A DNA stretch of 64,000 nucleotides from Candidatus Krumholzibacteriota bacterium. Lineage in GTDB: Bacteria > Krumholzibacteriota > Krumholzibacteriia > JAJRXK01. A program made the position numbers and the translations under genes. Positions 1-64,000 of this stretch are shown in pieces. Position 1 is the first letter of the stretch; each line of letters starts with the position of its first letter. The stretch is taken from positions 8,801 through 72,800 of the forward strand of contig CAWDWO010000009.1 in the NCBI GenBank assembly GCA_963806035.1, written 5' to 3'. A model generated the notes under the pieces. That model was not told the origin of the DNA. It ran no database searches and saw only the letters and a program-made list of their open reading frames with translations.

Positions 1-174
1 GGCGGGCTGGATCGCTCTGGGGCCCTGCGATGCCCCGCTGAAGCTCTCGCACCCCGGCCTACTCCAGCGAATCTTCTCTTCCGGGCACTGAAGGTCCCGC
101 CGAGCTTTCGTGCACCTTCGGATTTGCTGACGAAGCCGACCCGCAAAGCGCTGGCCGCAGCGGAATGCGCCGCC

Positions 175-2430
175 TCAGCAGTTGCTGCCGATCCAGTAGT
201 CGGCGGCGACCGAGAGCGCGCGGCTGGCCCGGTCGATCTTGCGGTAGACCGGCAGCCCCGCTCGCTCCAAAAGAAGCACACTGGGATCGTAGAGCCGGCC
301 CGAGTCGATCACGACGACCATCGGTTTGTCGGTCTCCTTGCTCACGCGGATGAATTCGCTGGGCAGGGAGTTCATGGAGAAAATGTTCTCGCTGTGCTGG
401 CCGCTGAGGTCGGGAGCCAGAATGTCCAGACCCGGGGTGGCGGGAATGGCCGAGACCACCAGCGCGTCCACCTCTTCGGCGTGCGCGAGAATTTCCACTG
501 CCTTGATGAAGGGCTTCGTTCCCGCCATGGGCGTGGCGTCCACCGGATTGCCGACGTGTGCGATCTCGGGCAACACTTCGCGCAGTTGATCACGCGTCTG
601 CTGCGAGAATTCGGTCAGTTTCAAGCCATAGAGATGATCGCTCACCGCTCCGGCTTCAAAGCCCGCGTTGGTGATGACTCCCAGGCGCCGGTTGTTGGCG
701 CGCTTGCGCCCTAGCATGGTGAGAATCTTGGTGTAGTCCTCGAACTGGTTGAGAGTCTCGCAGACGATGGCGCCGGCTTCCTTGAGCATCACGCGCGCGA
801 TCTCATAATCGCCCGCGATGCTCGCAGTATGGCTTGCCGCGGCCTTGGCCCCTCCCGCTGTCTTTCCCGCCTTGTACACGACGACCGCCTTGCCCTGGGC
901 GGTCGCGGCTCTCACCAGGCCCAAGAAGCGCTCGCCTTCCAGTGGCTGGAAGCCCTCGATGTAGAAACAGAACACCTGCGTGTCGCTCTCGTGCTCGAGG
1001 TAGTACTGCAGAAAATCGCTCGCGGTGAGATCCATTTCGTTCCCGTAAGAAATGGAAACGCGAGGAAAGATGATCCCGTCCAGATTGGAAGTGAAGCTGA
1101 CCAGGTACGCGCCGGACTGACTCACCGCGACCAGGTTGGTGCCCGGAGCCTTGTGGAAGGGCAGCTTGTAGTGCGGCAAGAAGAAGGTGTTGTACTCGCG
1201 CTTGGACACGATGCCCAGGCAGTTGCCCCCGACCATGACGGGACCTCCGTCGGGACGGCTGCGCGAAGAGGCCAGACTCTCCTCGATGCGACGCGCGAGG
1301 TCGCCCTGTCCGGTTTCGGCGAATCCGCCGGGAATGAGAATGATGCTGCGCGTCTTTTCGGTGGCAACCAGCTCCTCGATCGCGTCGGGGGCGATGGGGG
1401 CGGGAATCGACACCACCGCCAGATCGACCGGCTCGGGCAGCGAGGCCGCGTCGGGTACGCAGGGAACTCCATCGATGCGCTCGACCTTGGGATGGATCGC
1501 CCAGAGCTTTCCGTAAGTGATGCCCTCGCTGCGCTTCAAATTGTCCAGAATGATGCGCCCCGCGTTCATGTGCTTGGACGAAGCGCCGTAGACCACCGCG
1601 CTGCGCGGATGGAGCAAGTTTTCGATGTTGGCGATGGGGCGCGGCAAGCGTCCGGCAGAGGGCGTCGCTTCGATCGAGGCCAGGGCGTCCAGGGCCAGAA
1701 GCCTGCCGTCGCGCGCCACCACCGGGTTCAACTCCAACTCGGCGAGACGCGGCTGTCCCACTTCGGTCTTTTCCTGAAAGATGCGCGCCAGGCGTTGAAG
1801 TGCCTCGCCGAGAATGTCGGCGTCCAGCGGAGCTTTCTTGTGCAGACGACTCGGAGCGAGCGCGATCGCTCCCAGGGCCGAGTCCTTCAGACACTCCATC
1901 TCCACATCTTTGTCGAAGCCGTCCACGCTCATGATCATGTGCGCGCGACCCTGCGCGAGCTTGCCGTACCATTCGCTCAAAAGTCCGCCCAGCCCGAACA
2001 TGAGGTAGGGCCCCATGGCGGGATCGCGGCGCGCGCTCAAAATGAACTCGCTGCCCGGAAGATCGACCGGCAGCACCACCCGCTCCACCACCAGGATTCC
2101 GCTGAGCTGCGCCCCCTTGGCCTTGCTTGCGACTTCCTCGTACATCGCGTCCAGCGCGGCGCTGACCGTCGCCATCTCGCAGGCCACCATGCGAACGCCT
2201 CCGACGTCGCTCTTGTGGAGGATCTGCGGCGACACGATCTTCAGCACGACCTCCTCGCACTGCAGAGTTTGCAACTGCGCTTCGCTCGGCTTCTCCCCCT
2301 TCCTGAGAAAGAAGTGCCGCGGGGTCTCGATGCCGATCTTCTCGAGAAAGGCGTAGGCCTCTCCTTCGAACAGTCGATCGCGTCCCTGCTGCTGAACACT
2401 CTGTAAAGTCTCCTGAAGAGAAGCGGACAT
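175..2430 (-). CDS. ADP-forming acetyl-CoA synthetase / NDP-forming acyl-CoA synthetase, fused alpha+beta
   Basis: 751-aa ORF with an ATP-grasp-like segment, a CoA-binding segment and a ligase-CoA segment. Family recognised from the translated sequence. Confidence 0.75.
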   Translation of the reverse strand: MSASLQETLQSVQQQGRDRLFEGEAYAFLEKIGIETPRHFFLRKGEKPSEAQLQTLQCEEVVLKIVSPQILHKSDVGGVRMVACEMATVSAALDAMYEEVASKAKGAQLSGILVVERVVLPVDLPGSEFILSARRDPAMGPYLMFGLGGLLSEWYGKLAQGRAHMIMSVDGFDKDVEMECLKDSALGAIALAPSRLHKKAPLDADILGEALQRLARIFQEKTEVGQPRLAELELNPVVARDGRLLALDALASIEATPSAGRLPRPIANIENLLHPRSAVVYGASSKHMNAGRIILDNLKRSEGITYGKLWAIHPKVERIDGVPCVPDAASLPEPVDLAVVSIPAPIAPDAIEELVATEKTRSIILIPGGFAETGQGDLARRIEESLASSRSRPDGGPVMVGGNCLGIVSKREYNTFFLPHYKLPFHKAPGTNLVAVSQSGAYLVSFTSNLDGIIFPRVSISYGNEMDLTASDFLQYYLEHESDTQVFCFYIEGFQPLEGERFLGLVRAATAQGKAVVVYKAGKTAGGAKAAASHTASIAGDYEIARVMLKEAGAIVCETLNQFEDYTKILTMLGRKRANNRRLGVITNAGFEAGAVSDHLYGLKLTEFSQQTRDQLREVLPEIAHVGNPVDATPMAGTKPFIKAVEILAHAEEVDALVVSAIPATPGLDILAPDLSGQHSENIFSMNSLPSEFIRVSKETDKPMVVVIDSGRLYDPSVLLLERAGLPVYRKIDRASRALSVAADYWIGSNC

Positions 2431-2547
2431 GGGAAAGCTCCCAGATCATGAGCTAAGGGTTTGCGCGTGCTTCTGCACGTACGTCTAGGTCTGCGTCTAG
2501 CTAGAATCTCGGGCCGAAAGGAGCTGCTTCCAAGCGCTTTTTTGGCG

Positions 2548-2616
2548 AAGTCGAATGCGAGTTCTTGGGGAAGGCGAATGCAGGTTCCAGGCGAAGACGA
2601 ATGCGGGTACCAGGCG
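2548..2616. repeat. three tandem imperfect 23-nt direct repeats (core CGAATGC) upstream of the acetyl-CoA synthetase gene
   Basis: aagTcgaatgcgagttcttgggg / aagGcgaatgcaggttccaggcg / aagAcgaatgcgggtaccaggcg read directly in sequence, 120-190 nt upstream of the start at 2430 on the minus strand. Confidence 0.6.
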
Positions 2617-2647
2617 CGCGCACGAGGGCGCGCTCTCGGGCGAAGCA

Positions 2648-2678
2648 AAGGCCCGGCAGAGAACTGCCGGGCCTTTTG
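2648..2678. terminator. rho-independent-type hairpin (GGCCCGGCAG-agaa-CTGCCGGGCC) followed by TTTT
   Basis: Perfect 10-bp GC-rich stem with a 4-nt loop and a T-run on the plus strand. On the minus strand it is followed by TTTG. It lies downstream of the minus-strand T9SS-domain gene. Confidence 0.5.
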
Positions 2679-2723
2679 AGTCGCTAAGAGAGTCGCCGTG
2701 CGCGGGAAAAGACCCGTGGCCGG

Positions 2724-4670
2724 CTACTTCAGCAGAGTGACTTTCTGCACCACACTCGATTCGGTCTCGAAGCGCAGGCGTACATAGTACACACCGCTTC
2801 CGACGGGCGCGCCCGAAGCATCCCGACCGTTCCACGTGCGGGTCTGGTCTCCAGCGTCGAGAACGCCGTTGACGAGGGTCGTGACCCTTTCACCCTTGAC
2901 GTTGAAGATGGCAAGTTCGGCCATGCCCTTGCGCGGCAGCTTGAACTCGATCTTGGTCATCGGGTTGAAGGGATTGGGATAGATGCTCGTCAGCGAAGCA
3001 CGACGCGCCACGGGCGTTCCCGTCTCGACACCGGTTGCGAAGAGTTGCAAGTCGTTGTCGTCGCGCGGCGCGATGGCGTTGCCGCCAAAGCGCACGTCGA
3101 GCAGGCCGGTCGCGATCTGCGTGTCGTTCGGCAGGGGCGCGAGCGAAACGGCAACCATCGGGTTGGCCCTGAGCAGACTGTCGCTGACCGTGTCCTGCAG
3201 GTAGTAGTTGTCAGTGGCCGCGATGGTGTCCACCACGGTGGACATGAAGGTGCGGACGATCACGTTCTCCAAAGCCTCGGTGGTGTCCAGATCGGTGCTG
3301 GTGAACGCGAGAACCGGAGGCAGCGGATTACTGAAGTTCAAGACCTGGACCGCGTCAGCCCGCTGGGGGTTGATCTCGGTATTGGTGTCGAACTCGCTGA
3401 TGGTTCCCGAGATCCGTACCCGGTCGCCGCGGAAGAGCACGTTGCCGCCCGAACTCTCGTAGACAAAGAGGCCGCTCCAGGGACCACCTTCGGGATCCTC
3501 GATGATCCACTGGCTGCCCGGAGAGTTCAGCTCGCCCGGCGCCACCGTCACGATGCCCTCCACGTTGACCAGCTGGCCCGCGTAGGTGCTGCCGTTGCTA
3601 CCGTCCACGCTGGACTGGATGTCCATGATGGTGGTGGTGCCCACTGCAACCTGCAGACTCGAAGCCGGCGCGTCGCCCGGCACGGTGGTGGTCTGCGCGC
3701 TGTTGTCCGTCGCCACGATGTAGTACTCCATGGACGACATCGTGGTGCCGGGAATGGTGGCCTCGTAGGTGTCACCCAGAGTGTTGGTCATCGCCACCGA
3801 AGTGAAGCTCCCGCTGCCGCCGTAGGCGTAGTAGAGAGTCGCCGCGGCGATGCTTCCGTTGTCGGTGATGGTCGCCGAAACGGTGACCGCCTCGTTGGCA
3901 TGCGGCGCCCAGGGGGCGGGCGTGATGTCGTTGACGACCGGGAAGGGATCGCCCGGGTTCTTCACCAGGTCGGTCTGGTAACGAGGCTTGAGCTCGATGA
4001 GACCGTTGTACGGCGAGAGAATCCCGGTGATCTGGAAGTGATCGCCGTTGCCCATGGAAGTGGCGTCGATTCCGGTGGTGCCGTCGATGAAGACGATGAG
4101 GGTGTCGCCGGAAACGTCGGTCAGACCCACCGTCCCCTGCTGGAAGGATCCTCCACCCCAGGGCGGGGCGGCCACGCCGGGCAGATACGCGATGTCACCG
4201 GTGACCGAGGCCAGCCAGCCGATCACTTCGTAGTCGGCCGCGGTCGGCGTGCCGCTGCCGTCGTTGTCCACCGCTTCGGACACGGTGTAGACCTGCGGCG
4301 CGGGAACGGTGGCCACGTCGAGGAAGGTCAGGGTGAGACCCGAACCGGTACCGAGATCGATCTCGCTGCCGTTGAAGGAGCCCACGTCGCCGGTGACCTC
4401 GACGGAGTCGCCGAGAGCGAATCCGGAGGTAGAGCTAAAGAAGGTGATCCCGCCGGTGGGATCCTGCACGTAAGTGCCACCGCTGTTGAGAACCCCTGGC
4501 GGCATGGTGATGACGCCACGGACGGTGACGATGTTTCCGACGAGAGGTGAGGCCGGCGCGCCGGTGGCGTCGTAGGCCTGGATGTCGTCGATGTTCGTGA
4601 TTTGGGCGAATGCGGTGCTGGTGAGGCAGAGGAGCGCGCAAAGCGCGACTGCCAGCGTCGTTCGCAACAT
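2724..4670 (-). CDS. secreted beta-sandwich-repeat protein with C-terminal T9SS (Por) sorting domain
   Basis: The internal Met at 4670 is preceded by AGGAGG 9 nt upstream and begins the signal peptide MLRTTLAVALCALLCLTSTAFAQ. The C-terminal ~80 aa (YPNPFNP...GVYYVRL...LLK) match the T9SS type A sorting domain. The track ORF extends to 4865 but that N-terminus looks like non-coding extension. Confidence 0.7.
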   Translation of the reverse strand: MLRTTLAVALCALLCLTSTAFAQITNIDDIQAYDATGAPASPLVGNIVTVRGVITMPPGVLNSGGTYVQDPTGGITFFSSTSGFALGDSVEVTGDVGSFNGSEIDLGTGSGLTLTFLDVATVPAPQVYTVSEAVDNDGSGTPTAADYEVIGWLASVTGDIAYLPGVAAPPWGGGSFQQGTVGLTDVSGDTLIVFIDGTTGIDATSMGNGDHFQITGILSPYNGLIELKPRYQTDLVKNPGDPFPVVNDITPAPWAPHANEAVTVSATITDNGSIAAATLYYAYGGSGSFTSVAMTNTLGDTYEATIPGTTMSSMEYYIVATDNSAQTTTVPGDAPASSLQVAVGTTTIMDIQSSVDGSNGSTYAGQLVNVEGIVTVAPGELNSPGSQWIIEDPEGGPWSGLFVYESSGGNVLFRGDRVRISGTISEFDTNTEINPQRADAVQVLNFSNPLPPVLAFTSTDLDTTEALENVIVRTFMSTVVDTIAATDNYYLQDTVSDSLLRANPMVAVSLAPLPNDTQIATGLLDVRFGGNAIAPRDDNDLQLFATGVETGTPVARRASLTSIYPNPFNPMTKIEFKLPRKGMAELAIFNVKGERVTTLVNGVLDAGDQTRTWNGRDASGAPVGSGVYYVRLRFETESSVVQKVTLLK

Positions 4671-5133
4671 TCTCGTGATGCCTCCTGCGATGAATCGGAT
4701 GAGCTGAATCGAGAGAGTGAAGCTCTGGCTGCAAACCCGCGATCTTCGTTGTGAAAGTGGACGCCAACACGCGGTTGAAAGTGAATCTCTAGCCGCCGCG
4801 AACCCTTTGTGCGTCCCTCTAGGGAAATCGGGGGCAGTATAGCACAAGAATTTGCCGCCACTCAAACCCGCTTCGGGCGGCAGGGCCTCAGAGCCGGCTC
4901 TTTTGAGGCACGCCGGAAGGCCGGAAATTGACGGGAGTTCCTAAGCACTGGCGGGACATGCTCTTTCGGCCCCTCGGCGGACTGGCTCAAAGGCGCCCCA
5001 CCCTCCCGGTTTTCACGGGAATTTCACGCGTTTTCCATCCGCTCTTTGCGCCTCGGGGGCACGCGCCCCGGTCCGGGCGCTCTGGGGGAAAACCACGCCC
5101 TCCCGGAGATCCGAGGGGGCGGTCCCGGCGCGC

Positions 5134-5553
5134 TCAGTCCCGCGAGGCCCCTTTCTCCATGGCGCGCGCCAGGCGCTCCGCGAGCAGCGGGGTCTCGCGC
5201 GCAAGCAGGGCGTGGAGTTCGGACTGGGGCAGAATCAGTACGCGGCCGTTGGTGAGCGCTTCCACATAACCCTCGCTCGCGGGGCCGTCGACGCGCGCGC
5301 GCTGTCCAAAGAGTTCCCCCTCCTCCAGGATACCTGCCACCACCTCGTGTCCGTCGGGACCGAAGGTGTTGATGCGGACGCGCCCTGCGCGCACGAGGTA
5401 AGCTTGCCCTCCTTCATCGTCGGGTCCGCACAGAATCTGCCCTCGGACGCAGTCCCAGGACTTGCCCGTCTGCAGAAGACGGCGCCACGCGCTCTCCTTG
5501 AGCTGGTGCACGAGCGGGCGGTGCTTCAGGAGCCAGATTCTGCTGCGACCCAT
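5134..5553 (-). CDS. stand-alone cyclic-nucleotide-binding (Crp-like cNMP) domain protein
   Basis: 139-aa ORF with the beta-roll pattern of cNMP-binding domains and no HTH. Confidence 0.5.
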   Translation of the reverse strand: MGRSRIWLLKHRPLVHQLKESAWRRLLQTGKSWDCVRGQILCGPDDEGGQAYLVRAGRVRINTFGPDGHEVVAGILEEGELFGQRARVDGPASEGYVEALTNGRVLILPQSELHALLARETPLLAERLARAMEKGASRD

Positions 5554-5651
5554 CGATTCCCTCTCGAGTTTGAGTTGGACAACCGTCCCCAGCGCGCCCC
5601 TGCGCGCGAAACCGCTCGCTTCAACGCGCCTTTCGGGCCCTTCGGCCTGAA

Positions 5652-5699
5652 CCTATCTTGAACCCGGTCTTGAATCCGGTCTTGAATCCGGCGGTGGGA
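5652..5699. repeat. tandem 12-nt repeats (ccggtcttgaat x2 perfect plus 2 degenerate copies) in a divergent promoter region
   Basis: cctatcttgaac-ccggtcttgaat-ccggtcttgaat-ccggcggtggga read in sequence. They lie about 100-145 nt upstream of both the cNMP-domain gene and the rhomboid gene. Confidence 0.6.
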
Positions 5700-5795
5700 A
5701 ACGAGGAGTGGTCTCCCGCCGGCCGACCCATCACCTTGCCATCATCCGCAAAGAGCCCAACTCGGGCAAGGTGAAGACTCGGCGGGAGCGATCGC

Positions 5796-6725
5796 ATGTT
5801 TCTTCCCCTCAAGGATCACAACCCGACCACCATCCGTCCCACGGTGACCATCGGGCTCATCGCGCTCAACTGTTTCGTCTTCCTCATCGAATTGGGGCAC
5901 GGGCCCAGTCTCCCGTACTTCATCGCCCACTGGGGCGCGGTTCCCTACGCTTTTACTCACTTTGGCGAGGTCGTGGCCGTGGGAAACAACTTCCCCGCGA
6001 CTGGGGGCCCCTCGCCCTTCTGGATCACCGGAATCACCAGCATGTTTTTGCACGGAGGATGGGCGCACCTTCTGTTCAACATGCTCTTTCTGTGGATCTT
6101 CGGAAACAACGTCGAGGATTTCTTGGGTCACTTCCGCTACCTGGTGTTCTACATCGTCACCGGACTTTTGGGACTTTGCACCCATGTCTTGCTTCATCCC
6201 TCCTCCACCATTCCCGTGGTGGGCGCCAGCGGCGCGATCAGCGGCGTGTTGGGCGCCTACATGGTTCTCTATCCGCGGGCGCGCGTGACCACCCTGGTCT
6301 TCCTGCTCTTCTTCGTGACCTTCATCGAAGTGCCTGCGGTCGTCCTCTTGGGCTTCTGGATCATCTTGCAGCTCTTCTCCGGTCTGGGAAGCCTGGGCCA
6401 CGGAGGGAGCGGAACGGCCCACTGGGCCCACATCGGCGGCTTCGCGGCCGGTTATCTCATTCTGCGCTTCTGGCTGGCCAAGGAGTTGGTGTCGGCGCGG
6501 CGACGCGTCGCGGCGGGAGCGGCGGGAGCGGCTGCAAGTGGCGGAACCTTCGCGGAAGGCTTCGCGGCGGCGCGCGCGCGCAGTAGCTCTTCGACCACGC
6601 CCGGCTTCTTCTCCACGGGTGACGACTATCCCCCGCCACCCCCCAAGGTGGGGCATCGCTTCGGCGGCGATCCCATCGGCAACTTTCTCGAGGAAATCGA
6701 GCGCAAGGACGAGGACGATTCCTGA
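5796..6725 (+). CDS. rhomboid family intramembrane serine protease
   Basis: Multi-TM protein with a GASGAISGV (GxSG) motif and a downstream catalytic His in TM6 (AHIGGFAAG). It has a Pro/Gly-rich C-terminal tail. Confidence 0.8.
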   Translation: MFLPLKDHNPTTIRPTVTIGLIALNCFVFLIELGHGPSLPYFIAHWGAVPYAFTHFGEVVAVGNNFPATGGPSPFWITGITSMFLHGGWAHLLFNMLFLWIFGNNVEDFLGHFRYLVFYIVTGLLGLCTHVLLHPSSTIPVVGASGAISGVLGAYMVLYPRARVTTLVFLLFFVTFIEVPAVVLLGFWIILQLFSGLGSLGHGGSGTAHWAHIGGFAAGYLILRFWLAKELVSARRRVAAGAAGAAASGGTFAEGFAAARARSSSSTTPGFFSTGDDYPPPPPKVGHRFGGDPIGNFLEEIERKDEDDS

Positions 6726-6733
6726 GCGGAGGA

Positions 6734-8164
6734 TCAACGCTTGCGCAGCAAGCGCAGCGCTTCCTGAAGCTCCTTCACGCTGTTCACGCGCAGCACCGTC
6801 AAGACCAAGAACCACCCCAGCGCGCTCAAAACCGCCCGCAGCCACAGCGCCTGCCCGCGCAGCAGTACCGTGATCAGGATCGCGGCGGCCAGGGCCGAGA
6901 GCGCGCCGCCGGCCGAGGACCAGAGCGGAACTCTGAATCCCGCGCGGCGAGCGTAGTAGAAGTAGAGGACCAGAGTCAGACCGTAACTGACGAAAGTGGC
7001 AAGAGCCGCGCCCTGGATGCCCATGCGCGGAATCAGGAGGGCATTGAGAATCACGTTTGCCACGATGCCGATGGCGCCGATGGGAAGCAGATCGCGTTCG
7101 CGATCGGCGGCGAAGAGGAGGCGCACCATCATGTGGCATCCGGCCTGCAGGGCGATCGCCCAGGCCAGAACGCGCAGGGCCCCCACCGCGGGCAAGAACT
7201 CGCTTCCGGCCATCACGCGCACGATGAACGGGGCGAAGATCCACACCGCGATGGCCAAGGCGGAGCAGAAGACCAGCGTGACCCGCGTGCTGCCGCCGAT
7301 CAATGCCACGGTCGGCGCCTCGCCCTTTTCACGCGCCAACCGAAGTTGCGGATAGACGGCGGTGGCGAGAATGCGCGGCGCGAGCACGACGACGTCGATC
7401 ACGCGCACCGCGACTCCGTAGTAGCCCCAGAAGCGCTCATCCACCATTCGACTCAGCATGAGAATGTCGATACGGTGAAAGAGTAGACTCAATACGGTGG
7501 CGCCCATCAGGGGTACCGCGGCGCGCAGGAGCCGCCGGACTTCGTCGTTTTCCACTTCGCGCAGCGAGAGCCGGCCGAAGTTTCGCCGCAGGAAACGCGT
7601 TCCCACCAGGGCGCGCACCAGGCAACCCAAGGTGATTCCCGTCACGAAGCCCAGGATACCCAGCCCGAAGAGCAGGGCAGCAGTGGCGAACACGAAGATG
7701 CTGGCCGAGGAGAGCAGCATCGTGCGCGTGATGTAGTCCATGCGTTGGGCGCCCTGGAACACGGCGTCGGCGATGTCGCTGATGTTCTCCAGGAAGACGA
7801 TGGTCCCCAAAATGAGGACCACGTGCAGCACTGCGCTGGGGTAGTGCAGCTTCCACACCGCGAAGATCAAGATCAGGTAGGCGATCGCGGACAGGAGAGT
7901 TTTGACCGCGGCCGCGGCCGAGGCGACACGCGTCGTGTCCCTGCGATCGTCGGCGACCTCGCGGGTGACCAGGTAGTCCAGTCCGCCGCCAGCCAGCACC
8001 CTGCCGACTTCGATGAAGGTATTCCCGGCCGTGTAGAGTCCGTAGCCCGCCGCGCCGAGGATGCGCGTGGCAAACATGGTCAAAAGGATGCTGAAGAACT
8101 TCGACGCGCCGTGGGCGAGACTCAAGAATACGGTGTTGCGCGCGATGCGCCCTCGGTCTGCCAT
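6734..8164 (-). CDS. polysaccharide biosynthesis flippase (Wzx/MOP superfamily)
   Basis: 476-aa polytopic membrane protein with typical MOP flippase-family topology and composition. Confidence 0.7.
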   Translation of the reverse strand: MADRGRIARNTVFLSLAHGASKFFSILLTMFATRILGAAGYGLYTAGNTFIEVGRVLAGGGLDYLVTREVADDRRDTTRVASAAAAVKTLLSAIAYLILIFAVWKLHYPSAVLHVVLILGTIVFLENISDIADAVFQGAQRMDYITRTMLLSSASIFVFATAALLFGLGILGFVTGITLGCLVRALVGTRFLRRNFGRLSLREVENDEVRRLLRAAVPLMGATVLSLLFHRIDILMLSRMVDERFWGYYGVAVRVIDVVVLAPRILATAVYPQLRLAREKGEAPTVALIGGSTRVTLVFCSALAIAVWIFAPFIVRVMAGSEFLPAVGALRVLAWAIALQAGCHMMVRLLFAADRERDLLPIGAIGIVANVILNALLIPRMGIQGAALATFVSYGLTLVLYFYYARRAGFRVPLWSSAGGALSALAAAILITVLLRGQALWLRAVLSALGWFLVLTVLRVNSVKELQEALRLLRKR

Positions 8165-8174
8165 CGTTCCCCGT

Positions 8175-10010
8175 TCAGAAGGCCTGTCCGACTCCGATGC
8201 TCACGACCGGCGCCGACCGATGCGTGGAATAAAGGATCGGCCAGGCGAAGTCTACACGGAGTGGCGCATTCAGCGAGGCTCGATCCATACCCAGGCGAAA
8301 TCCGAAACCCACGGCCCCGCGCATGTCTCCCAGCAACAGATCGTGCTCGTCCTCGAACCACGCGGTGCCAAAATCGGCGAAAGCCGCCATGCCGGGCGTC
8401 ACCAGACTGCCAAAGCCCGAGCGATATACCCAGCGCATTTCCAGGTTGGCTCGTAGTAGACGGTCCCCCGCGTATTCGCTGGGACGGGCCGAACGCAAGC
8501 CGTTGTCGATGCCCAGAGTATAAACCGAGTTGCGGTCGAGGTTGCTGCCGGTGGCTGCCAGCAGCGAGCCGGCGGCGCTGAAGGCATCGGAAAAGTACTG
8601 GTTTAGCCGCGCGCGGAACTGGGCCCGCATGTTGGGATCGCTGCCCGCGGCCAAGTGCCCCGTGGCGGAAGCGTCCAGCCGAACCACGGTGCCTCCGGAA
8701 ATGATGTTCCACCGCTCCTCTCCGGAAAACCACGAGCCGTCGAAGCTGCTGCCCATGCCGCGGCTGATCCAGCCCAAGGCCAAAGAGAGCTGGTGACCTT
8801 TGGCGATGTCCTCGCGCTGGCCCATGCGATCCAGGTAGCGACGGGAAGCGTAGTTCAGGGGTGTGCGATCGAGAGTGACGATCGGTCCGTAGACGTCGCG
8901 GTTCTCGGCGAACTTGCCGCCGAGATCGATGCTGCCCACCGCATTTCCGGCCGGATCGTAGATGGGCGCCGCGGGCAAGGGGCTGAAGCGCTGGGTCTCG
9001 ACCCTGAATCCGACACCGAGGCGCAGCACGCCCTCGCCCCACCTGCCGCTGCGGCGCTGCAGCTCGAGCCGCGCTTGGGAGAAGTCGCCGTGCGGTCGCA
9101 CATATTTATCGCCGGTCAAGTAGTAGCGGGGCGAGGTTCCGGCATGCAGATATTGGGCGCGCCACGCCCACTGCGATTCGAGCTGAAAAAACGGCCGGTC
9201 CAGATGCCAGGCGAAAGAGCCCCCGTCGGAGGCGTCGCTGTAATCCGCCCCGCCGTCCCACTTGCCGTCGAGGAAATGACGGTCGCGGTAGCCCAGTTCC
9301 CAGCTGGTACGATCGAGGTCCTCGTTGCGCGCCAAGGAAGCCTGCCGCCCCGTGCCGAGCAGGTTGGACTCCATCGCGCGGAAGGAGAGTAGCGTCGTGT
9401 TCTCGAACTTCTCGAAGCGGATGTCGAAGTTCGTGGTCCAGACCTCGCGCGTGTGGACGTAGAGATCGACGCTGTCAGGGGCAACGTGTTCGGTCTCCAG
9501 GCTCACTTCCACCAGGTAACCGGTCGCGCGCAGCTTGCGTTCGCTTTCGGCGAGAAGCTCGGGGTCGGCCCGGTCGCCCTCGTGAACCAGAAGTTCGCGT
9601 CGGATGGTCCGGCGGCGCGTGTCGATGTGAACGGCGTTGACCAGCCCCAAAGGCAGCCAGGGAACTTGGGCACAGTCACTTTCGGTGAAGATGGGCTCGC
9701 GTTCGTAGATCACCCGCCGGATGTAGGGGGCGGGCGCGTCGGACCACTCCGGATCGCTGGCCCTGTGGGCGGCATCCTGCCGCGCGGCGGGAACATTCGC
9801 GGCGGAGTCGAGCGCGCGATCGCCTGGATCGGCGGCCGCCGATCCGCGAGCGGCCTGGGCCGAGGCCGCGCCGAGGCTGAGGAGCAGAGCCGCGAGCAGG
9901 GCCAGGGCGCCCGTCCGCGGGCAAGCACCCTTCCGGAGCGCTCGTTCCAGCCGCGCCGTCCACCCTGGATTCGAGACTGACATTTCCGTCCAGATCGTAC
10001 GAGGTGTCAT
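8175..10010 (-). CDS. Omp85/BamA-like outer-membrane protein (POTRA + surface-antigen beta-barrel)
   Basis: Signal-like segment ALALLAALLLSLGAASAQA and a C-terminal beta-barrel ending in aromatic F (GVGQAF). The start may instead be the internal Met at 9983. Confidence 0.6.
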   Translation of the reverse strand: MTPRTIWTEMSVSNPGWTARLERALRKGACPRTGALALLAALLLSLGAASAQAARGSAAADPGDRALDSAANVPAARQDAAHRASDPEWSDAPAPYIRRVIYEREPIFTESDCAQVPWLPLGLVNAVHIDTRRRTIRRELLVHEGDRADPELLAESERKLRATGYLVEVSLETEHVAPDSVDLYVHTREVWTTNFDIRFEKFENTTLLSFRAMESNLLGTGRQASLARNEDLDRTSWELGYRDRHFLDGKWDGGADYSDASDGGSFAWHLDRPFFQLESQWAWRAQYLHAGTSPRYYLTGDKYVRPHGDFSQARLELQRRSGRWGEGVLRLGVGFRVETQRFSPLPAAPIYDPAGNAVGSIDLGGKFAENRDVYGPIVTLDRTPLNYASRRYLDRMGQREDIAKGHQLSLALGWISRGMGSSFDGSWFSGEERWNIISGGTVVRLDASATGHLAAGSDPNMRAQFRARLNQYFSDAFSAAGSLLAATGSNLDRNSVYTLGIDNGLRSARPSEYAGDRLLRANLEMRWVYRSGFGSLVTPGMAAFADFGTAWFEDEHDLLLGDMRGAVGFGFRLGMDRASLNAPLRVDFAWPILYSTHRSAPVVSIGVGQAF

Positions 10011-10022
10011 GTCATTATGACA
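10010..10022. promoter_or_regulatory. perfect inverted repeat TGTCAT-t-ATGACA about 100 bp upstream of a sigma54-like element
   Basis: Palindrome read in sequence between the divergent bamA-like and hsp20 genes. Its spacing from the TGGCAC element resembles an enhancer-binding-protein UAS. Confidence 0.3.
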
Positions 10023-10130
10023 GTGTGTCGAGGGCCTCTGTCAGCATCCTGCGGGGAGCCTTCCCCAGGGTGGAGTTCTAAGTGAATGGTGCACAATCCT
10101 TTAGCGGATGGCAAGCAAAGCCTTTCGGGC

Positions 10131-10146
10131 TTGGCACCCAGCTTGA
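10131..10146 (+). promoter_or_regulatory. candidate sigma54 (-24/-12) promoter TTGGCAC-N5-TTGA upstream of hsp20
   Basis: The GG and the -12 element have correct 10-nt spacing, but the -12 reads TTGA instead of the consensus TTGC. It is about 70 nt upstream of the hsp20 start. Confidence 0.3.
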
Positions 10147-10217
10147 TATGGCCTGGGTACGAGCGCAGGACAATGCGAACCCCTCGCACTGCAGCGAGAG
10201 ACGAAAGGAATGAAACC

Positions 10218-10634
10218 ATGCGTAACAAGATGCTGACTCCCTTTGATGCCTTCGATGCCCTCTTTGACGGTCTGGGCCGTTACTCCCTGGCCGAGGAAGG
10301 CGAGACCCTTTTGACCCCCCGCGTCGACATCCACGAGGATGAGGCGGAGTTCACGGTCGAGGTCGACCTCCCCGGCGTCAACAAGGACGACCTGAAAGTC
10401 GAGGTCGAGAACGGCAACCTCATCATCGAGGCTCAACGCAAAGTGAAGCCCATGGCCGAGACGAGCAAGGCCATCCGGATCGAGCGCGTCGCGCGCGCCA
10501 GCTACCGCCGCACCTTCTCCCTGGGAGACGAGATCGACGGTGAGGCCATCAAGGCCGAATTGCGCGACGGCGTGCTGCACGTGTCTCTCCCCAAGCGGGA
10601 GAAGGCGCTGCCGAAGCGCATCGAAGTCAAGTAA
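10218..10634 (+). CDS. Hsp20/alpha-crystallin family small heat-shock protein
   Basis: The alpha-crystallin domain (FTVEVDLPGV...LKVEVENGNLII...GVLHVSLPK) starts at the ATG at 10218, which has an AAAGGA RBS. The track ORF is extended upstream. Confidence 0.85.
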   Translation: MRNKMLTPFDAFDALFDGLGRYSLAEEGETLLTPRVDIHEDEAEFTVEVDLPGVNKDDLKVEVENGNLIIEAQRKVKPMAETSKAIRIERVARASYRRTFSLGDEIDGEAIKAELRDGVLHVSLPKREKALPKRIEVK

Positions 10635-10671
10635 GCGCGATCAAGTTCGCTGCCAAAATTCGGTCGGACGC

Positions 10672-10704
10672 GGGGCCCATCCCTTTCGGGGGTGGGCCCC
10701 TTTG
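10672..10704 (+). terminator. rho-independent terminator after hsp20
   Basis: GGGGCCCATCCC-tttcg-GGGTGGGCCCC 12-bp stem followed by TTTG, 38 nt after the hsp20 stop. Confidence 0.7.
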
Positions 10705-10820
10705 CGTGCTTCCTCAGGACGCCGCATACGGGTGGAACGGAGATTGCCTTAGCAGAGGCGGGGATTGACAGAGCCTTCCCTGCACCCAGAGGACACTCGA
10801 CGCAGCAATGAGGAAGCTTC

Positions 10821-11360
10821 ATGACCGATAGCGCAAGCCTCTACCCGCTCCATTTCGGCGAAGTACTCAACGTTCTCCCTGAATATGAGGAATATCGCGA
10901 CGCGGAAAGCTCATACCGTGGCGAAGCGCCCTTCCGCATGGCGGTGGGCCGCCACGTGAAGGACTGGGGCGAGAGGCTCCTGGACCTCTCGGAGTTCCAG
11001 GGCAACCTTCTTCCCCGCCGTGACCTGCGCGTGGTGGACCACATGGTGAGCACGGTGACCGACATCTTCAGCACCCTCAACTGCGGCGGCCAGATTCGCC
11101 GCGTTCCCGTGGATTCTTCCACTCAGGATGAGCTGCGCGCGTGCGACACGCGAATCCTGCGCCTCTTGGAAGAGGAAAGCGAGCTTTTGGACGGGATGCA
11201 CCGCGCCGAATGGGCGGGAGAATGGCTCGAGCACGACGCGCGTGAATTCTACCGCAAGCTGCGCAGCCTCAAGCGGGAACTCCTCGACCGCAACCTGTTG
11301 CTCGGCCTGCGCGGCTCGGCCAGGCGCGACCGCAGGCAACCCGGCATCGAGCTCATTTAG
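10821..11360 (+). CDS. hypothetical protein
   Basis: 179-aa ORF in a region free of competing genes. No recognisable domain. Confidence 0.4.
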   Translation: MTDSASLYPLHFGEVLNVLPEYEEYRDAESSYRGEAPFRMAVGRHVKDWGERLLDLSEFQGNLLPRRDLRVVDHMVSTVTDIFSTLNCGGQIRRVPVDSSTQDELRACDTRILRLLEEESELLDGMHRAEWAGEWLEHDAREFYRKLRSLKRELLDRNLLLGLRGSARRDRRQPGIELI

Positions 11361-11417
11361 CCCGAGCGGAATCCGGTGCTTTGCGTCCGCCTGTCTTCGT
11401 TGTAGCTTCTGTCCATC

Positions 11418-12692
11418 ATGAAAGCTCCGTTCTTTTCGCGTCTGACCGCTTCCATCCTCCTCTGCGCAAGCTTCCTGCTCGCCGCTGCGGGCCTGGCGGC
11501 AGCGCAGAATCCTTTCTTGAAGGAGCAGGCGCCGCGGGTCATCAAGGAAATCCAGATCACGGGCAACACCACCACAAAGGAATACGTGCTGCGGCGCGAA
11601 CTCGGATTCCAGGAGGGTGATGTCTACGACGATGACGCGCTGAACGATGCTTGGTACCGGCTGGAGCAGCTGAATTTCATCGCCTACGTCGACATCCAGG
11701 TCGAACGCAGCGCTCCGGGCGAGGTCATCCTGAAGATCCAGATCGAAGAGGACAATCGTTTCGATTGGCGGCCCTACCTGCGTTGGGAAAGACGCTTCGA
11801 CTGGCTCTACGGACTCTCGGGACAAATGATCAACTTCCGGGGCCGCGCGGAAACTCTGTGGGCGCGCGCCTACGCGGGACACAAGCAGCACCTTTCTCTG
11901 GGCTGGCAGAACCCGTGGATTCTGGGGCGCACGCACCTGGGCGTGGGAGTCAGCGGCTACTACGAACGCTACCGTTTCGTCTATCTGCCCTTCCGCCTCG
12001 AGGATGCGGGTGGCAGCCTCGACCTGTGGCACGATCTGACCAAGAATTTGCAAGTCACGGGCAACTACACCTACAGGGGTCTCACGATCAGCGAGTCCGG
12101 CTCCTCGCTGGCCGATCAGAGCATCTCCGATCCCTACCTGAAGGCCGGGCTGGACTACGACAGCCGCGACCTCCGCTACTATCCCAGCCACGGCGTCCAC
12201 GCCAGCGCGCTGGCCACGCTCGGCGCAGTGGGCTCGGGAGACCTTTCGAGCTATTCCTACTTCGATCTCTCGCTGGCCGGCTACCAGGCGCTGCCCTACC
12301 TGGGCATACTGGCCTCCCGGGTCAGCTATCGCGGCACCGGCGACAGTCTGCCGGTCTACGAGCGTAGCTATCTGGGGGGACCCGACACCATCCGCGGCGT
12401 CGATTTCTCCAGCGTTCGCGGCGACGAGAACTTCTTGGCCACCATCGAGCTACGCCGGCCCGTTTTCCTGGTGCCCCTGCGGGAAGGAAGAGCCGTGGGC
12501 CTGGGCTTCCACGCCTTCGTCGACTGGGGTACGGCCTGGGAGGCCGCGCAGAGCATCAGCGACGCCAAGATGCGCCATTCGGGAGGGATCGGCCTCCACC
12601 TCAATCTGAACACCTACAATCTGCGCTTCGAATGGGCATTCAGTGATCACGACGGCAACAGCTTCATCTTTGCCGATCGATTCACCTTCTGA
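11418..12692 (+). CDS. Omp85-family outer-membrane protein with a single POTRA domain
   Basis: Signal peptide (LLAAAGLAAAQ), a POTRA-like N-terminal module (IKEIQITGNTTTKEYVLRREL), and a surface-antigen beta-barrel ending in aromatic F (ADRFTF). Confidence 0.65.
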   Translation: MKAPFFSRLTASILLCASFLLAAAGLAAAQNPFLKEQAPRVIKEIQITGNTTTKEYVLRRELGFQEGDVYDDDALNDAWYRLEQLNFIAYVDIQVERSAPGEVILKIQIEEDNRFDWRPYLRWERRFDWLYGLSGQMINFRGRAETLWARAYAGHKQHLSLGWQNPWILGRTHLGVGVSGYYERYRFVYLPFRLEDAGGSLDLWHDLTKNLQVTGNYTYRGLTISESGSSLADQSISDPYLKAGLDYDSRDLRYYPSHGVHASALATLGAVGSGDLSSYSYFDLSLAGYQALPYLGILASRVSYRGTGDSLPVYERSYLGGPDTIRGVDFSSVRGDENFLATIELRRPVFLVPLREGRAVGLGFHAFVDWGTAWEAAQSISDAKMRHSGGIGLHLNLNTYNLRFEWAFSDHDGNSFIFADRFTF

Positions 12693-12731
12693 TTCTGGCG
12701 AGGCTTCCCTCGACCGAAAGGAGGTGCGGGC

Positions 12732-13787
12732 ATGAGCGAGGCAGAGCGAATCCGTCTCACCCAGTACGCCGGCGCCGCCGGTTGAGCGGCCAAGATGAGC
12801 CCGGAGGATCTGGGCTCGATCCTGGAAGATTTGGTCACAGCAGAAGACGATCCGAGGGTATTGGTGGGCCTGCAGTCCTCCGACGACGCCGGAGTCTATC
12901 GTCTGGACGACGAGCGCGCACTGGTGTTCACCGTCGATCTGATCACGCCGATCGTGGATGATCCGCGCGATTTCGGACGCATCGCCGCCGCGAACTCGAT
13001 CAGCGACATCTACGCCATGGGCGCCAAGCCCCTCATGGCGCTGAACGTCTCGGGCTTCGAGCCCAAGCTGCCGGCGCAGATCTACCGGGAAATTCTCCAG
13101 GGCGCGCGCGAAGTGGCCCACGAGGCCCGCGCGGTGATCCTGGGCGGCCACACCATCAAGGACAAGGAGATCAAGTACGGCCTGGCCGTGGTCGGAGAGG
13201 TGCATCCGCAGAAAATTTTGCGCAACACCGGGGCCCAAGAGGGAGACGCCCTTCTGCTCAGCAAGGCGCTGGGGACCTCCGCTCTGGCCACCGCTTTCAA
13301 GAACGGCGCCTTCGATGAATCCGACTCGCGCTATCGCGCCATGGTCTCTTCCATGACCCGTCTCAACCGGGAAGCGAGCGTGCTGGCTCAGGAGTTTGGC
13401 GCCCATGCACTCACCGACGTCACCGGCTTCGGTTTGAGCGGACACATGCTGGAAATGCTCACCGGAAGCGAGCTTGGCTTTCGGATCCGCTTGAGCTCTC
13501 TTCCGGTGCTCGAGGGCGCGCTGGAGATGCTGGCGGCGGGATACACCTGTGGCGGCGGCGAAGCCAACCGCAAACGGGCCCTGGACAAAATAGAACTGCC
13601 CGAAAAAATCGAACTCCATCAGGAATACCTTTTACACGATCCACAAACTTCCGGCGGCTTGCTCATGGCGCTTCCCAAGGAACGGGCGCCCGCCTTGCTT
13701 GCCCGCCTGCAGGAAAGCGGGCACGCGGCCGCCATCGTGGGCGAGGTCGTTGGCCCCTCGAAGCAGCCGCTGCACATTCTCGCCTGA
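12732..13787 (+). CDS. selD: selenide, water dikinase (selenophosphate synthetase) with selenocysteine at the catalytic position
   Basis: The ATG at 12732 has AAGGAGG 8 nt upstream. It encodes MSEAERIRLTQYAGAAG-[TGA]-AAKMSPEDLGSIL, colinear with E. coli SelD [20 protein letters not shown]. The TGA aligns with catalytic Cys17, and the rest of the protein is a full-length SelD (DDAGVY, GGHTI, DVTGFG motifs). Confidence 0.8.
12788..12825 (+). promoter_or_regulatory. candidate bacterial SECIS stem-loop immediately 3' of the selD UGA
   Basis: ccaagat-GAGCCC-ggaggatct-GGGCTC-g-atcctgg forms an interrupted stem of about 13 bp starting 3 nt after the UGA, with the apical loop 18-26 nt downstream and a GG in the loop. 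Confidence 0.45.
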
Positions 13788-14107
13788 GACGCGACATTCC
13801 ACCCAACGGGTCGAACGATTGAAAGATCTTCCTCATTTGGGAAAAGACACGCATGTGGACCGCTTGCGCCAAAAGTGGAGGACAGTTATCTCTTGCACAG
13901 GCTCCCACACTTCGTCGCGCCGTCATTCAGACGGCGCGATGGCGTCACTGCTTTGAATTGATCGGAGTGTTGTTTCGAAGAATCTGAACCTTGGAACGCT
14001 GTGACAATTGGGCTCTCACATCGAACCAAGCTCGTCTCTTTGTGCTCCCGTCAAACTGTGGGCGAGCCTGCGGCAATGAATGACCATCATCATGGATTGG
14101 AGTTGTA

Positions 14108-15058
14108 ATGGCCGAACGAATCGCCGTCTACGTCGACGGTGCCAATGCGTACTTTGCCCAGAAAGAAGCACTGAATTGGTGGATCGACTGGCCCTCCTTC
14201 CTGGAGTGGGCCCAGCGGGACAAGGAGCTCGTGAGCGCCCGTTGGTATCAGTCCTACCGCCGCGCCCCCGAACCCGAGCAGGAGCGCTTTCTTCACCATT
14301 TGACGATCGTCGGCTACGCGGTGCGCAAAAAAGTCCTCAAGTCGATTTACGACCGGGAGACCGGCCAGAATTCGGTGAAGGGGAATTTGAACATCGAGCT
14401 CGTGATCGACGCTCTGACCGATGCCCCGCACTATGACACCATTCTCCTCGTCACCGGAGACAGCGATTTCGTCCCCCTCGTGGAAGCTCTGCGTTCACGA
14501 GGAAAGCGCGTCCTGGTGGCCGCTACCCAACAGAACGTCGCCGTCGACCTGAGGCAGGTCATCGGTGTCAACTACATCGATCTCGGCGATTTGCGCGACG
14601 AGATCGAAAGCGACAAACGACCCCCCGATCGCAGCGAGAGATACGAGGACTCCGGCCGTAATTTTAGCCGCGGCTTCGATTCCGGCGCGGAGGAGTTCGC
14701 CCGCGAGGCCTCCGAGCCCAATGGAAACGTGAGACTTCCCCAAGACGACTACAAGGTGACGTCCATCCTGGATCCGCACCCGCCGAGCGCTCCCAGCCAG
14801 GACATCGTTCTGCCACAGGAAGGGGAGATCGTTCGTTGCACCGTGCAGTCGGTGAAGAAGTACGGGATCTTTCTCGACCTGCATGAGAACGTAAAAACCC
14901 TGCTTCACGTGAAGGACATGAACCGGGGCTATGTGGCCGATGCCGGTCAGTACTATCGCGTGGGCCAGGAAGTCCCGGTGCAAGTGGTGGGAATCGACTG
15001 GGAACGCCAACCACCGGAAGTGCGCGTGCAGGTCGTGACTCCCGAGATGGAGTACTAG
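14108..15058 (+). CDS. NYN (LabA-like PIN-fold nuclease) domain protein fused to a C-terminal S1-like RNA-binding domain
   Basis: N-terminal VYVDGANAY...LVTGDSDFVPL...IDLGD NYN/LabA signature. The C-terminal GEIVRCTVQSVKKYGIFLDL...HVKDM...VGQEVPVQVVGID matches an S1/OB fold. There is a GGAG RBS. Confidence 0.65.
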   Translation: MAERIAVYVDGANAYFAQKEALNWWIDWPSFLEWAQRDKELVSARWYQSYRRAPEPEQERFLHHLTIVGYAVRKKVLKSIYDRETGQNSVKGNLNIELVIDALTDAPHYDTILLVTGDSDFVPLVEALRSRGKRVLVAATQQNVAVDLRQVIGVNYIDLGDLRDEIESDKRPPDRSERYEDSGRNFSRGFDSGAEEFAREASEPNGNVRLPQDDYKVTSILDPHPPSAPSQDIVLPQEGEIVRCTVQSVKKYGIFLDLHENVKTLLHVKDMNRGYVADAGQYYRVGQEVPVQVVGIDWERQPPEVRVQVVTPEMEY

Positions 15059-15948
15059 TCGCCCCGCGGAGCGAAACGATAGCCGACGATCTTGAAGGCC
15101 AGCTTGGCCGCGGTCTGTTCGTTGACGCGCGTCGTGGGCTGAGGGACCGTCTCGCAGAGATCGGCCCCGAGAAGTTCTCCTTTGCCTTCGACGATGAGCG
15201 CGCGCAGGACGGAAAGGGTCTTCTCCCAGCTCAGACCGCCCGGCTGTGGGGTGCCCGTTCCCGGACAGAGGGAACATTCGAGTCCATCCGCGTCAATGGT
15301 CAGATGAACCGGTCCGCTCAACTCCCGCAGAGTTTCCAGGAGTTCCTCGAAGCGCTCCGCCCGAGCGAGCTCGTGGTCATAGAAGGTCTCGATGCGCGGA
15401 TCTTCGCGCGCTAGCTCGTATTCGCCTTTCTCCGCGCTACGAATCCCGATGGCCACCAGCCGCTTCACTCCGAGTTCGAGCACGCGCCGCATCGCGCAGG
15501 CGTGGTTGAAGCGGCTGCCCTGATACTCTTCGCGCAAATCTGCATGCGCATCGATTTGCACCACCGTCACATCCGACGGCTGTTTGAGGATGCCCTTGAG
15601 CAGCGCCGAAGTGACTGAATGCTCCCCTCCCAAACCCAGATAGAAGGGAGGCGCCAGACCGTAGCCGGCGCAGACCCTCGTGAGACGGTTGAGATAGGCT
15701 TCCACTCTCTCGTTCGCGTCGGCCACGATCGCGGGAAGCACGCAGTAGCGGACCGACCCCTCGTGTTCGAAGTCGAGCTCTTCGTCGAAGCTTTCCAGAT
15801 GCCAACTCGCACGCAAGATCGCGTCCGGCGCAGCTGAAGTTCCTTTGCCGTAACTGACCGTGCCCTCAAAGGGCGCGCGGATCACCGCGACCTCCGCTTC
15901 GTCCAGAGTGGAATTGGGGAGCTCCAAGAAAGTGAGAGGAGTGTCCAT
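15055..15948 (-). CDS. speB: agmatinase / arginase-family ureohydrolase
   Basis: Mn-binding motifs GGEHS, DAHADL and DADGLE. 297 aa. Confidence 0.8.
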   Translation of the reverse strand: MDTPLTFLELPNSTLDEAEVAVIRAPFEGTVSYGKGTSAAPDAILRASWHLESFDEELDFEHEGSVRYCVLPAIVADANERVEAYLNRLTRVCAGYGLAPPFYLGLGGEHSVTSALLKGILKQPSDVTVVQIDAHADLREEYQGSRFNHACAMRRVLELGVKRLVAIGIRSAEKGEYELAREDPRIETFYDHELARAERFEELLETLRELSGPVHLTIDADGLECSLCPGTGTPQPGGLSWEKTLSVLRALIVEGKGELLGADLCETVPQPTTRVNEQTAAKLAFKIVGYRFAPRGD

Positions 15949-16038
15949 CGTGTTCCCGATTCGCAGAGAGTGGCTCCGGGCTCGAAGTAACGCGCCGAAG
16001 CTGAGGTGCTGTTCGAGGGCCTGAAGCAGGCTATGAAC

Positions 16039-17811
16039 TCAAAGAGACTCCACCGAACGCATGAAACCGTCCACCAATTTCGTCATGCGGCTCTCGGCGC
16101 GTTGCGCGGTGATCTTCAGTGCCTCCTCTTGCGGTACGGACTCGATGAGTTCGAAGTAGAATTTGATCTTGGGCTCGGTCCCGCTGGGACGCAGAAGAAT
16201 CCGCGAACCGTCGCTCAGATAGAAGGCCAGAACATTGGCGCGCGGAATTTCTCCACACGCGGCGGGGGGGGCCTCCTCCTCGCGAAGCACCAGCCTCTCT
16301 CCGCTGAGGTAGTCGTGCACCAGACTCACCTCGAGTCCTTCGCCAAACTCCTGCGGCGGATTTTCGCGCACGCTCGTCATGATGGAAGCGATGCGCGCCG
16401 CGCCGCTCTCTCCCGGCATGGTCATACTCTTCTGCAGGGTGAGGTGCAGTCCGAAGCGGCGGTAGATCTCCTCCAGCACCTGCAGCACGCTGCGATCGTG
16501 CGCCCGGTAGAAGCTCGTGAGCTCGGCGAAGAGGAGCGCGGCCGAGATCCCGTCCTTGTCGGCCGTCACCATCCCCACCGAATAGCCCAGCGCCTCCTCG
16601 TAGCCCAGAAGCAACTCCTCACCGTTCTCGCGGCGATGCTTCTGCGAACCATTGGCGACCCACTTGAAGCCGGTGAGCGTCTCGTCGTAGGCCGCCCCCG
16701 CGGCCCGCGCCATGGTCGAGAGCAAACGCGAGGAAACGATGGTGGTCATGAGCAGGGGCTTGCAGTCGGCCGGCAAGTTCTCGCTGAGAAGATAATGGGC
16801 GAGGATGGCTCCCACCTGATCTCCACTGAGCATGCGGTACTCGCCCTCTCCGTCGGGCAGCGCGACCGCCAGCCGGTCCGCGTCCGGATCGTTGGCCAGC
16901 ACGAGATCGGCACTCGTCTTTTTCGCCAAATCCAGGGCGAGATCCATCGCGCCTTCCTCTTCGGGGTTGGGAAAGCGCACGGTAGGGAAGTCGCCATCGG
17001 GTTCGAATTGGCGCTTTACGAGGTGGAGCGGCGCATACCCCGCGCGCCGGAAGAGTTCGACCACCGTGCTCCCACCGACTCCATGCAGGGGAGTGTAGAC
17101 GATCGAGAGATCACTCTTCTGCTCCGGGTGACGGCGTAGGCGCAGGACATCGTCCAGATAGTCTTCGAAAATCTTCTCCTCGATGTCTTGCACTAGACCG
17201 GCGCGCCGGGCGTCCTTCAGCACAGCCAGGGGAACTTCTTGAAGAGTCTGGATCTCGTCGATCTTGGCGGCGATGCCAGTGTCGTGGGGGGGAATGATCT
17301 GGGCTCCGTTCCCCCAATACACTTTGTAGCCGTTGTACTGCGGAGGATTGTGGCTCGCGGTGACCATGACGCCGGCCGCTGCGCCCAGCGCGCGTACGGC
17401 GACCGCCACCAAGGGAGTGGGCGAAAGTCGCGTAAAGAAGTGAACGGTGATCCCCAATCCCGCCAGGACCTCGGCCACATCAAGCGCAAACTCCTTTGAC
17501 ATGTGGCGCCCGTCGTATCCCACCACCACACCGCGGGAGCGGGCGTCCTGCGCTTCCTGCAAGAGATAGCGGCCGAGGCCGCAGCTGACCCTACGCACGA
17601 GGGCGCGGTTCATTCGGCCCGGGCCGGGGCCGAGCACTCCCCGCAAGCCGGCGGTGCCGAAATGCAGGCTCTGCGCGAAGCCTTCGCGGAGTGACTGGAT
17701 GTCGTCAGCGACCAGGCTCTTCTTCAGTTCCTCCCGCGTCACCGGATCGGGATCCTCGCTCAACCAACGTTGCGCCTCTTCTCGTAATTCATCGATCGAA
17801 GGTGAATTCAT
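16039..17811 (-). CDS. phosphoglucomutase/phosphomannomutase (alpha-D-phosphohexomutase family)
   Basis: Active-site TASHNP phosphoserine loop and the four-domain length (590 aa). Confidence 0.85.
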   Translation of the reverse strand: MNSPSIDELREEAQRWLSEDPDPVTREELKKSLVADDIQSLREGFAQSLHFGTAGLRGVLGPGPGRMNRALVRRVSCGLGRYLLQEAQDARSRGVVVGYDGRHMSKEFALDVAEVLAGLGITVHFFTRLSPTPLVAVAVRALGAAAGVMVTASHNPPQYNGYKVYWGNGAQIIPPHDTGIAAKIDEIQTLQEVPLAVLKDARRAGLVQDIEEKIFEDYLDDVLRLRRHPEQKSDLSIVYTPLHGVGGSTVVELFRRAGYAPLHLVKRQFEPDGDFPTVRFPNPEEEGAMDLALDLAKKTSADLVLANDPDADRLAVALPDGEGEYRMLSGDQVGAILAHYLLSENLPADCKPLLMTTIVSSRLLSTMARAAGAAYDETLTGFKWVANGSQKHRRENGEELLLGYEEALGYSVGMVTADKDGISAALLFAELTSFYRAHDRSVLQVLEEIYRRFGLHLTLQKSMTMPGESGAARIASIMTSVRENPPQEFGEGLEVSLVHDYLSGERLVLREEEAPPAACGEIPRANVLAFYLSDGSRILLRPSGTEPKIKFYFELIESVPQEEALKITAQRAESRMTKLVDGFMRSVESL

Positions 17812-17843
17812 GTCTCACTCTCCTTGGTGCGCACGACGCGCGT

Positions 17844-18488
17844 TCAAAATCGCCTGGTGTTGCGGTGCCTCAAAAGCCAAATCATGAGAGCAATGGAGAT
17901 GATGAGAATGGTGGCAAAGAGAATGGGTTGGGCCTGAATGATCCGGGGATAGAGAAGACTGGTGACCAGGAGTCCCACCAGCGCGCCACCGAGATGCGCA
18001 TCGTGGCCGATGTTGCCCATCCGCGATTTGATCCCCCAGATGGAGACCACGAGAAAGAGCACGGCGTAGATGGAAGCGGGAATGGGATAGGGAATGAAGA
18101 AGATGTAAATGCTGCTGCCGGGCAGAAGAAAGATGGAGGCGTAGATGACGCCGCACACCCCTCCCGAGGCGCCCAGGGCGCGGTAGCTCTCGCCGCGATG
18201 CAACCAGAAGGAGAGTGCGCTGCCGCCCAGGATGCTGGCGAGGTAGATCAGCAGCAAAATTCCCCCGCCGTACAGCCTCTCGACGCCCGAGGCGAAGCTG
18301 TAGAAGCTGATGAGATTGAAAAGGAGGTGTCCCCAGTCGGCGTGAAAGAACGCACTGGTGATCGTGCGATACCACTGTCCATCGCGGACGATCCGCTCGC
18401 GATCGAAGAGATAACGCTCCACCAGAGCGGGGCGAGAGAAGCCCTGCCAGGAAATCAGCGCCGTCAGCACCGTGATGAGTACCGTCAT
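17844..18488 (-). CDS. rhomboid family intramembrane serine protease (second copy)
   Basis: GASGGVCGV GxSG motif and a downstream His (GHDAHLGGALVG) in a 6-TM scaffold. Confidence 0.75.
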   Translation of the reverse strand: MTVLITVLTALISWQGFSRPALVERYLFDRERIVRDGQWYRTITSAFFHADWGHLLFNLISFYSFASGVERLYGGGILLLIYLASILGGSALSFWLHRGESYRALGASGGVCGVIYASIFLLPGSSIYIFFIPYPIPASIYAVLFLVVSIWGIKSRMGNIGHDAHLGGALVGLLVTSLLYPRIIQAQPILFATILIISIALMIWLLRHRNTRRF

Positions 18489-18665
18489 GAGCGCCAGAAC
18501 TCCGCATGCATACCTTCGCCTCCTCGCCGCGGTTCTTGGGGGATGCGGGGCGCCCGGTGGGATTGCCTCCGCCCTGAACCTTCACTATACAATGCGAGAT
18601 CCCTCTGGCAACGAAAGCGCAAGATTCTCGAGCTGCGTGTCCCCTGGCGCGGCAGTGGAGATGAC

Positions 18666-19661
18666 ATGAAGATTCCCTTTTCGCTCAGTCTCTCGGCGTG
18701 CCTCTTTCTTCTCGCATCGAGCCTACCCCTCTCCGCGGCGTCTGCCGCTTGGGATGGACAGAGCTGGGCGGACTATTCGCAGTTCTTGGGGCCCATCGAC
18801 GCCGGCATGAAGCAGAACCTGCGAACCATCCTGAGCAGCGGTCAGCAGCAGGGCCGTAGCGCGGGGCGCATGGGTCAGATCGGCGACTCCATCACCTACT
18901 CCGACGCCTATTTCCGCAACGCCGAGGCTTTCGATGTGACGAACAACGAAACCGGCCACGACTACGGTCCCATTCGCTCCTGGATCGCCTATGACAATAC
19001 GCAGCCGGCCGACGGAAATTCCTTCTACCGCGATCACGGAAAGGGAAGCGGCTACGGAAACGAGAGCGGATGGACCCTCTACCGCGCCATTTCGGACGGG
19101 CATCCCGACAAGTCGGTTCTGGTTGGAGACGGCACGACGCCCGGCAATTTCTCCTGGGTGCTCATCATGTTCGGCACCAACGACATCAACGACCCCAACT
19201 GGAACGCGAACGCCTGGAAGAGCATGTACCATGACTTCATCCAGGGGTACATCGATCTGGGAGTCATTCCGGTCCTGAGCACCATTCCTCCCTCGCTGGA
19301 GCACCTCGACGACGGACGCGTGGAACTCGCCAACCAAAAAGTGCTGGATCTCTCCAGCGAGATGCAGGTCCCCTACGTCGACTTCTACGCCCTGGTCATG
19401 TACTACCAGCCCAGTTCGTGGGTGAACTCCTTGATCTCCTCGGACGGCATCCATCCTTCGGCCGGGGGCGGTGGTGTCGATTTTTCCAGGGACGGACTGA
19501 CCTCCAGCGACGGCTACGCCGCCCGGACCAAGCTGAGCTTCGACATGGCCGAGAAGCTGCAGCGCATCGTATTCGACAACGGCACCCCCGACGGACAGCT
19601 CCCCGCGCCGGGACAGAGCACGGGTTCCTTCAAGTCAGGGTTTTCTGGAAGCGGCTACTGA
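18666..19661 (+). CDS. secreted SGNH/GDSL-family hydrolase
   Basis: The ATG at 18666 has a GGAG RBS. It begins the signal peptide MKIPFSLSLSACLFLLASSLPLSAASA. Motifs GDSIT, GTND and DGIHP are present. The long track ORF 17691-19661 is an upstream non-coding extension. Confidence 0.7.
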   Translation: MKIPFSLSLSACLFLLASSLPLSAASAAWDGQSWADYSQFLGPIDAGMKQNLRTILSSGQQQGRSAGRMGQIGDSITYSDAYFRNAEAFDVTNNETGHDYGPIRSWIAYDNTQPADGNSFYRDHGKGSGYGNESGWTLYRAISDGHPDKSVLVGDGTTPGNFSWVLIMFGTNDINDPNWNANAWKSMYHDFIQGYIDLGVIPVLSTIPPSLEHLDDGRVELANQKVLDLSSEMQVPYVDFYALVMYYQPSSWVNSLISSDGIHPSAGGGGVDFSRDGLTSSDGYAARTKLSFDMAEKLQRIVFDNGTPDGQLPAPGQSTGSFKSGFSGSGY

Positions 19662-19708
19662 GAATCCCGCGCTTGCCCTGGCGCGCTACGGACCCCTTCA
19701 ACGCAAAT

Positions 19709-22648
19709 TCAGGAGAGCTGCCCCCCGGGAGTCTCGCCCACCGGGTTCTGAGTGAAGCTGAGAACCGAAAGAGCGGCGGGTTGTCCGAGTTCTCGGATGG
19801 CCCACTCGTAGCGGGAATGCTGACAGGCCAAGAGCAGTACCTGTTGTTTGTCGGCAACGGTCGAGAGCAGCATCTTCAATCCGGCAATCAATCTTGCGTC
19901 GTCGGCGTGGGCGAAGGGGTCATCAAGAATCAGCGGCAGGGAACCCTCATCCCCGCTCAGAAGGTGGCTCACCGCCAAGCGCGCCGCGAGGTACACGCCG
20001 TCCCGGGCCCCCGCGCTGAGCTGCTGATCTACCTCGACCTTGGTCAAGAGCTTCTGCTCGTGCATCAATTCAAACTCGAGATTCTCGTTGAAGTGAATGT
20101 CGCGACTGCCCGTGCCCAGCCGCCCGAGGAGGACCTGGGCTTCCTGGTTGAGCTGGATTGCCCAGGCCGCGTAGGTTTCACGCGATATTTCGTTGAGCGC
20201 ATCGTGAGCCAGAGTCACCGCGTTCTTGAACTCTTGGGCGCGGCGCCGGGCCGCGCGCAGCTCTTCGAGCCGCGCATTCAGTGGCCCCACTTTCTCCTCG
20301 TAGTGGCGCAGAAATGCCCTGACCGTGGTGAGGGAGTCCTCGCGTCTCTGGGCTTCGAGCTGATCCTGCTCCGTGAGTTCACGCTCTCGATCCTCGAGTT
20401 TCTCGCGCAGCTCCCGGACGCTCAGCTCGGCGGGGAGAGTGATCTCCTGCGTCGACTCGATCGCGTGAACCGGCGCATCGTCCGCGTGAACCGGCGCATC
20501 GTCCGCGTGAGCCCTCAGCGCGGATTCGGCCTCTTGCACACTCTGCCGCAGCTCCGCCAGAGTCCCCTCGCCGGGGGTGCTCTCTTTGAGCTTGGGTAGG
20601 CTGAGGTTGCGCCGGGATCTCGCTTCTTCTGCCGCCCTCGTTTTCTCCTTCAACTTGCGCGCGCTCTGATGCGCGTCGTCTTCGTCGAGAAGCTCCACCA
20701 GGCAGCGTTCGAGGGCTTCCCGCGCCTGAGTCCGGCGCTCCTTCAGGGCCTGGTCCTTCTCCTCGGCAAGTTCGCGGCGACTCCGCGCATTGGCCTCCGC
20801 CACCTCCGCCGCCGCGGTGAGCTTCATCACTTCGCGCAGCTCATTCAGCTTCTGCTCGAGCTCGTCCGCCTTGGGTTTGCCTCCAAAGACTTCCCAAGCC
20901 TCGCTCACGCTCTTCAGCGTTTCTTCCTCTTGCTTTTCGCACTCGAGCTGGCGTTCGTCGATCCCCGCCAGAGTATCCAGGTTACGCTCAACCAGCCGCA
21001 GCGACTGATAGCGCGTGTAGAGCTCGTCGGTGGGAATGCCCAGACGATAGGCGAGATCCTGCCAGGCCAGTTCGTGCTCCTGGTTCCTCTCTTCGATTTC
21101 GTGCACTTTTTTACTGCCATCTGCCACTCGACCGGCGGCAACCGATTCCTCTTCCGCACGCATGCCCTTGGCGCTCACGAGGAAGTAGAGGCCCAGAGTG
21201 ATCACGGCCCCTGCCAGATAGGGGAGAAAGCTCGTGATCGAAGCGAAGCTCTGCGGAAGAAGGAGTCCGGTGGCGAGGAGTGCAGCACCCACCGCGGCGG
21301 TGACGCCTCCCCATCTTCTCCTTCGCATTCGCGCTGCACGGATTTCGTCGAGCTGCCGCTGCCACAGCGAAAGGTCCTGCCGTGAGTTTTCCCTCAGCTC
21401 GTCGATCTCGAGGTCCCTGCGGGTGTGACTCTGCAGGAGTTCACGGTCTTCCTCGGTGAGGTACTGCAGCGCCTCGAGCATGGTGCTGGCCTGATCGGGA
21501 TCGAAACCCTCTTCGCGGATCGCCTCGCGTTCCCGCTGTGCCCGCTCTTCCAGGCGCTCCCGATCCTTGCGAATGTCTTTCAGACGAGCGCTGGCGTTCG
21601 AGAACGCCTCGACATCTTCCGCGCGGGGCAGGCGCTTCAGGCCAAGTTCATCACGAGCACGCTGTTTTTCGCCGCATTCGGCTTCGGCCTCGCGCGCGTC
21701 CTTGGAGTAGGATTCCGCGGTTCGCTGGGCCCCCTGCCAGCGGTTACACGCCGTTTCCGCCTCCTGAAAGCTCTCCGGGCTCAGCGCGGCGAGTTCCGCC
21801 TCCTCCTCTACTTTGCGCTGCAACTCCGCCAGCTCTTCCCGCCGCTGCTCGAGCGCGGCGAGCTCCTCCTCGAGCTCGCGCAATCGCAGACGCAGGCGCG
21901 CTCTCTCGATCGCTCCGCGCAGGGCCTGTCGCTCCTGCTTGCGTGACTCGCTCTTTCGCAGCGCTTCGATGCGATCGCTCAGGGCTTGGCGTTGCTCATG
22001 AAGCTCGCCGAGCTCGTTCTCGATGTCCGCGATATCCTTGTCACAGCGCGCGATCTCCGTTTCGACCTTGCCCTTGCCGGCCAGAGTGGTGCCCTCGTAT
22101 TCGGCCAGGCCCTTTTCCAGGGCGCGCAGCGCGGCGGCCGCCGTCGATTCGAGCGATTGCGAATCGGCCATGCGCTGAATGGCCTCGCTCAGGCCCGAGG
22201 CATCCCCCCAGCCGACTTCGCCCTGGCGGATGAACGCACTGTGCAGAAAGTGTTCGCGGGAGATTCCGAGCAGCAGCTCGCCGACCTGCACGTGTTTTCC
22301 GCTGCGAAAGCGGTCGCTGATGTTCTCGCCCGCCGCGAGCACGCGCACCGAATCCTCGCGGAAATCCCGCTCGATGGTGAGTTCCTCCGCGCCGTGCCGC
22401 AGGCGCAGCACCAGGCCGTAGGGCCCTCCGTCCCAGGGACGGTAGACCTCCCACTCACTCAGCTTGCCCTTGGCGCGCCGCCTGTCCTTGTTCAGACCGT
22501 AGAGCGCGGCGAGAATTGCCTCCATCAGCGTGGTCTTGCCCGCCTCGTTGCGCTCGAGCAAAAGACCGAGCTTGCCCGCGCCGGGATCGAGGGAGTACTC
22601 CCCGCGGAGTTGGCCGAATCCCTTGATGCTCAGCTGCAGAATGCGCAT
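19709..22648 (-). CDS. SbcC/Rad50-like coiled-coil ATPase (YhaN/SbcE-like)
   Basis: N-terminal Walker A (NEAGKTTLMEAI), a long coiled-coil, and a C-terminal signature/Walker B (LILDDPFAHAD). Its start overlaps the stop of the upstream phosphoesterase as TAATG. Confidence 0.7.
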   Translation of the reverse strand: MRILQLSIKGFGQLRGEYSLDPGAGKLGLLLERNEAGKTTLMEAILAALYGLNKDRRRAKGKLSEWEVYRPWDGGPYGLVLRLRHGAEELTIERDFREDSVRVLAAGENISDRFRSGKHVQVGELLLGISREHFLHSAFIRQGEVGWGDASGLSEAIQRMADSQSLESTAAAALRALEKGLAEYEGTTLAGKGKVETEIARCDKDIADIENELGELHEQRQALSDRIEALRKSESRKQERQALRGAIERARLRLRLRELEEELAALEQRREELAELQRKVEEEAELAALSPESFQEAETACNRWQGAQRTAESYSKDAREAEAECGEKQRARDELGLKRLPRAEDVEAFSNASARLKDIRKDRERLEERAQREREAIREEGFDPDQASTMLEALQYLTEEDRELLQSHTRRDLEIDELRENSRQDLSLWQRQLDEIRAARMRRRRWGGVTAAVGAALLATGLLLPQSFASITSFLPYLAGAVITLGLYFLVSAKGMRAEEESVAAGRVADGSKKVHEIEERNQEHELAWQDLAYRLGIPTDELYTRYQSLRLVERNLDTLAGIDERQLECEKQEEETLKSVSEAWEVFGGKPKADELEQKLNELREVMKLTAAAEVAEANARSRRELAEEKDQALKERRTQAREALERCLVELLDEDDAHQSARKLKEKTRAAEEARSRRNLSLPKLKESTPGEGTLAELRQSVQEAESALRAHADDAPVHADDAPVHAIESTQEITLPAELSVRELREKLEDRERELTEQDQLEAQRREDSLTTVRAFLRHYEEKVGPLNARLEELRAARRRAQEFKNAVTLAHDALNEISRETYAAWAIQLNQEAQVLLGRLGTGSRDIHFNENLEFELMHEQKLLTKVEVDQQLSAGARDGVYLAARLAVSHLLSGDEGSLPLILDDPFAHADDARLIAGLKMLLSTVADKQQVLLLACQHSRYEWAIRELGQPAALSVLSFTQNPVGETPGGQLS
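20463..20504. repeat. perfect 21-nt tandem duplication inside the SbcC-like CDS (encodes HADDAPV x2)
   Basis: gcgtgaaccggcgcatcgtcc repeated twice back-to-back. It is in-frame and lies in a low-complexity linker. Confidence 0.6.
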
Positions 22649-23844
22649 TAGGCCTCGTAGTGGCTGTCCAAACGCCCCGTGGAAAGAGCATCCAGGCCGT
22701 AGAGCAGCGCGCGACGCACGGTCTCGGCCTCCTCCCCCTCGCTCTCCTTCAGCCGCTGGCGCAACTGCGCCACGAAGCGCTCCTCGGTGGTGCGAGCTTC
22801 GCTGAGCGGAGGATAGCGGTCCAGATCGACGTCCGGCGTGAGATGAGAGAGGTCGCTCACGAAGTGGAAATAGCGCGAGGCGATCTCTTCGAGAAAGCCG
22901 AGTTCGAGTCCTCGCGCGCGCCGCCCCGAGAGTTTGAGGTACACCAGGTCCTGCTCACGCGCGCCGCTCTGTCCCAGAGCTTCTTCCACTCTGGCCTGCG
23001 CGGCGTCCATGTACCTACAGGACGAGAGTTCGCAGTCGACCACGCGAAGCTCTCGAGGATCCAGCGGTACGAACTCCGGATGGGGGCCGGATTCGTCGAG
23101 TTCCACCACGAGCGCGCCCTTCTGGCCGAGTTCGTCCAGGCCCGCGGCCAGGAGGCTGCCGCTGTAGGCTCCGATCGCTACGCCGCTCGCACCGTGAAGA
23201 ACTTGGTGCTGGTGGTAGTGCCCCAGGGCGGTCCAGGCAAAACCCTGCGCGCGCAGTTCATCCTCGCTGAAGGGGTAGGTCGCCTTCTGGCTCTGCAGAT
23301 AGCCGCCGTCGTCACGGCTGCCGTGGAAAAGAAGGATCGGAATTTCACTCCGCGGCCGCTCGACGGGACTCGCCAATCGGCGCAGGCTGCTCGGCAGATT
23401 CGCCGCCACTCCACAGGCGGTGACCGAAATTTCCGGCCGCTGGGGCCACGGCACGCTGCGAAAATCCTCGTGCGCGAAGAGCTGTACGTTCTCCGGCCAG
23501 CGGAAGTCGCGCGTCCCCTCGCCCTGTTCCTGGCGGTACGGGGAGACCCCTCCGTAGGCGTCGTGGTTGCCGGGGGCCAAAAAGACCGGTTTGGGAGCAA
23601 TCGAAGCCAGAGTTTCGGCCACGAAGCGCAGGGTGTCGCTCTTGACCAGTTCGTCGTCGAAGAGGTCGCCGGGAATCAGGACACCGTCCAGATTCCGTTC
23701 CTTTACCAGCGCAAAGGCGGCGCGGAAGGCCTCGCGCCGCTCGCGTTCGCGCTGGGAGGCCCTGCGCGAATCCAGGCGCAGCTTGCCGGCGCGAAGAGGG
23801 GCGTCGAAATGAACGTCGGAGAGTTGCAGGAATCTCAAACTCAC
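22648..23844 (-). CDS. calcineurin-like metallophosphoesterase, SbcD/Mre11-like (YhaO/SbcF-like)
   Basis: N-terminal LQLSDVHFD and GDLFD...GNHD phosphoesterase motifs. It is translationally coupled to the downstream ATPase gene. Confidence 0.7.
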   Translation of the reverse strand: MSLRFLQLSDVHFDAPLRAGKLRLDSRRASQRERERREAFRAAFALVKERNLDGVLIPGDLFDDELVKSDTLRFVAETLASIAPKPVFLAPGNHDAYGGVSPYRQEQGEGTRDFRWPENVQLFAHEDFRSVPWPQRPEISVTACGVAANLPSSLRRLASPVERPRSEIPILLFHGSRDDGGYLQSQKATYPFSEDELRAQGFAWTALGHYHQHQVLHGASGVAIGAYSGSLLAAGLDELGQKGALVVELDESGPHPEFVPLDPRELRVVDCELSSCRYMDAAQARVEEALGQSGAREQDLVYLKLSGRRARGLELGFLEEIASRYFHFVSDLSHLTPDVDLDRYPPLSEARTTEERFVAQLRQRLKESEGEEAETVRRALLYGLDALSTGRLDSHYEA

Positions 23845-23922
23845 GGCGAAGGGCCTTTCGAAACGAAACCCGGCGACCGTGAGTACGGCCGCCGGATTCT
23901 CAGGGGCTTCCGTCTTCCCCCG

Positions 23923-25326
23923 TCAACGCGTTCGCATCTGTTGTCTGGAGAAATAGTCCTTCGTCAGCCTGACTAAAACTCCCGAGAGTGCGAACACGCC
24001 AATCAAATTGGGCAACGACATGAGCCCGAGCGTGATGTCCGCGAAATTCCAGACCAGCTCGAGGGACCAGATCGCACCCAGGAACTGAAAGACCACGAAA
24101 ACCCAACGATAGATGGGCCGGGCCTGTGCGCCCCAAAGGTAATCAACGGCTCGATCACCATAGTAGGACCAAGTCACCGATGTAGAAAAAGCATAAAATG
24201 GAATCGAGAGAGTAACAATGTATTTTCCGTATTCCCCGAGCAGCGGATGAAGTCCTTTGGTGAATGCCCACGAGGTGAGAACTGCCCCATTGAGCGCTTC
24301 GCCCGTCACCGGATCCACTGCTTCGCGCCATGAGTTCGTGAGAATGATCACGAGTCCCGTCATGGTGCAGATGACGAGGGTATCGATGAAGGGCCCCGCC
24401 ATCGCCACCAGCCCCTCGCGCACCGGTTCCTTCGTCTTGGCCGCGGCATGCGCGATGGGCGCGCTTCCCTGACCCGCTTCGTTGGAGAACAGCCCCCGCT
24501 TGATTCCCCATTGCAGGGTGATCGCCACGGTAGCGCCGACGAATCCGCCGGCGGCCGCGGTGGGATGGAAGGCCTCGTAGACGATGAGACGCAAGGAGGG
24601 CAGGATCTCGTGGTAGTTGAGCGCCAGCAGGGTCACGGCGCCCCCCACGTAAAACACCGACATGAAGGGCACGAGACGGCTCGCGACCTGACCGATGCGC
24701 TTGATGCCGCCCACGATGACCAGGGCGAGCAGCGCGGCCAGAACCACTCCGGTGATCCAGGTGGGCACGCCCAGATCGGCCTGGAGATTGCCCGCGACAG
24801 TATTGCTCTGGACGATGTTGGCCGAGCCCATGCTGGCCACCACGGTCAAAAACGCGAAGCTGACCGCCATCCACTTCCAGCGCGGTCCCAGGCCCTTTTC
24901 GATGAAGTACATCGCCCCGCCCGCCGCCGAGCCGTCGGGCTGGATATCGCGAAAGTGATGGGACAGGGTGCACTCGGCGTACTTGGTGGCCATGCCCACG
25001 AAGGCGGAGACCCACATCCAGAACAGTGCGCCGGGTCCTCCGATGTGCATGGCGGTGGCGACGCCAGCGATGTTCCCGATCCCGATGGTCGCGCTGAGTG
25101 CCGCGGAGAGCGCCTGGAAGTGGTTGATGTCCCCCTCATCCTCGGGGTTGTCGTACTTGCCACGAATGATGTTGAAGGCATGCTTGAAATGGCGCAACTG
25201 AATGAAGCGCGACAATAGGGTGAGGTAGATGCCTCCCCCCAGAATGAGGATGATCAGCGGAAGTCCCCACAAGAAGTTCGAGATGCTCTTCAGAATGATG
25301 GTGATTTCTTGGAGCATGCGGGACAA
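23923..25326 (-). CDS. alanine/glycine:cation symporter (AGCS family)
   Basis: Conserved N-terminal region GGPGALFWMWVSAFVGMATKYAE typical of sodium:alanine symporters. 467 aa and polytopic. Confidence 0.85.
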   Translation of the reverse strand: MSRMLQEITIILKSISNFLWGLPLIILILGGGIYLTLLSRFIQLRHFKHAFNIIRGKYDNPEDEGDINHFQALSAALSATIGIGNIAGVATAMHIGGPGALFWMWVSAFVGMATKYAECTLSHHFRDIQPDGSAAGGAMYFIEKGLGPRWKWMAVSFAFLTVVASMGSANIVQSNTVAGNLQADLGVPTWITGVVLAALLALVIVGGIKRIGQVASRLVPFMSVFYVGGAVTLLALNYHEILPSLRLIVYEAFHPTAAAGGFVGATVAITLQWGIKRGLFSNEAGQGSAPIAHAAAKTKEPVREGLVAMAGPFIDTLVICTMTGLVIILTNSWREAVDPVTGEALNGAVLTSWAFTKGLHPLLGEYGKYIVTLSIPFYAFSTSVTWSYYGDRAVDYLWGAQARPIYRWVFVVFQFLGAIWSLELVWNFADITLGLMSLPNLIGVFALSGVLVRLTKDYFSRQQMRTR

Positions 25327-25429
25327 GCGGGGCGTGTTCGGGGAAATCCGCGCGCTTTCGCGAAACGCTCAGGAAAAGTAACCCGCCCACTCGCGAGGGG
25401 TCAAGCGTTCCCGGTGCGAGGGCGGGCCT

Positions 25430-27735
25430 TCACAGCCGAATCGCGTAGCTCAGTTTCACGGTGAGATCGCCGCGGCGCGGGGCGAAATTCTGTTCGTTGT
25501 CGGTCCGTTCATCGGTGAACACCAGGTAGAAATCGCTCTCGTCGCCAAAGAGATAGTGTAGACGCGCCTGGCTCAGAACTGCGTTCGAAGCGCTGTTCCA
25601 TTGCGAAAACAGCGCCAGGCTGAGCGAATTCGAGAAGTCCAGCGCGAGCCGCGCACGCACGATCTTGGCGCGAAAACGCTGCTCGACGCCGCTCGGAAGA
25701 TCGTCGCGGTGCAAGCGGTGGCTCTCCCCCTGAAGCGAGAGTGCCAGATGAGGCGCGAGCCTTCCCGTTGCCTCCGCGCTCAGACTGTTGAGGGTGCCGT
25801 CGAAGTAGTCCCCCAGTTCGCCTTCGGCCTTCAGAGCAAAGGGAAGCGAGGGATTGGAGCCGAGGCTGAATCCCACCCGGTGGAAGTGATAGTCCCCCTG
25901 GGGAAAGGCGACCTCGCCCAGGGGAAATTCCTCGAAGAGCCGCTCGAAGGAGTCGCTGAGGTAGAGCGAGAGGACCTGATCGTCGCGGCCGATGAGGTTG
26001 CCCTGCAGCCACAGGTTGCGTGAGGAGAAGGTGCCGTCCCGCCGATCGATCCACTCGCCGTACACGAAGGTCTCGGCGCTGCGCAACAGTCCCCAGTTGG
26101 GTTCGGGCGTCCACCCCAGCTCGGTGATGTGGCGCTCGATGTCCCGGCGCGGCAAAAATCCCACCCTTGGCGAGTAGTCGCGCCCGTAGACCTCGTAAAT
26201 GTAGTTTCCGTAGTACAGAGGGCGACTGTAACGGACCCGCGCGCCCCAGCTGCCATGATCGGGGCCCGCGCGGGGTTGATCGGAGAAGGCCTGCGGATCG
26301 TTGAAGAGCCCCTCTTTGCTCTCGTTGCTGAAGGAGCCATAGGCGGCGATGTCCAGGTCTTCGCCGGGCCTCAGGTCACAGTCCAGCCCGAAGACGCGGT
26401 TGTAGATGCTTCCCCCCTGGGCCGCTCGGGAGACGAAAATCCCCCCCACTCGATTGCGCTGCCCGATGTCCCGGCTCACTCGCGCCACGTCGAAACGATA
26501 GTCCGGCGACTCCGCGCGCCCTTTGGACTTCAGATCGAGAAATCCCAGATCGGTTCGGCCCAGCTTTCCCGTGAGACGGGTACCGTACTCGATGGGAACC
26601 GTCTCGAAATTCGGGTTGAGACCGATACGACGGCTGAAAAAAGCGCGGTTGTCCGGCGAGCCGAAGGAAAAGTAGTCGCGGTTCTCCAGGAAGAACTCGC
26701 GCTTTTCCGGGTAGTAGAGGGGAAAGCGGGTGAGATTCACCTGCTCGTCGTCGACCTCGACCTGCGCGAAATCGGTGTTCACGGTGACGTCGAGGGTCAG
26801 ATTGGAGGAGAGTCCCAGCTTGAGGTCGTAGCCCACCGCTCCATCGGTCGACCAGTCGTCATGGCTGAAGGCCGAGGGGTCGCCGGCGTCCCCGCGCGCG
26901 AGTGACCCCAACACGTAGGGGCGCAGCAGGATGTTGCTTCCCGGCGCGATGTCCGTTAGCCCCTGAAGGACGCCGGCCTGACTCACGCGCATGATGTCGA
27001 AATGCCGCCCGATGGGGGCCCACATGCTCTGTTCGTTGCCCAGGCGGCGCTGCCGTTCGAAATTGATTCCCATGCTGAGAGTACTTGCCGAGGAAAAACG
27101 CAGGGTCCGCCACGGGATCTCGATTTCTCCCTGCCAGCCCTCGTCGGTCAGACGGCACGCCGCGCTCCACACTCCATCCCAGTCGACGTTGAATTGATCG
27201 CTCGCCCCCTCGGCGCGAAAGAGCGCGTCACGACGCATTCCGTTGGGATTCACCTGGAAGAAGAAACCGTTCTGCAGGTCGTGGTAGGTATCCAAGACCA
27301 CCGTGAAGTCAGTCGTCGGCCGAAATGTCCGCGTCGCGCCCGAGGACGCGATGGACGATCTCCTGCGGATGATCGTCGAAACAGACGAAACCCAGATAGA
27401 GCGCGCGAGTGGTGTAGACGATCGCCACCCTCGTGGGCTGGCTCGCGGGCTCTCCGCTCTGCGGGCGTTGCTGCACGAAACCGCTCGCGACCGCAGCCTC
27501 TTTCCAGAGCGGTTCATCCAGGATTCCGTCGATTCTGGGCGCATCGCTGACGCGCACCGCGCGCAGGGGAGCGCACGGCCAGAAGCTCGCTCTCCGGCGA
27601 ACTCATCGCGCGCTCTGGGTCCTTGGCCAGGGAATCGCAGCTGAAGAGGCAAGAGTAGAGCGCGAGGAGCAAGAGCAGAAACGGCCCACGCGCTTGGGAG
27701 AGCTTCTTCAAGCGAGAAAGAACGAACGTCATCAA
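25430..27735 (-). pseudogene. DUF5916/CBM9-like secreted hydrolase gene split over three reading frames
   Basis: A signal peptide (MMTFVLSRLKKLSQARGPFLLLLLALYSCLFS) lies in frame 0 (27735-27514). The conserved N-terminal domain (RVSDAPRIDGILDEPLWKEA...YLGFVCFDD) lies in frame 2 (27557-27309) and ends at a TGA. The body (DFTVVLDTYHD...) lies in frame 1 (about 27300-25430). Both shifts are in the same direction. Confidence 0.5.
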
Positions 27736-27749
27736 GACCCCTCGGCCGC

Positions 27750-30152
27750 CTACTTGAACCCTGGGGGCACGGGAAGGCTGGGATCCAGCTCGCGGGCCTT
27801 CAAGATGGCCTGGCGCGCCTCCTCCTTCTTGCCCTGCATGGCCAGGATGGCTCCGAGCTGGAGTCTCGAGGTGCCGTCGTTCGGTAACTGCTTCACCACC
27901 TGACGCGCCAGCTTTTCCGCCTCGGCGAGCCGGCCCATCTGGGCGTAGATCGCGGCGAGCTGGCTTCGTGCGTCCACCATTGTCGGATCCAGCTCGAGCA
28001 CCTTCTCGAATGCCTCGGCTCCGGCGGCCATGTTTCCCGCCATGAGATTCGCCATCCCGAGATTGCCCCAGATTTCCGGATCATTCAACTTTGGAGCGGC
28101 CTCTTGCAGAAGTTTCAGCCCCTCCTGCACCTTGCCCGCCTTCAGGGCGGCGCTGCCGAGCTGCCCCTTCGATTCGGGAGTGGAGAGCATGTCGTGCTGC
28201 TTCAAGAGCTCCTGGGCCTGCTGTTCCTGGCCCGTTTGGATGAGCAGGCCGCTCAGGGTCTGCAGCGCGTCCGTCAGCTCGGGGTTCAGTTGCAGCGCTC
28301 TCTCCAAGTTTTCGCGCGCCGGCGCCATCTTGCCCTGATCCTTGAGCATCGCACCCTTGAAGTAGTAGAGATCGGCCAGGCGGGGATTCATGGTCAGAGC
28401 TTTGTCGATCGCGGCCTCTGCCTCATCGTCGCGGCCGGCCTTGTGCAGGGCGAAACCGCGCGCGCCCACCAGAAAGGGCGATTCCGGATGCTGTTTCAGC
28501 GCGAGGTCGAAGGTCTGCAGGACCTTTTGGTTGTCGTGCTTGGCCGCGTAGACCATGGCCAGGTTCTGATAGTTCTGCTCGTTCTCGGGATCCTTTTGGA
28601 CGAGCTCTTGATAAATTTCTCGTGCCTCATCCAGACGCCCGGTCTTCGCATAGGTCAAGGCGAGGTTGCTGAGCGCCTTCAGGTTCTCGGGGTCGTCCTT
28701 GAGCACGTCCTTCAGGGTCGCGATTGCCTCGTCGTACTTCCCCTGGTTGCACAGGACGATGGACATGTTGATCGCCTGCTCGACGTTGGGCGCGACCACG
28801 TCGCTCCCGTGCGAGTCATCCTTGCCGCCCTTGATGTAACCCAGGGAGCGCAACATATCTTCCATCTTCTCCCCGACTGCCGGATCGACCACGATATCGT
28901 CTCCCCGATCCCAAGGACCGGTTTCGTAGGTGGCGATCGTTTGGTCGGGATGTGCCTTCTGGTATTCCTCGGTGAAGGCCTCCTTCAACACCCGGCCCTT
29001 CATGTCCTGAGCCACCGGTAAACCGAGAAGATGCAGGACCGTCGGCGCCACGTCGTAGATGTCCGCGCCCTTGATGTCGTCTCCCGGACGGATGCCCGGT
29101 CCATTGAGCAGAACGATGCCGTCGGGCATGTGGCTCTGGTCCGCGGTGTCGATGTTGAATTCCTTTTCCTTCAGACGCTCGGGTCCGGTGCGGAATCCAT
29201 GGTCGGAGATGATCATGACCACCGTGTTCTTCCCGCGATGCTGCAGGAGCTCACCCAGGAGCTGATCCTGCCATTTCCAGTAGGCCTCGAGAGTACCGCT
29301 GTAACGCTTGTAATCTTCGTCGCTGACCCAGGACAGCCGTGGCGGCGCATATTCGCTGAAGAGATGTTCGGTAGCGTCGGTCCCTTCGTAATAGATCGCG
29401 AAGAACTTCGGGTGGTCCTTCTCCAGCAATTCGGAAGCAATCTTCGTGTAGCCCAAACTGGTGGCGATGTTTTCTCTGAGGTGTTGGATCGGACCTCCGT
29501 AGGGTCCGCTCGGTGTCTGATTTTCGAGTTCGCTCTTGCTGCAGTTGATCATCGACAGCATCAGGTCCGAGGAGACCTCTTCGGGCTTGATGAAGTCGCG
29601 CCGCACATCGTCCATGAGCTGGGGGGGCCAAGTCTTTCCCGGCACGTCCAGGTTGGTTCCGGTGACCCCGAAGGAGTGGAACGCGACGTAGTCGCTGATC
29701 ATGAAGCCCTTCACCGGCTCGACGGGCCAGGTCGCCCACCAGCCGATGACGCCGACGGATATGCCGTGCTCGCTGGCGATGTTCCACAGGGCGCGCACCC
29801 AACGGTTGCGGCTGCTGACCGGGATCTTCGAGCCATCGGGTCCGTCGCTCATGAACCAGGTAACGCCGTGTTGATCGGCGGTCTTCCCCGTCGCAATGCT
29901 CGTCCAGAGGATGGGAGAGAGCATCGGATTATCGGTCTGGAGCCGGCCCCAAGCACCTTCGCTGCGCAAGCGGCTCAGGTTGGGCATCTCACCCTTGGCC
30001 ATGTAGGGCTCGAGAATGTCCCAGTCGGCGCCGTCGAAGCCGATGATCCAGAGTTCCGGTTCGCTGCGTGAGGAACAGCCGGTAAAGGTTCCTTGCGAAA
30101 CGAGCAGCAGGAGGGAGAACGCGAGCAGCAGTCTTTTGATTGTCATGATCAC
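27750..30152 (-). CDS. lipoprotein: alkaline-phosphatase-superfamily (type I phosphodiesterase/nucleotide pyrophosphatase-like) domain fused to C-terminal TPR repeats
   Basis: Signal peptide with a lipobox (FTGCSS). The N-terminal ~470 aa match the AlkP/sulfatase-like metalloenzyme fold (GFDGADWD, ISDHGF). The C-terminal ~330 aa are TPR repeats. Confidence 0.65.
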   Translation of the reverse strand: MIMTIKRLLLAFSLLLLVSQGTFTGCSSRSEPELWIIGFDGADWDILEPYMAKGEMPNLSRLRSEGAWGRLQTDNPMLSPILWTSIATGKTADQHGVTWFMSDGPDGSKIPVSSRNRWVRALWNIASEHGISVGVIGWWATWPVEPVKGFMISDYVAFHSFGVTGTNLDVPGKTWPPQLMDDVRRDFIKPEEVSSDLMLSMINCSKSELENQTPSGPYGGPIQHLRENIATSLGYTKIASELLEKDHPKFFAIYYEGTDATEHLFSEYAPPRLSWVSDEDYKRYSGTLEAYWKWQDQLLGELLQHRGKNTVVMIISDHGFRTGPERLKEKEFNIDTADQSHMPDGIVLLNGPGIRPGDDIKGADIYDVAPTVLHLLGLPVAQDMKGRVLKEAFTEEYQKAHPDQTIATYETGPWDRGDDIVVDPAVGEKMEDMLRSLGYIKGGKDDSHGSDVVAPNVEQAINMSIVLCNQGKYDEAIATLKDVLKDDPENLKALSNLALTYAKTGRLDEAREIYQELVQKDPENEQNYQNLAMVYAAKHDNQKVLQTFDLALKQHPESPFLVGARGFALHKAGRDDEAEAAIDKALTMNPRLADLYYFKGAMLKDQGKMAPARENLERALQLNPELTDALQTLSGLLIQTGQEQQAQELLKQHDMLSTPESKGQLGSAALKAGKVQEGLKLLQEAAPKLNDPEIWGNLGMANLMAGNMAAGAEAFEKVLELDPTMVDARSQLAAIYAQMGRLAEAEKLARQVVKQLPNDGTSRLQLGAILAMQGKKEEARQAILKARELDPSLPVPPGFK

Positions 30153-30364
30153 GAGAAGGAAGGAAGGAGAGCCGAGTTGGCCGCGAGCCGAGAATTCGAG
30201 CCCGGCCTGCTCGGCTAGAGAATAGCACAGCTGGATCTCATCCGCACACCTAAGCTCTTTTCCAAAAAGCCCTTAGCGCCAGAGGCCCCTCTTCGTATAC
30301 CCTTGAGAAGAAGGGCGGTGCCCATTCTGGATCGAATTGCCTGCATTTGAACTGAGGACCTTCG

Positions 30365-31231
30365 GTGCCGAATCAAGAGTCCCCTCTTTTGCGAGCCCAC
30401 GAGCTCTTGCGCCAGAGCGGTCTGCCCCCGCTACAGATCCAAAACGCGGGTCGTGGCAGCAACCACCATCTCTTCATCGTGGAGCTGGACGAAGGGCCTT
30501 TGCAACTTCTGCGCATGCCCGTCGATTCCGAGGCGGGACCGCGGCTGCGCAGCGAGGAAGAGGCGATTCGCCGCGCCTCGGGGACCGTCCCCGTGCCTCA
30601 TCCCACCCTTCTCATCCCCTCCCTGCACCGTCCCAAAGCCTGTATCCAGCCGATCATCGAGGGAACCCGGGCCCAGGATCTGCGTGCGCATGACACGAAT
30701 GCGCGACGGGTCGATCTTCTCTGCCGGCTCTTGGGGCGGGAGCTCGCTCACCTGCACCGCATCGAGTTTCCCATGCACGAACCCACCTTCATCCCCTTCT
30801 TGAGCCCCAGCTTCGTGACGGGGAACGAACGCCTGCTCCATGGAGATGCTCATCTGGGAAATCTCATGGTGCAAACCGACGCCAAGGAAAACGTACGGGT
30901 CTCCGGGCTCATCGACTGGAGCTTCTGTCACTGGGGTCCGCCGGAAAGCGATCTGGTGGAAATGGCGATCACCGAAGGAGAGCCACGCCCCGCGCTCGGC
31001 CGGGCATTCTACGAGGCCTATCTGGAAAGTGGTGGGCTCGAACCGCGCGAGCACGTCTTCAAGTGGGCTCTGGTGCGCGAGCTGGAGAGAAGACTCGCGG
31101 CGCATGCGCAGGCCTACGAGCAGACCCCGCGCGACGCCTGGACGCGCTGGCTGGACGCTCTGCACCGTCCGGGAGCCCGTGCCCTTCAGGTTTTTTCTTT
31201 GGGCCGCCCCTCCGGGGGCGACCTGGTCTAG
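30365..31231 (+). CDS. phosphotransferase-family kinase (APH/choline-kinase-like)
   Basis: Catalytic HGDAHLGNLMV and IDWSF motifs of the aminoglycoside phosphotransferase fold. Confidence 0.65.
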   Translation: MPNQESPLLRAHELLRQSGLPPLQIQNAGRGSNHHLFIVELDEGPLQLLRMPVDSEAGPRLRSEEEAIRRASGTVPVPHPTLLIPSLHRPKACIQPIIEGTRAQDLRAHDTNARRVDLLCRLLGRELAHLHRIEFPMHEPTFIPFLSPSFVTGNERLLHGDAHLGNLMVQTDAKENVRVSGLIDWSFCHWGPPESDLVEMAITEGEPRPALGRAFYEAYLESGGLEPREHVFKWALVRELERRLAAHAQAYEQTPRDAWTRWLDALHRPGARALQVFSLGRPSGGDLV

Positions 31232-31305
31232 CCTCGGACTGGTCTAGCCTCGGACTACTCTAGCTTCGGACTACTGCTGGCCTCGGACTACTGCAGCCTC
31301 GGACT
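31225..31305. repeat. five tandem copies of a 16-17-nt repeat (consensus ACTNNNGCCTCGGACT) between convergent genes
   Basis: ggtctagcctcggact x2, actctagcttcggact, actgctggcctcggact and actgcagcctcggact read in sequence. The first copy contains the kinase TAG stop. A degenerate sixth copy runs into the amidase 3' end. Confidence 0.6.
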
Positions 31306-31314
31306 GCTCCAAGC

Positions 31315-33015
31315 TCAGAGCCTGGGGTGCTTCAGGTTCCAGCCGCTGGCGCGTTGGTAGGCCGTGGCCAAAGCCACGATCGCCCCCTCCTCGTAATTGC
31401 GTCCCACGAAGGTGAAACTGAAGGGGGTCCCGTCACTCTTGAAACCGTTGGGCACGACCACGCAGGGATTGCCGGTGAGATTGGTGTCCAGGAGACTGCG
31501 GCCGGCAAAGCTCGGGCACACATAGCCGTCCAGATCCTCGAGCATCGTCTGGTAGCGTTCCTGCAGGAGAGTGCGCGCCCGTTGCGCCTGCAGATACTGC
31601 ACGCCCGACACGAGCTGCGCGGCACGGAAAACATTGGGCCAGGCATCTTCGGCCTGCCGCACCATTTCGTCGTCGCGATTGTTCCGGGTGAGCTCGTCGA
31701 AGGCCGCCGCCGCTTCCACCTCCAGCACCACCAGCATCTTGGCCACGGGTAGATCCGGCAATTCGATGGGAGTGAGTTCGACCCCCAGCCGAGCGAGCAC
31801 TGCGAGCGCATCCTGGTCGAGCTTCTTGTTCTCGTACTCGCTTTCGAACGCGGCCTTGTTGTAGCCGAAGCGCAGCTCCTTCAACTCGTCGAGCGAAGGC
31901 TGACGCCACGGTGCACTGACCGCGTCCTTGTCCTTGCCGTCGGCGCCATGGATGGCGGAGACCACCAGCGCGGCGTCCTCCGCGTAGCGGCATAGCGCTC
32001 CGATCTTGTCCATGGTCCACGAGAGCGCCATGCAGCCGGTGCGAGGGACGCGACCGAAGGTGGGACGCAGCCCGGTCGCGCCACAGCGCGAGGCAGGGGA
32101 GACGATCGAACCGAGAGTCTCCGTCCCCAACGCGAAGGGCAGGCCCCCCGCCGCCACCGCGGCCGCGCTCCCGGCCGACGAACCGCTGCTTCCCTGCTCC
32201 AGGTTCCAGGGGTTCTTGGTCGTTCCACCGAACCACACGTCGCCCCAGGCCAGCGCGCCCACGCTGGTCTTGGCGATGAGCACCGCCCCCGCCGCGTCCA
32301 GGCGCTTCACCACTTCGGCGTCCTCATCGAGGATCTGTTCGCGATAGGGCGCACAGCCCCAGGTGGTCGGATAGCCCTTCACCGCCAAGAGATCTTTCGC
32401 TCCCCAGGGGATACCGTGCAGGGGACCCCGATAGTGACCGGCCGCGATTTCCTCGTCGGCCTTGGCCGCCTGCTCCATCGCTCGCTCCTGCGTGAAGGTG
32501 ATCACGCACAGCAGTTTTTCGTTCAGCTTGCGCAGGCGATCCAGAAAGAAGCGGGTCAACTCCACACTGGTGAGCTTACGAGTTTGCAGAAGGTGTGAGA
32601 GCTCGAAGAGGGAAGCGTAAGCCAGCTTCTCGGGCAATGGACGCGCGAGGGAGGCATTCGAATCGTAGGGATCGAGTGCTTTCGAGATGGCGGCATAGTC
32701 GGGCGGTTCCGGGAAGGGTACGCGCGACACCGCCTGCCGGCTCAGAGGAAAGAAGCTCGTGGCGGGCTGCACCTCGTTGGCGAGATGGAGTTTCTCCACC
32801 GCCTTCAAATCATTCAGATGTTCCTGCACGCTCTTGAGCATCAGCTCGCGCTCGGACTCGCTGAACTGAAGCCCCGCCAGACGCTCGGCGCTGGCAATGG
32901 TGTTCAGGTCGATCTCGGAATCTTGCGCCTGAAGCAGCTGAGGCATGAGTGCGAGTACGATGGAGGAGGCAGCGGCACTGCCCAAGAAACGACGGCGGTC
33001 CAAAGTTTTGCTCAT
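31315..33015 (-). CDS. Tat-exported amidase (amidase-signature family)
   Basis: Twin-arginine signal MSKTLDRRRFLGSAAASS, and the amidase signature GGSSGSSAGSAAAVAAG with a catalytic Ser-cisSer-Lys context. Confidence 0.8.
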   Translation of the reverse strand: MSKTLDRRRFLGSAAASSIVLALMPQLLQAQDSEIDLNTIASAERLAGLQFSESERELMLKSVQEHLNDLKAVEKLHLANEVQPATSFFPLSRQAVSRVPFPEPPDYAAISKALDPYDSNASLARPLPEKLAYASLFELSHLLQTRKLTSVELTRFFLDRLRKLNEKLLCVITFTQERAMEQAAKADEEIAAGHYRGPLHGIPWGAKDLLAVKGYPTTWGCAPYREQILDEDAEVVKRLDAAGAVLIAKTSVGALAWGDVWFGGTTKNPWNLEQGSSGSSAGSAAAVAAGGLPFALGTETLGSIVSPASRCGATGLRPTFGRVPRTGCMALSWTMDKIGALCRYAEDAALVVSAIHGADGKDKDAVSAPWRQPSLDELKELRFGYNKAAFESEYENKKLDQDALAVLARLGVELTPIELPDLPVAKMLVVLEVEAAAAFDELTRNNRDDEMVRQAEDAWPNVFRAAQLVSGVQYLQAQRARTLLQERYQTMLEDLDGYVCPSFAGRSLLDTNLTGNPCVVVPNGFKSDGTPFSFTFVGRNYEEGAIVALATAYQRASGWNLKHPRL

Positions 33016-33185
33016 GGCGAAGTACTCCCCTCTGATAGGACCTTGCCAGTATCCCCCATGATCCCCGTCGTAGTCGCGGATGAAATCTCCCGGACTCGAC
33101 GAAGGGCGAATTTGCGCCTATCCTGGGCTGCAATCTCGCGACGGAAGGCCACGGAGCTCGGATCTGTCGCCTGGAAAGAGGGGCC

Positions 33186-34082
33186 ATGGCTCAGGAACGC
33201 CGCTATGTGAAGAGAGAGGGCGCACCCCTCATGACCACGACTCTGTGGGATTACCGCTCGCAGAACTATCCCGGAAGCCGTCAGGGAAATCCCGACTTCG
33301 CCGGAGCCACTCCCAGCTACATCATCTGGAACCTGCTACAGCGCTACACGCAGCCCAAGTGGCTCGTGGTGGATCCCATGGCGGGAAGCGGAACCACCCT
33401 GGACGTGGCCCGTGATCTCTCGCGCCGCGCTCTGGGTTACGACCTGAATCCCACGCGCAAGGATATTTTCCGCGCCGACGCCAGGCACCTGCCCCTGGAA
33501 TCGGGGAAAGCGGATTTCGTCTTCGTGGACCCCCCCTATTCCACGCACTTGAAGTACAGCGAAGAGGAGGAGTGTATCGGGGAACTCGATGCTCGAGTGG
33601 GGCCCGAGTACTTCTCCGCCATGGAGAGCGTGATCGCGGAGGTCCACCGGATTCTGCGCCGCGATCGCTACCTGGCGCTCTACGTGAGCGACTCCGCGCG
33701 CAAGGGGAAGAGCTTCGTCCCGCTCGGCTTCGAGCTCTTCCACCGTCTGAGACGACACTTCACCCCGGTGGATATCGTGGCCGTGGTTCGCCACAACCGC
33801 ACTCTCAAACGCGACCACTGGCACGAGAGCGCGGCCGAAGGCGGCTATTTTCTGCGGGGCTTCAATTACCTCCTCATCATGAAGAAGGAGATCGGCGCGA
33901 AGAAGGCGACGAGTGGCGTGGGACGCAGTTCGAGCAAAGCCGGTCCAAGCAAGCACCGCGCGAGCAAGCGGCGCCCCAAGAATGCCGCGACCAAACCGCG
34001 CGCCAAGCCGGTCGCCAATTCGCGATCCAAGTCACCGTCCAAGTCGCAACCCAAATCTCGATCCAAGACGCCGAAATCCTAG
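33186..34082 (+). CDS. SAM-dependent nucleic-acid methyltransferase (motif I DPMAGSGTT, motif IV DPPY) with a lysine/serine-rich histone-H1-like C-terminal tail
   Basis: VVDPMAGSGTTLDVA and VFVDPPYS are read in sequence. The last ~65 aa are highly basic with KSPSK/RSKSPSK/KTPKS SPKK-like repeats. Confidence 0.6.
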   Translation: MAQERRYVKREGAPLMTTTLWDYRSQNYPGSRQGNPDFAGATPSYIIWNLLQRYTQPKWLVVDPMAGSGTTLDVARDLSRRALGYDLNPTRKDIFRADARHLPLESGKADFVFVDPPYSTHLKYSEEEECIGELDARVGPEYFSAMESVIAEVHRILRRDRYLALYVSDSARKGKSFVPLGFELFHRLRRHFTPVDIVAVVRHNRTLKRDHWHESAAEGGYFLRGFNYLLIMKKEIGAKKATSGVGRSSSKAGPSKHRASKRRPKNAATKPRAKPVANSRSKSPSKSQPKSRSKTPKS

Positions 34083-34099
34083 ACCACGGGAGATCCGCA

Positions 34100-34672
34100 T
34101 TGAGTCTCACACCCTGGAACATCCACCGCGACGAAACCCTGGCCGACATGGGCATCTTCGAGCTGCATTCGGTGCGCGCGGAAAATCCGCGTACCGGCAA
34201 GCTGCGTGATCTCGCGCTCGTCTCCACCCGCGACTGGGTGAACGTGGTTCCGCTCACTGCGGATCGCGAAGTGGTGCTGGTCAGACAGTGGCGTCACGGA
34301 ACGCGTTCGATGACCCTGGAGATTCCCGGCGGCCTCATCGACCCCGGCGAGGAACCAAAGACGGCGGCGGCGCGCGAGGTGCGCGAGGAGACTGGATATG
34401 CCGGAGCAGAACCCGCGCAATTGGGCGTGGTCCAACCCAATCCCGCGTTCTTGAACAACCTCTGTTACACCTATCTCATCGAGGGCTGTGAGGAGGTGGG
34501 CGAGCTGCAACTGGATGAGGGTGAGGATATCGAGGTCGTCCGCGTTCCTCTGTCCGAGATCCCTGGACTCGTCGCCGAGGGGACGATTCAGCACGCCCTG
34601 GTGATCTGCGGGTTCTACTGGCTCCGGCGCAAGCGCCCCGAACTCTTCGACGGCCGCGGTGAAATCAGCTGA
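34100..34672 (+). CDS. Nudix hydrolase (ADP-ribose pyrophosphatase-like)
   Basis: Nudix box GGLIDPGEEPKTAAAREVREETG. A likely TTG start at 34100 has GGGAG 9 nt upstream, 18 nt after the methyltransferase stop. Confidence 0.7.
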   Translation: MSLTPWNIHRDETLADMGIFELHSVRAENPRTGKLRDLALVSTRDWVNVVPLTADREVVLVRQWRHGTRSMTLEIPGGLIDPGEEPKTAAAREVREETGYAGAEPAQLGVVQPNPAFLNNLCYTYLIEGCEEVGELQLDEGEDIEVVRVPLSEIPGLVAEGTIQHALVICGFYWLRRKRPELFDGRGEIS

Positions 34673-35141
34673 TCCGCGTGGCGAAGATGTAGAGCAGAGC
34701 CAGGGCGGCAAAAAGCGCCACTCCTCCGAGAAGCATGATCGCGGGTTGCAGAGGCCGCTGCTCGTCGCCCGACGCGCGAGCGATGATCAGGGCCGCCACC
34801 ACGACGACCACCGAGATGATCACCACCGCCAAAGGCAACATCTGCTGCGCGTGGGGAATCACGCCACTCTGCACCCCGAACACGGCCAGGCCGACGAGCA
34901 GAATCGCGGTGACCATGAGGGCGATGGCAACCGCCCCCCAGTTCGCGCGAGGATTGGACCGCGTCGAAACGCTCGTCAGGCGGAGAGCCGTCCACACCTC
35001 GCGTTCGTTCACTTCGGGATGCTTTTCCCTGAAGTCCTGGATCTGGGCGATGAGCTTCTGGGCGAGTTCCCGTGCGCGCGGGGACGCGGGGGGCAGGGCA
35101 GCGGGTGGGATGAAGGTCATGACCGGCACCTCCCGGGCCAA
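34665..35141 (-). CDS. hypothetical small membrane protein
   Basis: 158-aa ORF with two or three hydrophobic helices. No family recognised. Confidence 0.35.
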   Translation of the reverse strand: MAREVPVMTFIPPAALPPASPRARELAQKLIAQIQDFREKHPEVNEREVWTALRLTSVSTRSNPRANWGAVAIALMVTAILLVGLAVFGVQSGVIPHAQQMLPLAVVIISVVVVVAALIIARASGDEQRPLQPAIMLLGGVALFAALALLYIFATRIS

Positions 35142-35188
35142 GGGTCCATGTTTGACCTTAGATCAACCCGCAAAAATGGCAACTGGGA

Positions 35189-36724
35189 CTACGGCGCCTT
35201 CACCGCTCCCAAGTCCCATGCCGTGCCCGAGCGCGTCTGCTGCAGGATGTCCCAACCGCGATCGGTCACGCCGGGATCCCAGTTGGGGTGCTGTGCATAG
35301 CTGAACGCCGCAATTCCCGCGCCCTTGGCGGGCGATTGCGCGGAGAGCGCGAAGTCGCGCGCGATCTCGAGCACTCGGTCGCTGCGCAGGACCGCGGTGC
35401 TGGGGATCCGCGGCGCGCTCAGACCCGCGGCCGCGCCGACGACACCGTGCGCTTCGGAGCTCAGATCCAGGTCACTCGTCGCGACGTTACCGTCGCTGAG
35501 ATTGTAGTCGTGGCTCACGCCGCCGGCGCCTCCCTCGCGCACCCAGATCAGGCGTCCGTCGCCGGAGGCCGCGGGCTGATTGGACTGGAAGATGTTGTTG
35601 AAGATCCAGGTATTGCCGACCGGCACGCGATTTCCGCGCAGTTCGAGGACTGCTCGCAGCTTGGAGCCGCTGTTACCCCAGAAGGTGTTGTTGTAGACCC
35701 AAACGTCGTCGCTGTTCATCACCGCCAGAGCCGCGTCGCCCTTGCATCCGACGAAGATGTTGTTGCGCACGATGGCGCCACGCACCACGTGCTGCGTTGG
35801 GTCGGGGATCCCCGCTTCCTCGGTCCCGATTCCCACCGCCGCGTTCCCGCAACCACCTCCCGCCGAGGGGCCGAAGACGTTGTTCTCGTAGAGGACGTTC
35901 TCGCAGTTGATCTTGGAGTACAGGAGCCAGTCGCCGCCATGGTCCGCGGTGTGGAAGAGCCAGCAGCCCCTGATCACCACATTGCGAATCTCCGCGTCGC
36001 TCGTCCCATTCAAGCCCCTGCCGAAGATGTCGATGTTCTCCTGGTACCACGCGCCGTTGCCGCAGGGGTCGATCGAGGGGTCGCGTTGCCCCGGATTGAA
36101 GGCCACCACGTTCTCGATCAAGAGGCCGTCGACCGCGCCCGAGACCTTGATGACATCACAGTCGTTGGGCGCGTCGTAGATCACGCAGTTCTGGATCTCA
36201 CAGCCGCTCGCGTCCAGCACGCGCACCAGACCATCGCCCTGGGGCCCCTGGTTCCAGTCGCCCCGGATCTCGAAGCCATCGATGGCCGCCCCCTGAACCT
36301 GCTCCAAGCGCACCGCGCTGCGGTCTTTCGAGTAGATGGACGCGGCCAGCGGACCGTCGGCGGAGATGACGCGCACCCCCGATTTCATATAGATGAAGCT
36401 CTCGTCGTACTCGCCGGCCTTCACCAGGACCGCCATCCCGGCCGCGCTCTGATTCACTCCCTTTTGGATGGTACGGCAGGGATGATCGGGATCGCCGCAG
36501 TCCGAAGTGTCGCTCCCGTTGACGGAGACGTAGATCGCGGGCCCGGTCCAGTCATTGCCGCCGCTTCCCGAACCGCCGCCGCCGGGGTTGGGGTCCACGG
36601 TGGGGATGTCGAGATCGGGCGAAGTGGTCGTGGGCGTGGTCTGATTGCCGCAGGCGATCAGGGCCGAGAGCGAGAGGGCGAAGACGAGCGAGAACATGAG
36701 ATACGTATGGGTACGAGTGGTCAT
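35189..36724 (-). CDS. lipoprotein with right-handed parallel beta-helix repeats (pectate-lyase-like fold)
   Basis: Lipobox LIACGN, a Gly/Ser linker, then repeated NxxI/V...G beta-helix-type segments (NNIFVGC, VYNNTFWGN, IFNNIFQSN). Confidence 0.6.
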   Translation of the reverse strand: MTTRTHTYLMFSLVFALSLSALIACGNQTTPTTTSPDLDIPTVDPNPGGGGSGSGGNDWTGPAIYVSVNGSDTSDCGDPDHPCRTIQKGVNQSAAGMAVLVKAGEYDESFIYMKSGVRVISADGPLAASIYSKDRSAVRLEQVQGAAIDGFEIRGDWNQGPQGDGLVRVLDASGCEIQNCVIYDAPNDCDVIKVSGAVDGLLIENVVAFNPGQRDPSIDPCGNGAWYQENIDIFGRGLNGTSDAEIRNVVIRGCWLFHTADHGGDWLLYSKINCENVLYENNVFGPSAGGGCGNAAVGIGTEEAGIPDPTQHVVRGAIVRNNIFVGCKGDAALAVMNSDDVWVYNNTFWGNSGSKLRAVLELRGNRVPVGNTWIFNNIFQSNQPAASGDGRLIWVREGGAGGVSHDYNLSDGNVATSDLDLSSEAHGVVGAAAGLSAPRIPSTAVLRSDRVLEIARDFALSAQSPAKGAGIAAFSYAQHPNWDPGVTDRGWDILQQTRSGTAWDLGAVKAP

Positions 36725-36817
36725 CGTGCACCGTCACGGAGAGGAAGATACGCAGCAGGAAATTTCCGCGACAGTCAAGACAGCACGATTGATGCCATTT
36801 GCGAGCCTGGGGTGCGG

Positions 36818-38308
36818 TCAGCCCCCGAGCAACCAGTGCATCGAGGCGTCCGCGAAGGCCTTCACCGGGCTCCAGTAGAGCCCCAGCACCAGGGTCGGCA
36901 CGGCGAGAACCACCAGAAGCACCATGTGAACCGGCGAAAGCCCCAGGCCCCCCTCGTCTTCAGAATGCTCGAAGAACATGGCTTTGGCGATGCGCATGTA
37001 GTAGTAGAGGCTGATCACGCTGTTGAGGACCGCGATGAACGCCAACCAGCCCATCTGCCCGTCGATCGCCGCCGCGAAGAGGTAGAATTTGGCGATGAAT
37101 CCGAAGGTGGGCGGAATTCCCGCGAGCGAAAGCAAGAAGACCACCATGATGACCGCGAGCAGGGGCTCGCGGAAGCCGATGCCCCGGTACTCGTCGATGT
37201 CCTCGCTGCCCAGGCGGTTGTTGAGCGCGATCACGACCAGGAAGGCGCCCAGATTCATGATGGCGTAGGCGATGAGGTAGAACAGGATGGCGGACAGGCC
37301 GGCCTCGCTCAAGAGCACGAAGCCGATGAGCAAGTAGCCGACGTGCGCGATGGAGGAATAGGCCAGAAGCCTCTTCACGTTCCTCTGACGAATCGCGGCC
37401 AGGTTTCCCCAGGTCATGGTGATCACGCTCAAGAACGCCAGCAGCCATGGCCACTGGATACTCGAGAGCGCCGCCATGGTGCCCGCGCCGTCCGATTGCA
37501 CCAGAGCGGTGTAGAAGAAGCGAATGAGGAGAGCGAAGCCGGCCGCCTTGGGTCCGGCCGCGAAGATCGCGGCCACCGGGGTTGGCGCGCCCTCGTAGAC
37601 GTCCGGCGTCCAGAAGTGGAAGGGCACCGCGGAGATTTTGTACCCGATCCCGGCCAGGATCAAAACGCAAGCGGTGAGGGTAGCCAGTTCGTTGCCCCCG
37701 AACACCAGTCTGTCGTGCAATCCGGTGAAGGACATCGCCCCGCTCAGGCCATAGAGAATGGAGGCGCCGTAGAGCATCAAACCGCTGCTTACCGCGCCCC
37801 AGAGCACGTATTTCAGGGAGGCCTCCGAGGAACGGAGGCTCATGCGGGCGTAGCCGGCCAGAATGTAGCTGGTGATCGAGACCAGCTCGATGGACAGGAC
37901 CAGCATGACGAGGTTGTTGGCCTCGGCCATGACCATCATGCCGAAGCAGAGCACCGCCAGATAGGCGTAGTACTCGCCCTTGTTCTCGCGGTCAGCTCCC
38001 ATGATTTCGCGGCTGCTGAAGCTGAATACGGCCACGATGAGGGTGACGGCCAAAAAGAGCACGCGGAAGAACTGGGCGTAGGGATCGACCACCATCATGG
38101 TCCCCATGATATCGTGCGCCCCGCGCGGCGGATTGGCGACCGCTACCGCGAGCGCCACGACCACGCCCAGAATGAGAACGCTCAGCGTCGCTCCATGACG
38201 GCGTTCACGCGTCAACAAATCCGTCAGCAAGCAGGCCACGAAGGTCAGGGCCATGATTGCCTCGGGCCAGAAGAACGCCGCGTCAGACCAGTTGAAACTC
38301 ACCGTCAT
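36818..38308 (-). CDS. nuoN: NADH-quinone oxidoreductase subunit N
   Basis: 496-aa antiporter-like subunit, last gene of the colinear nuo cluster. Confidence 0.85.
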   Translation of the reverse strand: MTVSFNWSDAAFFWPEAIMALTFVACLLTDLLTRERRHGATLSVLILGVVVALAVAVANPPRGAHDIMGTMMVVDPYAQFFRVLFLAVTLIVAVFSFSSREIMGADRENKGEYYAYLAVLCFGMMVMAEANNLVMLVLSIELVSITSYILAGYARMSLRSSEASLKYVLWGAVSSGLMLYGASILYGLSGAMSFTGLHDRLVFGGNELATLTACVLILAGIGYKISAVPFHFWTPDVYEGAPTPVAAIFAAGPKAAGFALLIRFFYTALVQSDGAGTMAALSSIQWPWLLAFLSVITMTWGNLAAIRQRNVKRLLAYSSIAHVGYLLIGFVLLSEAGLSAILFYLIAYAIMNLGAFLVVIALNNRLGSEDIDEYRGIGFREPLLAVIMVVFLLSLAGIPPTFGFIAKFYLFAAAIDGQMGWLAFIAVLNSVISLYYYMRIAKAMFFEHSEDEGGLGLSPVHMVLLVVLAVPTLVLGLYWSPVKAFADASMHWLLGG

Positions 38309-38311
38309 CTC

Positions 38312-39823
38312 CTAGCCGGGGATCATCCCGATGAGGGTGATGAGCGAAGTCTTGACCATGTTGATGAAGGGCGCCGGATAGACTCCGATGAAGATCACGA
38401 TGGCCGCCAGAGGGATCACCGTGGCCAGCTCGCGAGCGTTGATGTCCGGGATATCGGCGTACTTCTCGTTGAGGGGGCCCAAAAAGACCCTCTGCAACAT
38501 CCACAGCACGTAGGTCGCGCCGATGATGATTCCCACCGCGCTCACCATGGTCACCACGCGGTAGACGGGGAAGGCGCCCAGGAACACCAAGGCCTCGCCC
38601 ACGAAGCCGCTGAGACCCGGCAGGCCCAGAGCCGCGAACAGGGCCAAGCTGAAGACGGTGGTGTAGCGCGGCATCACCGAGCCCAAGCCACCGAAGCCAT
38701 TGATCTCGCGATGATGGGCGCGATCGTAGATGACGCCCACCATGAGGAAGAGCATGGCCGTGATCGTGCCGTGGTTGAACATCTGCAGCATCGCCCCGGT
38801 GATGCCGGCTTCGTTGAACACCGCCATCCCCAAGAGCACGTAGCCCATGTGACTCACCGAGGAATAGGCCACCAGCTTCTTCATGTCCTTCTGCGCCAAG
38901 GCGCAGAAGGCTCCGTAGATGATGTTGATCGCCCCCAGGATGGCCAGGGGCAGGGCGAACCAGCGCACCGCGTCGGGCAGGATGGGAAAGCAGATCCGCA
39001 GCATTCCGTAGGTGCCCATCTTCAGGAGCACCCCGGCGAGGATCACGCTGACCGCGGTGGGCGCCTCGACGTGCGCGTCGGGCAACCATGTGTGGAAGGG
39101 GAAGATCGGCACCTTCACCGCGAATCCGATGAAGAGGAACATGAAGATCAAGTGGCGCACGTTCACGTTCAGAAGCCATGCTCCGTGGTTCACCTGGTTC
39201 ATCATGTAGAGCATGTTGAAGGTGTGCTGCCCGGTGTTGGGATCGCGCACGTTCAGATAGAGCGCGATCATGGCCAAGAGCATCAGCACGGACCCGGCCA
39301 GGGTATACAGGAAGAACTTGATCGCCGCGTACTCGCGACGCGGACCGCCCCAGATGCCGATGAGGAAGTACATCGGGAGCAGCATCACTTCCCAGAACAC
39401 GTAGAAGAGGAAGAAATCGAGCGAGACGAACACTCCCATCATGCCGGTTTCCAACATGAGGAAGAGGGCAAAGTAGCCCTTGGTCGCCTTCTCGATCTTC
39501 CAGCTCGCTCCGATGCACAAGAACGACAGAAGGGCGGTGAGCAGAACCATCGCCACCGAGATGCCGTCCACCCCCACGAAGTAGTCGATGTTGAAGCCAC
39601 GGATCCAGGGGGTCTTCTGCCAGAACTGAATGGCGGAGGTTCCCCGGTCGAAGCTGAACATGAGCTGGATTGCGAGAGCGAGTGGGATGGCAGCGGTCAC
39701 CAAAGCCGTCCATCGATGCGCCGTCTTGTTGTTCGACGGCAACATCACCAGGATGGCCGCGCCCAGAAGCGGCACGAATGTCATCCAGGTCAACAGCGCG
39801 CTGGGGTTCGCGAGTTCGGTCAT
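38312..39823 (-). CDS. nuoM: NADH-quinone oxidoreductase subunit M
   Basis: 503-aa antiporter-like subunit with conserved NuoM motifs. Confidence 0.85.
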   Translation of the reverse strand: MTELANPSALLTWMTFVPLLGAAILVMLPSNNKTAHRWTALVTAAIPLALAIQLMFSFDRGTSAIQFWQKTPWIRGFNIDYFVGVDGISVAMVLLTALLSFLCIGASWKIEKATKGYFALFLMLETGMMGVFVSLDFFLFYVFWEVMLLPMYFLIGIWGGPRREYAAIKFFLYTLAGSVLMLLAMIALYLNVRDPNTGQHTFNMLYMMNQVNHGAWLLNVNVRHLIFMFLFIGFAVKVPIFPFHTWLPDAHVEAPTAVSVILAGVLLKMGTYGMLRICFPILPDAVRWFALPLAILGAINIIYGAFCALAQKDMKKLVAYSSVSHMGYVLLGMAVFNEAGITGAMLQMFNHGTITAMLFLMVGVIYDRAHHREINGFGGLGSVMPRYTTVFSLALFAALGLPGLSGFVGEALVFLGAFPVYRVVTMVSAVGIIIGATYVLWMLQRVFLGPLNEKYADIPDINARELATVIPLAAIVIFIGVYPAPFINMVKTSLITLIGMIPG

Positions 39824-39880
39824 CGGTCGAGTGCTCCTTCATGGGTGGACGGCGCTGCCGTCCGGTTCAGTCGTGCCCCG

Positions 39881-41869
39881 CTACGAGGGCCACGCCACTC
39901 GATACACGAGAATGAGAATTACCAGCCCCGAAATCAGGCCGAGCAAATAGGTTTGAATCCGTCCGGTCTGCAGGCCCCGCAGCGCACTGCCAAAGCTGCG
40001 CAGCAGCTCGCCCGTACCGTTCACCAGTCCGTCGACCACGGCATTGTCGAAAGCGCCGACGAGCCAACCGAGTGCTCGCGTGAAGTAGCCCACGCCATTC
40101 ACGATGCCGTCGACGATCAATTTGTCGAAGCCGGCAACGACCGAGGCCTTGGCCAGAGTTCCGCGAATGACGGTGTCGCGGTAGATCTCGTCGAACCAAT
40201 ACTTGTTCCACAGCAGGCGGTAGGCCCCCGGGAACGCGCGCTGCACGCGGGCACTGTCGATGAGCTTCGCCTTGTAAGTGAGCCAGGAAAGGAGAATCCC
40301 CAGGCCGGCGATGGCGAGCGAGGACCACATCGCAATGATGTGAGCGCTGTGATGCACTCCGTGCTCGGCGGATTCGTGCACGCCGGGATTCATCACGAAG
40401 CGGTGGAACCAGGCGGATCCCTGTGCGGTGAGCCCTCCCGCGACGACGGCGAGCGCCGCCAGCACCATGAGCGGAATCGCCATGCTCATGCCGACTTCGT
40501 GCGCGTGATCATACTTCTTCTCGTTGCGCGGCTTGCCGGTGAAGGTCATGAAGACGATGCGGAACATGTAGAAGGAGGTGAATCCGGCCGCGAGCAGTGA
40601 CATTGCAAAGGGCAGCCAGTGAACCGGGTGCTCCATCCCGAAGGCGAGCGCCGCGGCCAGAATGGCGTCCTTGGAATAGAAGCCCGAGAACGGCGGCACC
40701 CCGGAGATGGCCAGGGTGGCCAGGAGGAAAGTGGCGAAAGTGATGGGGAGCTTGTGCCTCAGTCCACCCATCTCGCGCATGTCCTGTTCGTGGTGCATGG
40801 CGTGGATGACCGCCCCACTCCCCAAGAACAAAAGGGCCTTGAAGAAGGCGTGGGTGGTCAGGTGGAACATTCCCGCGAAGACACCGCCCACGCCCACCGC
40901 CATCACCATGTATCCCAGCTGGCTGATGGTCGAGTAGGCCAGGCCGCGCTTGATGTCGGTCTGCACCACCGCCACCGTCGCCGCCCCCAATGCGGTGATC
41001 GCTCCCACGTAAATGATGAAGAGCAGCGCGCTAGGGGTGAACAGGGGGAAGAGCCGCGCGATCATGTACACGCCGGCCGCGACCATGGTGGCGGCGTGGA
41101 TGAGCGCGGAGACCGGAGTGGGGCCCTCCATCGCGTCGGGCAGCCAGATGTGCAGCGGAACCTGCGCGCTCTTGCCGATGCACCCCATGAAGAGCAGAAC
41201 CCCGGCCGCGGTCAAAAGGCCGCCCGAGAGCACTCCGCTGTGCACGCTCTCGAAGATGTGGGTGTAGCCAAAACTACCTGTCGTCGTGAAGAAGATCAAA
41301 ATCCCCAGCCAGAATCCGTAGTCGCCCACCCGATTGACCAAAAATGCCTTTTTCCCCGCATTGGCCGCCGAGGGTTTCTTGAAAAAGAAACCGATGAGGA
41401 GGTAGCTGGCCAAACCCACCAGCTCCCAGAAGATGTACAGGAAGAAGACATTGTTGCTGAGCACGATGCCCAGCATGGCGAAAGTGAACCAGCCCAAAAA
41501 CGCGAAGTATCGCGCGTAGCGTTCGTCGCCCTTCATGTACCCCATCGAGAAGACATGCACCCAGAAGGAGATGGTGGTGACCACCACCAGCATGATGGAT
41601 GTCATGCCGTCGACCAGGATGCCCGCGTCCACGTGGAAGCGCGCGATCTTGAACCAGGTCCAGCTCGCTTCGATTTTGTAGGCAGGATCGTCCAGGGCCC
41701 AGAAGTGGAAGAAGATGCGCAGCGAGAGGATCCAGGCGATGGCGAGCGCGGTCACTCCGATGAAATCACCGCGCCGCGGCAGCTTCTCCCCCAGGAAAAA
41801 GGTGAGAAGGTAACTGAGCAGCGGGAGCCCCAGGATGACGAGCGCCATTGTGATGATTTGTTGGTCCAC
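39881..41869 (-). CDS. nuoL: NADH-quinone oxidoreductase subunit L
   Basis: 662-aa subunit with the long C-terminal extension typical of NuoL. Confidence 0.85.
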   Translation of the reverse strand: MDQQIITMALVILGLPLLSYLLTFFLGEKLPRRGDFIGVTALAIAWILSLRIFFHFWALDDPAYKIEASWTWFKIARFHVDAGILVDGMTSIMLVVVTTISFWVHVFSMGYMKGDERYARYFAFLGWFTFAMLGIVLSNNVFFLYIFWELVGLASYLLIGFFFKKPSAANAGKKAFLVNRVGDYGFWLGILIFFTTTGSFGYTHIFESVHSGVLSGGLLTAAGVLLFMGCIGKSAQVPLHIWLPDAMEGPTPVSALIHAATMVAAGVYMIARLFPLFTPSALLFIIYVGAITALGAATVAVVQTDIKRGLAYSTISQLGYMVMAVGVGGVFAGMFHLTTHAFFKALLFLGSGAVIHAMHHEQDMREMGGLRHKLPITFATFLLATLAISGVPPFSGFYSKDAILAAALAFGMEHPVHWLPFAMSLLAAGFTSFYMFRIVFMTFTGKPRNEKKYDHAHEVGMSMAIPLMVLAALAVVAGGLTAQGSAWFHRFVMNPGVHESAEHGVHHSAHIIAMWSSLAIAGLGILLSWLTYKAKLIDSARVQRAFPGAYRLLWNKYWFDEIYRDTVIRGTLAKASVVAGFDKLIVDGIVNGVGYFTRALGWLVGAFDNAVVDGLVNGTGELLRSFGSALRGLQTGRIQTYLLGLISGLVILILVYRVAWPS

Positions 41870-41880
41870 GGCCTGCGCCC

Positions 41881-42192
41881 CTAGTGCCTGAGACGGTCCA
41901 CTTGCTCCACGTGGACGGTCTGAAAGTTACGAAAGATGGCCAAGACGATGGCCAAGGCAACCGCCGCTTCCGCCGCGGCCAAGACGATGATGAAAATGGT
42001 CATGAGCTGACCGCTCAGGTCCGCCGCGCCATACCTTCCGAAGGCCACGAAATTGAGCGCGGCCGAGTTCAGGATGAGTTCGACGCCCATGAGCATGACG
42101 ATGGCATTGCGGCGGCTCATCACGATGAACAGACCGAGTGCGAAGAGGATCGCCCCCAAAGTCAGATAGTGGACGAGGCCCACGTGCATCAC
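41881..42192 (-). CDS. nuoK: NADH-quinone oxidoreductase subunit K
   Basis: 103-aa, 3-TM protein with the conserved NuoK glutamate-containing helices. Confidence 0.85.
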   Translation of the reverse strand: MMHVGLVHYLTLGAILFALGLFIVMSRRNAIVMLMGVELILNSAALNFVAFGRYGAADLSGQLMTIFIIVLAAAEAAVALAIVLAIFRNFQTVHVEQVDRLRH

Positions 42193-42698
42193 CGGGTATC
42201 CTCCTTGTCTCGCTTTTCACGAATGATCATGGCGGCGCCGATCATCGCCACCAGCAAGAGGATGCTGGTGAACTCGAAGGGGAAGAGATACTGCGTCAGG
42301 ATCTTCTGCCCGAGGGCGGCCGTGGTGGGTTGCGACTCGCCGAGTGTCGCCAGAGGCCACGCGGTCCGAAAGATGGTCAGAAGCATCAGGGCCAGTACCA
42401 CGGCGGACACCGCCAGAGCCGGGACGGGCTGAACGAGTTCGTCGTGCAACTTCGTGCTCATGATGCGGTTGGTCATCATGACCGCGAAGAGCACGAGGAC
42501 GAGGATGCCTCCCACGTAGACGACGATTTGAGTGATGGCCAAGAAGTCGGCGCCCAGAAAGAGGTACATGGCGCAGACACCCAAAAGCGCGAAGAGCAGC
42601 GACATCCCGCTGTGGACGACCGAGCGGCTGAAGGCGACGACCAGGCCGGCGGCGACGGTGATCGCGGCGAAGAGATACCAGATGAGATCTCCGGTCAC
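42189..42698 (-). CDS. nuoJ: NADH-quinone oxidoreductase subunit J
   Basis: A GTG start at 42698 with a GGGGGAG RBS. It overlaps the nuoI stop by 4 nt. NuoJ-like TM pattern. Confidence 0.75.
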   Translation of the reverse strand: MTGDLIWYLFAAITVAAGLVVAFSRSVVHSGMSLLFALLGVCAMYLFLGADFLAITQIVVYVGGILVLVLFAVMMTNRIMSTKLHDELVQPVPALAVSAVVLALMLLTIFRTAWPLATLGESQPTTAALGQKILTQYLFPFEFTSILLLVAMIGAAMIIREKRDKEDTR

Positions 42699-43201
42699 TG
42701 CTCTCCCCCTTCGACTTTCGTAGCGGAAGAAGCGGCGGGAGCCGAAGCGGCGTCCTCGTCCTTCTTCTTGGGTTCCTTGGGAATCTTGTAGGGCACCACG
42801 GGCTCGTCGACGTACTCGTACACCAGCCGGCTGCGCTTGTAGAGCGAGTGGTCGTAGTCGTGGCTCATCGTGATGCAGTTGGTCGGGCAGGGCTCGGTGC
42901 ACAGAGAGCACCAGATGCATTTGTTGTAGTCGATCGCGAAGCGCGACATCGTCTTCTCTTTGCCCTTGCCCTCCATCTCGATGTAGATGCAATCGACCGG
43001 ACAGGCCTTGGCGCAAAGCTGGCACGCCGTACAGCGCGGCACGTCGTTGTGAACGAAGCCCCGGAAACGTTCCGGCAGCGACCAGCGTTCGTCGGGGAAC
43101 TGCTGCGTCACCGGTTTCTTGAAGAAGTACTTGATGGTGATCCGCATGCCCTTGGCGATCGAGCTCAGGCTTCGCTGGATGTCACCGGCTAATTTCACCA
43201 C
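42695..43201 (-). CDS. nuoI: NADH-quinone oxidoreductase subunit I (2x[4Fe-4S] ferredoxin)
   Basis: Two CxxCxxCxxxCP motifs (CTACQLCAKACP, CIWCSLCTEPCP). Confidence 0.85.
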   Translation of the reverse strand: MVKLAGDIQRSLSSIAKGMRITIKYFFKKPVTQQFPDERWSLPERFRGFVHNDVPRCTACQLCAKACPVDCIYIEMEGKGKEKTMSRFAIDYNKCIWCSLCTEPCPTNCITMSHDYDHSLYKRSRLVYEYVDEPVVPYKIPKEPKKKDEDAASAPAASSATKVEGGEQ

Positions 43202-43231
43202 TTCGTCCTCGCTTGAGGCGCCTGCGCGCGC

Positions 43232-44278
43232 CTAGAACAAGACTTTCAAAAGACCAAAGACCAAGAGCAACACCAACACGATGGGAAGGAGCACCTTCCA
43301 ACACACCGACATCAGTTGGTCCACCCGCAGGCGCGGCAGGGTCCAGCGCAGCCACATCTGCAAGAACACCACGAGCACGCTCTTGCCCACGAAAATTACT
43401 GGCGCGGGAATGACGCGATCCAGCGCCGGCACGCCGGAATTCCAGCCGCCCAAGAAGACGGCCACCGCGATGGCCGCCACCGCGAACATGTCCGCGTACT
43501 CGCCCAGCATGAAGAAGGCGAATTTCATCCCCGTGTACTCGGTGTGGTATCCCGCCACCAGCTCCGATTCGGATTCCGGCAAGTCGAAAGGAATCCGGTT
43601 GACCTCGGCCAGAGAGGCGATGAGGTAGATCACGAAGCTCAAGAGCAGAAGAGGATGAAAAACGTGCCACTGCCAGATCCAACCGCTCTGGGCCTGGGTG
43701 ATGACGCCCAGGTTCAAGCTGCCGGTGGTCATCACCACGGGAATCACCGCCAAAGCCAGCGGAATCTCGTAGGAGACGACCTGGGCCGCTCCGCGCATCG
43801 CTCCGTAGAGGGCCCACTTGTTGTTGCTGCCCCAGCCCGCCATGATGATTCCGATGACGACCAGACTGCTGGTGGCGAAGGCGTAGAAGAGCCCCACGTC
43901 CAACTTCGCGCCCACGAAGCTCGGACCGAAGGGAAGCACCACGAAGGTGAGGAAAGCTCCGGTGAAACAGACCACCGGCGCGGCTCGCCACAGAATCTTG
44001 TCTGCGCTGGCGGGCGCGATATCCTCCTTGAGCAGAAACTTGATCCCATCGGCGATCGGCTGGAGGATGCCGTGCCAGTGCCCCACGTACATCGGGCCGT
44101 AGCGGGATTGCATGAAACCGGCGACCTTCCGCTCCGCCAGGCTGAAGATCATCACCGCGACGGCGACGCCGGCCAAAATGATCACCGCGATCGTGAGCAT
44201 CGCCATGCCCTGAAGGAGCGGCTGCGGCCATCCCGCGAAGATCCCCATGCTCTTGAACGCTGCGTAGAAGAATTCCAA
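43232..44278 (-). CDS. nuoH: NADH-quinone oxidoreductase subunit H
   Basis: 348-aa polytopic subunit with NuoH-family conserved regions. Confidence 0.85.
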   Translation of the reverse strand: MEFFYAAFKSMGIFAGWPQPLLQGMAMLTIAVIILAGVAVAVMIFSLAERKVAGFMQSRYGPMYVGHWHGILQPIADGIKFLLKEDIAPASADKILWRAAPVVCFTGAFLTFVVLPFGPSFVGAKLDVGLFYAFATSSLVVIGIIMAGWGSNNKWALYGAMRGAAQVVSYEIPLALAVIPVVMTTGSLNLGVITQAQSGWIWQWHVFHPLLLLSFVIYLIASLAEVNRIPFDLPESESELVAGYHTEYTGMKFAFFMLGEYADMFAVAAIAVAVFLGGWNSGVPALDRVIPAPVIFVGKSVLVVFLQMWLRWTLPRLRVDQLMSVCWKVLLPIVLVLLLVFGLLKVLF

Positions 44279-44326
44279 GGCTGCCTTCGTCTCCTCTTTG
44301 CCCGGACCCGAGGGTCCCGCGGGCGC

Positions 44327-45520
44327 CTATCGGTCGATCTCTCCCAAGACCAGATCCAGGGACCCCACGGTGGCCACGAGGTCGGAGATCATCTGACCTC
44401 GGCCCACTTTCTCGATGACGCTCAAGTTGTGAATCGATGGGCTGCGCGTCTTGCAGCGGAACGGCACCGTCCCCCCGTCCGAAACGATCCAAAAGCCGAG
44501 TTCGCCCTTCGGGTTCTCCGCGCGGAAGTAGATTTCGCCGGGGGGAATCTTGAGGTTCTTGGGCATCTCCGCCATCACCTCGCCGCGCTTGGGCATTTGC
44601 TCGATGGCCTGGGCGACGATGCGGGTGGACTGTTCCATTTCATCCATACGCACTTTGTACCGATCCCAGCAGTCGCCCACCGTTCCCATCTTGCCGCTGC
44701 CCACCGCCGTCTCGAAATCGAAGCGGTCGTAGATGCTGTAGGGCTCGTCTTTCCTCAGATCGAAATTGACTCCGGCGCCGCGAAGCACGGGACCGCTGCA
44801 TCCGTAGTCGATGGCGTCCTGTCGATTGATCACGCCGACTCTCGCGGTGCGCTGGATGAAGATCTCGTTGGTGGAGAGTAGAGTGTCGTACTCCTTCAGC
44901 TTCTTGGGGAACATCTCCACGAAGAGTTTGATCTCCTCCATGGCATCGTCGGGGATGTCCCACTTCACTCCGCCCACGTCGTAGTAGGTATACATGAGGC
45001 GCGCGCCGCAGATTTTCTCGAAGATGTTGAGTATGGCCTCGCGCTCTCGAATGGCGTGGAGGAAGGGCGTGAATGCGCCGATGTCCAGACCATAGGTTCC
45101 GAAGGCGATGAGATGGCTCGCGATACGGTTGAGCTCGCCCACGATCACCCGCACGTATTCCGCATACTCGGGGATGACGACTTCCATCTCCGTCTCGCGC
45201 ATCAAGGCCTCGACCGCAAGACAGTAGGTCCAGTTGCAGTTCATGGCCGCGAGGTAGTCCATGCGGTCGGTGTAGAGCACGTACTGATGGTAGGTGTTTC
45301 CCTCGGCGATCTTCTCCGCGCAGCGGTGCAAATACCCCAGGTAGGGAACCACTTCGTTGACGATCTCTCCGTCGGTGGTGACGAAGAGTCGCAGCACCCC
45401 GTGAGTCGCCGGGTGCTGGGGACCCATGTTGATGTGCAGGAGCTGACTCTTCAGCGGCCGCGCCGTGTCATCGCTGCGCTCGACGGCCAGCTTGGTCGTG
45501 TCGCTCGGGTTGCGCGTCAT
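44327..45520 (-). CDS. nuoD: NADH-quinone oxidoreductase subunit D (49 kDa)
   Basis: NMGPQHPATHGVLRL signature near the N-terminus. 397 aa. Confidence 0.85.
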   Translation of the reverse strand: MTRNPSDTTKLAVERSDDTARPLKSQLLHINMGPQHPATHGVLRLFVTTDGEIVNEVVPYLGYLHRCAEKIAEGNTYHQYVLYTDRMDYLAAMNCNWTYCLAVEALMRETEMEVVIPEYAEYVRVIVGELNRIASHLIAFGTYGLDIGAFTPFLHAIREREAILNIFEKICGARLMYTYYDVGGVKWDIPDDAMEEIKLFVEMFPKKLKEYDTLLSTNEIFIQRTARVGVINRQDAIDYGCSGPVLRGAGVNFDLRKDEPYSIYDRFDFETAVGSGKMGTVGDCWDRYKVRMDEMEQSTRIVAQAIEQMPKRGEVMAEMPKNLKIPPGEIYFRAENPKGELGFWIVSDGGTVPFRCKTRSPSIHNLSVIEKVGRGQMISDLVATVGSLDLVLGEIDR

Positions 45521-46116
45521 TCCTCTTCCGCCCCCCTCTTCTCACGAACCGCCAATGGGAGACCTTCCAGGGGCACCCCCTGCCACTCCTTGGGCATCTG
45601 ATAGTCTTTGCGAAGGGGCCAGCCCTCCCAGTCCTCGGGCAAGAGGAGCCGGCGCAGGTCCGGATGTCCTTCGAACTCGATCCCGTACATGTCGTAGGCC
45701 TCGCGCTCGTGCCAGAGAGCGGTGGGCCAGACCGAACTCACGCTGGCGACTTTGGGATTCTCGCGGCTGACCCTGACCTTCAGAACGAAACGTTCGCGCG
45801 CGCTGAGATTTTCCAGGTGATAGGACATTCCCAAGTTCCCGGTGGCCGGCTCCACGACCGGCTGGACCTTGCCGTCCTCGCTGTACTGCGCGATTGCCCG
45901 GTGCTTGCCGCGGCCTTTTTCATCCCAGCCTTCGAAGTCGATTCCGGCCGCGATGAGCAGGCGGTCGAAGCCCAGCTCCTCGCGCAGCACCCGCGCGACC
46001 TCACGCATGCGCGAAGCATCGATTTCCAGGTAGGGTTCGCCCAAATCGAATTCGCTGCTCAATACCGCTTTGGGGCAGCGCTTCTCGATGAGTTCTCGGA
46101 TTTCCGCAGGCGACAT
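45517..46116 (-). CDS. nuoC: NADH-quinone oxidoreductase subunit C (30 kDa)
   Basis: The internal ATG at 46116 begins MSPAEIRELIEKRCP. A conserved ERExxDMYGI motif is present. There is a 4-nt ATGA overlap with nuoD. Confidence 0.8.
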   Translation of the reverse strand: MSPAEIRELIEKRCPKAVLSSEFDLGEPYLEIDASRMREVARVLREELGFDRLLIAAGIDFEGWDEKGRGKHRAIAQYSEDGKVQPVVEPATGNLGMSYHLENLSARERFVLKVRVSRENPKVASVSSVWPTALWHEREAYDMYGIEFEGHPDLRRLLLPEDWEGWPLRKDYQMPKEWQGVPLEGLPLAVREKRGAEEE

Positions 46117-46141
46117 TGAGTTCGCTCCAAGATCTTCGCGA

Positions 46142-46774
46142 TCAATCGGGGATGGTGGTGATGTACTGATCGACCCACTTCGGCTTGCGCCACTTGCCCT
46201 TCTTCCCGCGGATCTTGTCCTGCAGGCGCATGAGGCCGTCGAGCAGTACTTCGGGGCGCGGAGGACATCCCGGGACGTACACGTCGACCGGCACCATGAG
46301 ATCGACACCCTTCACCACGTGGTAGCCGTACTTGAAGTAAGGTCCGCCGCCGATCGCGCAGCTTCCCATGGCGATGACCCACTTGGGATCGGGCATCTGG
46401 TCGTAGAGGCGCTTGATTCGCAGCGCCATCTTGGCCGTCACCGTTCCCGAGACGATCATCAAATCGGTTTGCCGCGGAGTGCCGCGCATGGCGCCCGCGC
46501 CGAATCGATCCATGTCGTAGCGCGTGCCCGCGGCCGACATCATCTCGATCGCGCAGCAGGCCAACCCGAAGGTCATGGGCCAGATGCTCCACAGGCGCGC
46601 CCAGCGAAACAACTCGTCCACCTTGCCCAGCATCACGTTGGAGGGCCCTGGCTCGGAAACGTCCTTCAAGTCCTCGTCGATCTTGAAGTCGAGCATGTGC
46701 TCCCACTTGGCGGGATCGCGCTCGATGTGGGGACCCTGCAGCCAAACCGGAGCCTTGGATTCATCCGACATCAC
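46142..46774 (-). CDS. nuoB: NADH-quinone oxidoreductase subunit B (20 kDa, N2 cluster)
   Basis: The CCAIEMM...GSCA...C PGCPP cysteine pattern of NuoB. It starts immediately after the nuoA stop. Confidence 0.85.
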
Positions 46775-47335
46775 TCACACCCCCTCCGGCTTGGCGCTCT
46801 TGTGGGCCGAGTGCGCATCGGCGGGATACTGCCCCGAGCTGTACCAGGAGAGGGATTCCACCTCGTCCTCGTCGCGGGGCGCCAGGCTTTTCACCCAGGC
46901 CAGGTCGCCCTTGGCCCAGACGTAGGCCAGACCGACCAGGAGGATGGCCACGAAGAGCACCATCTCCCAAAACACGAAGCTGCCCATCTGGGCCAGCATG
47001 TCCTTGAAGACCACGGCCCAGGGCAGAAGGAAGACCACCTCGACGTCGAATACGATGAAGAAGAGGGCCACCAGGTAGAAGCGCACGTTGAAGCGAACCC
47101 AGGGAGATCCCTCCGGAACTTCACCGCACTCATAGGCCATTTCGTCTTTGCGCGAACGCACGCGCGGCCGCAGCGCCCAGGAGATCGCCAGGGTGATGAC
47201 GGCGAAGCCCACCGAGAGCGCGAGAAAGACCAGAACGGTTGCGAAGCGACTGAGCACCTTGATCGTTCCTTTGGACGGGCTCCTCAGCAGATTGCGCGAG
47301 AATCGGACCCGCGTCCCCTCGAGGAGAGCATCCAT
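46775..47335 (-). CDS. nuoA: NADH-quinone oxidoreductase subunit A (with about 40-aa C-terminal extension)
   Basis: The core YECGEVPEGSPWVRFNVRFYLVALFFIVFDVEVVFLLPWAV matches NuoA. The start codon choice is uncertain and the C-terminal tail goes beyond the usual length. Confidence 0.75.
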   Translation of the reverse strand: MDALLEGTRVRFSRNLLRSPSKGTIKVLSRFATVLVFLALSVGFAVITLAISWALRPRVRSRKDEMAYECGEVPEGSPWVRFNVRFYLVALFFIVFDVEVVFLLPWAVVFKDMLAQMGSFVFWEMVLFVAILLVGLAYVWAKGDLAWVKSLAPRDEDEVESLSWYSSGQYPADAHSAHKSAKPEGV

Positions 47336-47365
47336 ATAGAGCCCGCTTGCGAACTCAAGTCAAGC

Positions 47366-47383
47366 ATGCATGAGCATCCATGC
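47366..47383. promoter_or_regulatory. inverted repeat TGCATG-N6-CATGCA 30-50 nt upstream of nuoA
   Basis: Read directly in sequence. It lies in the nuoA/arsR divergent intergenic region. Confidence 0.25.
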
Positions 47384-47416
47384 AAGCCGGGCCAAAACCC
47401 CTGGATCGCGCCAGTC

Positions 47417-47442
47417 AATTCGACTACCATCAAATCGTCGAA
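47417..47442. promoter_or_regulatory. inverted repeat ATTCGAC-N12-GTCGAAT about 110 nt upstream of the ArsR-family gene
   Basis: Perfect 7-bp arms. A candidate operator in the divergent promoter region. Confidence 0.3.
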
Positions 47443-47549
47443 TCGAAGCCGGGGGCGGCGGGCGAAACGGGTCTCTTCTGGCCCGCTACCAGGCCCGCTG
47501 CCAATGCCCGCTCAATGATAGAAGCGCGCAGCCCGAGGCCAAGCCCGCG

Positions 47550-48128
47550 ATGAACCCCAAGGGCGAAATGCAATTCCTCACCGAGGCCCTGCGGGTCCTC
47601 AACGAGCCCGCACGGCTGAAAATGGTGGGCCTTTTGGCCATGCGCCCGCGCTATGGCGAGGAGCTGGCGGAGATTCTCGAGCTTTCCCCGGCCACGATCT
47701 CGCACCATCTGCGGCGTCTGCGAGAGGGCAAACTCATCCGCTCGGTCAAGGAGCCGCCCTACATTCGCTATGAATTGCTGCCCGAGGTGCTCCCGCGCCT
47801 GGGCCAGCTCCTGGAAAGGGCCGGGGAGTGGGCCGCCGCCTTCGGGCTTCCCAGCGAGGAAGTGCTGACCCAGCAGGCCCTGCGCGGCGTGCTGGACGAG
47901 GAGGGGCGCGTGACCCGGCTTCCCCGGTCGCCGCGCCACCGTACGCTGGTGCTGCGCTGGATCGTCCTGCGCTTTCAGTCGGGGAGGATCTACCCTCAGC
48001 GCGAGGTGCGACGCATCCTGATGGAGGTGTGCCGCGACGAGGAGGACGTGCTGCGGGAACTGGTGGCGCGCGGCTGGCTGCAGCAGAAGGGCGGGGTGAT
48101 GCGCCGCACCGAGGAGGTCCCCGCATGA
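47550..48128 (+). CDS. ArsR/SmtB-family HTH transcriptional regulator with C-terminal DUF2087-like domain
   Basis: The N-terminal ALRVLNEPARLKMVGLL...ELAEILELSPATISHHLRRLRE matches the ArsR winged helix. The start is placed at the ATG at 47550. Confidence 0.7.
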   Translation: MNPKGEMQFLTEALRVLNEPARLKMVGLLAMRPRYGEELAEILELSPATISHHLRRLREGKLIRSVKEPPYIRYELLPEVLPRLGQLLERAGEWAAAFGLPSEEVLTQQALRGVLDEEGRVTRLPRSPRHRTLVLRWIVLRFQSGRIYPQREVRRILMEVCRDEEDVLRELVARGWLQQKGGVMRRTEEVPA

Positions 48129-48544
48129 TCCGGGTCGTTGCGGTGGGAAAGCTCAAGGCGCGCTACTACCGCGAGGCGGTGGCGGAGTACGAACGACGCA
48201 TTCGTCGCTTCGCACGCGTGCAGCTGCTCGAAGTCCCCGATCGCGAGCCGCAGAGCGAGGGCCAGAGCCTGCTGGCGGCGGCCCGGGGAGAACCCCTGGT
48301 GGCGCTGGACGTGCGGGGAGAAGCCTGGGACACGCCCGCATTCGCGCGCTTCTTGAGCCACAACGCCAGCCCGTGCTTTCTGGTGGGCGGGCCGGACGGA
48401 CTGAGCCAGGAGCTGCTGCGCGGTGTCGCCCGGCGCCTCAGCCTCAGCCCTCTCACCCTTCCCCACGAACTGGCCCGCCTCGTCCTCACAGAGCAAATCT
48501 ACCGCGCTCTGACTATCCTGAAAGGACACCCCTACCACCGCTGA
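48125..48544 (+). CDS. rlmH: 23S rRNA (pseudouridine1915-N3)-methyltransferase (SPOUT)
   Basis: MIRVVAVGKLK...YYREAVAEYERRI N-terminus and 139-aa length typical of RlmH. The ATGA overlaps the arsR-family stop. Confidence 0.8.
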   Translation: MIRVVAVGKLKARYYREAVAEYERRIRRFARVQLLEVPDREPQSEGQSLLAAARGEPLVALDVRGEAWDTPAFARFLSHNASPCFLVGGPDGLSQELLRGVARRLSLSPLTLPHELARLVLTEQIYRALTILKGHPYHR

Positions 48545-48600
48545 GCGCGCCCCCCCGCGCCCTATCCTTCAGCCTCAAGCCCTGAAGGCCGGAGATCCCC

Positions 48601-48912
48601 ATGGAGAAGCCCTACCGCTATCACCTCCTTCCCTGCGCGGGACCCCGCTGCGGCGCCAAAACCGGCGAGCGTTTCAAGCGCCAGCTGAAGGAGCTTTTGC
48701 CCGATCGCAAGGCCCTCGGGGTGCGGATCAGCACCACCAGCTGCCAGGGACTCTGCGAGCACGGCCCCAACCTCTGCGTATACCCCGAAGGCGTTGTCTA
48801 CCACCGACTTGGCCCCGAGGATCTGCCACGCATCGTGGACGAGCACATCCGCGGCGGCTGTCCGGTGCGCGAGATCATGGCGCGCCGTGGCGAGGACCCC
48901 AAAGACGAGTGA
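48601..48912 (+). CDS. thioredoxin-like [2Fe-2S] ferredoxin (NuoE-like fold)
   Basis: Cys pattern C12-x4-C17 ... C48-x3-C52 (PCAGPRCG ... TSCQGLCEHG) in a 103-aa protein. Confidence 0.6.
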   Translation: MEKPYRYHLLPCAGPRCGAKTGERFKRQLKELLPDRKALGVRISTTSCQGLCEHGPNLCVYPEGVVYHRLGPEDLPRIVDEHIRGGCPVREIMARRGEDPKDE

Positions 48913-48926
48913 GAAGACGTCCATTT

Positions 48927-48942
48927 GGTCCGGTTTTGGACC
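48927..48942 (+). terminator. weak hairpin GGTCC-ggtttt-GGACC after the ferredoxin gene
   Basis: 5-bp stem with no clear T-run, 15 nt after the stop. Confidence 0.25.
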
Positions 48943-49140
48943 GTTCCTTGCTGCCACGAGGCAGCGCCGGGAATCCGGGGGGATTCCTGGCAACTTGCGC
49001 CATGTTCGGAAGTGCTGGGGCTCGCGCTGCACGATGCGGCCGCACTTCCGCATTCATCCTGCAAGTCTCGCGGAACTCAGCGAGGAATCAGAGTCCGCGG
49101 GCTTTATGGACAGAAACTCTGACAGGGGATCTCGCCAACC

Positions 49141-50832
49141 TTGTTCGATTCAGAATCAAGACCTCACCGCGCCAAGCGGAGGGCCACTTTGGGGGCCAAG
49201 GGAATCTTGCTCGCTCTGGGCGCGCTCCTGCTTTGGGGGCTTTCCGCGGGTTGCCACGATGCCGCGCGCCAGATCGCGCCCAAACCCAAGAAGGTGATCC
49301 ACGACGGAGGCACCTTCCGCCTCGCCCAGGCTTCGCCGCGAAATCTGGATCCGGCGCGGCTGGAGAGCGTTTACGAGAGCACGGTCGTCAACCAGATCTT
49401 CGACGGCCTCGTCGCCTTCGACGAGAACCTCAATACCGTGCCCTCCCTGGCGGAAAGCTGGACGATTTCCCAGGACGGCACCGTCTACACCTTCCACATC
49501 AAACACGGCGTTCACTTTCACGACGGAAGCGAAGTCACCGCCAACGACTTCGCGTATTCGATCACGCGGACCTTCCAACTGCCCGAGGACCAGACCGAAC
49601 TGGCCAGGGAGTACCTCTCGCACATCAAGGGCACCGACGAGTTCGCCAAACGAAAGGTCGATCACATCACGGGCATCGAGGTGCTTTCCCCCTACGAGGT
49701 TCGCATCACTCTCAAGCGCCCCTTCGCCGCGTTCCTCATGGTTCTGGCCATGGACTGCGGTAAGGTGGTCCCCAAGCACTACGTCATGAGTATGGGCACT
49801 GAGGAATTCGGGCGGCATCCGGTCGGCGCCGGTCCCTTCGTGTTCGAGAAGTGGGTGCAGGATGAGGAAATCGTTCTCACCGCCTTCGACGACTACCATC
49901 TGGGCCGCGCGCACCTGGATTCCCTGGTGTTCGAAACGCCCAAGAACGACCGGCGCGATTACGCCACCAACGCCTTCCTGCGCACCCAGCTGGATCTTCT
50001 GGAGGTGCAGCCGGGTCAGGTCGACGATCTGGAGCAGCGCGCGGGAATCAAGCTCACCTCGCGCCAGGAGCTGAGCCTCACCTTCCTGGCCCTGAATCTG
50101 GAAAAGAAACCCTTCGACGACCGCAGGGTCCGCCAGGCCTTCGCCATGGCGGTGGACCGCAAAAACCTCTTCGGCACCCACGATTCCTCGCGCATGGTGC
50201 CCTGCGGCATTCTCCCGCCGGGCATGCCGGGCTATACCCGCATCTCCAAGCTGCTCCCTCACGACCACCATCGCGCGATGGAGCTGCTGGCAGAAGCCGG
50301 CTACCCCGATGGCAAGGGCCTTCCTCCCATCGAGCTCGTCACCGGGGATCAATCCGCGCAGGCCACCGTGTTCTATGCCAAGTTGGCGAGCGAGCTGGCC
50401 GAGGTGGGCTTCAAGGTCACCAACGAGCATCTGAGCTGGCTCGATTTCTTCTCCCGCCTCAAGGCGGGCGACGGCGGTTGTTTCACCCTGAATTGGGTCG
50501 CGGACATCCCCGACCCGGATTCGTTCCTCTATCCGTTATTCCATAGCCACGGCGCCACCAACTACGTGCACTACAAAAACGAGAACGTGGACGAGCTGCT
50601 CGACGCGGGCCGCCGCGCACGTTCCTCGCTCGATCGCCTGCAGGTCTATCGCGAAGCGGAACAGATGATCGTGGAAGATGCACCCATGGTGCCGCTGTTC
50701 CACACCGTGACGATTCTCGCGGCGCGTGACCAGGTCAAAGGTCTCGATCTGACTCCGATGGGAATCGGTAATCTCAACCTCAGGAAGGTCTGGTTCGAGC
50801 CGGTCCAGGTGGCGCAAGGAGCGGGGCAGTGA
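49141..50832 (+). CDS. ABC-type substrate-binding protein, family 5 (peptide/nickel/opine type), lipoprotein
   Basis: Signal peptide plus LSAGC lipobox, and a 563-aa SBP_bac_5-like sequence. The start codon is uncertain. Confidence 0.75.
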   Translation: MFDSESRPHRAKRRATLGAKGILLALGALLLWGLSAGCHDAARQIAPKPKKVIHDGGTFRLAQASPRNLDPARLESVYESTVVNQIFDGLVAFDENLNTVPSLAESWTISQDGTVYTFHIKHGVHFHDGSEVTANDFAYSITRTFQLPEDQTELAREYLSHIKGTDEFAKRKVDHITGIEVLSPYEVRITLKRPFAAFLMVLAMDCGKVVPKHYVMSMGTEEFGRHPVGAGPFVFEKWVQDEEIVLTAFDDYHLGRAHLDSLVFETPKNDRRDYATNAFLRTQLDLLEVQPGQVDDLEQRAGIKLTSRQELSLTFLALNLEKKPFDDRRVRQAFAMAVDRKNLFGTHDSSRMVPCGILPPGMPGYTRISKLLPHDHHRAMELLAEAGYPDGKGLPPIELVTGDQSAQATVFYAKLASELAEVGFKVTNEHLSWLDFFSRLKAGDGGCFTLNWVADIPDPDSFLYPLFHSHGATNYVHYKNENVDELLDAGRRARSSLDRLQVYREAEQMIVEDAPMVPLFHTVTILAARDQVKGLDLTPMGIGNLNLRKVWFEPVQVAQGAGQ

Positions 50833-52931
50833 TCAAGGATATCCGTAAACGATTCGCCTGGGATCGCAGGCAAATGAGGATGCAGACCAGGTTCATGGCC
50901 TACTTTGGCGCCGTGGTCGTAATGCTCATGACCTGCGTGATCCTGCTGATGGAGACGCGGCAATCCAACACCATGCTGCGGCAAACCGAGATTCGCGGCG
51001 CGGCGGTCGCGCACTCGATCGCCTCGGTGGTTCTGCAGAGTCTCTACGAGTACGACTACGTCTATCTGCAACAGGCGGCCGAGACGGCGGCGCGCGACGA
51101 GGGCGTGGCCTACGTGATCATCCTGGACAAGGAAGGCACGGTCGCCGCCTATAGCGGTCACCCCGAACGCGTGGGCCACCCTCCGGTGGATCCCTACAGC
51201 CGGCAGGTGGAGAAGGCCAACGAGCAGGTGATCAACCGCATCCACCGCCGACTCGACGGCGGGGTGGACGAGTCGCTCCTGGACATCGCGGTGCCGGTTC
51301 GCTCGGCGCAGGGCGGAGTGAAGTGGGGAACCATTCGCATCGGACTCTCGCTGCGCGCGATGAGCGCGGAGCTCGCGCGAACCCGCACCCTCTTGGTGGC
51401 TCTGGGATTGGGAGCGATCATGATCGTTCTGATCTCGGTGCGTTTCTTCTCGCGCCAGATCACCCAGCCCCTGGAGCAACTCGCCAGCGCAACCGCGACG
51501 GTGGCCAGCGGGAATCTCGAGCACGCCGTGAACGAGGACATCGTGGGAGAACTGGGAGACCTCGCCCACAGCTTCAACAAGATGACCAACGACTTGAAGC
51601 GCAGCCGCGACGCCATCCGCTACCAGAACCATCATCTGGAGAACATGGTGCAAGAGCGCACCGCGGCGCTGCGCGAGAAGGCGCGCGAGCTGGAGCGCGC
51701 GAACACCGAACTCAAGGAGCTCGACCGTCTCAAGAGCGACTTTCTCAGCAACGTCAGCCACGAGCTCAGGACTCCCCTGACCTCCATCCGCAGCTTCACC
51801 GAGATCCTGCTCGACCGGTCCGTTTCGGTCGAGGACGAGCAGCGGAGAGAGTTCCTGGAGATCATCTCCAGCCAGTCCGAGCGCTTGACCCGCTTGATCA
51901 GTGACCTGCTCGACCTCAGCAAAATCGAAGCGGGAGAGTTCCGCTGTCATCTGCAGAGTCTGGACCTGGAAGACGTGGTCCACCCCGTACTGGAGACCTT
52001 GCAGAGGCTGGCCGAGGAAAACGACATCGAGTTGGTCAACGAAGTCGGCGACGACTCCCCCACGGTCCTGGCGGACTTCGACCGGCTCAGTCAGGTCATC
52101 ACCAACCTGGTCGGCAATTCGCTGAAGTTCACCGATTCGGGCGGCACCATCACCGTCAGCGCGAAGGTTCACGACCACCGTCGCGGCGACTCGTGGAAGA
52201 AAATGGATTTCGCGGGCATGGAGGCCGACGCCCCCGAAGCAAAACAATATCTCATCGTCAGCGTCGAGGACACCGGCTGCGGCATCAAGCCCGAGGATCA
52301 AAAGCGAATCTTCGAGAAATTCGGCCAGGTGGGAAACGTCCTCACCGACAAACCCAAGGGAACCGGGCTCGGACTCACGATTTGCGGGACGATCATCGTG
52401 CACCATGGCGGTGCGCTCTGGGTCGAGAGCGAAGAGGGCAAGGGAAGCCGCTTCTCGTTCTCGCTGCCCGTGGTAACTCACACCTTCGAGACGGAGGATC
52501 CGAATCTCGAGAGTGACGAAGTTCGGGCCGCCGAAGAAGCGCAGAACATCCTGGCCGACGCCGTGCAACGCAGCGCGGTGGGGCCCAGACTTCTGGTGGT
52601 GGACGACGAACCTTCGGTGGTGAGTGCGATTTCACGCTTCCTGGAACCGCGCGGTTACGACAGCGTGGGCTGCTACAGTGGTGACGGCGCCCTGCACATG
52701 GCGCGCGAGATGAAACCCGATGCGATCCTCTTGGACATCCTGCTGCCCGATCGCAACGGTTTCGATGTGTTGAAGGACTTGAAATCCTCCAGGGATACCA
52801 AGGACATCCCCGTCATAGTCGTCTCTGGGCTCGACGACTCGAATACGGCTTACGAATTGGGCGCGGCGGAGTACATTCGCAAGCCGTTCGACATGGTTTC
52901 ACTTTTGGACAACGTGAGGGCCCTAGCATGA
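50829..52931 (+). CDS. hybrid sensor histidine kinase (two TM helices flanking a ~150-aa periplasmic domain, HAMP, HisKA, HATPase, C-terminal receiver)
   Basis: H-box SHELRTPLTSI, N/G boxes, and the C-terminal LLVVDDEPSV...DAILLDILLPDRNGFDV receiver. It overlaps the SBP stop by 4 nt. Confidence 0.8.
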   Translation: MIKDIRKRFAWDRRQMRMQTRFMAYFGAVVVMLMTCVILLMETRQSNTMLRQTEIRGAAVAHSIASVVLQSLYEYDYVYLQQAAETAARDEGVAYVIILDKEGTVAAYSGHPERVGHPPVDPYSRQVEKANEQVINRIHRRLDGGVDESLLDIAVPVRSAQGGVKWGTIRIGLSLRAMSAELARTRTLLVALGLGAIMIVLISVRFFSRQITQPLEQLASATATVASGNLEHAVNEDIVGELGDLAHSFNKMTNDLKRSRDAIRYQNHHLENMVQERTAALREKARELERANTELKELDRLKSDFLSNVSHELRTPLTSIRSFTEILLDRSVSVEDEQRREFLEIISSQSERLTRLISDLLDLSKIEAGEFRCHLQSLDLEDVVHPVLETLQRLAEENDIELVNEVGDDSPTVLADFDRLSQVITNLVGNSLKFTDSGGTITVSAKVHDHRRGDSWKKMDFAGMEADAPEAKQYLIVSVEDTGCGIKPEDQKRIFEKFGQVGNVLTDKPKGTGLGLTICGTIIVHHGGALWVESEEGKGSRFSFSLPVVTHTFETEDPNLESDEVRAAEEAQNILADAVQRSAVGPRLLVVDDEPSVVSAISRFLEPRGYDSVGCYSGDGALHMAREMKPDAILLDILLPDRNGFDVLKDLKSSRDTKDIPVIVVSGLDDSNTAYELGAAEYIRKPFDMVSLLDNVRALA

Positions 52932-53323
52932 GCACCAACCAGGAACCCTACATTCTGGTAGCGGACGATGATGCTCTCGTCTTGAAATCGCTGCAGTTCA
53001 TCTTGCAGGGAGCGGGCTATCGCGTGGTCACGGTGGCTGACGGCGCCGCGGCTTTCGAACAATTGCACATCGAGAAGCCCAGGTTGGCGCTCCTGGACGT
53101 GATGATGCCGCACCTCAACGGGCTCGACCTCTGCCGGCGCATCAAGAACGACGATTCCTTGCGGGACATCACCGTCTTTCTGGTCACCGCCAGGGCCATG
53201 ACCGCCGAGCGCGAGCGCGGTCTCCAGGCGGGCGCCGACGAATACATCACCAAGCCCTTCAGCAATCGCGACATCATCGACAAGGTCGCCGAAGTGCTCT
53301 CTCCCAGCGAGAGCTCCAAGTAG
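52928..53323 (+). CDS. single-domain response regulator (CheY-like receiver)
   Basis: ILVADDDALV...LALLDVMMPHLNGLD...TKPF. Overlaps the kinase stop by 4 nt. Confidence 0.8.
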   Translation: MSTNQEPYILVADDDALVLKSLQFILQGAGYRVVTVADGAAAFEQLHIEKPRLALLDVMMPHLNGLDLCRRIKNDDSLRDITVFLVTARAMTAERERGLQAGADEYITKPFSNRDIIDKVAEVLSPSESSK

Positions 53324-53343
53324 CGCTTCCACCTCGCGCCGGC

Positions 53344-54144
53344 TCAAGCCTCCTCGAGTCCCTCAAGCCCCTCGAGCATCAAATCATCGTGCTCCTCGAC
53401 CTGCTCGGGAAAACTCCGACGCCAGTAGTAGACGGCCGCGTAGAAAAAGGGCGTGTCGCCCAGCGCCATCATGATCTTGAAGACCCAGCCGCTCACGATC
53501 ATCTGCGGGATGCGCACCTGGATGTCCGTCCCCACGAAGAGAAGGCACACCACCAGGGTGGTATCCACCAACTGGCTGGTGATGGTCGAGAAGTTGTTGC
53601 GAATCCACAGGTGCTTGCCCTTGGTGAGGCGGCGCCAAAAGTGGAAGAGCTGGATGTCGATCAGCTGGGCCACCAGATAGGCCACCATGCTCGCGGCGAC
53701 CGCGCGGCTGGTCCGGCCGAAAATCTGATGGAAATAGGTGTCGACCTTCTCCGCGGGAAACTCCTTCCCCGTCACCGCGTCCGCGCCGCTGAGTGTCCGC
53801 AGGGTCGAGTGAAACAGCCCGTTGTCCCCGGCGCGAATTTGGTCCGCGAGCACCACGACCACCACCACGAAGACGCTCGCGGCCAGGCCGGCGACCACCA
53901 CCTGGTTGGCCCTCTTCTTCCCGTAACACTCACTGAGAATGTCGGTGACGAGAAAGGTGATCGGGTAGGGGATGATCCCGGCCGAGAGATAGAAGAAGTT
54001 CTGGATCCCGAAGGGTTCCCAGACGAAGAATTTCTGTACGATGAGATTACAGACGACCAAAGAGGCGATGAAGACGGCACCCAGATAGACGTAAGCCTGC
54101 TCGTAGCGTTCTTCGACCGAATCCAAGCCCGGACGCGCGCTCAC
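53344..54144 (-). CDS. queuosine-precursor transporter (YhhQ/VUT family)
   Basis: 266-aa polytopic protein with the conserved Vut_1 region IIPYPITFLVTDILSECYG. Confidence 0.7.
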   Translation of the reverse strand: MSARPGLDSVEERYEQAYVYLGAVFIASLVVCNLIVQKFFVWEPFGIQNFFYLSAGIIPYPITFLVTDILSECYGKKRANQVVVAGLAASVFVVVVVVLADQIRAGDNGLFHSTLRTLSGADAVTGKEFPAEKVDTYFHQIFGRTSRAVAASMVAYLVAQLIDIQLFHFWRRLTKGKHLWIRNNFSTITSQLVDTTLVVCLLFVGTDIQVRIPQMIVSGWVFKIMMALGDTPFFYAAVYYWRRSFPEQVEEHDDLMLEGLEGLEEA

Positions 54145-54186
54145 GGAAGTACTCCTTCCATGAGCGCGCCAAGGGATCGTACCGAA

Positions 54187-55911
54187 TCAGTCGCCGCCAC
54201 TTGAACCCACTGCGTAGACGGGATCCACGTCCACCGGAATCGCCTTCAACCTGTCCAGCACCTTCTGCATGGCCGGCGTGATGTGCATGTACTTGTCGTG
54301 GAAACTCTGGGCCGCCGCGTGGTCGCCCAGCGCCTGAATCATGAGCAGGTCGTGAGCGAGGTCACGAATTCCCGCGCGGAAGTAGTCGGGCACCGGCCGG
54401 AAATGCCCGTCCTCGGTGATCTCGACCGCGCCGTGCTCGATGAGGTAGTTGAGCTGCATCACCACGCCCTCGCCGTGCGCCGAACCCACGCCGAAGCGCG
54501 CGGCGCGGAAGAAGCCCGCCACCACGGTCCACGGCAGGTCGACCACGAGCTGAGAATCGAGGACGCTCTTGTCGGACAGGGCGTAAAGATTGTAGATCCC
54601 CACCACGTCGGCCTTGGCCTCTTCGAAAGCGGAGTAGAGATCTTTCAGCTCCAGCCGCACCTCCGTCTCGCGGCCATCGACGGTGATCTTTCCCGGTCCC
54701 AGACCGTGCGCCAGCTCGTGGAAGAGGATGAAGTGGAAATAGGAATCGAAATTCAGATGCTCCCGCTCGGCCTGCGGCAAAACGACGGAGGCGATGGGGG
54801 TGAGGACCGCGTCATATTTGGCGCGGATGATGTTCTTCAGCAGCACTTTCTTGCTGCCCTTGGCCTCCCGCACGCGCTCGTCGTTGGGGAGATTGAACGC
54901 GAGAGTCTGCACTCCGGCGCGCGCATCGCCCGCGGTGTAGATTTCGTCGGCGACACGAATCGGCGAATCGCTTCCCCGGTCGAGGTTCTTGTGCTCGTCG
55001 GGAATGGGCAGATTGCGCTCGAGGAAGGGAAGCTCGCCCTTGAACTTGTCCAACGCCTCGCTGTCCTTGGGGTTGGCCACGCACAGGAAGGCCTCAAAGG
55101 AGGCCTTGTATCCGAAGAGTGCGTCCTCGTAGGTCTCGTAGGGACCGATCACGACTTCCAGATCGCCGGCCAGATCCATCCAGTCCATGTCGCTCTGGAA
55201 ATAGTCGTCATCCTGGAAGGCCTTGGCGCGGCTGCGCAGGAACTTGGCCAGTGTGGCATCGGTGGTGAGATCGGCGGCGAGAACGAGTTCCCTCGCCGCC
55301 GCCGCGAGTTGATCGCCGAAAGCCTGGCTGTAGGGAACCGCCACCAGCTTCTTGTCGTGTCGCTCGATGAGAGTGGTGAGACTGCGGAAGGAATCCACCT
55401 CGTCCGGATGGGCCTTCAGCCACGCGTTGAATTCGTCTTTCGTCATGTCTTCGGGATAGAAGCCCGCCCCATCGGGGTGCGGAATCTGATTCACGAAGGG
55501 TTCGAAGTCCTTGAGCCGATCCCAGGGTCCCCGGTTGATGCGATAGTAGTCCTTGAACTCGGCAGCGTGCGGACCGTCGTAAGCCTCGACCCGCTTCTTG
55601 AACTCGGGGTTCTTGCGCCATACCTGGAGATCGAAAATGGAATCGATGTGCTGCGCCGCTTTCACCAGATGATCCAGCGCCGCGCGATCGCCGGCCGAAA
55701 GGTGGGTCAGGTCGGCTCCGAGCTGCAGTTGTACGTATTGGGAACGGCGAACCGCGATGTCATCGACGACTTGCAAGGGCTTTTCCTTCTGTTTCGAGCA
55801 AGCGATCCAGCTCAAAGATAGGCTGAAGAGAAACAAGGCAAACAGCGCGCGACGCACGAACATAAAGGGCCTCCGAACTCTCCACGGGATTGTCGCTTCG
55901 TGAAAAGGCAA
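54187..55911 (-). CDS. M49 (dipeptidyl-peptidase III)-like zinc metallopeptidase, lipoprotein
   Basis: HELAHG zinc motif followed by EEAKAD (the second M49 motif). A probable start at the internal Met at 55863 gives a lipobox WIACSK. Confidence 0.6.
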   Translation of the reverse strand: MPFHEATIPWRVRRPFMFVRRALFALFLFSLSLSWIACSKQKEKPLQVVDDIAVRRSQYVQLQLGADLTHLSAGDRAALDHLVKAAQHIDSIFDLQVWRKNPEFKKRVEAYDGPHAAEFKDYYRINRGPWDRLKDFEPFVNQIPHPDGAGFYPEDMTKDEFNAWLKAHPDEVDSFRSLTTLIERHDKKLVAVPYSQAFGDQLAAAARELVLAADLTTDATLAKFLRSRAKAFQDDDYFQSDMDWMDLAGDLEVVIGPYETYEDALFGYKASFEAFLCVANPKDSEALDKFKGELPFLERNLPIPDEHKNLDRGSDSPIRVADEIYTAGDARAGVQTLAFNLPNDERVREAKGSKKVLLKNIIRAKYDAVLTPIASVVLPQAEREHLNFDSYFHFILFHELAHGLGPGKITVDGRETEVRLELKDLYSAFEEAKADVVGIYNLYALSDKSVLDSQLVVDLPWTVVAGFFRAARFGVGSAHGEGVVMQLNYLIEHGAVEITEDGHFRPVPDYFRAGIRDLAHDLLMIQALGDHAAAQSFHDKYMHITPAMQKVLDRLKAIPVDVDPVYAVGSSGGD

Positions 55912-55968
55912 TCATGACGGCATCGGCTTTTCTTGGCAAGTCAAAGCCTGGGCCGGCATTTGCCGGGT

Positions 55969-56805
55969 TCAGGGGGTTCCGGGGTAGTAAGCGCCGAGAA
56001 TCGCCGCGACGAGGAACGCGTCCACGATGAGGTGAACCAGAAGCACGTAGAGCAGGTTTTCCGATTCTTCGAACATGCTTCCCTGCGTCCAGGCGAAGAG
56101 GTAAACGATGAGAGGGCCGATTCCGGTGAAAGCCATGTCGTAGAGAACACAGGTGTAGAGCACGGCCTGTACGGCGTTCGCGGTCTTGAATCCGAAGAGG
56201 CTGCGCAGGATCGCGAAGGAAGTGTTCACGAAGAAGAGTTCGTCCCAGATTCCCACCGCGTTGATACCCACGATGAGCCGCGTCGTCTGCTCCGCAGTTT
56301 CGCGGGCGGGAAGCGCCCAGTGGCTCGGCATGGAGGGATTCACCCACCAGTAGAACTTCAGCAGGAAATAGGCGAGAGGCACTGAAATGACGAGGTAGAG
56401 GATGTCGACCCAACGGAATCGCCGCGGCCACAGGGCGAAAGAAATCACCGTGGGGTCGCTCTTGCGCAGAATGAGCGCGGGCCCCAGCACCACCGCGGCG
56501 AAGGGCAGCCCCAGCTGGAGGAAGTTACGGTTGCTGAGCCCGGTATTGATGTCGGCGAGGGCGAGGACCACCACACAGCCCAAGAGTACGCCCATCCGGC
56601 GCTTCAAGGCCGGCTCCTCGTCTTTGAGGAGAAGCCCGCCGCAGACGAGGAGGGCCGGCACACCGAGCCAGTAGTTCTGGACCGCGATGCAGAAGATGAT
56701 GGCGGCCACCAGGGCGAGCAGAAGCGCGGCGCGGCGTGGATTGAGGCTCAAGCGGGCCTGTGGATTCGTGGGGCCAGGAGTGGGTCTCATGGGCTCATAG
56801 TTCAC
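55969..56805 (-). CDS. polytopic membrane protein, possibly CPBP-family intramembrane protease-like
   Basis: 278 aa and multi-TM. WDELFF and HLIVD motifs loosely resemble CPBP motifs. Confidence 0.3.
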   Translation of the reverse strand: MNYEPMRPTPGPTNPQARLSLNPRRAALLLALVAAIIFCIAVQNYWLGVPALLVCGGLLLKDEEPALKRRMGVLLGCVVVLALADINTGLSNRNFLQLGLPFAAVVLGPALILRKSDPTVISFALWPRRFRWVDILYLVISVPLAYFLLKFYWWVNPSMPSHWALPARETAEQTTRLIVGINAVGIWDELFFVNTSFAILRSLFGFKTANAVQAVLYTCVLYDMAFTGIGPLIVYLFAWTQGSMFEESENLLYVLLVHLIVDAFLVAAILGAYYPGTP

Positions 56806-56953
56806 GCAAAGGCGCGGTGTGGCAAGCCGCTGGCGTGAAGAAGAGCACCGTCTCCACTTGTCCCTTGATCACCGGACGTCCGTTCACCATCTTGGCGGCA
56901 TGCGAGCCTCGACCCAGCAAGCACCCCTTCCCGTGAGCCCTCTGCGCTGGCGC

Positions 56954-57721
56954 GGAATGCTCATCCCGCAAGAACACGGGACCTGGAACCTGCTGCTCGA
57001 GCCCATCGCTCTGGGCTGCCTGGTCGCGCCCTCCTGGCCCGGCGCGCTGCTTGCCCTCTCCGCTTTGGCCCTCATCCTGGCCCGCACACCGCTCTTGCGG
57101 CTTTGGTCCGCGCGGAGCAGGCCCTCCGTCAAATCCCTGCCCCCGCTGGCGCGGACCTGGGCCTATGGCTGGTCGGCGCTGGCCGTGCTCGGACTGCTCG
57201 CGGCGGTGGGGCTCTCGGGGATCCGGATTCTTCTGCCGCTTCTGATCGCGCTGCCGCTCGGGTTGTTTCAGCTGCGTTCCCAATTGCTTCGCAACGCGCG
57301 CAGCCTCAACGCCGAGCTCGCGGGCGGACTCGCGCTCTCGACTTCCACCATGATGATCGCCCTCGCCGGCGGAATGAGCCTGGGCACGGCGGCGCTTCTT
57401 TGGATTCTACCCGCCCTGCGCGTTCTTTTGTCCATCCTCTACATCCGCGCGCGGCTGCGTCTGGGCCGCGGCGAGATGGGCGCAGTGGATGACGTGCTGG
57501 ACGCCCATCTGGTGGTCCTGGTGGTTCTGGCGGGACTGGCCGTGGGAGGATGGGTGCCCGCTCTGGCGGCGGCCGCCTTCGCCGTGCTGGGACTGCGCAC
57601 GCTCTTCGAGTTGGTGCGCAAGCAGCGCGGGATTTCGCCGCGCCGGCTCGGCCTCATCGAAGTGAGTTTGGGGATCGTCTTCGTAGTGATGACCGCTGCG
57701 GGGTTTCGGGCTGGGTTCTAG
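56954..57721 (+). CDS. YwiC-like membrane protein
   Basis: The internal start MLIPQEHGTWNLLLEPIALG resembles the YwiC N-terminus (QHGAW..ML). Multi-TM. The track ORF starts earlier, at 56819. Confidence 0.4.
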   Translation, partial: GMLIPQEHGTWNLLLEPIALGCLVAPSWPGALLALSALALILARTPLLRLWSARSRPSVKSLPPLARTWAYGWSALAVLGLLAAVGLSGIRILLPLLIALPLGLFQLRSQLLRNARSLNAELAGGLALSTSTMMIALAGGMSLGTAALLWILPALRVLLSILYIRARLRLGRGEMGAVDDVLDAHLVVLVVLAGLAVGGWVPALAAAAFAVLGLRTLFELVRKQRGISPRRLGLIEVSLGIVFVVMTAAGFRAGF

Positions 57722-57746
57722 AGGACGATCCCTCCTCTTTTTCTCT

Positions 57747-58565
57747 TCATTCCTCTTTGGTTTCCTTGCCGGCGGTGGGCCCGTGCTTCGCGCGCAAGTC
57801 CCGTGCCTCCTCGACCTGGCGCGCGCTCCACAACATCTGCCGGGCCAGCCCTCGAATCATGTGTGCTTCACGTCGATAGAGCCGCGCGCGCGAGAAGATC
57901 TCCTTGTAGCTGCGCATGAGCGAATCGATGGTGTGAGGATACGCGTAACCGATTCTCAAGAAGGCCGCGCGCAAGTGGGCGAAGAGCTCTTCCTGTTCCT
58001 TGGCATTGCTGAGGTGATCGGGGCGGGGAGCGCGAGTCTGTCTCGGTTTGAGCGTCGGCATCTTCGGGTCCTTGCGCATGCGCGCCATCAGGAACTCGTA
58101 GCCGGTCAAGAGCACGGCCTGGGCCAGATTGTAGCTCGGGTGCTCGGGGGATGAGGGAATCCACACCAATTCCGTGCAGTGATCCAGCTCTTCAGTCCTG
58201 AGACCCTCGCGTTCGTTTCCGAAGACGAGGTGGGTGTTCAGGGGCTGCGACTCGAGCGCCTCTTCCACCCAGGACTCGGTAAAATCGCGCAGCATGCTGT
58301 AAGCGCGGCGCTGTCTGCGACGCGCGGTGAAGCCCACGACGCGCCTGCCGTCGGCCACCGCCTCGCTCAGTTCGTCCAGCCGAGGGGCCTGACGCAGGAT
58401 CTCCTCGGCGCCGTGCGCGAACATCAGGGCTTCGTTTTCATCCTGAAAGCTGGGTTGAACCAGGCGCAGCGCGCCCATCCCGGTGTTCTTCACCGCGCGG
58501 GCGGCCGCGCCCGCGTTGCCTCCGAACATGGTGCGAACGAGAACCACGGTGCAGTGCTCGAGCAT
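57747..58565 (-). CDS. tRNA/rRNA 2'-O-methyltransferase, SpoU/TrmJ-like (SPOUT class)
   Basis: VVLVRTMFGGNAGAAARAVKNTGM...LVFGNEREGL...YNLAQAVLL motifs of TrmJ/LasT. Confidence 0.7.
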   Translation of the reverse strand: MLEHCTVVLVRTMFGGNAGAAARAVKNTGMGALRLVQPSFQDENEALMFAHGAEEILRQAPRLDELSEAVADGRRVVGFTARRRQRRAYSMLRDFTESWVEEALESQPLNTHLVFGNEREGLRTEELDHCTELVWIPSSPEHPSYNLAQAVLLTGYEFLMARMRKDPKMPTLKPRQTRAPRPDHLSNAKEQEELFAHLRAAFLRIGYAYPHTIDSLMRSYKEIFSRARLYRREAHMIRGLARQMLWSARQVEEARDLRAKHGPTAGKETKEE

Positions 58566-58688
58566 GAGGCTCCTCTCATCTCATTGGCAAATTCAAGGCG
58601 GAAAGGATGATACGGCAAGGCGCCGCGCAGGCGAGGCGAAAATCCGTCAGCTGCCGTGAAGTGAAGTCCAGCTCGAGCGCGCGGGAAC

Positions 58689-60029
58689 TCAGTTCGCCGT
58701 GAATCCGAAGTGGTCCAAGAATCCGAAAATCGTCATTTCGGACCAAGCCTGGCCCGCGCTCGTCAAGCGTTCGAAACGTGTCTTGCCGTCGGAAAGCGTG
58801 CTGCGGACGAGCGGTCCGCTGAGCGTCCCCATGACTTTGGCCTGAGGGTCGTTCGCGATCCAGTTGGAAGTGGTCTCGTCAAGTGCGTAGAAGGCGCCGC
58901 TGAGGGTACTGGCGGTACGAGTGTAGTCCGGATTGCGGCCGTTGTTGTCCCACAGCAGCGACCAGCTTCGGCCGCGGCGCGGGGTGCACCACCCTTCCCC
59001 TTCGATTTTGTCGATCAGATCCATCGACTCCAGGTAGTTGTAGAACCAAACGGTGGGAGGAAAATCTTCCAGAACCACTCCCGCGACGTGCGCGGTGAAG
59101 TCCGGCCGCCGCAGAGGACGGTCGCCGTTGGCCACTTGCACGAATCCCTCACCGAAGCGCTCCTGAAGCTCGTCGAGGAAAGCGACCTGCCAGTCTTGCC
59201 AGGCTGCGAGATCGTCGGGATCGTCGAGAATCCCCACGCCGTCACGATCGAAATCGGCCTGCTGCGTTTGGGGATCATCCGGCTGGGGCCAGATGTAGGC
59301 GTTGATGGAGACGTTGTCGTGAAAGATCCCATCGATCGCCGTGGGATATTCGTTGGCGTAGTGCGCAATGATGTCCACCTGCGTCAACATGAGCGAGCGG
59401 TTGTAGACCATCCCGCTGCGCCAAGGATTCACCATCGGCGCGTTCTCCCACTTGGTGGCGACTTCACCGTCGGTGCGATAGGCGGTGTAGTGCGAGAGAA
59501 GATCGTAAAGATCGGCCCCCAGTGGGAAGCGCTCGCGGTGCTGGGCGCCATTCCAGCCCTCGTAGTAGGCCTCCATGTCCAAGAGACCCAGAATGACGAT
59601 CTCGGGGTTGTAGCTGCGGATCTTCGCCAGTGGCGCCTGCGCTTCCGGTGAGAGCAAGAGCCGCAACTGGAAGGCCGCCAGGGAGGACGCGGCGATGTCG
59701 CGCAACTGATCGTCGCTATAGAAGGACAGATTGAGGGTGCGATCGATCCAGGCCTGGGCGGGATAGGAGACCTCGGGCGCCGGCGCCGAGCTGACCTTGG
59801 GAGGCATCACCGGGACGTAGTCTCCGTTGTCCGGGCCCAAGAGGCTCTGCGGGGCATCCGCCCCGCTCTGGCAACCCGCGGCCAGGACCAGGCTCAAGAA
59901 AAAGCCCACGAAGAGGATCCAGCGGTTCAGAAGGGAGTCGATAGCAGAATGCAACGGGAACTTCTTCATGGCCTTCCGCGCGCGGCATGCCGAGACACGA
60001 TGAGAAAGCACGCTCTCTCTTGGAGACAC
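58689..60029 (-). CDS. lipoprotein, possibly a TIM-barrel glycoside-hydrolase-like protein
   Basis: The probable start MKKFPLHS at 59966 gives the lipobox LAAGCQS. The family assignment is weak. Confidence 0.3.
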   Translation of the reverse strand: MSPRESVLSHRVSACRARKAMKKFPLHSAIDSLLNRWILFVGFFLSLVLAAGCQSGADAPQSLLGPDNGDYVPVMPPKVSSAPAPEVSYPAQAWIDRTLNLSFYSDDQLRDIAASSLAAFQLRLLLSPEAQAPLAKIRSYNPEIVILGLLDMEAYYEGWNGAQHRERFPLGADLYDLLSHYTAYRTDGEVATKWENAPMVNPWRSGMVYNRSLMLTQVDIIAHYANEYPTAIDGIFHDNVSINAYIWPQPDDPQTQQADFDRDGVGILDDPDDLAAWQDWQVAFLDELQERFGEGFVQVANGDRPLRRPDFTAHVAGVVLEDFPPTVWFYNYLESMDLIDKIEGEGWCTPRRGRSWSLLWDNNGRNPDYTRTASTLSGAFYALDETTSNWIANDPQAKVMGTLSGPLVRSTLSDGKTRFERLTSAGQAWSEMTIFGFLDHFGFTAN

Positions 60030-60134
60030 GTCCGACGCGCTCAGACTTGAAATGCAGGGAGCAGGCCAGGGTTTCGACCGCGAAGAAGGTGAAAGCTGGA
60101 AGATGGGGAACCCGGCGCCTCAGCGCCGCGCTCG

Positions 60135-60878
60135 TTACGATCCTGCGCGCGTGTGGCCCTGGCGCAGCAGCTCTCCGATCACCATGGCCATGGCGGCCTG
60201 GAGGTTGTAGGAGGGAATGAAGCCCTCCATCGGGAGTCGCAAGATTTCGTCCGCCTGATCGAGCACCGACTCTTCGACTCCGCGCTCTTCGGCGCCCACC
60301 ACGAAGAGCGATGCCGGATCGAGCTTGCACTCCCAGGGTGCGCGGGTTCCACAATCTTCCACCACCACGATGCGCCGCCCCGCGGCCCTGGCCAGGGCGC
60401 AGGCCTGCTGCGCACCGGCCCACAGAACCGGCATGAAGCGGTCCGCGTACATCGAGGCCCGCAAGGCCGCGCGCCGTGCCCTGCCATCGAACTCGGTGTC
60501 GAGAACGATCCCCGCCGCGCCGGAAACTTCCGCGCAACGAATGGCGAAGCCGGCGTTGCCGGGGTAGCTGATTCCGCTGAGAAGCCACACGGGGAACTTC
60601 GACGCCATCCACTCGGCCACCGGTGCGCCGGGATCGGGACCGCTCAGCGCGAGCATCTCCGGCTTGCCGGCGGATTTCTGCATCCGCTTCAAGTCGTTGC
60701 GGCTCGCCCCGCGAATCTTCACTCCCGCGCGCTCGAGCCGGGCGAGCACCTCGCGCGTCCTCTGGTCGATCGAGTCACGACGAACCAGAACGAGTCCCAG
60801 CGCAATTCCCTCGTCGAGAGCGGCGCTCACCTCATCGCAACCACTGAACTGTCTGCGAAGTCGAGGAGGGTTGATCAC
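60135..60878 (-). CDS. RNA 2'-O-methyltransferase, TrmH/SpoU family
   Basis: C-terminal SPOUT motifs (IVLDTEFDG..., FVVGAEERGV, SYNLQAAMAMV). A likely GTG start near 60878. The long N-terminal extension in the track ORF is non-coding. Confidence 0.6.
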   Translation of the reverse strand: MINPPRLRRQFSGCDEVSAALDEGIALGLVLVRRDSIDQRTREVLARLERAGVKIRGASRNDLKRMQKSAGKPEMLALSGPDPGAPVAEWMASKFPVWLLSGISYPGNAGFAIRCAEVSGAAGIVLDTEFDGRARRAALRASMYADRFMPVLWAGAQQACALARAAGRRIVVVEDCGTRAPWECKLDPASLFVVGAEERGVEESVLDQADEILRLPMEGFIPSYNLQAAMAMVIGELLRQGHTRAGS

Positions 60879-60976
60879 GTTACTCGGACCACCTTGTCGC
60901 CGGTGAGAATGGCGATCATCGCCATTGAGCCGTCGAGAAATTCTGCGGTCGAGGGACCGCGCGAGTGCGGCCGCTC

Positions 60977-63472
60977 TCAGGGTCGTGACGAAATTCGCCG
61001 GTAGAGTTCGATGCCGCTGCCGACGCCGCCTCCCATACCTTCGAGAGCGGTGAAGGGCGCGCCCTCCGCGTTCAGCCAGGGTCTCGGATCGGTTTCCTTC
61101 ACTTCGAGCAGATTCTGCACCGGAGTCTGTCCGACCGCGACCACGTCGATTTTCTTTTCGCGCAGTTCGTTCAGCCAGTCCTCGCGCGTGCACGCTCGAC
61201 AGGAGACGTCCTTCACCTTGTGCATCAGATCGCGGCCATAGAAAGGATAGCGCAGCTGGGTCATGGCGACGCCGATGACCTCGTCCGCGGGGGCCTGGAG
61301 CGCGTGCAGGTAGGGTAAGTCATAGGACTTCTTGCGGTGGAGCTCGCGAAACTCCCGCGCTCCGTGACTCCATAGTGTGAGCAGCAGCACCGACGCCACC
61401 AGAAACGCGGGCTTGATCACCGCGCTGGTCCGCGACCGCCGGCCCTCGTCCTTCGCCTTCTTCTTCAAAGCGCTCAGGGTGATCCACACGCCCAGCGTAA
61501 AGAGCGCGAAGAGGACGATTTCCACCAATTGCGTGCGCGGCAACGCGACGTGCAATGCCACCGACCACGCGCACATGAACACGGCAAAGAGCCAAAAGAG
61601 CGTGCGAGAAACGCGAGAGATTCCAAAGCCGAGTGCGGCGAGCACGCTGGCCATGGCCAGCTTGGGCAAGGCGAAGCGCATGGCCTGGCCCGACCACAAG
61701 CTGTAGTGCCAGCCGTGGGTCCCGTTGTCTCCGCTGAAGGGAGTGAAGCCGAAAACGAATCCGCACGCGGCGATCGCGCCCAAGAGCAGCAACTTGGTCG
61801 CAAGGGCGCGCCGGGAACGCAGTTCCTGCGCGACGGCCGCGATGGCGCCGGCGATGAGGACGAGAACGGGAAGCCCCAACCACTGGCGGCCGTTGGCAAT
61901 GGCGAGGGACCAATCGTGAGGCGAGAGTGGATGGAAGACGGCGAAGAGATTGGTGCGCGCGAGATTCTCACCACTCAGCTGACCGGGAAAAATCACCTGG
62001 CCGAAAGCTTTCAGCTGCAAGAGACCCAGCGGATTGCCGACCTGAATGAGGTTTCGCAGGTACCAGAAGGATCCCAGCGCGCAGGCGACAAGCAGCGCCG
62101 TCCAGCCCGCGAGCCGTGGCCTTCCCAGCGGCTGCGAGGCGCGCCCTTCTTCGCTGGAACCCATCCTGGATGAGATCCACAGCAAGACGATCGCCAGGAC
62201 CGCGTATAACGGTCCGGTCGCTTTCAGCCCACAGACGATCCCCAGAGTCAGAACGAAGAGAGAGAAGCTCCTCTTGCGTCGGGATGTGTCCAGGAAGCCG
62301 CCCAGGCAAAGTGCTGCGGTGAAGAAAGCCGCCAGCGGCAGGTCGGACTTGAGTTCTTCGGTCTGCATGAGCACGAGCGGAAAGGAGAGCAAGAGGAGCG
62401 CGCTGGCCGCCGCCTCTTGCGCTCGCGCGCCGGCGCGTCGCGCGAGAACGAAGACCGAACAGCCCAGGATGACGAAGGCCTCGACTGCCGGCGCTCCGAA
62501 GAGGAAATCCTCGCGGAAGGGAAAGTATCCCAGCAGGCTCAGAAGCTCCCAGTGCAGAGGGTAGTGTCCGGTCTGCCCCAGCCAGGGCAGGGACGCGATT
62601 CTGTGCTGTTGGATCCACTGGGCCATCAGGGGAAGGTGGTAGGCGAGGCCATCCCAATCGGTCATGGGCACAAGCAGGGTCTTGGCGAGAACGGCGAGTC
62701 CCAGAATGAGCGCCGCACCCGCGAGCAAGAGCGTGGCACGATCCTCACAAGCGGGCAGAAGCTGCGGCACGGGACGCTTTGCTCTTGCCCACAGCCCCAG
62801 ACCCACCGCCAAGAGCGCCAGTTGAAGCGCGAAGAAGGGAACGGCCCCGAGCAATCCCGCACTGGAGAGCAAGAAGGCCGCGCAGAGTTGGATCGCCGTC
62901 CAGGATACCAGCAGAGCCACCCACCACTCGGCCCAGCGAAATGGGCCGCGGAGCAACGCGAAGAGAAGAGGAAGTGGTGCGAAAATCCACAACAGAGTGA
63001 GCACGATGCCGCCAAAATGACTCATCCAGGAGAAGTAGGTCCCGCTGGCCGCTTGCTCTTGGCCGGAGGAATCTTCTCCGGTGATCATGTGGCCCTCTTT
63101 CCACAAAATCGTCTCGGTCGGCCCCTGTGGATCATAGTAGCGCCAGTTGCCGTCCATCTTGCCCTTGCGGTAATAGCCCTCCTTGAGGAGAAAGCCGTCG
63201 GCGTTCCACTCCCTCCAGAGTCCGCTACGAAGTCCGTGCCGATATTGGCCTTGAAGCTGCTTTTGCCCGTTGGGGAAAAAGGCCTGATAGGCGCCGTCGC
63301 TCTCCAGCCTGCCGTCCGGATATCGCAGAGCTTCGCTGGAGACGCGCGCGTTTCCGTTGGGCCATCGGCTCACCTGAACGCCTCGCTTGGCGCGCAGATC
63401 ATTCCCGAAGGCGACCGCGAGAAAGAGGATTCCCAGTAGAAGGACCGATCCCACGATTTCGGAACGTTTCAT
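60977..63472 (-). CDS. large polytopic membrane protein with N-terminal MORN-variant repeats (possible GT-C-type glycosyltransferase)
   Basis: The start is at the internal Met at 63472 (MKRSEIVGSVLLLGILFLAVAF). It has YQAFFPNGQKQLQGQYRHGLRSGLWREWNADGF MORN-like repeats, then more than 12 TM helices and a C-terminal soluble domain. Confidence 0.45.
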   Translation of the reverse strand: MKRSEIVGSVLLLGILFLAVAFGNDLRAKRGVQVSRWPNGNARVSSEALRYPDGRLESDGAYQAFFPNGQKQLQGQYRHGLRSGLWREWNADGFLLKEGYYRKGKMDGNWRYYDPQGPTETILWKEGHMITGEDSSGQEQAASGTYFSWMSHFGGIVLTLLWIFAPLPLLFALLRGPFRWAEWWVALLVSWTAIQLCAAFLLSSAGLLGAVPFFALQLALLAVGLGLWARAKRPVPQLLPACEDRATLLLAGAALILGLAVLAKTLLVPMTDWDGLAYHLPLMAQWIQQHRIASLPWLGQTGHYPLHWELLSLLGYFPFREDFLFGAPAVEAFVILGCSVFVLARRAGARAQEAAASALLLLSFPLVLMQTEELKSDLPLAAFFTAALCLGGFLDTSRRKRSFSLFVLTLGIVCGLKATGPLYAVLAIVLLWISSRMGSSEEGRASQPLGRPRLAGWTALLVACALGSFWYLRNLIQVGNPLGLLQLKAFGQVIFPGQLSGENLARTNLFAVFHPLSPHDWSLAIANGRQWLGLPVLVLIAGAIAAVAQELRSRRALATKLLLLGAIAACGFVFGFTPFSGDNGTHGWHYSLWSGQAMRFALPKLAMASVLAALGFGISRVSRTLFWLFAVFMCAWSVALHVALPRTQLVEIVLFALFTLGVWITLSALKKKAKDEGRRSRTSAVIKPAFLVASVLLLTLWSHGAREFRELHRKKSYDLPYLHALQAPADEVIGVAMTQLRYPFYGRDLMHKVKDVSCRACTREDWLNELREKKIDVVAVGQTPVQNLLEVKETDPRPWLNAEGAPFTALEGMGGGVGSGIELYRRISSRP

Positions 63473-63629
63473 CAGAACACCCGTTCTTCCCCGTGATGCC
63501 AGCCCCGATCTGAAATCCCGCGACTTGGCCGAAGCGGCATTTGGGCCCATTTTATGATAGTATTTCCTGCACCTCAATCGGACTCCCGCGCCGGTCACTC
63601 TCGTTTTCCGGTGGAAAGGAAAAGACGAT

Positions 63630-64000
63630 ATGCCCACTGTCGCCATGCGTTCGAGGCAGAGGCTCCTGGCACTATGTCTGCCTCTGCTCGCCATCGTCAT
63701 CATCATCGCGACCCTTCCCGACGCTTCTCGTATTCTTCCCTCTCATGCAGCGCGTCAGGGCATTAGTCCTTACGGTGCGGCTGCGATGCGCGCGAGTCTC
63801 GATCCCGAGACCGGCGCGCTCTCGGTGAATCCCACTCCCGCCGGCTCATTCAAGATGCTGGACAAGGCACTGAGCCGCTCGAGCGCAGGACTCATCCAGA
63901 AGACACAGCCCAACGGTACGGTGAGCGTGGATCTGCAGGGCAGATTCATGAGTGCCAGCGTGGCTCACATCGACGCGAAGGGTCAACTGCACACCACCTG
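63630..64000 (+). CDS. partial CDS (runs off the window end), secreted or membrane-anchored protein
   Basis: The ATG at 63630 begins MPTVAMRSRQRLLALCLPLLAIVIIIATLP. The frame stays open to the end of the window. Confidence 0.3.
   Translation, partial: MPTVAMRSRQRLLALCLPLLAIVIIIATLPDASRILPSHAARQGISPYGAAAMRASLDPETGALSVNPTPAGSFKMLDKALSRSSAGLIQKTQPNGTVSVDLQGRFMSASVAHIDAKGQLHTT

Follow-up and report, generated by a model that had tools for sequence, protein, structure and literature searches.

The 64,000-nt stretch of Candidatus Krumholzibacteriota DNA that we analysed (hereafter, the window) very probably encodes a selenocysteine (Sec)-containing selenophosphate synthetase (SelD; selenide, water dikinase) at positions 12732–13787 of the forward strand, in a gene whose 18th codon is an in-frame TGA. 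Because the catalytic residue is encoded by an in-frame UGA, gene callers begin selD 21 codons late, and the start that they report at position 12795 is an artefact. The evidence consists of an open reading frame, homology to SelD on both sides of the TGA, a Sec/Cys dichotomy at the catalytic position, conservation of the UGA among relatives and a constraint at the level of the RNA, each of which we observed directly.

Translation from the ATG at 12732–12734 gives 17 sense codons, MSEAERIRLTQYAGAAG, then the TGA at 12783–12785, then AAKMSPEDLGSIL and onward in a frame that remains open to a TGA stop codon at 13785–13787. With the first TGA read through, the coding sequence comprises 351 codons plus the stop, and the full-length product has 351 residues. 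The ATG at 12732 is the earliest start codon after the in-frame stop codon of the upstream Omp85-family gene (12690–12692), which lies 39 nt before it. It is preceded by a consensus Shine-Dalgarno sequence that can be read directly on the same strand, AAGGAGG at 12718–12724, with a 7-nt spacer. The sequence-only reading from which this analysis started had observed that the six-frame track begins selD at 12795, had preferred the ATG at 12732 with AAGGAGG 8 nt upstream, and had described the frame as open through the TGA. The ORF list, where the called product is 330 residues long, and our translation bear out all three observations; from the last G of the motif to the first letter of the start codon the distance is 8 nt.

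Gene calls in the databases and by ORF finders imply a different gene, in which the TGA is a genuine stop, selD starts at the internal ATG (12795–12797) and encodes a 330-residue SelD without its N-terminal loop, and the upstream 17 codons are a leader peptide or noncoding; that TGA is the commonest stop codon in the window fits with this. We nevertheless consider such a gene highly improbable. The ATG at 12795 has no Shine-Dalgarno motif upstream, unlike the ATG at 12732, and the residue that it encodes, Met22 of the longer product, is not conserved: other SelD proteins have Leu, Ile, Val or Phe there. The shortened protein would also be left without the Sec or Cys and the Lys that align with C17 and K20 of Escherichia coli SelD.

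Profile searches place the N-terminal extension within the SelD family. The equivalog profile TIGR00476 (selD) matched the 351-residue product with 360.2 bits, the cut-off being 125, and was covered from position 1 to 310 of 311, with its first position falling on residue 8, inside the extension; NF002098 scored 333.6 against a cut-off of 299 and matched from residue 4. That SelD profiles begin to match at residues 4–8 is at odds with a start at 12795. PF00586 (AIRS) and PF02769 (AIRS_C) were both precomputed for P0001, a public protein identical to the called product of the window. By family membership, the predicted activity of the window SelD is the formation of selenophosphate from selenide and ATP.

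Among solved structures the best match was E. coli SelD (3u0o; E = 2e-64), and in the HMMER alignment residues 5–340 of the query pair with residues 4–335 of the chain, the first 100 residues without a gap. The N-terminal loop G-A-A-G-U18-A-A-K21 aligns with G-A-G-C17-G-C-K20 of 3u0o, such that U18 is paired with Cys17 and K21 with Lys20, which we take from the SelD literature to be the catalytic Cys and an essential Lys. Likewise, D52, D69, N88, D92 and D229 of the window SelD align with E. coli D51, D68, N87, D91 and D227, presumably the ATP and metal ligands described in the 3U0O work. The residue-for-residue correspondence with E. coli SelD that had been proposed for this gene thus holds for the placement of the TGA at the Cys17 position, with an offset of one residue, window residue 18 corresponding to Cys17. 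The E. coli Cys17 form shares with the window protein the Lys, the Asp and Asn ligands and the N-terminal motif IRLTQY..GAG-C/U. It differs in carrying a second cysteine, Cys19 (GCGCK), where the window protein reads U-A-A-K, and its gene has neither a UGA nor a SECIS, whereas the window selD has an in-frame UGA and a SECIS-like hairpin.

To compare the gene within its clade we used seven distinct orthologous 5′ ends (the window, L001, L002, L005, L165, L166 and L167), which come from independent assemblies and samples (ENA, NCBI, JGI and Logan), lie at syntenic loci and encode proteins 68–88% identical to that of the window; the best genome match to the window SelD was a Krumholzibacteriota metagenome-assembled genome at 87% identity. 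Codon 18 is TGA in all seven, the Shine-Dalgarno AAGGAGG is unchanged and AGGAGGTG is conserved. Absence of the N-terminal segment from close relatives had been named beforehand as a result that would speak against the upstream start; all of them have RLTQY...G-TGA, with the TGA conserved. The amino acids of codons 1–17 are kept while the codons vary synonymously (Ile ATC/ATT/ATA, Arg CGT/CGC/CGG, Leu CTC/CTG), and these codons are therefore translated. They evolve as coding sequence homologous to SelD, which again argues against a genuine stop. Taken with the unconserved Met22 and the missing Shine-Dalgarno motif at 12795, the homology of the extension to SelD upholds the earlier proposal that the annotated gene start needs correcting. 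A relative with 60% identity (L168/L169) also carries TGA at the Sec codon. Because the TGA and the next 30 nt are invariant or nearly so in seven orthologues that have only 68–88% protein identity, we judge from these alignments that the feature is more than chance.

The same comparison bears on whether the TGA might have arisen through faulty sequencing or assembly, or through a nonsense mutation that recently turned the gene into a pseudogene. Metagenome-assembled genomes, of which the source is one, do contain errors, but the same TGA is present in seven orthologues from independent samples and at the same selD codon in many other phyla, and outside that codon the gene is undamaged and evolves under purifying selection in the seven orthologues. 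Error or decay of the gene is in our estimation vanishingly unlikely, and the conservation of the TGA would seem effectively to have refuted it already.

Across a wider set of genes the catalytic position alternates between Sec and Cys codons. When the extended N-terminus was compared with SelD homologues, as had been suggested for this gene, it proved homologous to them, and the homologues carry either TGA or TGC/TGT at the codon. Among 84 selD sites (the window and 83 fetched loci) there were 30 TGA and 54 TGC/TGT, and with metagenome loci added, 150 distinct selD genes divided into 69 with TGA and 81 with TGC/TGT. The metagenome scan yielded only relatives of at most 51% identity, which we used for this Sec/Cys comparison and not for covariation within the clade. 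Such alternation between Sec and Cys at a catalytic residue is the usual mark of a selenoprotein.

Downstream of the TGA the RNA is predicted to form a SECIS-like hairpin at 12790–12825 of the forward strand. Counting the U of the UGA (12783) as nt 1, its lower stem pairs 12790–12796 with 12819–12825 (nt 8–10 and 12–14 with nt 37–39 and 41–43), its upper helix of 9 bp pairs 12797–12805 with 12809–12817 (nt 15–23 with nt 27–35), and the apical loop, GGA, occupies 12806–12808 (nt 24–26). The segment 12783–12835 folds with a minimum free energy (MFE) of −22.3 kcal/mol (z = −2.55 against dinucleotide shuffles, of which 3 in 200 were equally stable), and the 48 nt downstream of the window TGA give z = −3.7 against mononucleotide shuffles. 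An earlier claim of a stem-loop beginning 3 nt after the UGA is thus right as to the hairpin and slightly off as to where it starts, since pairing begins at C12790, 4 nt after. A comparison of the fold with bacterial SECIS models had also been proposed. As set out in the legend of Fig. 2 of PMC13188914, the bSECIS consensus asks for an apical loop of 3–9 nt, an upper stem of 4–16 bp, a G in at least one of the first two loop positions, 16–37 nt between UGA and loop and an MFE of −7.5 kcal/mol or lower. The window hairpin has a 3-nt loop (GGA), a 9-bp upper stem, GG at the first two loop positions, a spacing of 20 nt and the MFE given above, and so agrees with the consensus as given there on every point.

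Two independent tests indicate that selection acts on this structure. Among the clade orthologues, degenerate codons whose amino acid is invariant were also invariant as codons in 7 of 9 cases at positions 19–29, but in only 29 of 162 at other positions (Fisher p = 2.9e-4), a synonymous suppression that points to an RNA-level constraint within the coding sequence. Among the 150 selD genes, the 48 nt downstream of the Sec/Cys codon fold unusually well only where that codon is TGA (mean z −1.79 in the 69 TGA genes and −0.34 in the 81 TGC/TGT genes; Mann-Whitney p = 6e-11). The conserved peptide AAKMSPEDLG accounts for part of the nucleotide conservation downstream of the TGA.

Support is not even along the hairpin. 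The RNAalifold consensus of the seven orthologues has 14 pairs, and a compensatory double change was found in none of the 14; the changes seen in the clade were one G-U to A-U in the upper stem, together with the loss in L167 of two pairs of the lower stem. A 7-bp core (12799–12815) is invariant in the clade, and two extra upper pairs occur only in the window and L005. From this alignment we consider the 7-bp core well supported, through conservation rather than covariation since the clade contains no compensatory pair, and the lower stem and the additional upper pairs of the window and L005 less so. Rfam gave no match at gathering score in the whole window, and at E ≤ 10 the interval 12700–12900 gave no SECIS match, its sole match being the sRNA CC2171 by chance (E = 7.9). 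This miss carries little weight because bacterial SECIS elements are short and lineage-specific. A scan for intrinsic terminators found no terminator-like site at the hairpin.

In gene architecture the window selD resembles other Sec-containing bacterial SelD, which combine a UGA and a coding-region hairpin directly after it with AIRS and AIRS_C domains. The SelD enzymes of Aquifex aeolicus and Haemophilus influenzae are natively Sec proteins; the A. aeolicus protein (PDB 2YYE/2ZOD), for which the 2yye sequence reads SSGCAAKVGPGDL with SSG-C-AAK, has the same G-x-AAK loop as the window protein. In BSepDB, the SelD of Acetomicrobium mobile reads SGUAAKLGPADL with the SECIS UGAGCAGCCAAAUUGGGUCCGGCGGACC (PMC13326102), its G-U-A-A-K loop being identical to that of the window SelD. 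That Sec-containing SelD is known in several bacteria, as had been stated for this gene, accords with the literature: PMC13188914 places SelD second among prokaryotic selenoprotein families by how widespread they are, and PMC1794560 names FdhA and SelD as the two most widespread bacterial selenoproteins.

The SECIS of E. coli fdhF is the reference bacterial SECIS. Like the window hairpin it lies within the coding region, immediately 3′ to the UGA, its helix starts at nt 15, 11 nt after the UGA, and its apical loop begins with G. It differs in having a bulged U, which the window hairpin lacks, and in its loop, GGUC at nt 22–25 as compared with GGA at nt 24–26. The two share no sequence similarity, and recognition of the window hairpin by SelB is a prediction.

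Where the window clade departs from other Sec-selD genes is in the register of the hairpin. The commonest first hairpin elsewhere is GGUCC-NNN-GGACC with its loop at nt 21–23, found in the BSepDB example and in 21 of 69 sequences, whereas the clade has GAGCCCGGA-GGA-UCUGGGCUC with its loop at nt 24–26, a shift of one codon in the 3′ direction. L168, the deeper Krumholzibacteriota relative, has the GGUCC-NNN-GGACC type, with the loop at nt 21–23. In many Sec-selD genes of other phyla the UGA is followed by two hairpins in a row, one with the loop at nt 19–24 and a second, GGCNCAGGUNCUGNGCC, with a GGU loop at nt 37–39 within nt 28–48, overlapping the L-A-Q-V-L codons; the loci with two hairpins include L015, L023, L029, L032, L036, L050, L061, L064, L068, L072 and L083. 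The second hairpin is absent in the window clade. One possible account, which we put forward tentatively and think rather doubtful, is that the SECIS of this clade was remodelled to a single hairpin, with its loop one codon 3′ of the form in L168 and most phyla and with the GGU-loop hairpin missing. In every feature tested the window selD is a member of the Sec-SelD family, and only the hairpin register is distinctive.

We also looked for the remainder of the Sec-decoding machinery and for what TGA otherwise means in the source genome. Neither selA nor selB, nor any other selenium-related gene besides selD, was present among the approximately 47 window ORFs annotated with Pfam and NCBIfam. With ARAGORN, the 64-kb window gave no tRNA gene of any kind and 32 related loci gave no tRNA-Sec, and the called genes flanking selD in relatives contain no SelA or SelB domains. 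A crude scan for further selenoproteins, in which split ORFs with high GC3 on both sides were joined by an in-frame TGA, gave no second candidate in the window; all that it returned besides selD were neighbouring genes in the same frame and antisense shadow ORFs. TGA closes 53 of the 87 stop-to-stop ORFs of at least 250 codons in the window, and it closes selD too, so TGA is still a stop in the source genome. We rejected genome-wide reassignment of TGA on this ground.

That the Sec machinery was not seen in the window fits with a UGA that is read through in some other way, with Trp, Cys or Gly supplied by a suppressor or near-cognate tRNA, or through a lineage-specific reassignment. We think this very unlikely, as TGA ends most long ORFs of the window including selD itself, and as a UGA placed exactly at the Cys/Sec position, with a structured element confined to the genes that carry TGA, is characteristic of Sec recoding. 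In addition, Sec-SelD has been found only in Sec-decoding organisms (PMC1794560). Under Sec insertion, the reading that we prefer, selA, selB and selC would be expected elsewhere in the genome, as had been anticipated when the gene was first described.

The proposed mechanism takes the bacterial pathway as its model for delivery of Sec by SelB (PMC1794560 and PMC13188914). Translation would begin at the ATG at 12732, behind the consensus Shine-Dalgarno, and the UGA at codon 18 would be recoded as Sec, with the adjoining downstream hairpin acting as a bacterial SECIS. The hairpin would tether SelB-GTP-Sec-tRNASec to the ribosome, and Sec rather than release factor 2 would be used at the A site; both the binding of SelB to the hairpin and the insertion of Sec at codon 18 are inferred by analogy with that pathway. 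Sec18 would then stand in place of the catalytic Cys17 in a flexible, glycine-rich N-terminal loop (G-U-A-A-K), beside the essential Lys. Since charging of tRNASec uses selenophosphate made by SelD, synthesis of full-length SelD would depend on its own product and on the selenium supply.

Several other features of the window were recorded in passing. Two Omp85/BamA-like genes lie upstream of selD, at 8175–10010 on the reverse strand and 11418–12692 on the forward strand, and between them are hsp20 (10086–10634) and a conserved 179-aa ORF without a family match (10821–11360). The order Omp85, hsp20, 179-aa ORF, POTRA-Omp85, selD, NYN-S1 and agmatinase is syntenic in all Krumholzibacteriota relatives examined. 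A pair of sbcC/sbcD-like genes at 19709–23844 on the reverse strand, encoding 979 and 398 aa, is inferred by synteny; at the equivalent positions L001 has a 963-aa AAA_23 gene (a weak Pfam match) and a 398-aa Metallophos gene. The ORF at 33186–34082 on the forward strand aligns with an N6_N4 DNA methylase profile in the C-terminal third of that profile only (ORF residues 11–95 against profile positions 134–219 of 221); it is separated by approximately 170 nt upstream from a divergent amidase gene and may be a truncated or remnant methylase. A complex I-type operon at 36818–47335 on the reverse strand contains nuoA, nuoB, nuoC, nuoD, nuoJ, nuoK, nuoL and nuoN, with a probable nuoH around 43232–44278, between nuoD and nuoJ, and a probable nuoM between nuoL and nuoN; nuoE, nuoF and nuoG were not seen among the scanned ORFs of this region. 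The ORF at 35288–40600 on the forward strand (1770 aa, GC3 0.58) is probably a shadow ORF antisense to the nuo genes.

Misannotation of SelD is described as frequent in PMC1794560, PMC13188914 and PMC13326102, and the records for this clade are of that kind. The public SelD proteins (P0001–P0008, and HKI84030.1 in nr, which is P0121) are 330 aa long and start from the internal Met22, and none of them includes the N-terminus with the Sec. HKI84030.1, which is nearly identical to the window protein, falls in the same 90%-identity cluster as the latter and is named SelD [Candidatus Krumholzibacteria bacterium] in nr, and one clade record is titled 'selenide, water dikinase SelD' by NCBI. The correct product has 351 residues with Sec18, and the 330-residue public form lacks the catalytic loop. 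The window gene is an ordinary Sec-selD of a well-known kind, for which only the annotation needs correction; our understanding of the Sec mechanism is unchanged, and the value of the finding lies mainly in that correction. A literature search for Krumholzibacteria together with selenocysteine or selenoprotein brought up a single paper, on an unrelated matter, and none linking the two. The gene marks the uncultured Candidatus Krumholzibacteriota as a selenium user with a predicted Sec-decoding trait, which is of use for metabolic reconstruction and for the correct calling of other selenoprotein genes in Krumholzibacteriota genomes. If SelD were also the only selenoprotein of the lineage, its Sec apparatus would be kept solely for the enzyme that feeds it.

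Follow-up and report, generated by a model that had tools for sequence, protein, structure and literature searches.

The methyltransferase gene analysed here, located in a 64-kb window (the whole stretch of DNA under study) of a Candidatus Krumholzibacteria chromosome, is best explained overall as encoding a solitary SAM-dependent DNA amino-methyltransferase, a reading that we consider reasonably probable and in which the roles given to the C-terminal tail and to target recognition stay putative. Judged by its profile matches and motif order, the enzyme is a circularly permuted, TRD-less beta-type N6_N4 amino-methyltransferase, and DNA is its likely substrate, as suggested by homology and by the gene context of a sister clade. 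For the window alone the finding is modest, namely a methyltransferase that is annotated already but uncharacterised, next to an ordinary Nudix gene; the clade as a whole is a large uncharacterised family, to which the basic tail and the Nudix neighbour are variable or lineage-specific add-ons. The features of the locus are listed in Table 1. The other neighbouring genes encode an amidase, a small protein without Pfam matches and a weakly beta-helix-like protein. An exact-sequence look-up of the window protein yielded no contig, and a 93%-identical relative supplied the gene context.

Table 1. Features of the methyltransferase and Nudix genes (positions are those of the window).
Feature	Position	Strand	Residues	Basis or remark
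Methyltransferase gene	33186..34082	+	298 aa	ORF list; stop codon within coordinates
Conserved N-terminal segment LMTTTLWDY..Q.Y....QG....F.GATP	33228..33314	+	15-43	Candidate recognition element
Motif I VVDPMAGSGTT (SAM-binding loop)	33366..33398	+	61-71	Read from sequence
Motif IV VFVDPPYS (catalytic, predicted)	33519..33542	+	112-119	Read from sequence
Basic low-complexity tail	33885..34079	+	234-298	Composition; 65 aa, Lys/Ser/Pro/Arg
Intergenic spacer, 17 nt	34083..34099	+		GGGAG at 34088-34092, putative ribosome-binding site of the Nudix gene
Nudix hydrolase gene, ADP-ribose/ADP-sugar pyrophosphatase type	34100..34672	+	190 aa	TTG start; PF00293
Nudix box GGLIDPGEEPKTAAAREVREETGY (G-x5-E-x7-REUxEExGU)	34331..34399	+	G78-Y100 of the product	Intact in the translation of 34100-34669

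An earlier sequence-only reading of this DNA had described an orphan DPPY-motif methyltransferase in which motif I precedes motif IV. The motif order was seen again in the translated ORF, where about 44 aa separate DPMAGSGTT (residues 63-71) from DPPY (residues 115-118), both being kept in the family, and the profile match and the neighbourhood supported the orphan assignment. Pfam family PF01555 (N6_N4_Mtase) matched the protein with 68.7 bits (cut-off 26.7; E = 9.1e-19), in two swapped stretches: residues 11-95 correspond to profile positions 134-219, while the DPPY part comes after them and aligns with the N-terminal portion of related models. The canonical beta order (catalytic half IV-VIII, TRD, SAM half X, I-III) is not the one found, motif I being followed by motif IV with no TRD. 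All the significant PDB sequence matches were beta-class DNA methyltransferases (TTHA0409, N4CMT, MboIIA, DpnA, CcrM and RsrI), and motif I aligned with the motif I of this class (e.g. 2zie, 8s9m). PADLOC models of Type II methyltransferases matched up to 1e-20, and for some of these models the best-matching stretch closes at their C-terminal end; the top matches in a viral predicted-structure library were phage DNA methylases (7.6e-15). The annotation of the 90%-identity cluster to which the window protein belongs also speaks for the DNA reading.

From the motif order, the enzyme had been taken for either a gamma-type or an RlmL/Trm11-like methyltransferase, and neither assignment survived the profile searches, in which PF01555 matched in swapped halves and the RNA-methyltransferase models stayed below their cut-offs. 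The Pfam comparison, proposed at the time for deciding between DNA and RNA families, placed the DNA-type PF01555 above threshold and not a gamma or an RNA family. The gamma class (M.TaqI / N6_Mtase type) was ruled out by the absence of any Pfam match to the N6_Mtase family at E up to 1, and by a C-terminus that is a disordered tail and not a folded TRD. The match to UPF0020 reached 15.9 bits against a cut-off of 22.3 and that to TIGR01177 reached 12 against 316.55, both confined to residues 94-127. A THUMP domain gave no Pfam match at E up to 1, only about 40 residues lying ahead of the Rossmann core; the reported lack of this domain and of an adjacent restriction gene was thereby borne out, neither being detected by Pfam or in the window search.

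The published criteria for "topology E" (bioRxiv 10.1101/2023.12.13.571470) describe the protein well: the SAM motif comes first, less than 100 aa separate it from the catalytic motif, beta/alpha profiles match, and there is no TRD insertion. This class is typified by M1.BcnI (= M.BcnIA) and M4.BstF5I, which are likewise small (bioRxiv 10.1101/2023.12.13.571470), the likeness to M.BcnIA being one to the published description of its topology and not one of sequence alignment. Class E enzymes belong to restriction systems, whereas the window clade is solitary, and no long basic tail appears in the published descriptions used for the comparison, whereas the window enzyme has one. M.BcnIA, which also methylates single-stranded DNA, is part of a two-methyltransferase system (PMC5974420), comparable to the M1-R-M2 loci seen in the sister clade. 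With the PF01555 beta class (M.RsrI, M.MboIIA, CcrM, DpnA, TTHA0409 and rotifer N4CMT) the window enzyme is homologous in both half-domains and shares motif I (FxGxG type) and motif IV (DPPY), but the order of its halves is reversed by circular permutation, no TRD stands between them, and a disordered tail is found where those enzymes have a folded C-terminal domain. CcrM likewise needs an extra C-terminal DNA-binding part, as summarised in bioRxiv 10.1101/2023.12.13.571470.

AlphaFold modelled the core (residues 41-200) with a pLDDT of ~78-98 as seven strands without an additional domain, followed by the disordered tail. The predicted fold would be a compact seven-stranded Rossmann domain of ~220 aa with the SAM half (motif X/I) ahead of the catalytic half (IV, DPPY), and a base flipped into the DPPY pocket would be methylated on its exocyclic amino group; DPPY favours adenine N6 as the modified position, and cytosine N4 would also be possible. 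Residues 1-40, where class E shows an extra N-terminal strand S0, have a pLDDT below 50 in both models, including the most conserved segment of the protein (residues 15-40). Eight positions of the N-terminal region (T18, L20, W21, Q26, G34, G40, T42 and P43) are invariant in the orphan and sister clades, and target recognition may fall to surface loops and to this segment (TTLWDY..Q.Y..QG..F.GATP), in place of a TRD.

The orphan clade comprises at least 465 GTDB species from ~12 labelled phyla, its members being 60-72% identical; cultured carriers of the gene include Oligoflexus tunisiensis Shr3, Desulfatibacillum alkenivorans DSM 16219 and Humisphaera. It is monophyletic, with DPPY in 30/30 sampled members, and its NJ tree largely tracks taxonomy, inheritance being mostly vertical; a vertical, monophyletic pattern is typical of long-standing orphan methyltransferases (PMC4752239). 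Like Dam, CcrM and the orphans of Blow et al. 2016 (PMC4752239), the window clade is conserved, chromosomal and without a cognate restriction enzyme, but it is spread over many phyla instead of a single class and is of a different structural class. No recurrent neighbour was found, given that the 107 flanking genes match 101 Pfam families, none of them present in more than four of these genes. Matches to protein-kinase-type defence models were also observed among the flanking genes. A literature search found no paper characterising the orphan clade or M.BsaWI.

The sister clade is ~46% identical to the orphan clade over the whole core, with the same architecture and a shared invariant N-terminal segment (TTLWD.P.Q.YG...G.TP), and is just as conserved (median ~70%). 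It differs in carrying DSPY (31/31 sampled members) instead of DPPY, and in its gene context: the gene lies directly downstream of an RE_BsaWI gene (PF18643) in 5/5 loci examined, an arrangement never seen in the window clade, indicating that DNA is the likely substrate. Many sister enzymes have a short basic C-terminal extension. Among the 5 loci, those standing alone beside the restriction gene have one that ends in a conserved W-x-K/R-Y-K, whereas those paired with a second methyltransferase have no such extension; the tail of the window clade is long, variable and polycationic. The orphan clade is probably old and is mostly vertically inherited, and its sister group consists of small methyltransferases that guard against BsaWI-family (CCGG-type) enzymes.

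Two other readings of the enzyme were weighed against this background. An RNA methyltransferase, for instance an rRNA or tRNA m2G or m6A enzyme related to Trm11, RlmL or RsmD whose tail tethers it to structured RNA or to the ribosome, is unlikely. The order of motifs I and IV and the DPPY motif are indeed common to Trm11, RlmL (UPF0020) and RsmD, weak local matches to UPF0020, Cons_hypoth95 and TIGR01177 were obtained, one protein of the family bears the NCBI name "TRM11 family SAM-dependent methyltransferase", some of the tails in the family are RGG-like and would fit RNA equally well, and certain beta-type enzymes, such as M.EcoGII and METTL3, do act on RNA (PMC7544214). All the RNA-methyltransferase models, however, score well short of their cut-offs, with matches confined to the surroundings of DPPY, the protein has no THUMP or other RNA-binding domain, and both of its halves, including the part outside DPPY, are homologous to the DNA-methyltransferase family PF01555. 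Sequential aligners are unable to match beta-class structures that are permuted, which biases the ranking obtained in fold searches. The high conservation of this chromosomal, vertically inherited and solitary clade was considered as a sign of an RNA substrate and discarded, since the restriction-linked sister clade is equally conserved. The proximity of the gene to truB, ribF and nrnA was seen in only a few loci, all from Phycisphaerae, and the truB context was convergent in the locus checked. Still less probable is that the enzyme serves a restriction-modification system whose endonuclease was recently lost or has its gene elsewhere, although its nearest relatives outside the clade are restriction-linked and Type II methyltransferase HMMs match it (a defence-system library gave only generic models of this type for the window protein). 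No cognate endonuclease gene is adjacent at the window locus, no restriction-enzyme model was present among the defence-model matches listed for the immediate neighbours at ~66 loci from many phyla, and a BsaWI-like gene was absent from 87 orphan-clade loci and from the 64-kb window. The mostly vertical descent of the clade also argues against it, as does the lack of avoidance of WCCGGW sites in the window (72 observed vs 81 +/- 8 expected), a count that is silent on the specificity of the enzyme.

The 67 residues past the last core strand contain 33% K+R and 1.5% D+E, for a net charge of +21, and were modelled without secondary structure (pLDDT ~50). Their GC3 is close to that of the core (0.75 vs 0.79), indicating that the coding frame continues through the tail, and among the ~50 genes called in the window this was the only convincing tail of such type. 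The description of the tail as H1-like, made in the sequence-only reading, stands as far as a real polycationic tail is concerned: like histone H1 and Hc1-Hc2, it is rich in Lys, Ser, Pro, Ala and Arg, predicted to be disordered and strongly cationic. The likeness goes no further, as the H1, Hc1 and Hc2 profiles gave no Pfam match in the window protein at E up to 1, the strict [ST]PKK motif was absent from the tail, where only SPSK- and TPKS-like variants occur, and the tail is unconserved even between orthologues that are 93% identical. One homologue (P0038) carries a precomputed HC2 match, which probably reflects composition rather than homology. Other bacterial Lys-rich tails may be similar to this one in composition.

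The combination of a methyltransferase with a basic tail, regarded before as unusual, turned out to be common in the family: a tail could be defined in 117 of the top homologues, and in 103 of these it is basic and 20 aa or longer, in every case with a net positive charge. These 103 tails have a median of 31% K+R and 4.7% D+E, and the bias is kept across genomes of 38% to 71% GC. Neither the sequence nor the length of the tail (0-260 aa in the family) is conserved, although the extreme C-terminus is mostly made up of clustered basic residues, the last 6 positions holding 3 K/R on average. Absence of the tail from orthologues, which had been named beforehand as a mark of lineage-specific drift, was partly found, as about one third of the genome-derived orthologues have a tail of 12 aa or less, suggesting that it is dispensable for core activity.

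The Nudix product matched PF00293 with 67.2 bits against a cut-off of 21.1 (E 1.9e-18), and its nearest PDB structures are T. thermophilus Ndx2 (2yvm, 2.8e-19), NudF and ADP-ribose pyrophosphatases (1e-19 to 1e-12); with the NudE model NF008736 it scored 76 bits against a cut-off of 169 (2.3e-21), below the equivalog level. A Nudix gene starting 18 nt downstream with its own ribosome-binding site had been reported; the gene is real and the GGGAG sequence is present 7 nt upstream of the TTG start, but the gap after the TAG stop codon of the methyltransferase is of 17 nt. The identical gap is present in a syntenic relative, and the two genes overlap by 4 bp in more distant relatives. A promoter/terminator scan of 32900-35300 found no terminator-like site between the two genes and no promoter-like site, the sole terminator-like site lying inside the methyltransferase ORF, at chance frequency. 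The suggestion of an operon was thus upheld by the short gap and the lack of a terminator, and the Nudix gene is probably co-transcribed. As for the conservation of the pair, which had been put forward as a check, a survey for homologues of the window Nudix within 6 kb of the methyltransferase recovered it in 6 related loci, all of the Krumholzibacteria lineage, and in none of 81 others, indicating that the pairing is not a feature of the family. The Nudix gene is therefore probably a Krumholzibacteria-specific neighbour rather than the functional partner of the family.

The add-ons allow two further interpretations. It is rather unlikely that the tail is functionally neutral low-complexity drift at an expansion-prone 3' end, and not a module that targets nucleic acids. 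Such drift would agree with the unconserved sequence, with lengths ranging from 2 to 262 aa, with the many nearly tail-less orthologues, with the missing histone-type profile matches and with the tail of a 93%-identical relative, which is 33 aa shorter (half the length) and diverges straight after the core, following KKEIG. It does not sit well with the positive charge of all 103 long tails at such different GC contents, with the basic cluster at the C-terminal end, with the lack of a convincing tail of this type in any other gene of the window or with the conserved basic C-terminal motif retained by the restriction-linked sister enzymes that act alone. Tail function is thus the preferred interpretation: the tail would most likely give the enzyme an electrostatic hold on DNA, independent of sequence, that serves tethering or sliding, and so compensate for the missing DNA-binding domain, with selection acting on its charge only and not on its sequence. 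A functional two-gene module of methyltransferase and Nudix, for example one that clears methylated or ADP-ribosylated nucleotides tied to methyltransferase activity, is very unlikely; the close spacing or overlap without a terminator speaks for it, as does the retention of the pair in Krumholzibacteria-lineage loci that share no more than 70-73% identity in the methyltransferase and 60-63% in the Nudix protein, but no homologue was found within 6 kb of the gene at the 81 loci of other lineages, Nudix genes account for only 3/107 flanking genes, all of the Krumholzibacteria lineage, and the hydrolase is of the ordinary ADP-ribose/ADP-sugar pyrophosphatase type.

With the enzyme read as a solitary DNA methyltransferase, a wider proposal can be made tentatively, and we regard it as possible but not probable: the DPPY orphan clade would be an epigenetic DNA methyltransferase that spans phyla, is inherited vertically and functionally corresponds to Dam/CcrM, its origin being the domestication of a CCGG-family restriction-modification methylase; its disordered polycationic tail would stand in for a DNA-binding domain, hold the enzyme on the nucleoid and allow processive or relaxed-specificity methylation. 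The phyla concerned would be Planctomycetota (Phycisphaerae, Brocadiia), Hydrogenedentota, Sumerlaeota, Krumholzibacteriota, Spirochaetota, Nitrospirota, Bdellovibrionota and others. Should the clade act on DNA, many poorly studied, mostly uncultured phyla would share one conserved methylation mark, and the clade would clearly exemplify the domestication of a methylase from a restriction system as a host gene. Tail-bearing and tail-less orthologues would constitute a natural experiment on disordered cationic tails substituting for DNA-binding domains. In public annotation the family goes sometimes by "DNA methyltransferase" and sometimes by "TRM11 family", and the gene-context evidence favours "DNA methyltransferase".

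Phage and plasmid collections contained no close relatives of the window protein, and an origin of the orphan clade in mobile elements was discarded, as these collections yielded only distant methylases and one partial match of 46%, which lies under a phage gene annotated parB. The distant methylases (25-31% identity, same alignment order) are found on conjugative plasmids; some of them are annotated as DNA adenine methylases, and some distant relatives with the same alignment order are fused to ParB_N.

The window's protein was assigned by Pfam to PF01555 (N6_N4_Mtase; 68.7 bits, cut-off 26.7) in two pieces of swapped order, residues 11-95 aligning to the profile's C-terminal part (motif X/I) and the DPPY part, which comes second, to the N-terminal part of related models. 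When the PDB was searched by sequence and by profile, the only matches were beta-class DNA amino-methyltransferases (TTHA0409, rotifer N4CMT, M.MboIIA, DpnA, CcrM and M.RsrI), in permuted alignments, and the PADLOC Type II methyltransferase models matched at best with 1e-20. The UPF0020/RlmL, RsmD and Trm11 (TIGR01177) models all remained below their cut-offs and were confined to the DPPY region. In the better AlphaFold model (mean pLDDT 74; about 78-98 across residues 41-200) the core was a complete seven-stranded Rossmann fold with no additional domain, and confidence was low for the N-terminus (1-40) and the tail. The SAM motif comes first, the catalytic motif follows after about 44 residues, there is no target-recognition domain (TRD), and beta-type profiles detect the protein, indicating that it is neither gamma-class nor Trm11/RlmL-like, the two options proposed by the sequence-only reading. 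Its architecture corresponds to topology E, the TRD-less class recently defined around M1.BcnI and M4.BstF5I (bioRxiv 10.1101/2023.12.13.571470).

Coordinates of the features discussed; positions refer to the window, to residues of the methyltransferase, or to the relative's locus (L) named
Feature	Location	Strand	Remarks
Methyltransferase ORF	33186..34082	+	298 aa
Motif I, VVDPMAGSGTT	residues 61-71		read from sequence; N-terminal to motif IV
Motif IV, VFVDPPYS	residues 112-119		read from sequence
Basic low-complexity tail	residues 234-298		
Methyltransferase stop codon	34080-34082		TAG
Intergenic spacer			17 nt after TAG; contains GGGAG
Nudix ORF	34100-34672		190 aa; TTG start; Nudix box intact
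Block syntenic with L001	30365-33015, 34665-36724		
Long antisense ORF	35288-40600	+	1770 aa
nuo (NADH dehydrogenase) genes	from about 36818	-	
R-M or M1-R-M2 locus	L089 5342-6975		
R-M or M1-R-M2 locus	L090/L091 3278-5002		
R-M or M1-R-M2 locus	L092-L094 3336-4831		
R-M or M1-R-M2 locus	L096 1984-4681		
R-M or M1-R-M2 locus	L098 240-3070		
Methylase cluster of P0175	L095 3341-7236		
P0401 gene	L006 6001-7377		

Homologues were numerous (56-93% identity), with HKI83736.1 and the window's protein in one 90%-identity cluster, and when GTDB was scanned with one genome for each species, at least 465 species had a relative. The best 80 loci were labelled Krumholzibacteriota, Sumerlaeota, Hydrogenedentota, Planctomycetota (Phycisphaerae, Brocadiaceae), Spirochaetota, Nitrospirales, Bdellovibrionota, Myxococcales, "Deltaproteobacteria", Acidobacteriota, Gemmatimonadota and Anaerolineae. 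A neighbour-joining (NJ) tree of the cores grouped mostly by taxon, and its few exceptions look like conflicts of MAG labels. The loci L010 (Anaerolineaceae by label) and L013 (Phycisphaerae by label) shared, at equal coordinates, a near-identical methyltransferase followed by the same 370-aa gene, and L077 ("Bacillota") and L033 ("Pseudomonadota") fell inside Phycisphaerae; mis-binning or label conflicts probably explain these cases, rather than gene transfer. Nothing in the phage and plasmid collections exceeded about 32% identity when most of the query was aligned. The genes next to the methyltransferase vary between loci: 107 of them, taken from about 66 loci, matched 101 Pfam families, none found in more than four genes, and no restriction-enzyme model was among the defence-library matches listed for them. 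BsaWI-like genes were absent from all 87 loci of the window's clade and from the window. The absence of an adjacent restriction enzyme, already remarked from the sequence, was confirmed. The methyltransferase gene of this clade is long-standing, chromosomal and solitary.

A sister clade, about 46% identical across the whole core and with a motif IV that reads DSPY, emerged when the 50%-identity representatives were searched exhaustively and a second homology search was added. An N-terminal segment, (E)TTTLWD(F/Y)P.Q.YG...G..F.G(V/A)TP, is invariant and shared by both clades. With a ParB-fused distant relative as root, an NJ tree resolved the window's clade as monophyletic (DPPY in 30/30 sampled members) and the sister clade as separate (DSPY in 31/31). 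An RE_BsaWI endonuclease (PF18643, CCGG-family) lay immediately upstream, often overlapping, in all five sister-clade loci examined; contigs carrying such linked genes included some of 2.6, 1.5 and 3.0 Mb, and one linked protein was assigned by NCBI to the Patescibacteria group. These loci are uncharacterised restriction-modification systems, which took two forms: R-M and, in two loci, M1-R-M2, with an extra methyltransferase of 444-455 aa upstream of the endonuclease (motif I, a long insert, then motif IV reading TSSPY). The latter layout is reminiscent of the BcnI and DpnII systems, in which the second methylase (M.BcnIA, DpnA) is small and accepts single-stranded DNA as well (PMC5974420). 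P0175, a sister-clade protein and the query of the second search, was an exception: with no adjacent endonuclease, it sat in a phage-like methylase cluster with a YopX-domain gene, a DEAD/SNF2 helicase and three more genes matching N6_N4 methyltransferases, one weakly, which looks like a multi-methylase anti-restriction island.

The 67 residues past the last core strand contained 33% K+R and a single acidic residue (net charge +21), and their third-position GC (0.75) matched that of the core (0.79), indicating that the tail is translated in the methyltransferase frame. Of the roughly 50 genes called in the window (64 kb), no other encodes a convincing tail of this type. The fusion had been supposed to be unusual, but across the family it is not: among the top 117 homologues with a delimitable tail, 103 had at least 20 aa (median 52, maximum 264), and all long tails were net positive (median 31% K+R, 4.7% D+E) and rich in R, K, P, G, A and S. 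Their sequence was not conserved; in the 93%-identical relative the tail is shorter by 33 aa and diverges right after KKEIG, and about a third of genome-derived orthologues have at most 12 residues past the core. This agrees in part with the absence from orthologues that the sequence-only reading associated with lineage-specific drift. Some homologues carried RGG-like tails and others DGDKPAW repeats, as in the 213-aa tail of P0401 (WP_083610967.1). The basic composition was confirmed, but the tail contained no strict SPKK motif and Pfam profiles of H1, Hc1 and Hc2 did not match the protein; with its sequence unconserved, "histone-H1-like" is therefore a compositional analogy only. The tail is a recurrent, dispensable and probably charge-selected appendage. 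Sister members that are the sole methylase beside the endonuclease bear N- and C-terminal extensions, the latter ending in a conserved basic W-x-K/R-Y-K (82/119 members), and those paired with a second methylase lack both; this parallel, drawn from five loci, is suggestive of extra basic segments that would help a TRD-less core to hold DNA.

The downstream gene is indeed a Nudix gene, separated by 17 rather than the reported 18 nt and opening with a TTG start, which was called identically in the 93%-identical syntenic relative; a site scan found no terminator-like site between the two genes. Its product matched PF00293 (1.9e-18) and, below the cut-off, the NudE model (2.3e-21); Ndx2 (2yvm), NudF and ADP-ribose pyrophosphatases were the best structural relatives by sequence. 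It is a standard enzyme of the ADP-ribose/ADP-sugar pyrophosphatase type. The pair, separated by 17 nt or overlapping by 4 bp, recurred in the related loci L001-L005 and a Krumholzibacteriota genome (L008), and was absent from the other 81 loci. It is a stable, probable operon specific to the Krumholzibacteria lineage with no family-level association, and a functional methyltransferase-Nudix module is very improbable. The pair lies in a block syntenic with L001, the closest relative, comprising an APH-type kinase, an amidase (probably Tat-exported), a small conserved product without Pfam matches, a weakly beta-helix-like protein and the nuo operon; among more distant relatives, L004 retains the kinase together with nuo genes, and L005 the kinase together with the amidase. 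The long ORF antisense to several minus-strand genes, nuo included, is no gene; spurious long ORFs of this sort are typical where a genome has 63% GC.

DNA is the most probable substrate, with good confidence, in view of the restriction-linked sister clade and of the distant relatives with the same motif order, which have N-terminal ParB_N or DCD domains or lie on conjugative plasmids, where annotation calls some of them DNA adenine methylases. Methylation of RNA is unlikely. Tails of some orthologues (P0011 and P0035, 69-70% identical) end in RGG/GAR-like repeats such as GGGRGGGRGGNR and GRGGKGRGGAGRGGG, a motif class better known from RNA-binding proteins, which leaves that alternative some probability. 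The RNA-methyltransferase models gave only the sub-threshold matches to the DPPY region. Nor does strong conservation argue for RNA, since its median is about 70% in both clades; it is a property of a compact enzyme type in which recognition and methylation both fall to one small domain. That the enzyme belongs to a restriction system whose endonuclease is unlinked is about as improbable as the Nudix module.

The data establish the family membership, permuted topology, lack of a TRD, orphan status and phyletic spread of the enzyme, the restriction linkage of its sister clade and the tail statistics. How it works is inferred, and we favour the following picture with fair confidence. The target base would be flipped into the DPPY pocket and N-methylated there; DPPY favours adenine N6, and cytosine N4 is possible because the sister enzymes partner CCGG-family endonucleases and the large partner carries SSPY. 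Surface loops, together with the N-terminal segment that is invariant, may recognise the target, with the tail as a putative non-specific DNA tether. That the tail is instead neutral and non-functional is a lesser possibility, and is orthogonal to the substrate question.

The earlier description from the sequence (a 298-aa methyltransferase, motif I before IV, a basic tail, a Nudix neighbour) was accurate; its class assignment, tail uniqueness and significance of the Nudix pairing fail. A DNA methyltransferase annotation already exists for the gene, and its architecture belongs to a recently described structural class. Literature searches found no description of the large, mostly vertically inherited all-DPPY orphan clade delineated here, of its sister relationship to BsaWI-associated methylases, or of the family-wide but variable cationic tails. 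Public annotation is inconsistent across the family: P0401, from Desulfatibacillum alkenivorans, goes under the names "DNA methyltransferase" and "TRM11 family SAM-dependent methyltransferase".

Follow-up and report, generated by a model that had tools for sequence, protein, structure and literature searches.

A compact complex I operon lacking the NADH-oxidising module in a Candidatus Krumholzibacteriota bacterium

Introduction

Complex I-like enzymes of eleven subunits are widespread, no designated donor having been found for them (PMC3144371), and the donors described for such enzymes are ferredoxin or carriers other than NADH (PMC3144371, PMC11238625, PMC4453560). In the compact complex I of Moparthi and Hagerhall (2011; PMC3144371) and of Desulfitobacterium hafniense (PMC11238625) nuoD is followed directly by nuoH without an N-module, NuoD is of the complex I type with an intact quinone site and no partner gene is designated inside the operon. 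For Desulfitobacterium, a model has been put forward in which ferredoxin supplies the electrons (PMC11238625). Cyanobacterial and plastid NDH-1, a ferredoxin:plastoquinone oxidoreductase, is likewise built on eleven homologous core subunits without NuoEFG, and the F420H2 dehydrogenase of methanogens (Fpo) has an eleven-subunit core for which ferredoxin serves as electron source when FpoF is absent (PMC4453560).

We analysed a window of 64 kb (64,000 nucleotides) from an uncultured Candidatus Krumholzibacteriota bacterium, roughly 90% identical at the DNA level to a Krumholzibacteriota MAG, in which an 11-subunit complex I-like operon without N-module had been predicted. The operon is an unremarkable representative of a familiar type, the compact respiratory complex I without NADH-oxidising module, with which it shares gene set and order as well as the traits listed above. 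It differs from the described cases in its host phylum, which is not among the hosts covered in PMC3144371 and PMC11238625, in phylum-specific extensions of NuoA, NuoB and NuoI, and in a conserved divergent arsR/DUF2087-rlmH(-fdx) operon that adjoins it. The accompanying remark that such complexes are known and take electrons by another route, for example from ferredoxin, agrees with the literature (PMC3144371, PMC11238625, PMC4453560).

Results

Eleven genes in the order nuoA-B-C-D-H-I-J-K-L-M-N lie on the minus strand between position 36818 and position 47257 or 47335, depending on the start of nuoA. NCBIfam and Pfam together assign all of them, each matching its own Pfam family strongly (E ~1e-26 to 1e-113). 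The operon begins with nuoA (46775-47257, 160 aa from GTG 47257; Oxidored_q4 E=2e-34), nuoB for the N2-cluster subunit (46142-46774, 210 aa; Oxidored_q6 E=9e-28; NF005012 238 bits), nuoC (45517-46116, 199 aa from ATG 46116 in an ORF extending to 46308; Complex1_30kDa E=2e-39; TIGR01961) and nuoD for the quinone-site subunit (44327-45520, 397 aa; Complex1_49kDa E=9e-94). Exactly 48 nt downstream of nuoD, as had been claimed, follows nuoH (43232-44278, 348 aa; NADHdh E=1e-113; NF004741 349 bits, above cutoff), and then nuoI for the 2x[4Fe-4S] subunit (42695-43201, 168 aa; Fer4 families; TIGR01971 113.6 bits, above cutoff), nuoJ (42189-42698, 169 aa; Oxidored_q3 E=9e-36) and nuoK (41881-42192, 103 aa; Oxidored_q2 E=2e-26), whose product shows both membrane glutamates (GVELIL, AAAEAA). 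The mechanical ORF of nuoJ extends to 43025; the start was placed at GTG 42698, which has a GGGGGAG motif upstream and gives a 4-nt overlap with the nuoI stop, and NuoJ is called at 165-211 aa in relatives. Three antiporter-like subunits complete the set, namely nuoL (39881-41869, 662 aa; Proton_antipo_M E=9e-83, Proton_antipo_N E=1e-18), nuoM (38312-39823, 503 aa; Proton_antipo_M E=3e-78 and Oxidored_q5_N) and nuoN (36818-38308, 496 aa; Proton_antipo_M E=2e-74). The remaining intergenic gaps are at most 57 nt, so there is no room for an extra or hidden gene. Order and coordinates of the cluster are those originally given.

The original prediction had also held that nuoE, nuoF and nuoG are missing across the 64 kb, and both kinds of search returned the same answer. 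No Pfam match to Complex1_51K, NuoE or NuoG-type families was obtained among the roughly 50 coding-like ORFs of the window, and a six-frame scan of it yielded neither the FMN motif of NuoF (GGxGFPxGxK) nor the N3-cluster motif (SCGxCxPCR). The comparison was extended to 80 loci of about 21 kb each, gathered around related nuoD genes of Krumholzibacteriota, Poribacteria, Planctomycetota, Omnitrophota and archaea. All 77 loci that have both genes carry nuoH 15-1930 nt downstream of nuoD, and the NuoF motif was absent from all 80 within the ~10 kb searched around nuoD. The architecture without N-module, predicted for this operon, is thus typical of the whole NuoD clade to which it belongs; given the adjacency in 77/77 loci and the motif in 0/80, the layout is ancient and stable and does not stem from a recent split.

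NuoD, judged by its sequence, is of the complex I type with an intact quinone site. Its best PDB match is Thermus thermophilus Nqo4 (2.5e-99) and the equivalents of the quinone-site residues His38 (HPATHGVLRL) and Tyr87 (TDRMDYL) align. Matches to hydrogenase-type large subunits were much weaker (Mbh 3e-46, FHL 8e-30) and a hydrogenase-type identity was accordingly ruled out. The NuoB motifs CCAIEMM, GSCA and GCPP align to PSST/Nqo6, and the ligands of cluster N2 in NuoB and of both NuoI clusters are intact. The best solved relative of NuoI is cyanobacterial NdhI (5e-30, as against 3e-23 for T. thermophilus Nqo9) and NuoA scores equally well against NdhC, whereas for NuoD and NuoB the 14-subunit enzymes of T. 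thermophilus and mitochondria give slightly higher scores than NDH-1. NuoI is therefore the only one of these four subunits that is closest to the cyanobacterial enzyme, and the comparison points to no overall affinity with cyanobacterial NDH-1, the sole bacterial 11-subunit enzyme with an established donor. Accessory genes of the NdhL-V/NdhS type were not seen in the window ORFs scanned, and the window genes, unlike those of NDH-1, are gathered in one operon of an organism that is not phototrophic. Fpo differs in profile scores, every NCBIfam Fpo model falling far under its cutoff (FpoD 325 against 600, for example); the window has no FpoF or FpoO, and its host is a bacterium.

Three subunits carry additions. 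Alignments of NuoA to every solved NuoA/ND3/NdhC stop at residue 121-131 of 160, which leaves about 39 (29-39) C-terminal residues unmatched, in good agreement with the predicted extension of ~40 aa. This acidic, predicted cytoplasmic tail (residues 122-160, minus strand 46778-46894) is missing from the NCBIfam profile as well; its motif L-x-P-R-[DE]-x2-[DE]-x3-LS is kept in all Krumholzibacteriota loci, and in other phyla the tail is short or absent. NuoB has a phylum-specific N-terminus of ~45 aa and a C-terminal tail, and the Lys-rich, low-complexity C-terminal tail of NuoI is conserved across Krumholzibacteriota. For nuoA, GTG 47257 (160 aa) is a more likely start than ATG 47335 (186 aa): NuoA is called at 156-165 aa in relatives, the sequence upstream of the GTG is unconserved in locus L001, and a conserved promoter-like -10 element overlaps the alternative ATG.

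Divergently from nuoA, on the plus strand, runs a gene for a regulator with an ArsR-family HTH and a DUF2087 domain (47550-48128, 192 aa; HTH_5 E=5e-11, DUF2087 E=1e-12; NF033788), which adjoins nuoA in all eight Krumholzibacteriota species representatives. Its stop is overlapped by 4 nt by rlmH (48125-48544, plus strand, 139 aa; SPOUT_MTase E=1e-40), for the housekeeping 23S rRNA m3-pseudouridine1915 methyltransferase; the product scores below the cutoffs of the NCBIfam RlmH equivalogs. The last gene is fdx (48601-48912, plus strand, 103 aa), 56 nt after rlmH. This arsR/DUF2087-rlmH-fdx operon is a separate transcription unit, and fdx, being on the opposite strand, lies outside the nuo unit. 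The whole neighbourhood (nuo / arsR-rlmH-fdx-SBP5-HK-RR-Vut_1) is a conserved syntenic block. In the region between the two operons an alignment of five species has invariant columns at a promoter-like pair TTGAC...TATAT directed towards nuoA (47334-47363, minus strand), which we infer to be a putative nuoA promoter. A palindrome, TTCGAC-N12-GTCGAA (47419-47442), is found a single time, always at this position, in 8 of 16 Krumholzibacteriota loci, with 15 occurrences of the motif in 1.47 Mb of other loci; it is a candidate operator of the ArsR/DUF2087 regulator.

The fdx product had been described as a thioredoxin-like [2Fe-2S] protein of the NuoE-type fold, lying just upstream of nuo after arsR and rlmH. 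Position and fold both hold, the former with the qualification that the gene is on the other strand and in its own unit. Sequence matches in the PDB were to HydB-type N-terminal domains (2e-15) and Aquifex Fd4 (2e-12), and with an AlphaFold model (pLDDT 92.2) Foldseek returned the HydB N-terminus, Fd4, FeSI and then NuoE/NDUFV2 as top matches, with probability 1.00 and TM 0.72-0.76 to thioredoxin-like [2Fe-2S] ferredoxins. The fold is thus shared with Aquifex aeolicus Fd4, Azotobacter vinelandii FeSI, the N-terminal domain of HydB (HydABC) and the C-terminal domain of NuoE/NDUFV2, in comparison with which the window protein is a stand-alone one of 103 aa. Its score against PF01257 (18.5) is under the gathering score of 24.8, and it also stays below the NCBIfam equivalog cutoffs. 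The cysteines, C12-x4-C17...C48-x3-C52, are spaced as in NuoE and the N-terminus of HydB and are invariant in 25 orthologues; in a six-frame translation of the window the pattern C-x4-C...C-x3-C-P matches this ORF and nothing else. The orthologue group is narrow (~55 clusters), every examined member being on a Krumholzibacteriota-type contig. The gene is lineage-specific and dispensable.

Discussion

We put at roughly 75% the probability that the enzyme is a proton-pumping membrane oxidoreductase which lacks its own flavin/NADH-binding N-module and whose quinone reduction takes place at the NuoD/NuoB/NuoH site; all 11 core subunits, three of them antiporter-like, are encoded together in a single compact operon. 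By analogy with cyanobacterial NDH-1, with Fpo lacking FpoF and with the Desulfitobacterium enzyme, all of eleven subunits, a soluble carrier of low potential would deliver electrons to the exposed cluster of NuoI. The same analogy suggests that this carrier would most likely be a ferredoxin reduced by 2-oxoacid:ferredoxin oxidoreductases. Enzymes of this kind (korAB/porABC) and terminal oxidases have been reported in a Krumholzibacteria MAG (PMC7914226), the ADP-forming acetyl-CoA synthetase encoded at 175-2430 of the window fits 2-oxoacid:ferredoxin metabolism, and the best NuoI score, to the NdhI of a ferredoxin-dependent enzyme, was counted in favour of the overall reading.

If nuoEFG were encoded at another locus and their products docked on the Q-module, the complex would be a split 14-subunit enzyme and a normal NADH:quinone oxidoreductase. 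Our view of the genome spans 64 kb, the genes for NuoE, F and G reportedly lie apart from the usual nuo operon quite often (PMC3144371), and a genome with a single nuoEFG set for two nuoA-N sets has been described (PMC4453560); the slight preference of NuoD and NuoB for 14-subunit enzymes would also fit. This arrangement is nevertheless unlikely in view of the nuoD-nuoH adjacency, which extends over at least five phyla, the lack of the NuoF motif within ~10 kb of nuoD in the 80 loci, the more NdhI-like NuoI and the finding that 'nuoEFG' annotated elsewhere in 11-subunit organisms proved to be part of a formate dehydrogenase (PMC11238625). Another N-module-like partner, of the Hox/Fds/Hnd type, may be encoded elsewhere in the genome. 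Reverse operation, in which proton-motive force drives electrons from quinol to ferredoxin for reductive TCA carbon fixation or lithotrophic growth, for example on Fe(II), draws on the reversibility of complex I in principle (PMC4453560) and on a Krumholzibacteria MAG reported to carry cyc2, korAB and porABC as marker genes for iron oxidation and a reverse TCA cycle (PMC7914226). We consider it very unlikely here: the sequence gives no reading of direction, and the window offers no sign of lithotrophy or of carbon fixation, coding instead for the uptake and degradation of peptides and amino acids and for the acetyl-CoA synthetase.

The neighbouring ferredoxin could itself be the dedicated protein through which electrons enter, or a weakly attached twelfth subunit, co-regulated through the divergent promoter region and ArsR/DUF2087. 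Its fold is that of electron-transfer modules in the complex I/HydABC superfamily, all seven orthologues looked up (55-73% identity to the window protein) sit at exactly this spot beside the 11-subunit operon, the palindrome between the operons is conserved, and fdx follows rlmH by only 2-23 nt in some relatives, which places it in the operon headed by the regulator facing nuoA. With the whole neighbourhood syntenic, however, the constant position of fdx carries little information and is indistinguishable from plain synteny. The gene is missing in three of the eight species representatives (L002, L005, L008), which keep an intact nuo operon, regulator and rlmH; ~70 loci of the other phyla sampled have no homologue closer than 10 kb to the 11-subunit operon, and distant homologues (32-38% identity) occur in unrelated contexts. 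Nor do the NuoI, NuoB and NuoA extensions co-vary with its presence. Acidity is typical of ferredoxins docking on complex I-like enzymes, and this one is more basic than acidic (18 K/R against 15 D/E, counted by eye). A dedicated role is therefore improbable. The functional link implied by the original prediction found no support, fdx being a patchily present member of a divergent unit behind ArsR/DUF2087 and rlmH: a link is possible but unsupported, and the protein may interact with the complex or not.

In the preferred reading of an 11-subunit quinone reductase fed by a soluble carrier, the additions to NuoA, NuoB and NuoI that are specific to the phylum would probably serve the peripheral arm as decoration or as stabilising elements.

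Gene content of the nuo operon

An ORF listing combined with Pfam confirmed the eleven-gene nuoABCDHIJKLMN operon on the minus strand proposed in the original prediction. In order of transcription the genes are nuoA (46775–47257), nuoB (46142–46774), nuoC (45517–46116), nuoD (44327–45520), nuoH (43232–44278), nuoI (42695–43201), nuoJ (42189–42698), nuoK (41881–42192), nuoL (39881–41869), nuoM (38312–39823) and nuoN (36818–38308). All eleven core subunits are thus encoded consecutively, with Pfam E-values from 1e-26 to 1e-113, so that chance matches are not an issue. The NCBIfam models for NuoB, NuoC, NuoD, NuoH and NuoI scored above their cutoffs. nuoD is followed directly by nuoH at a distance of 48 nt, the spacing predicted, and as the remaining gaps are all 57 nt or less there is no room for a further gene inside the operon.

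Starts of nuoJ (GTG 42698), nuoC (ATG 46116), nuoA (GTG 47257), the divergent arsR/DUF2087 gene (ATG 47550) and rlmH (ATG 48125) were picked from the in-frame candidates together with the lengths called in relatives and a conserved promoter-like element pair. This TTGAC...TATAT pair (47334–47363) points toward nuoA, and its -10 element overlaps the first ATG of the longer nuoA ORF, which extends to 47335; the GTG at 47257 is therefore favoured as the real start. Promoter and terminator scans of the nuo operon returned no more matches than expected by chance.

Absence of the NADH-oxidising module from the window and related loci

Roughly 50 coding-like ORFs of the 64-kb window were chosen by codon-position GC and scanned with Pfam. 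No match to the NuoE, NuoF or NuoG families was obtained among them, and a six-frame search of the window for the NuoF FMN motif and the N3-cluster motif was likewise negative. The predicted lack of nuoE, nuoF or nuoG genes within the 64 kb was accordingly borne out.

The architecture was evaluated further in relatives by scanning species-representative genomes with NuoD, which resulted in 80 loci of approximately 21 kb each, the best eight being Krumholzibacteriota MAGs. At the DNA level the window is about 90% identical to one of these (MFD05684.bin.2.283, L007) and 83% identical to another (L001). One of the proteins it encodes carries a type IX secretion sorting domain, which fits the FCB group. 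When all window proteins were compared with the loci by tblastn, the order nuoA-B-C-D-H-I-J-K-L-M-N was found in some archaeal MAGs as well as in Krumholzibacteriota, Poribacteria, Planctomycetota and Omnitrophota. Both genes are present in 77 loci, and in every one of these nuoH lies 15–1930 nt after nuoD, far too little space for nuoEFG, and the NuoF motif was not found in any of the 80 loci. The constant adjacency of nuoD and nuoH, together with the missing NuoF motif, shows that the layout without nuoEFG is stable across the clade and is not a recent deletion or an assembly artefact; it is a property of the whole NuoD clade. Within this scope there is no sign of a canonical 14-subunit NDH-1, as neither the window nor the flanks of the 80 related loci, read up to 10 kb, contain NuoF with its FMN/NADH site, NuoE or NuoG.

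Some variation in gene arrangement was observed among the loci. In an Actinomycetes MAG the cluster is rearranged to nuoB-C-D-I-A-H-K-L-M-L-N and includes two NuoL-like genes (L079:3551-15622), and a Deltaproteobacteria contig holds B-C-D-I only (L069:3067-5620).

Type of enzyme

The best match of NuoD was Nqo4 of T. thermophilus (2.5e-99), along with mitochondrial 49-kDa subunits, while matches to MbhL (3e-46) and HycE (8e-30) were much weaker. The quinone-site residues are found in NuoD, where HPATHGVLRL and TDRMDYL align with His38 and Tyr87 of Nqo4. The ligands of cluster N2 are intact in NuoB (CC...C...C, in CCAIEMM, GSCA and GCPP), as are those of N6a and N6b in NuoI, both CxxCxxCxxxCP motifs being present (CTACQLCAKACP and CIWCSLCTEPCP), and the NuoK sequence has both membrane glutamates. 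As judged from NuoD, the Q-module is of the complex I type and distinct from group-4 membrane-bound hydrogenases, and a hydrogenase of that group or an Mbh/Ech-type complex was rejected on this ground.

Two known enzymes of eleven-subunit type were also considered. NuoI matched NdhI of the ferredoxin-dependent NDH-1 best (5e-30 versus 3e-23 for Nqo9), but it is the only subunit closest to a cyanobacterial homologue. As this preference is not shared by NuoA, NuoB or NuoD, no specific affinity to the cyanobacterial enzyme is claimed. Of the accessory subunits that cyanobacterial and plastid NDH-1 have and that are specific to oxygenic phototrophs, no family from NdhL to NdhV, including the ferredoxin-binding NdhS, was detected among the roughly 50 scanned ORFs of at least about 80 aa, and the operon itself has no room for them. 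An Fpo F420H2 dehydrogenase was rejected on the basis of NCBIfam scores, as FpoC, FpoD, FpoH and FpoI reached 87–325 bits against cutoffs of 180–600, and no FpoF-like ORF was found among the scanned ORFs of the window. Gene content and subunit comparison thus agree with the enzyme type originally put forward, a complex I-like enzyme of eleven subunits that probably lacks the N-module. The locus adds a little-studied phylum to a known kind of enzyme, with modest lineage-specific decorations.

These decorations are found on three subunits. NuoA has a C-terminal tail that reaches approximately 39 aa beyond every solved NuoA, ND3 or NdhC, in line with the extension of about 40 aa noticed earlier; its motif L-x-P-R-[DE]...LS is conserved across Krumholzibacteriota, and elsewhere the tail is short or absent. 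NuoB carries a conserved, phylum-specific N-terminal extension of about 45 aa in addition to a C-terminal tail. In NuoI a phylum-specific, Lys-rich PKxxKK segment is followed by a low-complexity tail rich in Ala, Pro and Glu that spans 20–90 aa in relatives. The NuoI of Poribacteria differs in having an insertion of roughly 70–90 aa between the two 4Fe-4S motifs (L010:12676-13326, L013:12559-13167).

The neighbouring ferredoxin

The plus-strand ORF at 48601–48912 encodes a protein of 103 aa that is the only C-x4-C...C-x3-C-P match in a six-frame search of the window. Its sequence matched the N-terminal domain of HydB-type proteins (7t2r_B, 2e-15; 7q4v_B, 7e-13), Aquifex Fd4 (2e-12) and FeSI of A. 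vinelandii. It fell below the Pfam threshold for PF01257 (18.5 versus 24.8 bits) and below the NCBIfam cutoffs for fdxn_Clost (43.7 versus 150) and fdxn_Azotob (39.6 versus 195). An AlphaFold model with a pLDDT of 92.2 and a pTM of 0.84 was submitted to Foldseek, which returned 7q4v_B, 1m2a, 5abr and NuoE chains at a probability of 1.00. The structures already matched by sequence ranked first; NuoE/NDUFV2 came next, together with the corresponding subunits of FDH, Nfn and HydABC. The NuoE fold originally assigned is therefore correct, with the HydB N-terminal domain and Fd4 being nearer than NuoE itself. Across 25 orthologues, C12, C17, C48 and C52 do not vary, while C59 and C87 are not conserved. 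The protein is a divergent thioredoxin-like [2Fe-2S] ferredoxin, for which cluster binding and electron transfer are predicted.

The ferredoxin gene is the third of a set with arsR/DUF2087 (47550–48128) and rlmH (48125–48544), transcribed from the strand opposite to nuo. There is a 4-nt overlap between arsR and rlmH, and rlmH is separated from the ferredoxin gene by 56 nt in the window and by 2–23 nt in some relatives. Between the two divergent operons lies a conserved palindrome, TTCGAC-N12-GTCGAA (47419–47442). In 8 of 16 Krumholzibacteriota loci a degenerate form of the motif is found exactly once and at this position, and one further locus has it with one mismatch; in 1.47 Mb of other loci there were only 15 matches. 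The sequence is a candidate operator of the divergent ArsR/DUF2087 regulator.

In one reading of this arrangement, the stand-alone ferredoxin of HydB-N/NuoE type would be the designated electron-input protein of the complex, would be co-controlled with nuo through ArsR/DUF2087 acting on the palindrome, and would dock on a peripheral arm remodelled by the phylum-specific NuoA, NuoB and NuoI extensions. Krumholzibacteriota would then have a designated electron-input protein of the sort that a 2011 survey found for no eleven-subunit complex I. We consider this unlikely. The adjacency on which the original prediction drew does hold, as the orthologues sit at exactly the same position in all seven cases looked up, down to 55% identity, and the shared palindrome also speaks for a connection. 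However, the entire block of nuo and arsR-rlmH-fdx-(DUF971)-SBP5-HK-RR-Vut_1 is syntenic in the orthologue contigs, and the constant position of the ferredoxin gene (fdx) by itself consequently says little. The gene is missing from three of the eight Krumholzibacteriota species representatives (L002, L005 and L008), all of which keep nuo, arsR and rlmH, and the NuoI, NuoB and NuoA extensions do not co-vary with its presence. In the loci from outside the phylum no thioredoxin-like ferredoxin was found within 10 kb of the operon, and three homologues looked up from a profile search (32–38% identity) all reside in unrelated contexts, meaning that the linkage to nuo is not general. With the gene on the opposite strand and absent from three of eight representatives, a functional link to complex I is speculative; it is conceivable but improbable.

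A small Cys-rich gene of the DUF971/GBBH-like_N family was observed between the ferredoxin gene and the solute-binding protein gene in L003-L006, L081-L083 and L087-L091 (for example L088:8505-8822, minus strand). It is present in L005, which has no ferredoxin gene, and absent from the window, L001, L002, L007, L008 and L084. In the window the ferredoxin gene is followed at 49141–53323 by genes for an SBP_bac_5 solute-binding protein, for a sensor kinase of hybrid type (sCache_3_2-HAMP-HisKA-HATPase-REC) and for a response regulator. All of the Krumholzibacteriota loci conserve this group beside nuo.

Metabolic context and significance

Complex I-like enzymes of eleven subunits that lack NuoEFG are widespread among bacteria and archaea, and a survey of them found no designated electron-delivery partner (PMC3144371). 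For Desulfitobacterium, a model in which ferredoxin feeds the enzyme has been put forward (PMC11238625), and partial operons using flavodoxin, F420H2 or ferredoxin have been reviewed (PMC4453560). For Krumholzibacteriota the literature yielded general metabolic inventories only and nothing on complex I subunit composition. A Krumholzibacteria MAG is reported to encode korAB/porABC and several terminal oxidases (PMC7914226), which could provide a supply of reduced ferredoxin and a sink for quinol, respectively. An ADP-forming acetyl-CoA synthetase-type protein (ATP-grasp_5, CoA_binding_2 and Succ_CoA_lig) is encoded at 175–2430. It suggests that ATP is formed from acyl-CoA at the substrate level, which fits metabolism of the 2-oxoacid:ferredoxin type.

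The carriers of the eleven-subunit complex now include an uncultured phylum of the FCB group, and the architecture lacking nuoEFG is constant throughout a large NuoD clade. With regard to annotation, the Krumholzibacteriota nuo genes described here are no evidence of an NADH-dependent complex I. The locus further yields a weak but testable candidate partner in the thioredoxin-like ferredoxin, together with a candidate regulator and operator, and alone changes nothing already known.

Elsewhere in the window, two long coding-like ORFs at 60977–63706 (909 aa) and 58689–60029 (446 aa) had no Pfam match at E≤0.01. At 19709–23844 lie paired genes for an SbcC-like protein of 979 aa (AAA_23/AAA_27) and an SbcD-like protein (Metallophos). 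The SbcC-like protein has two tandem copies of the short sequence VHADDAP, and its gene coincides with a strong local excursion in AT skew.
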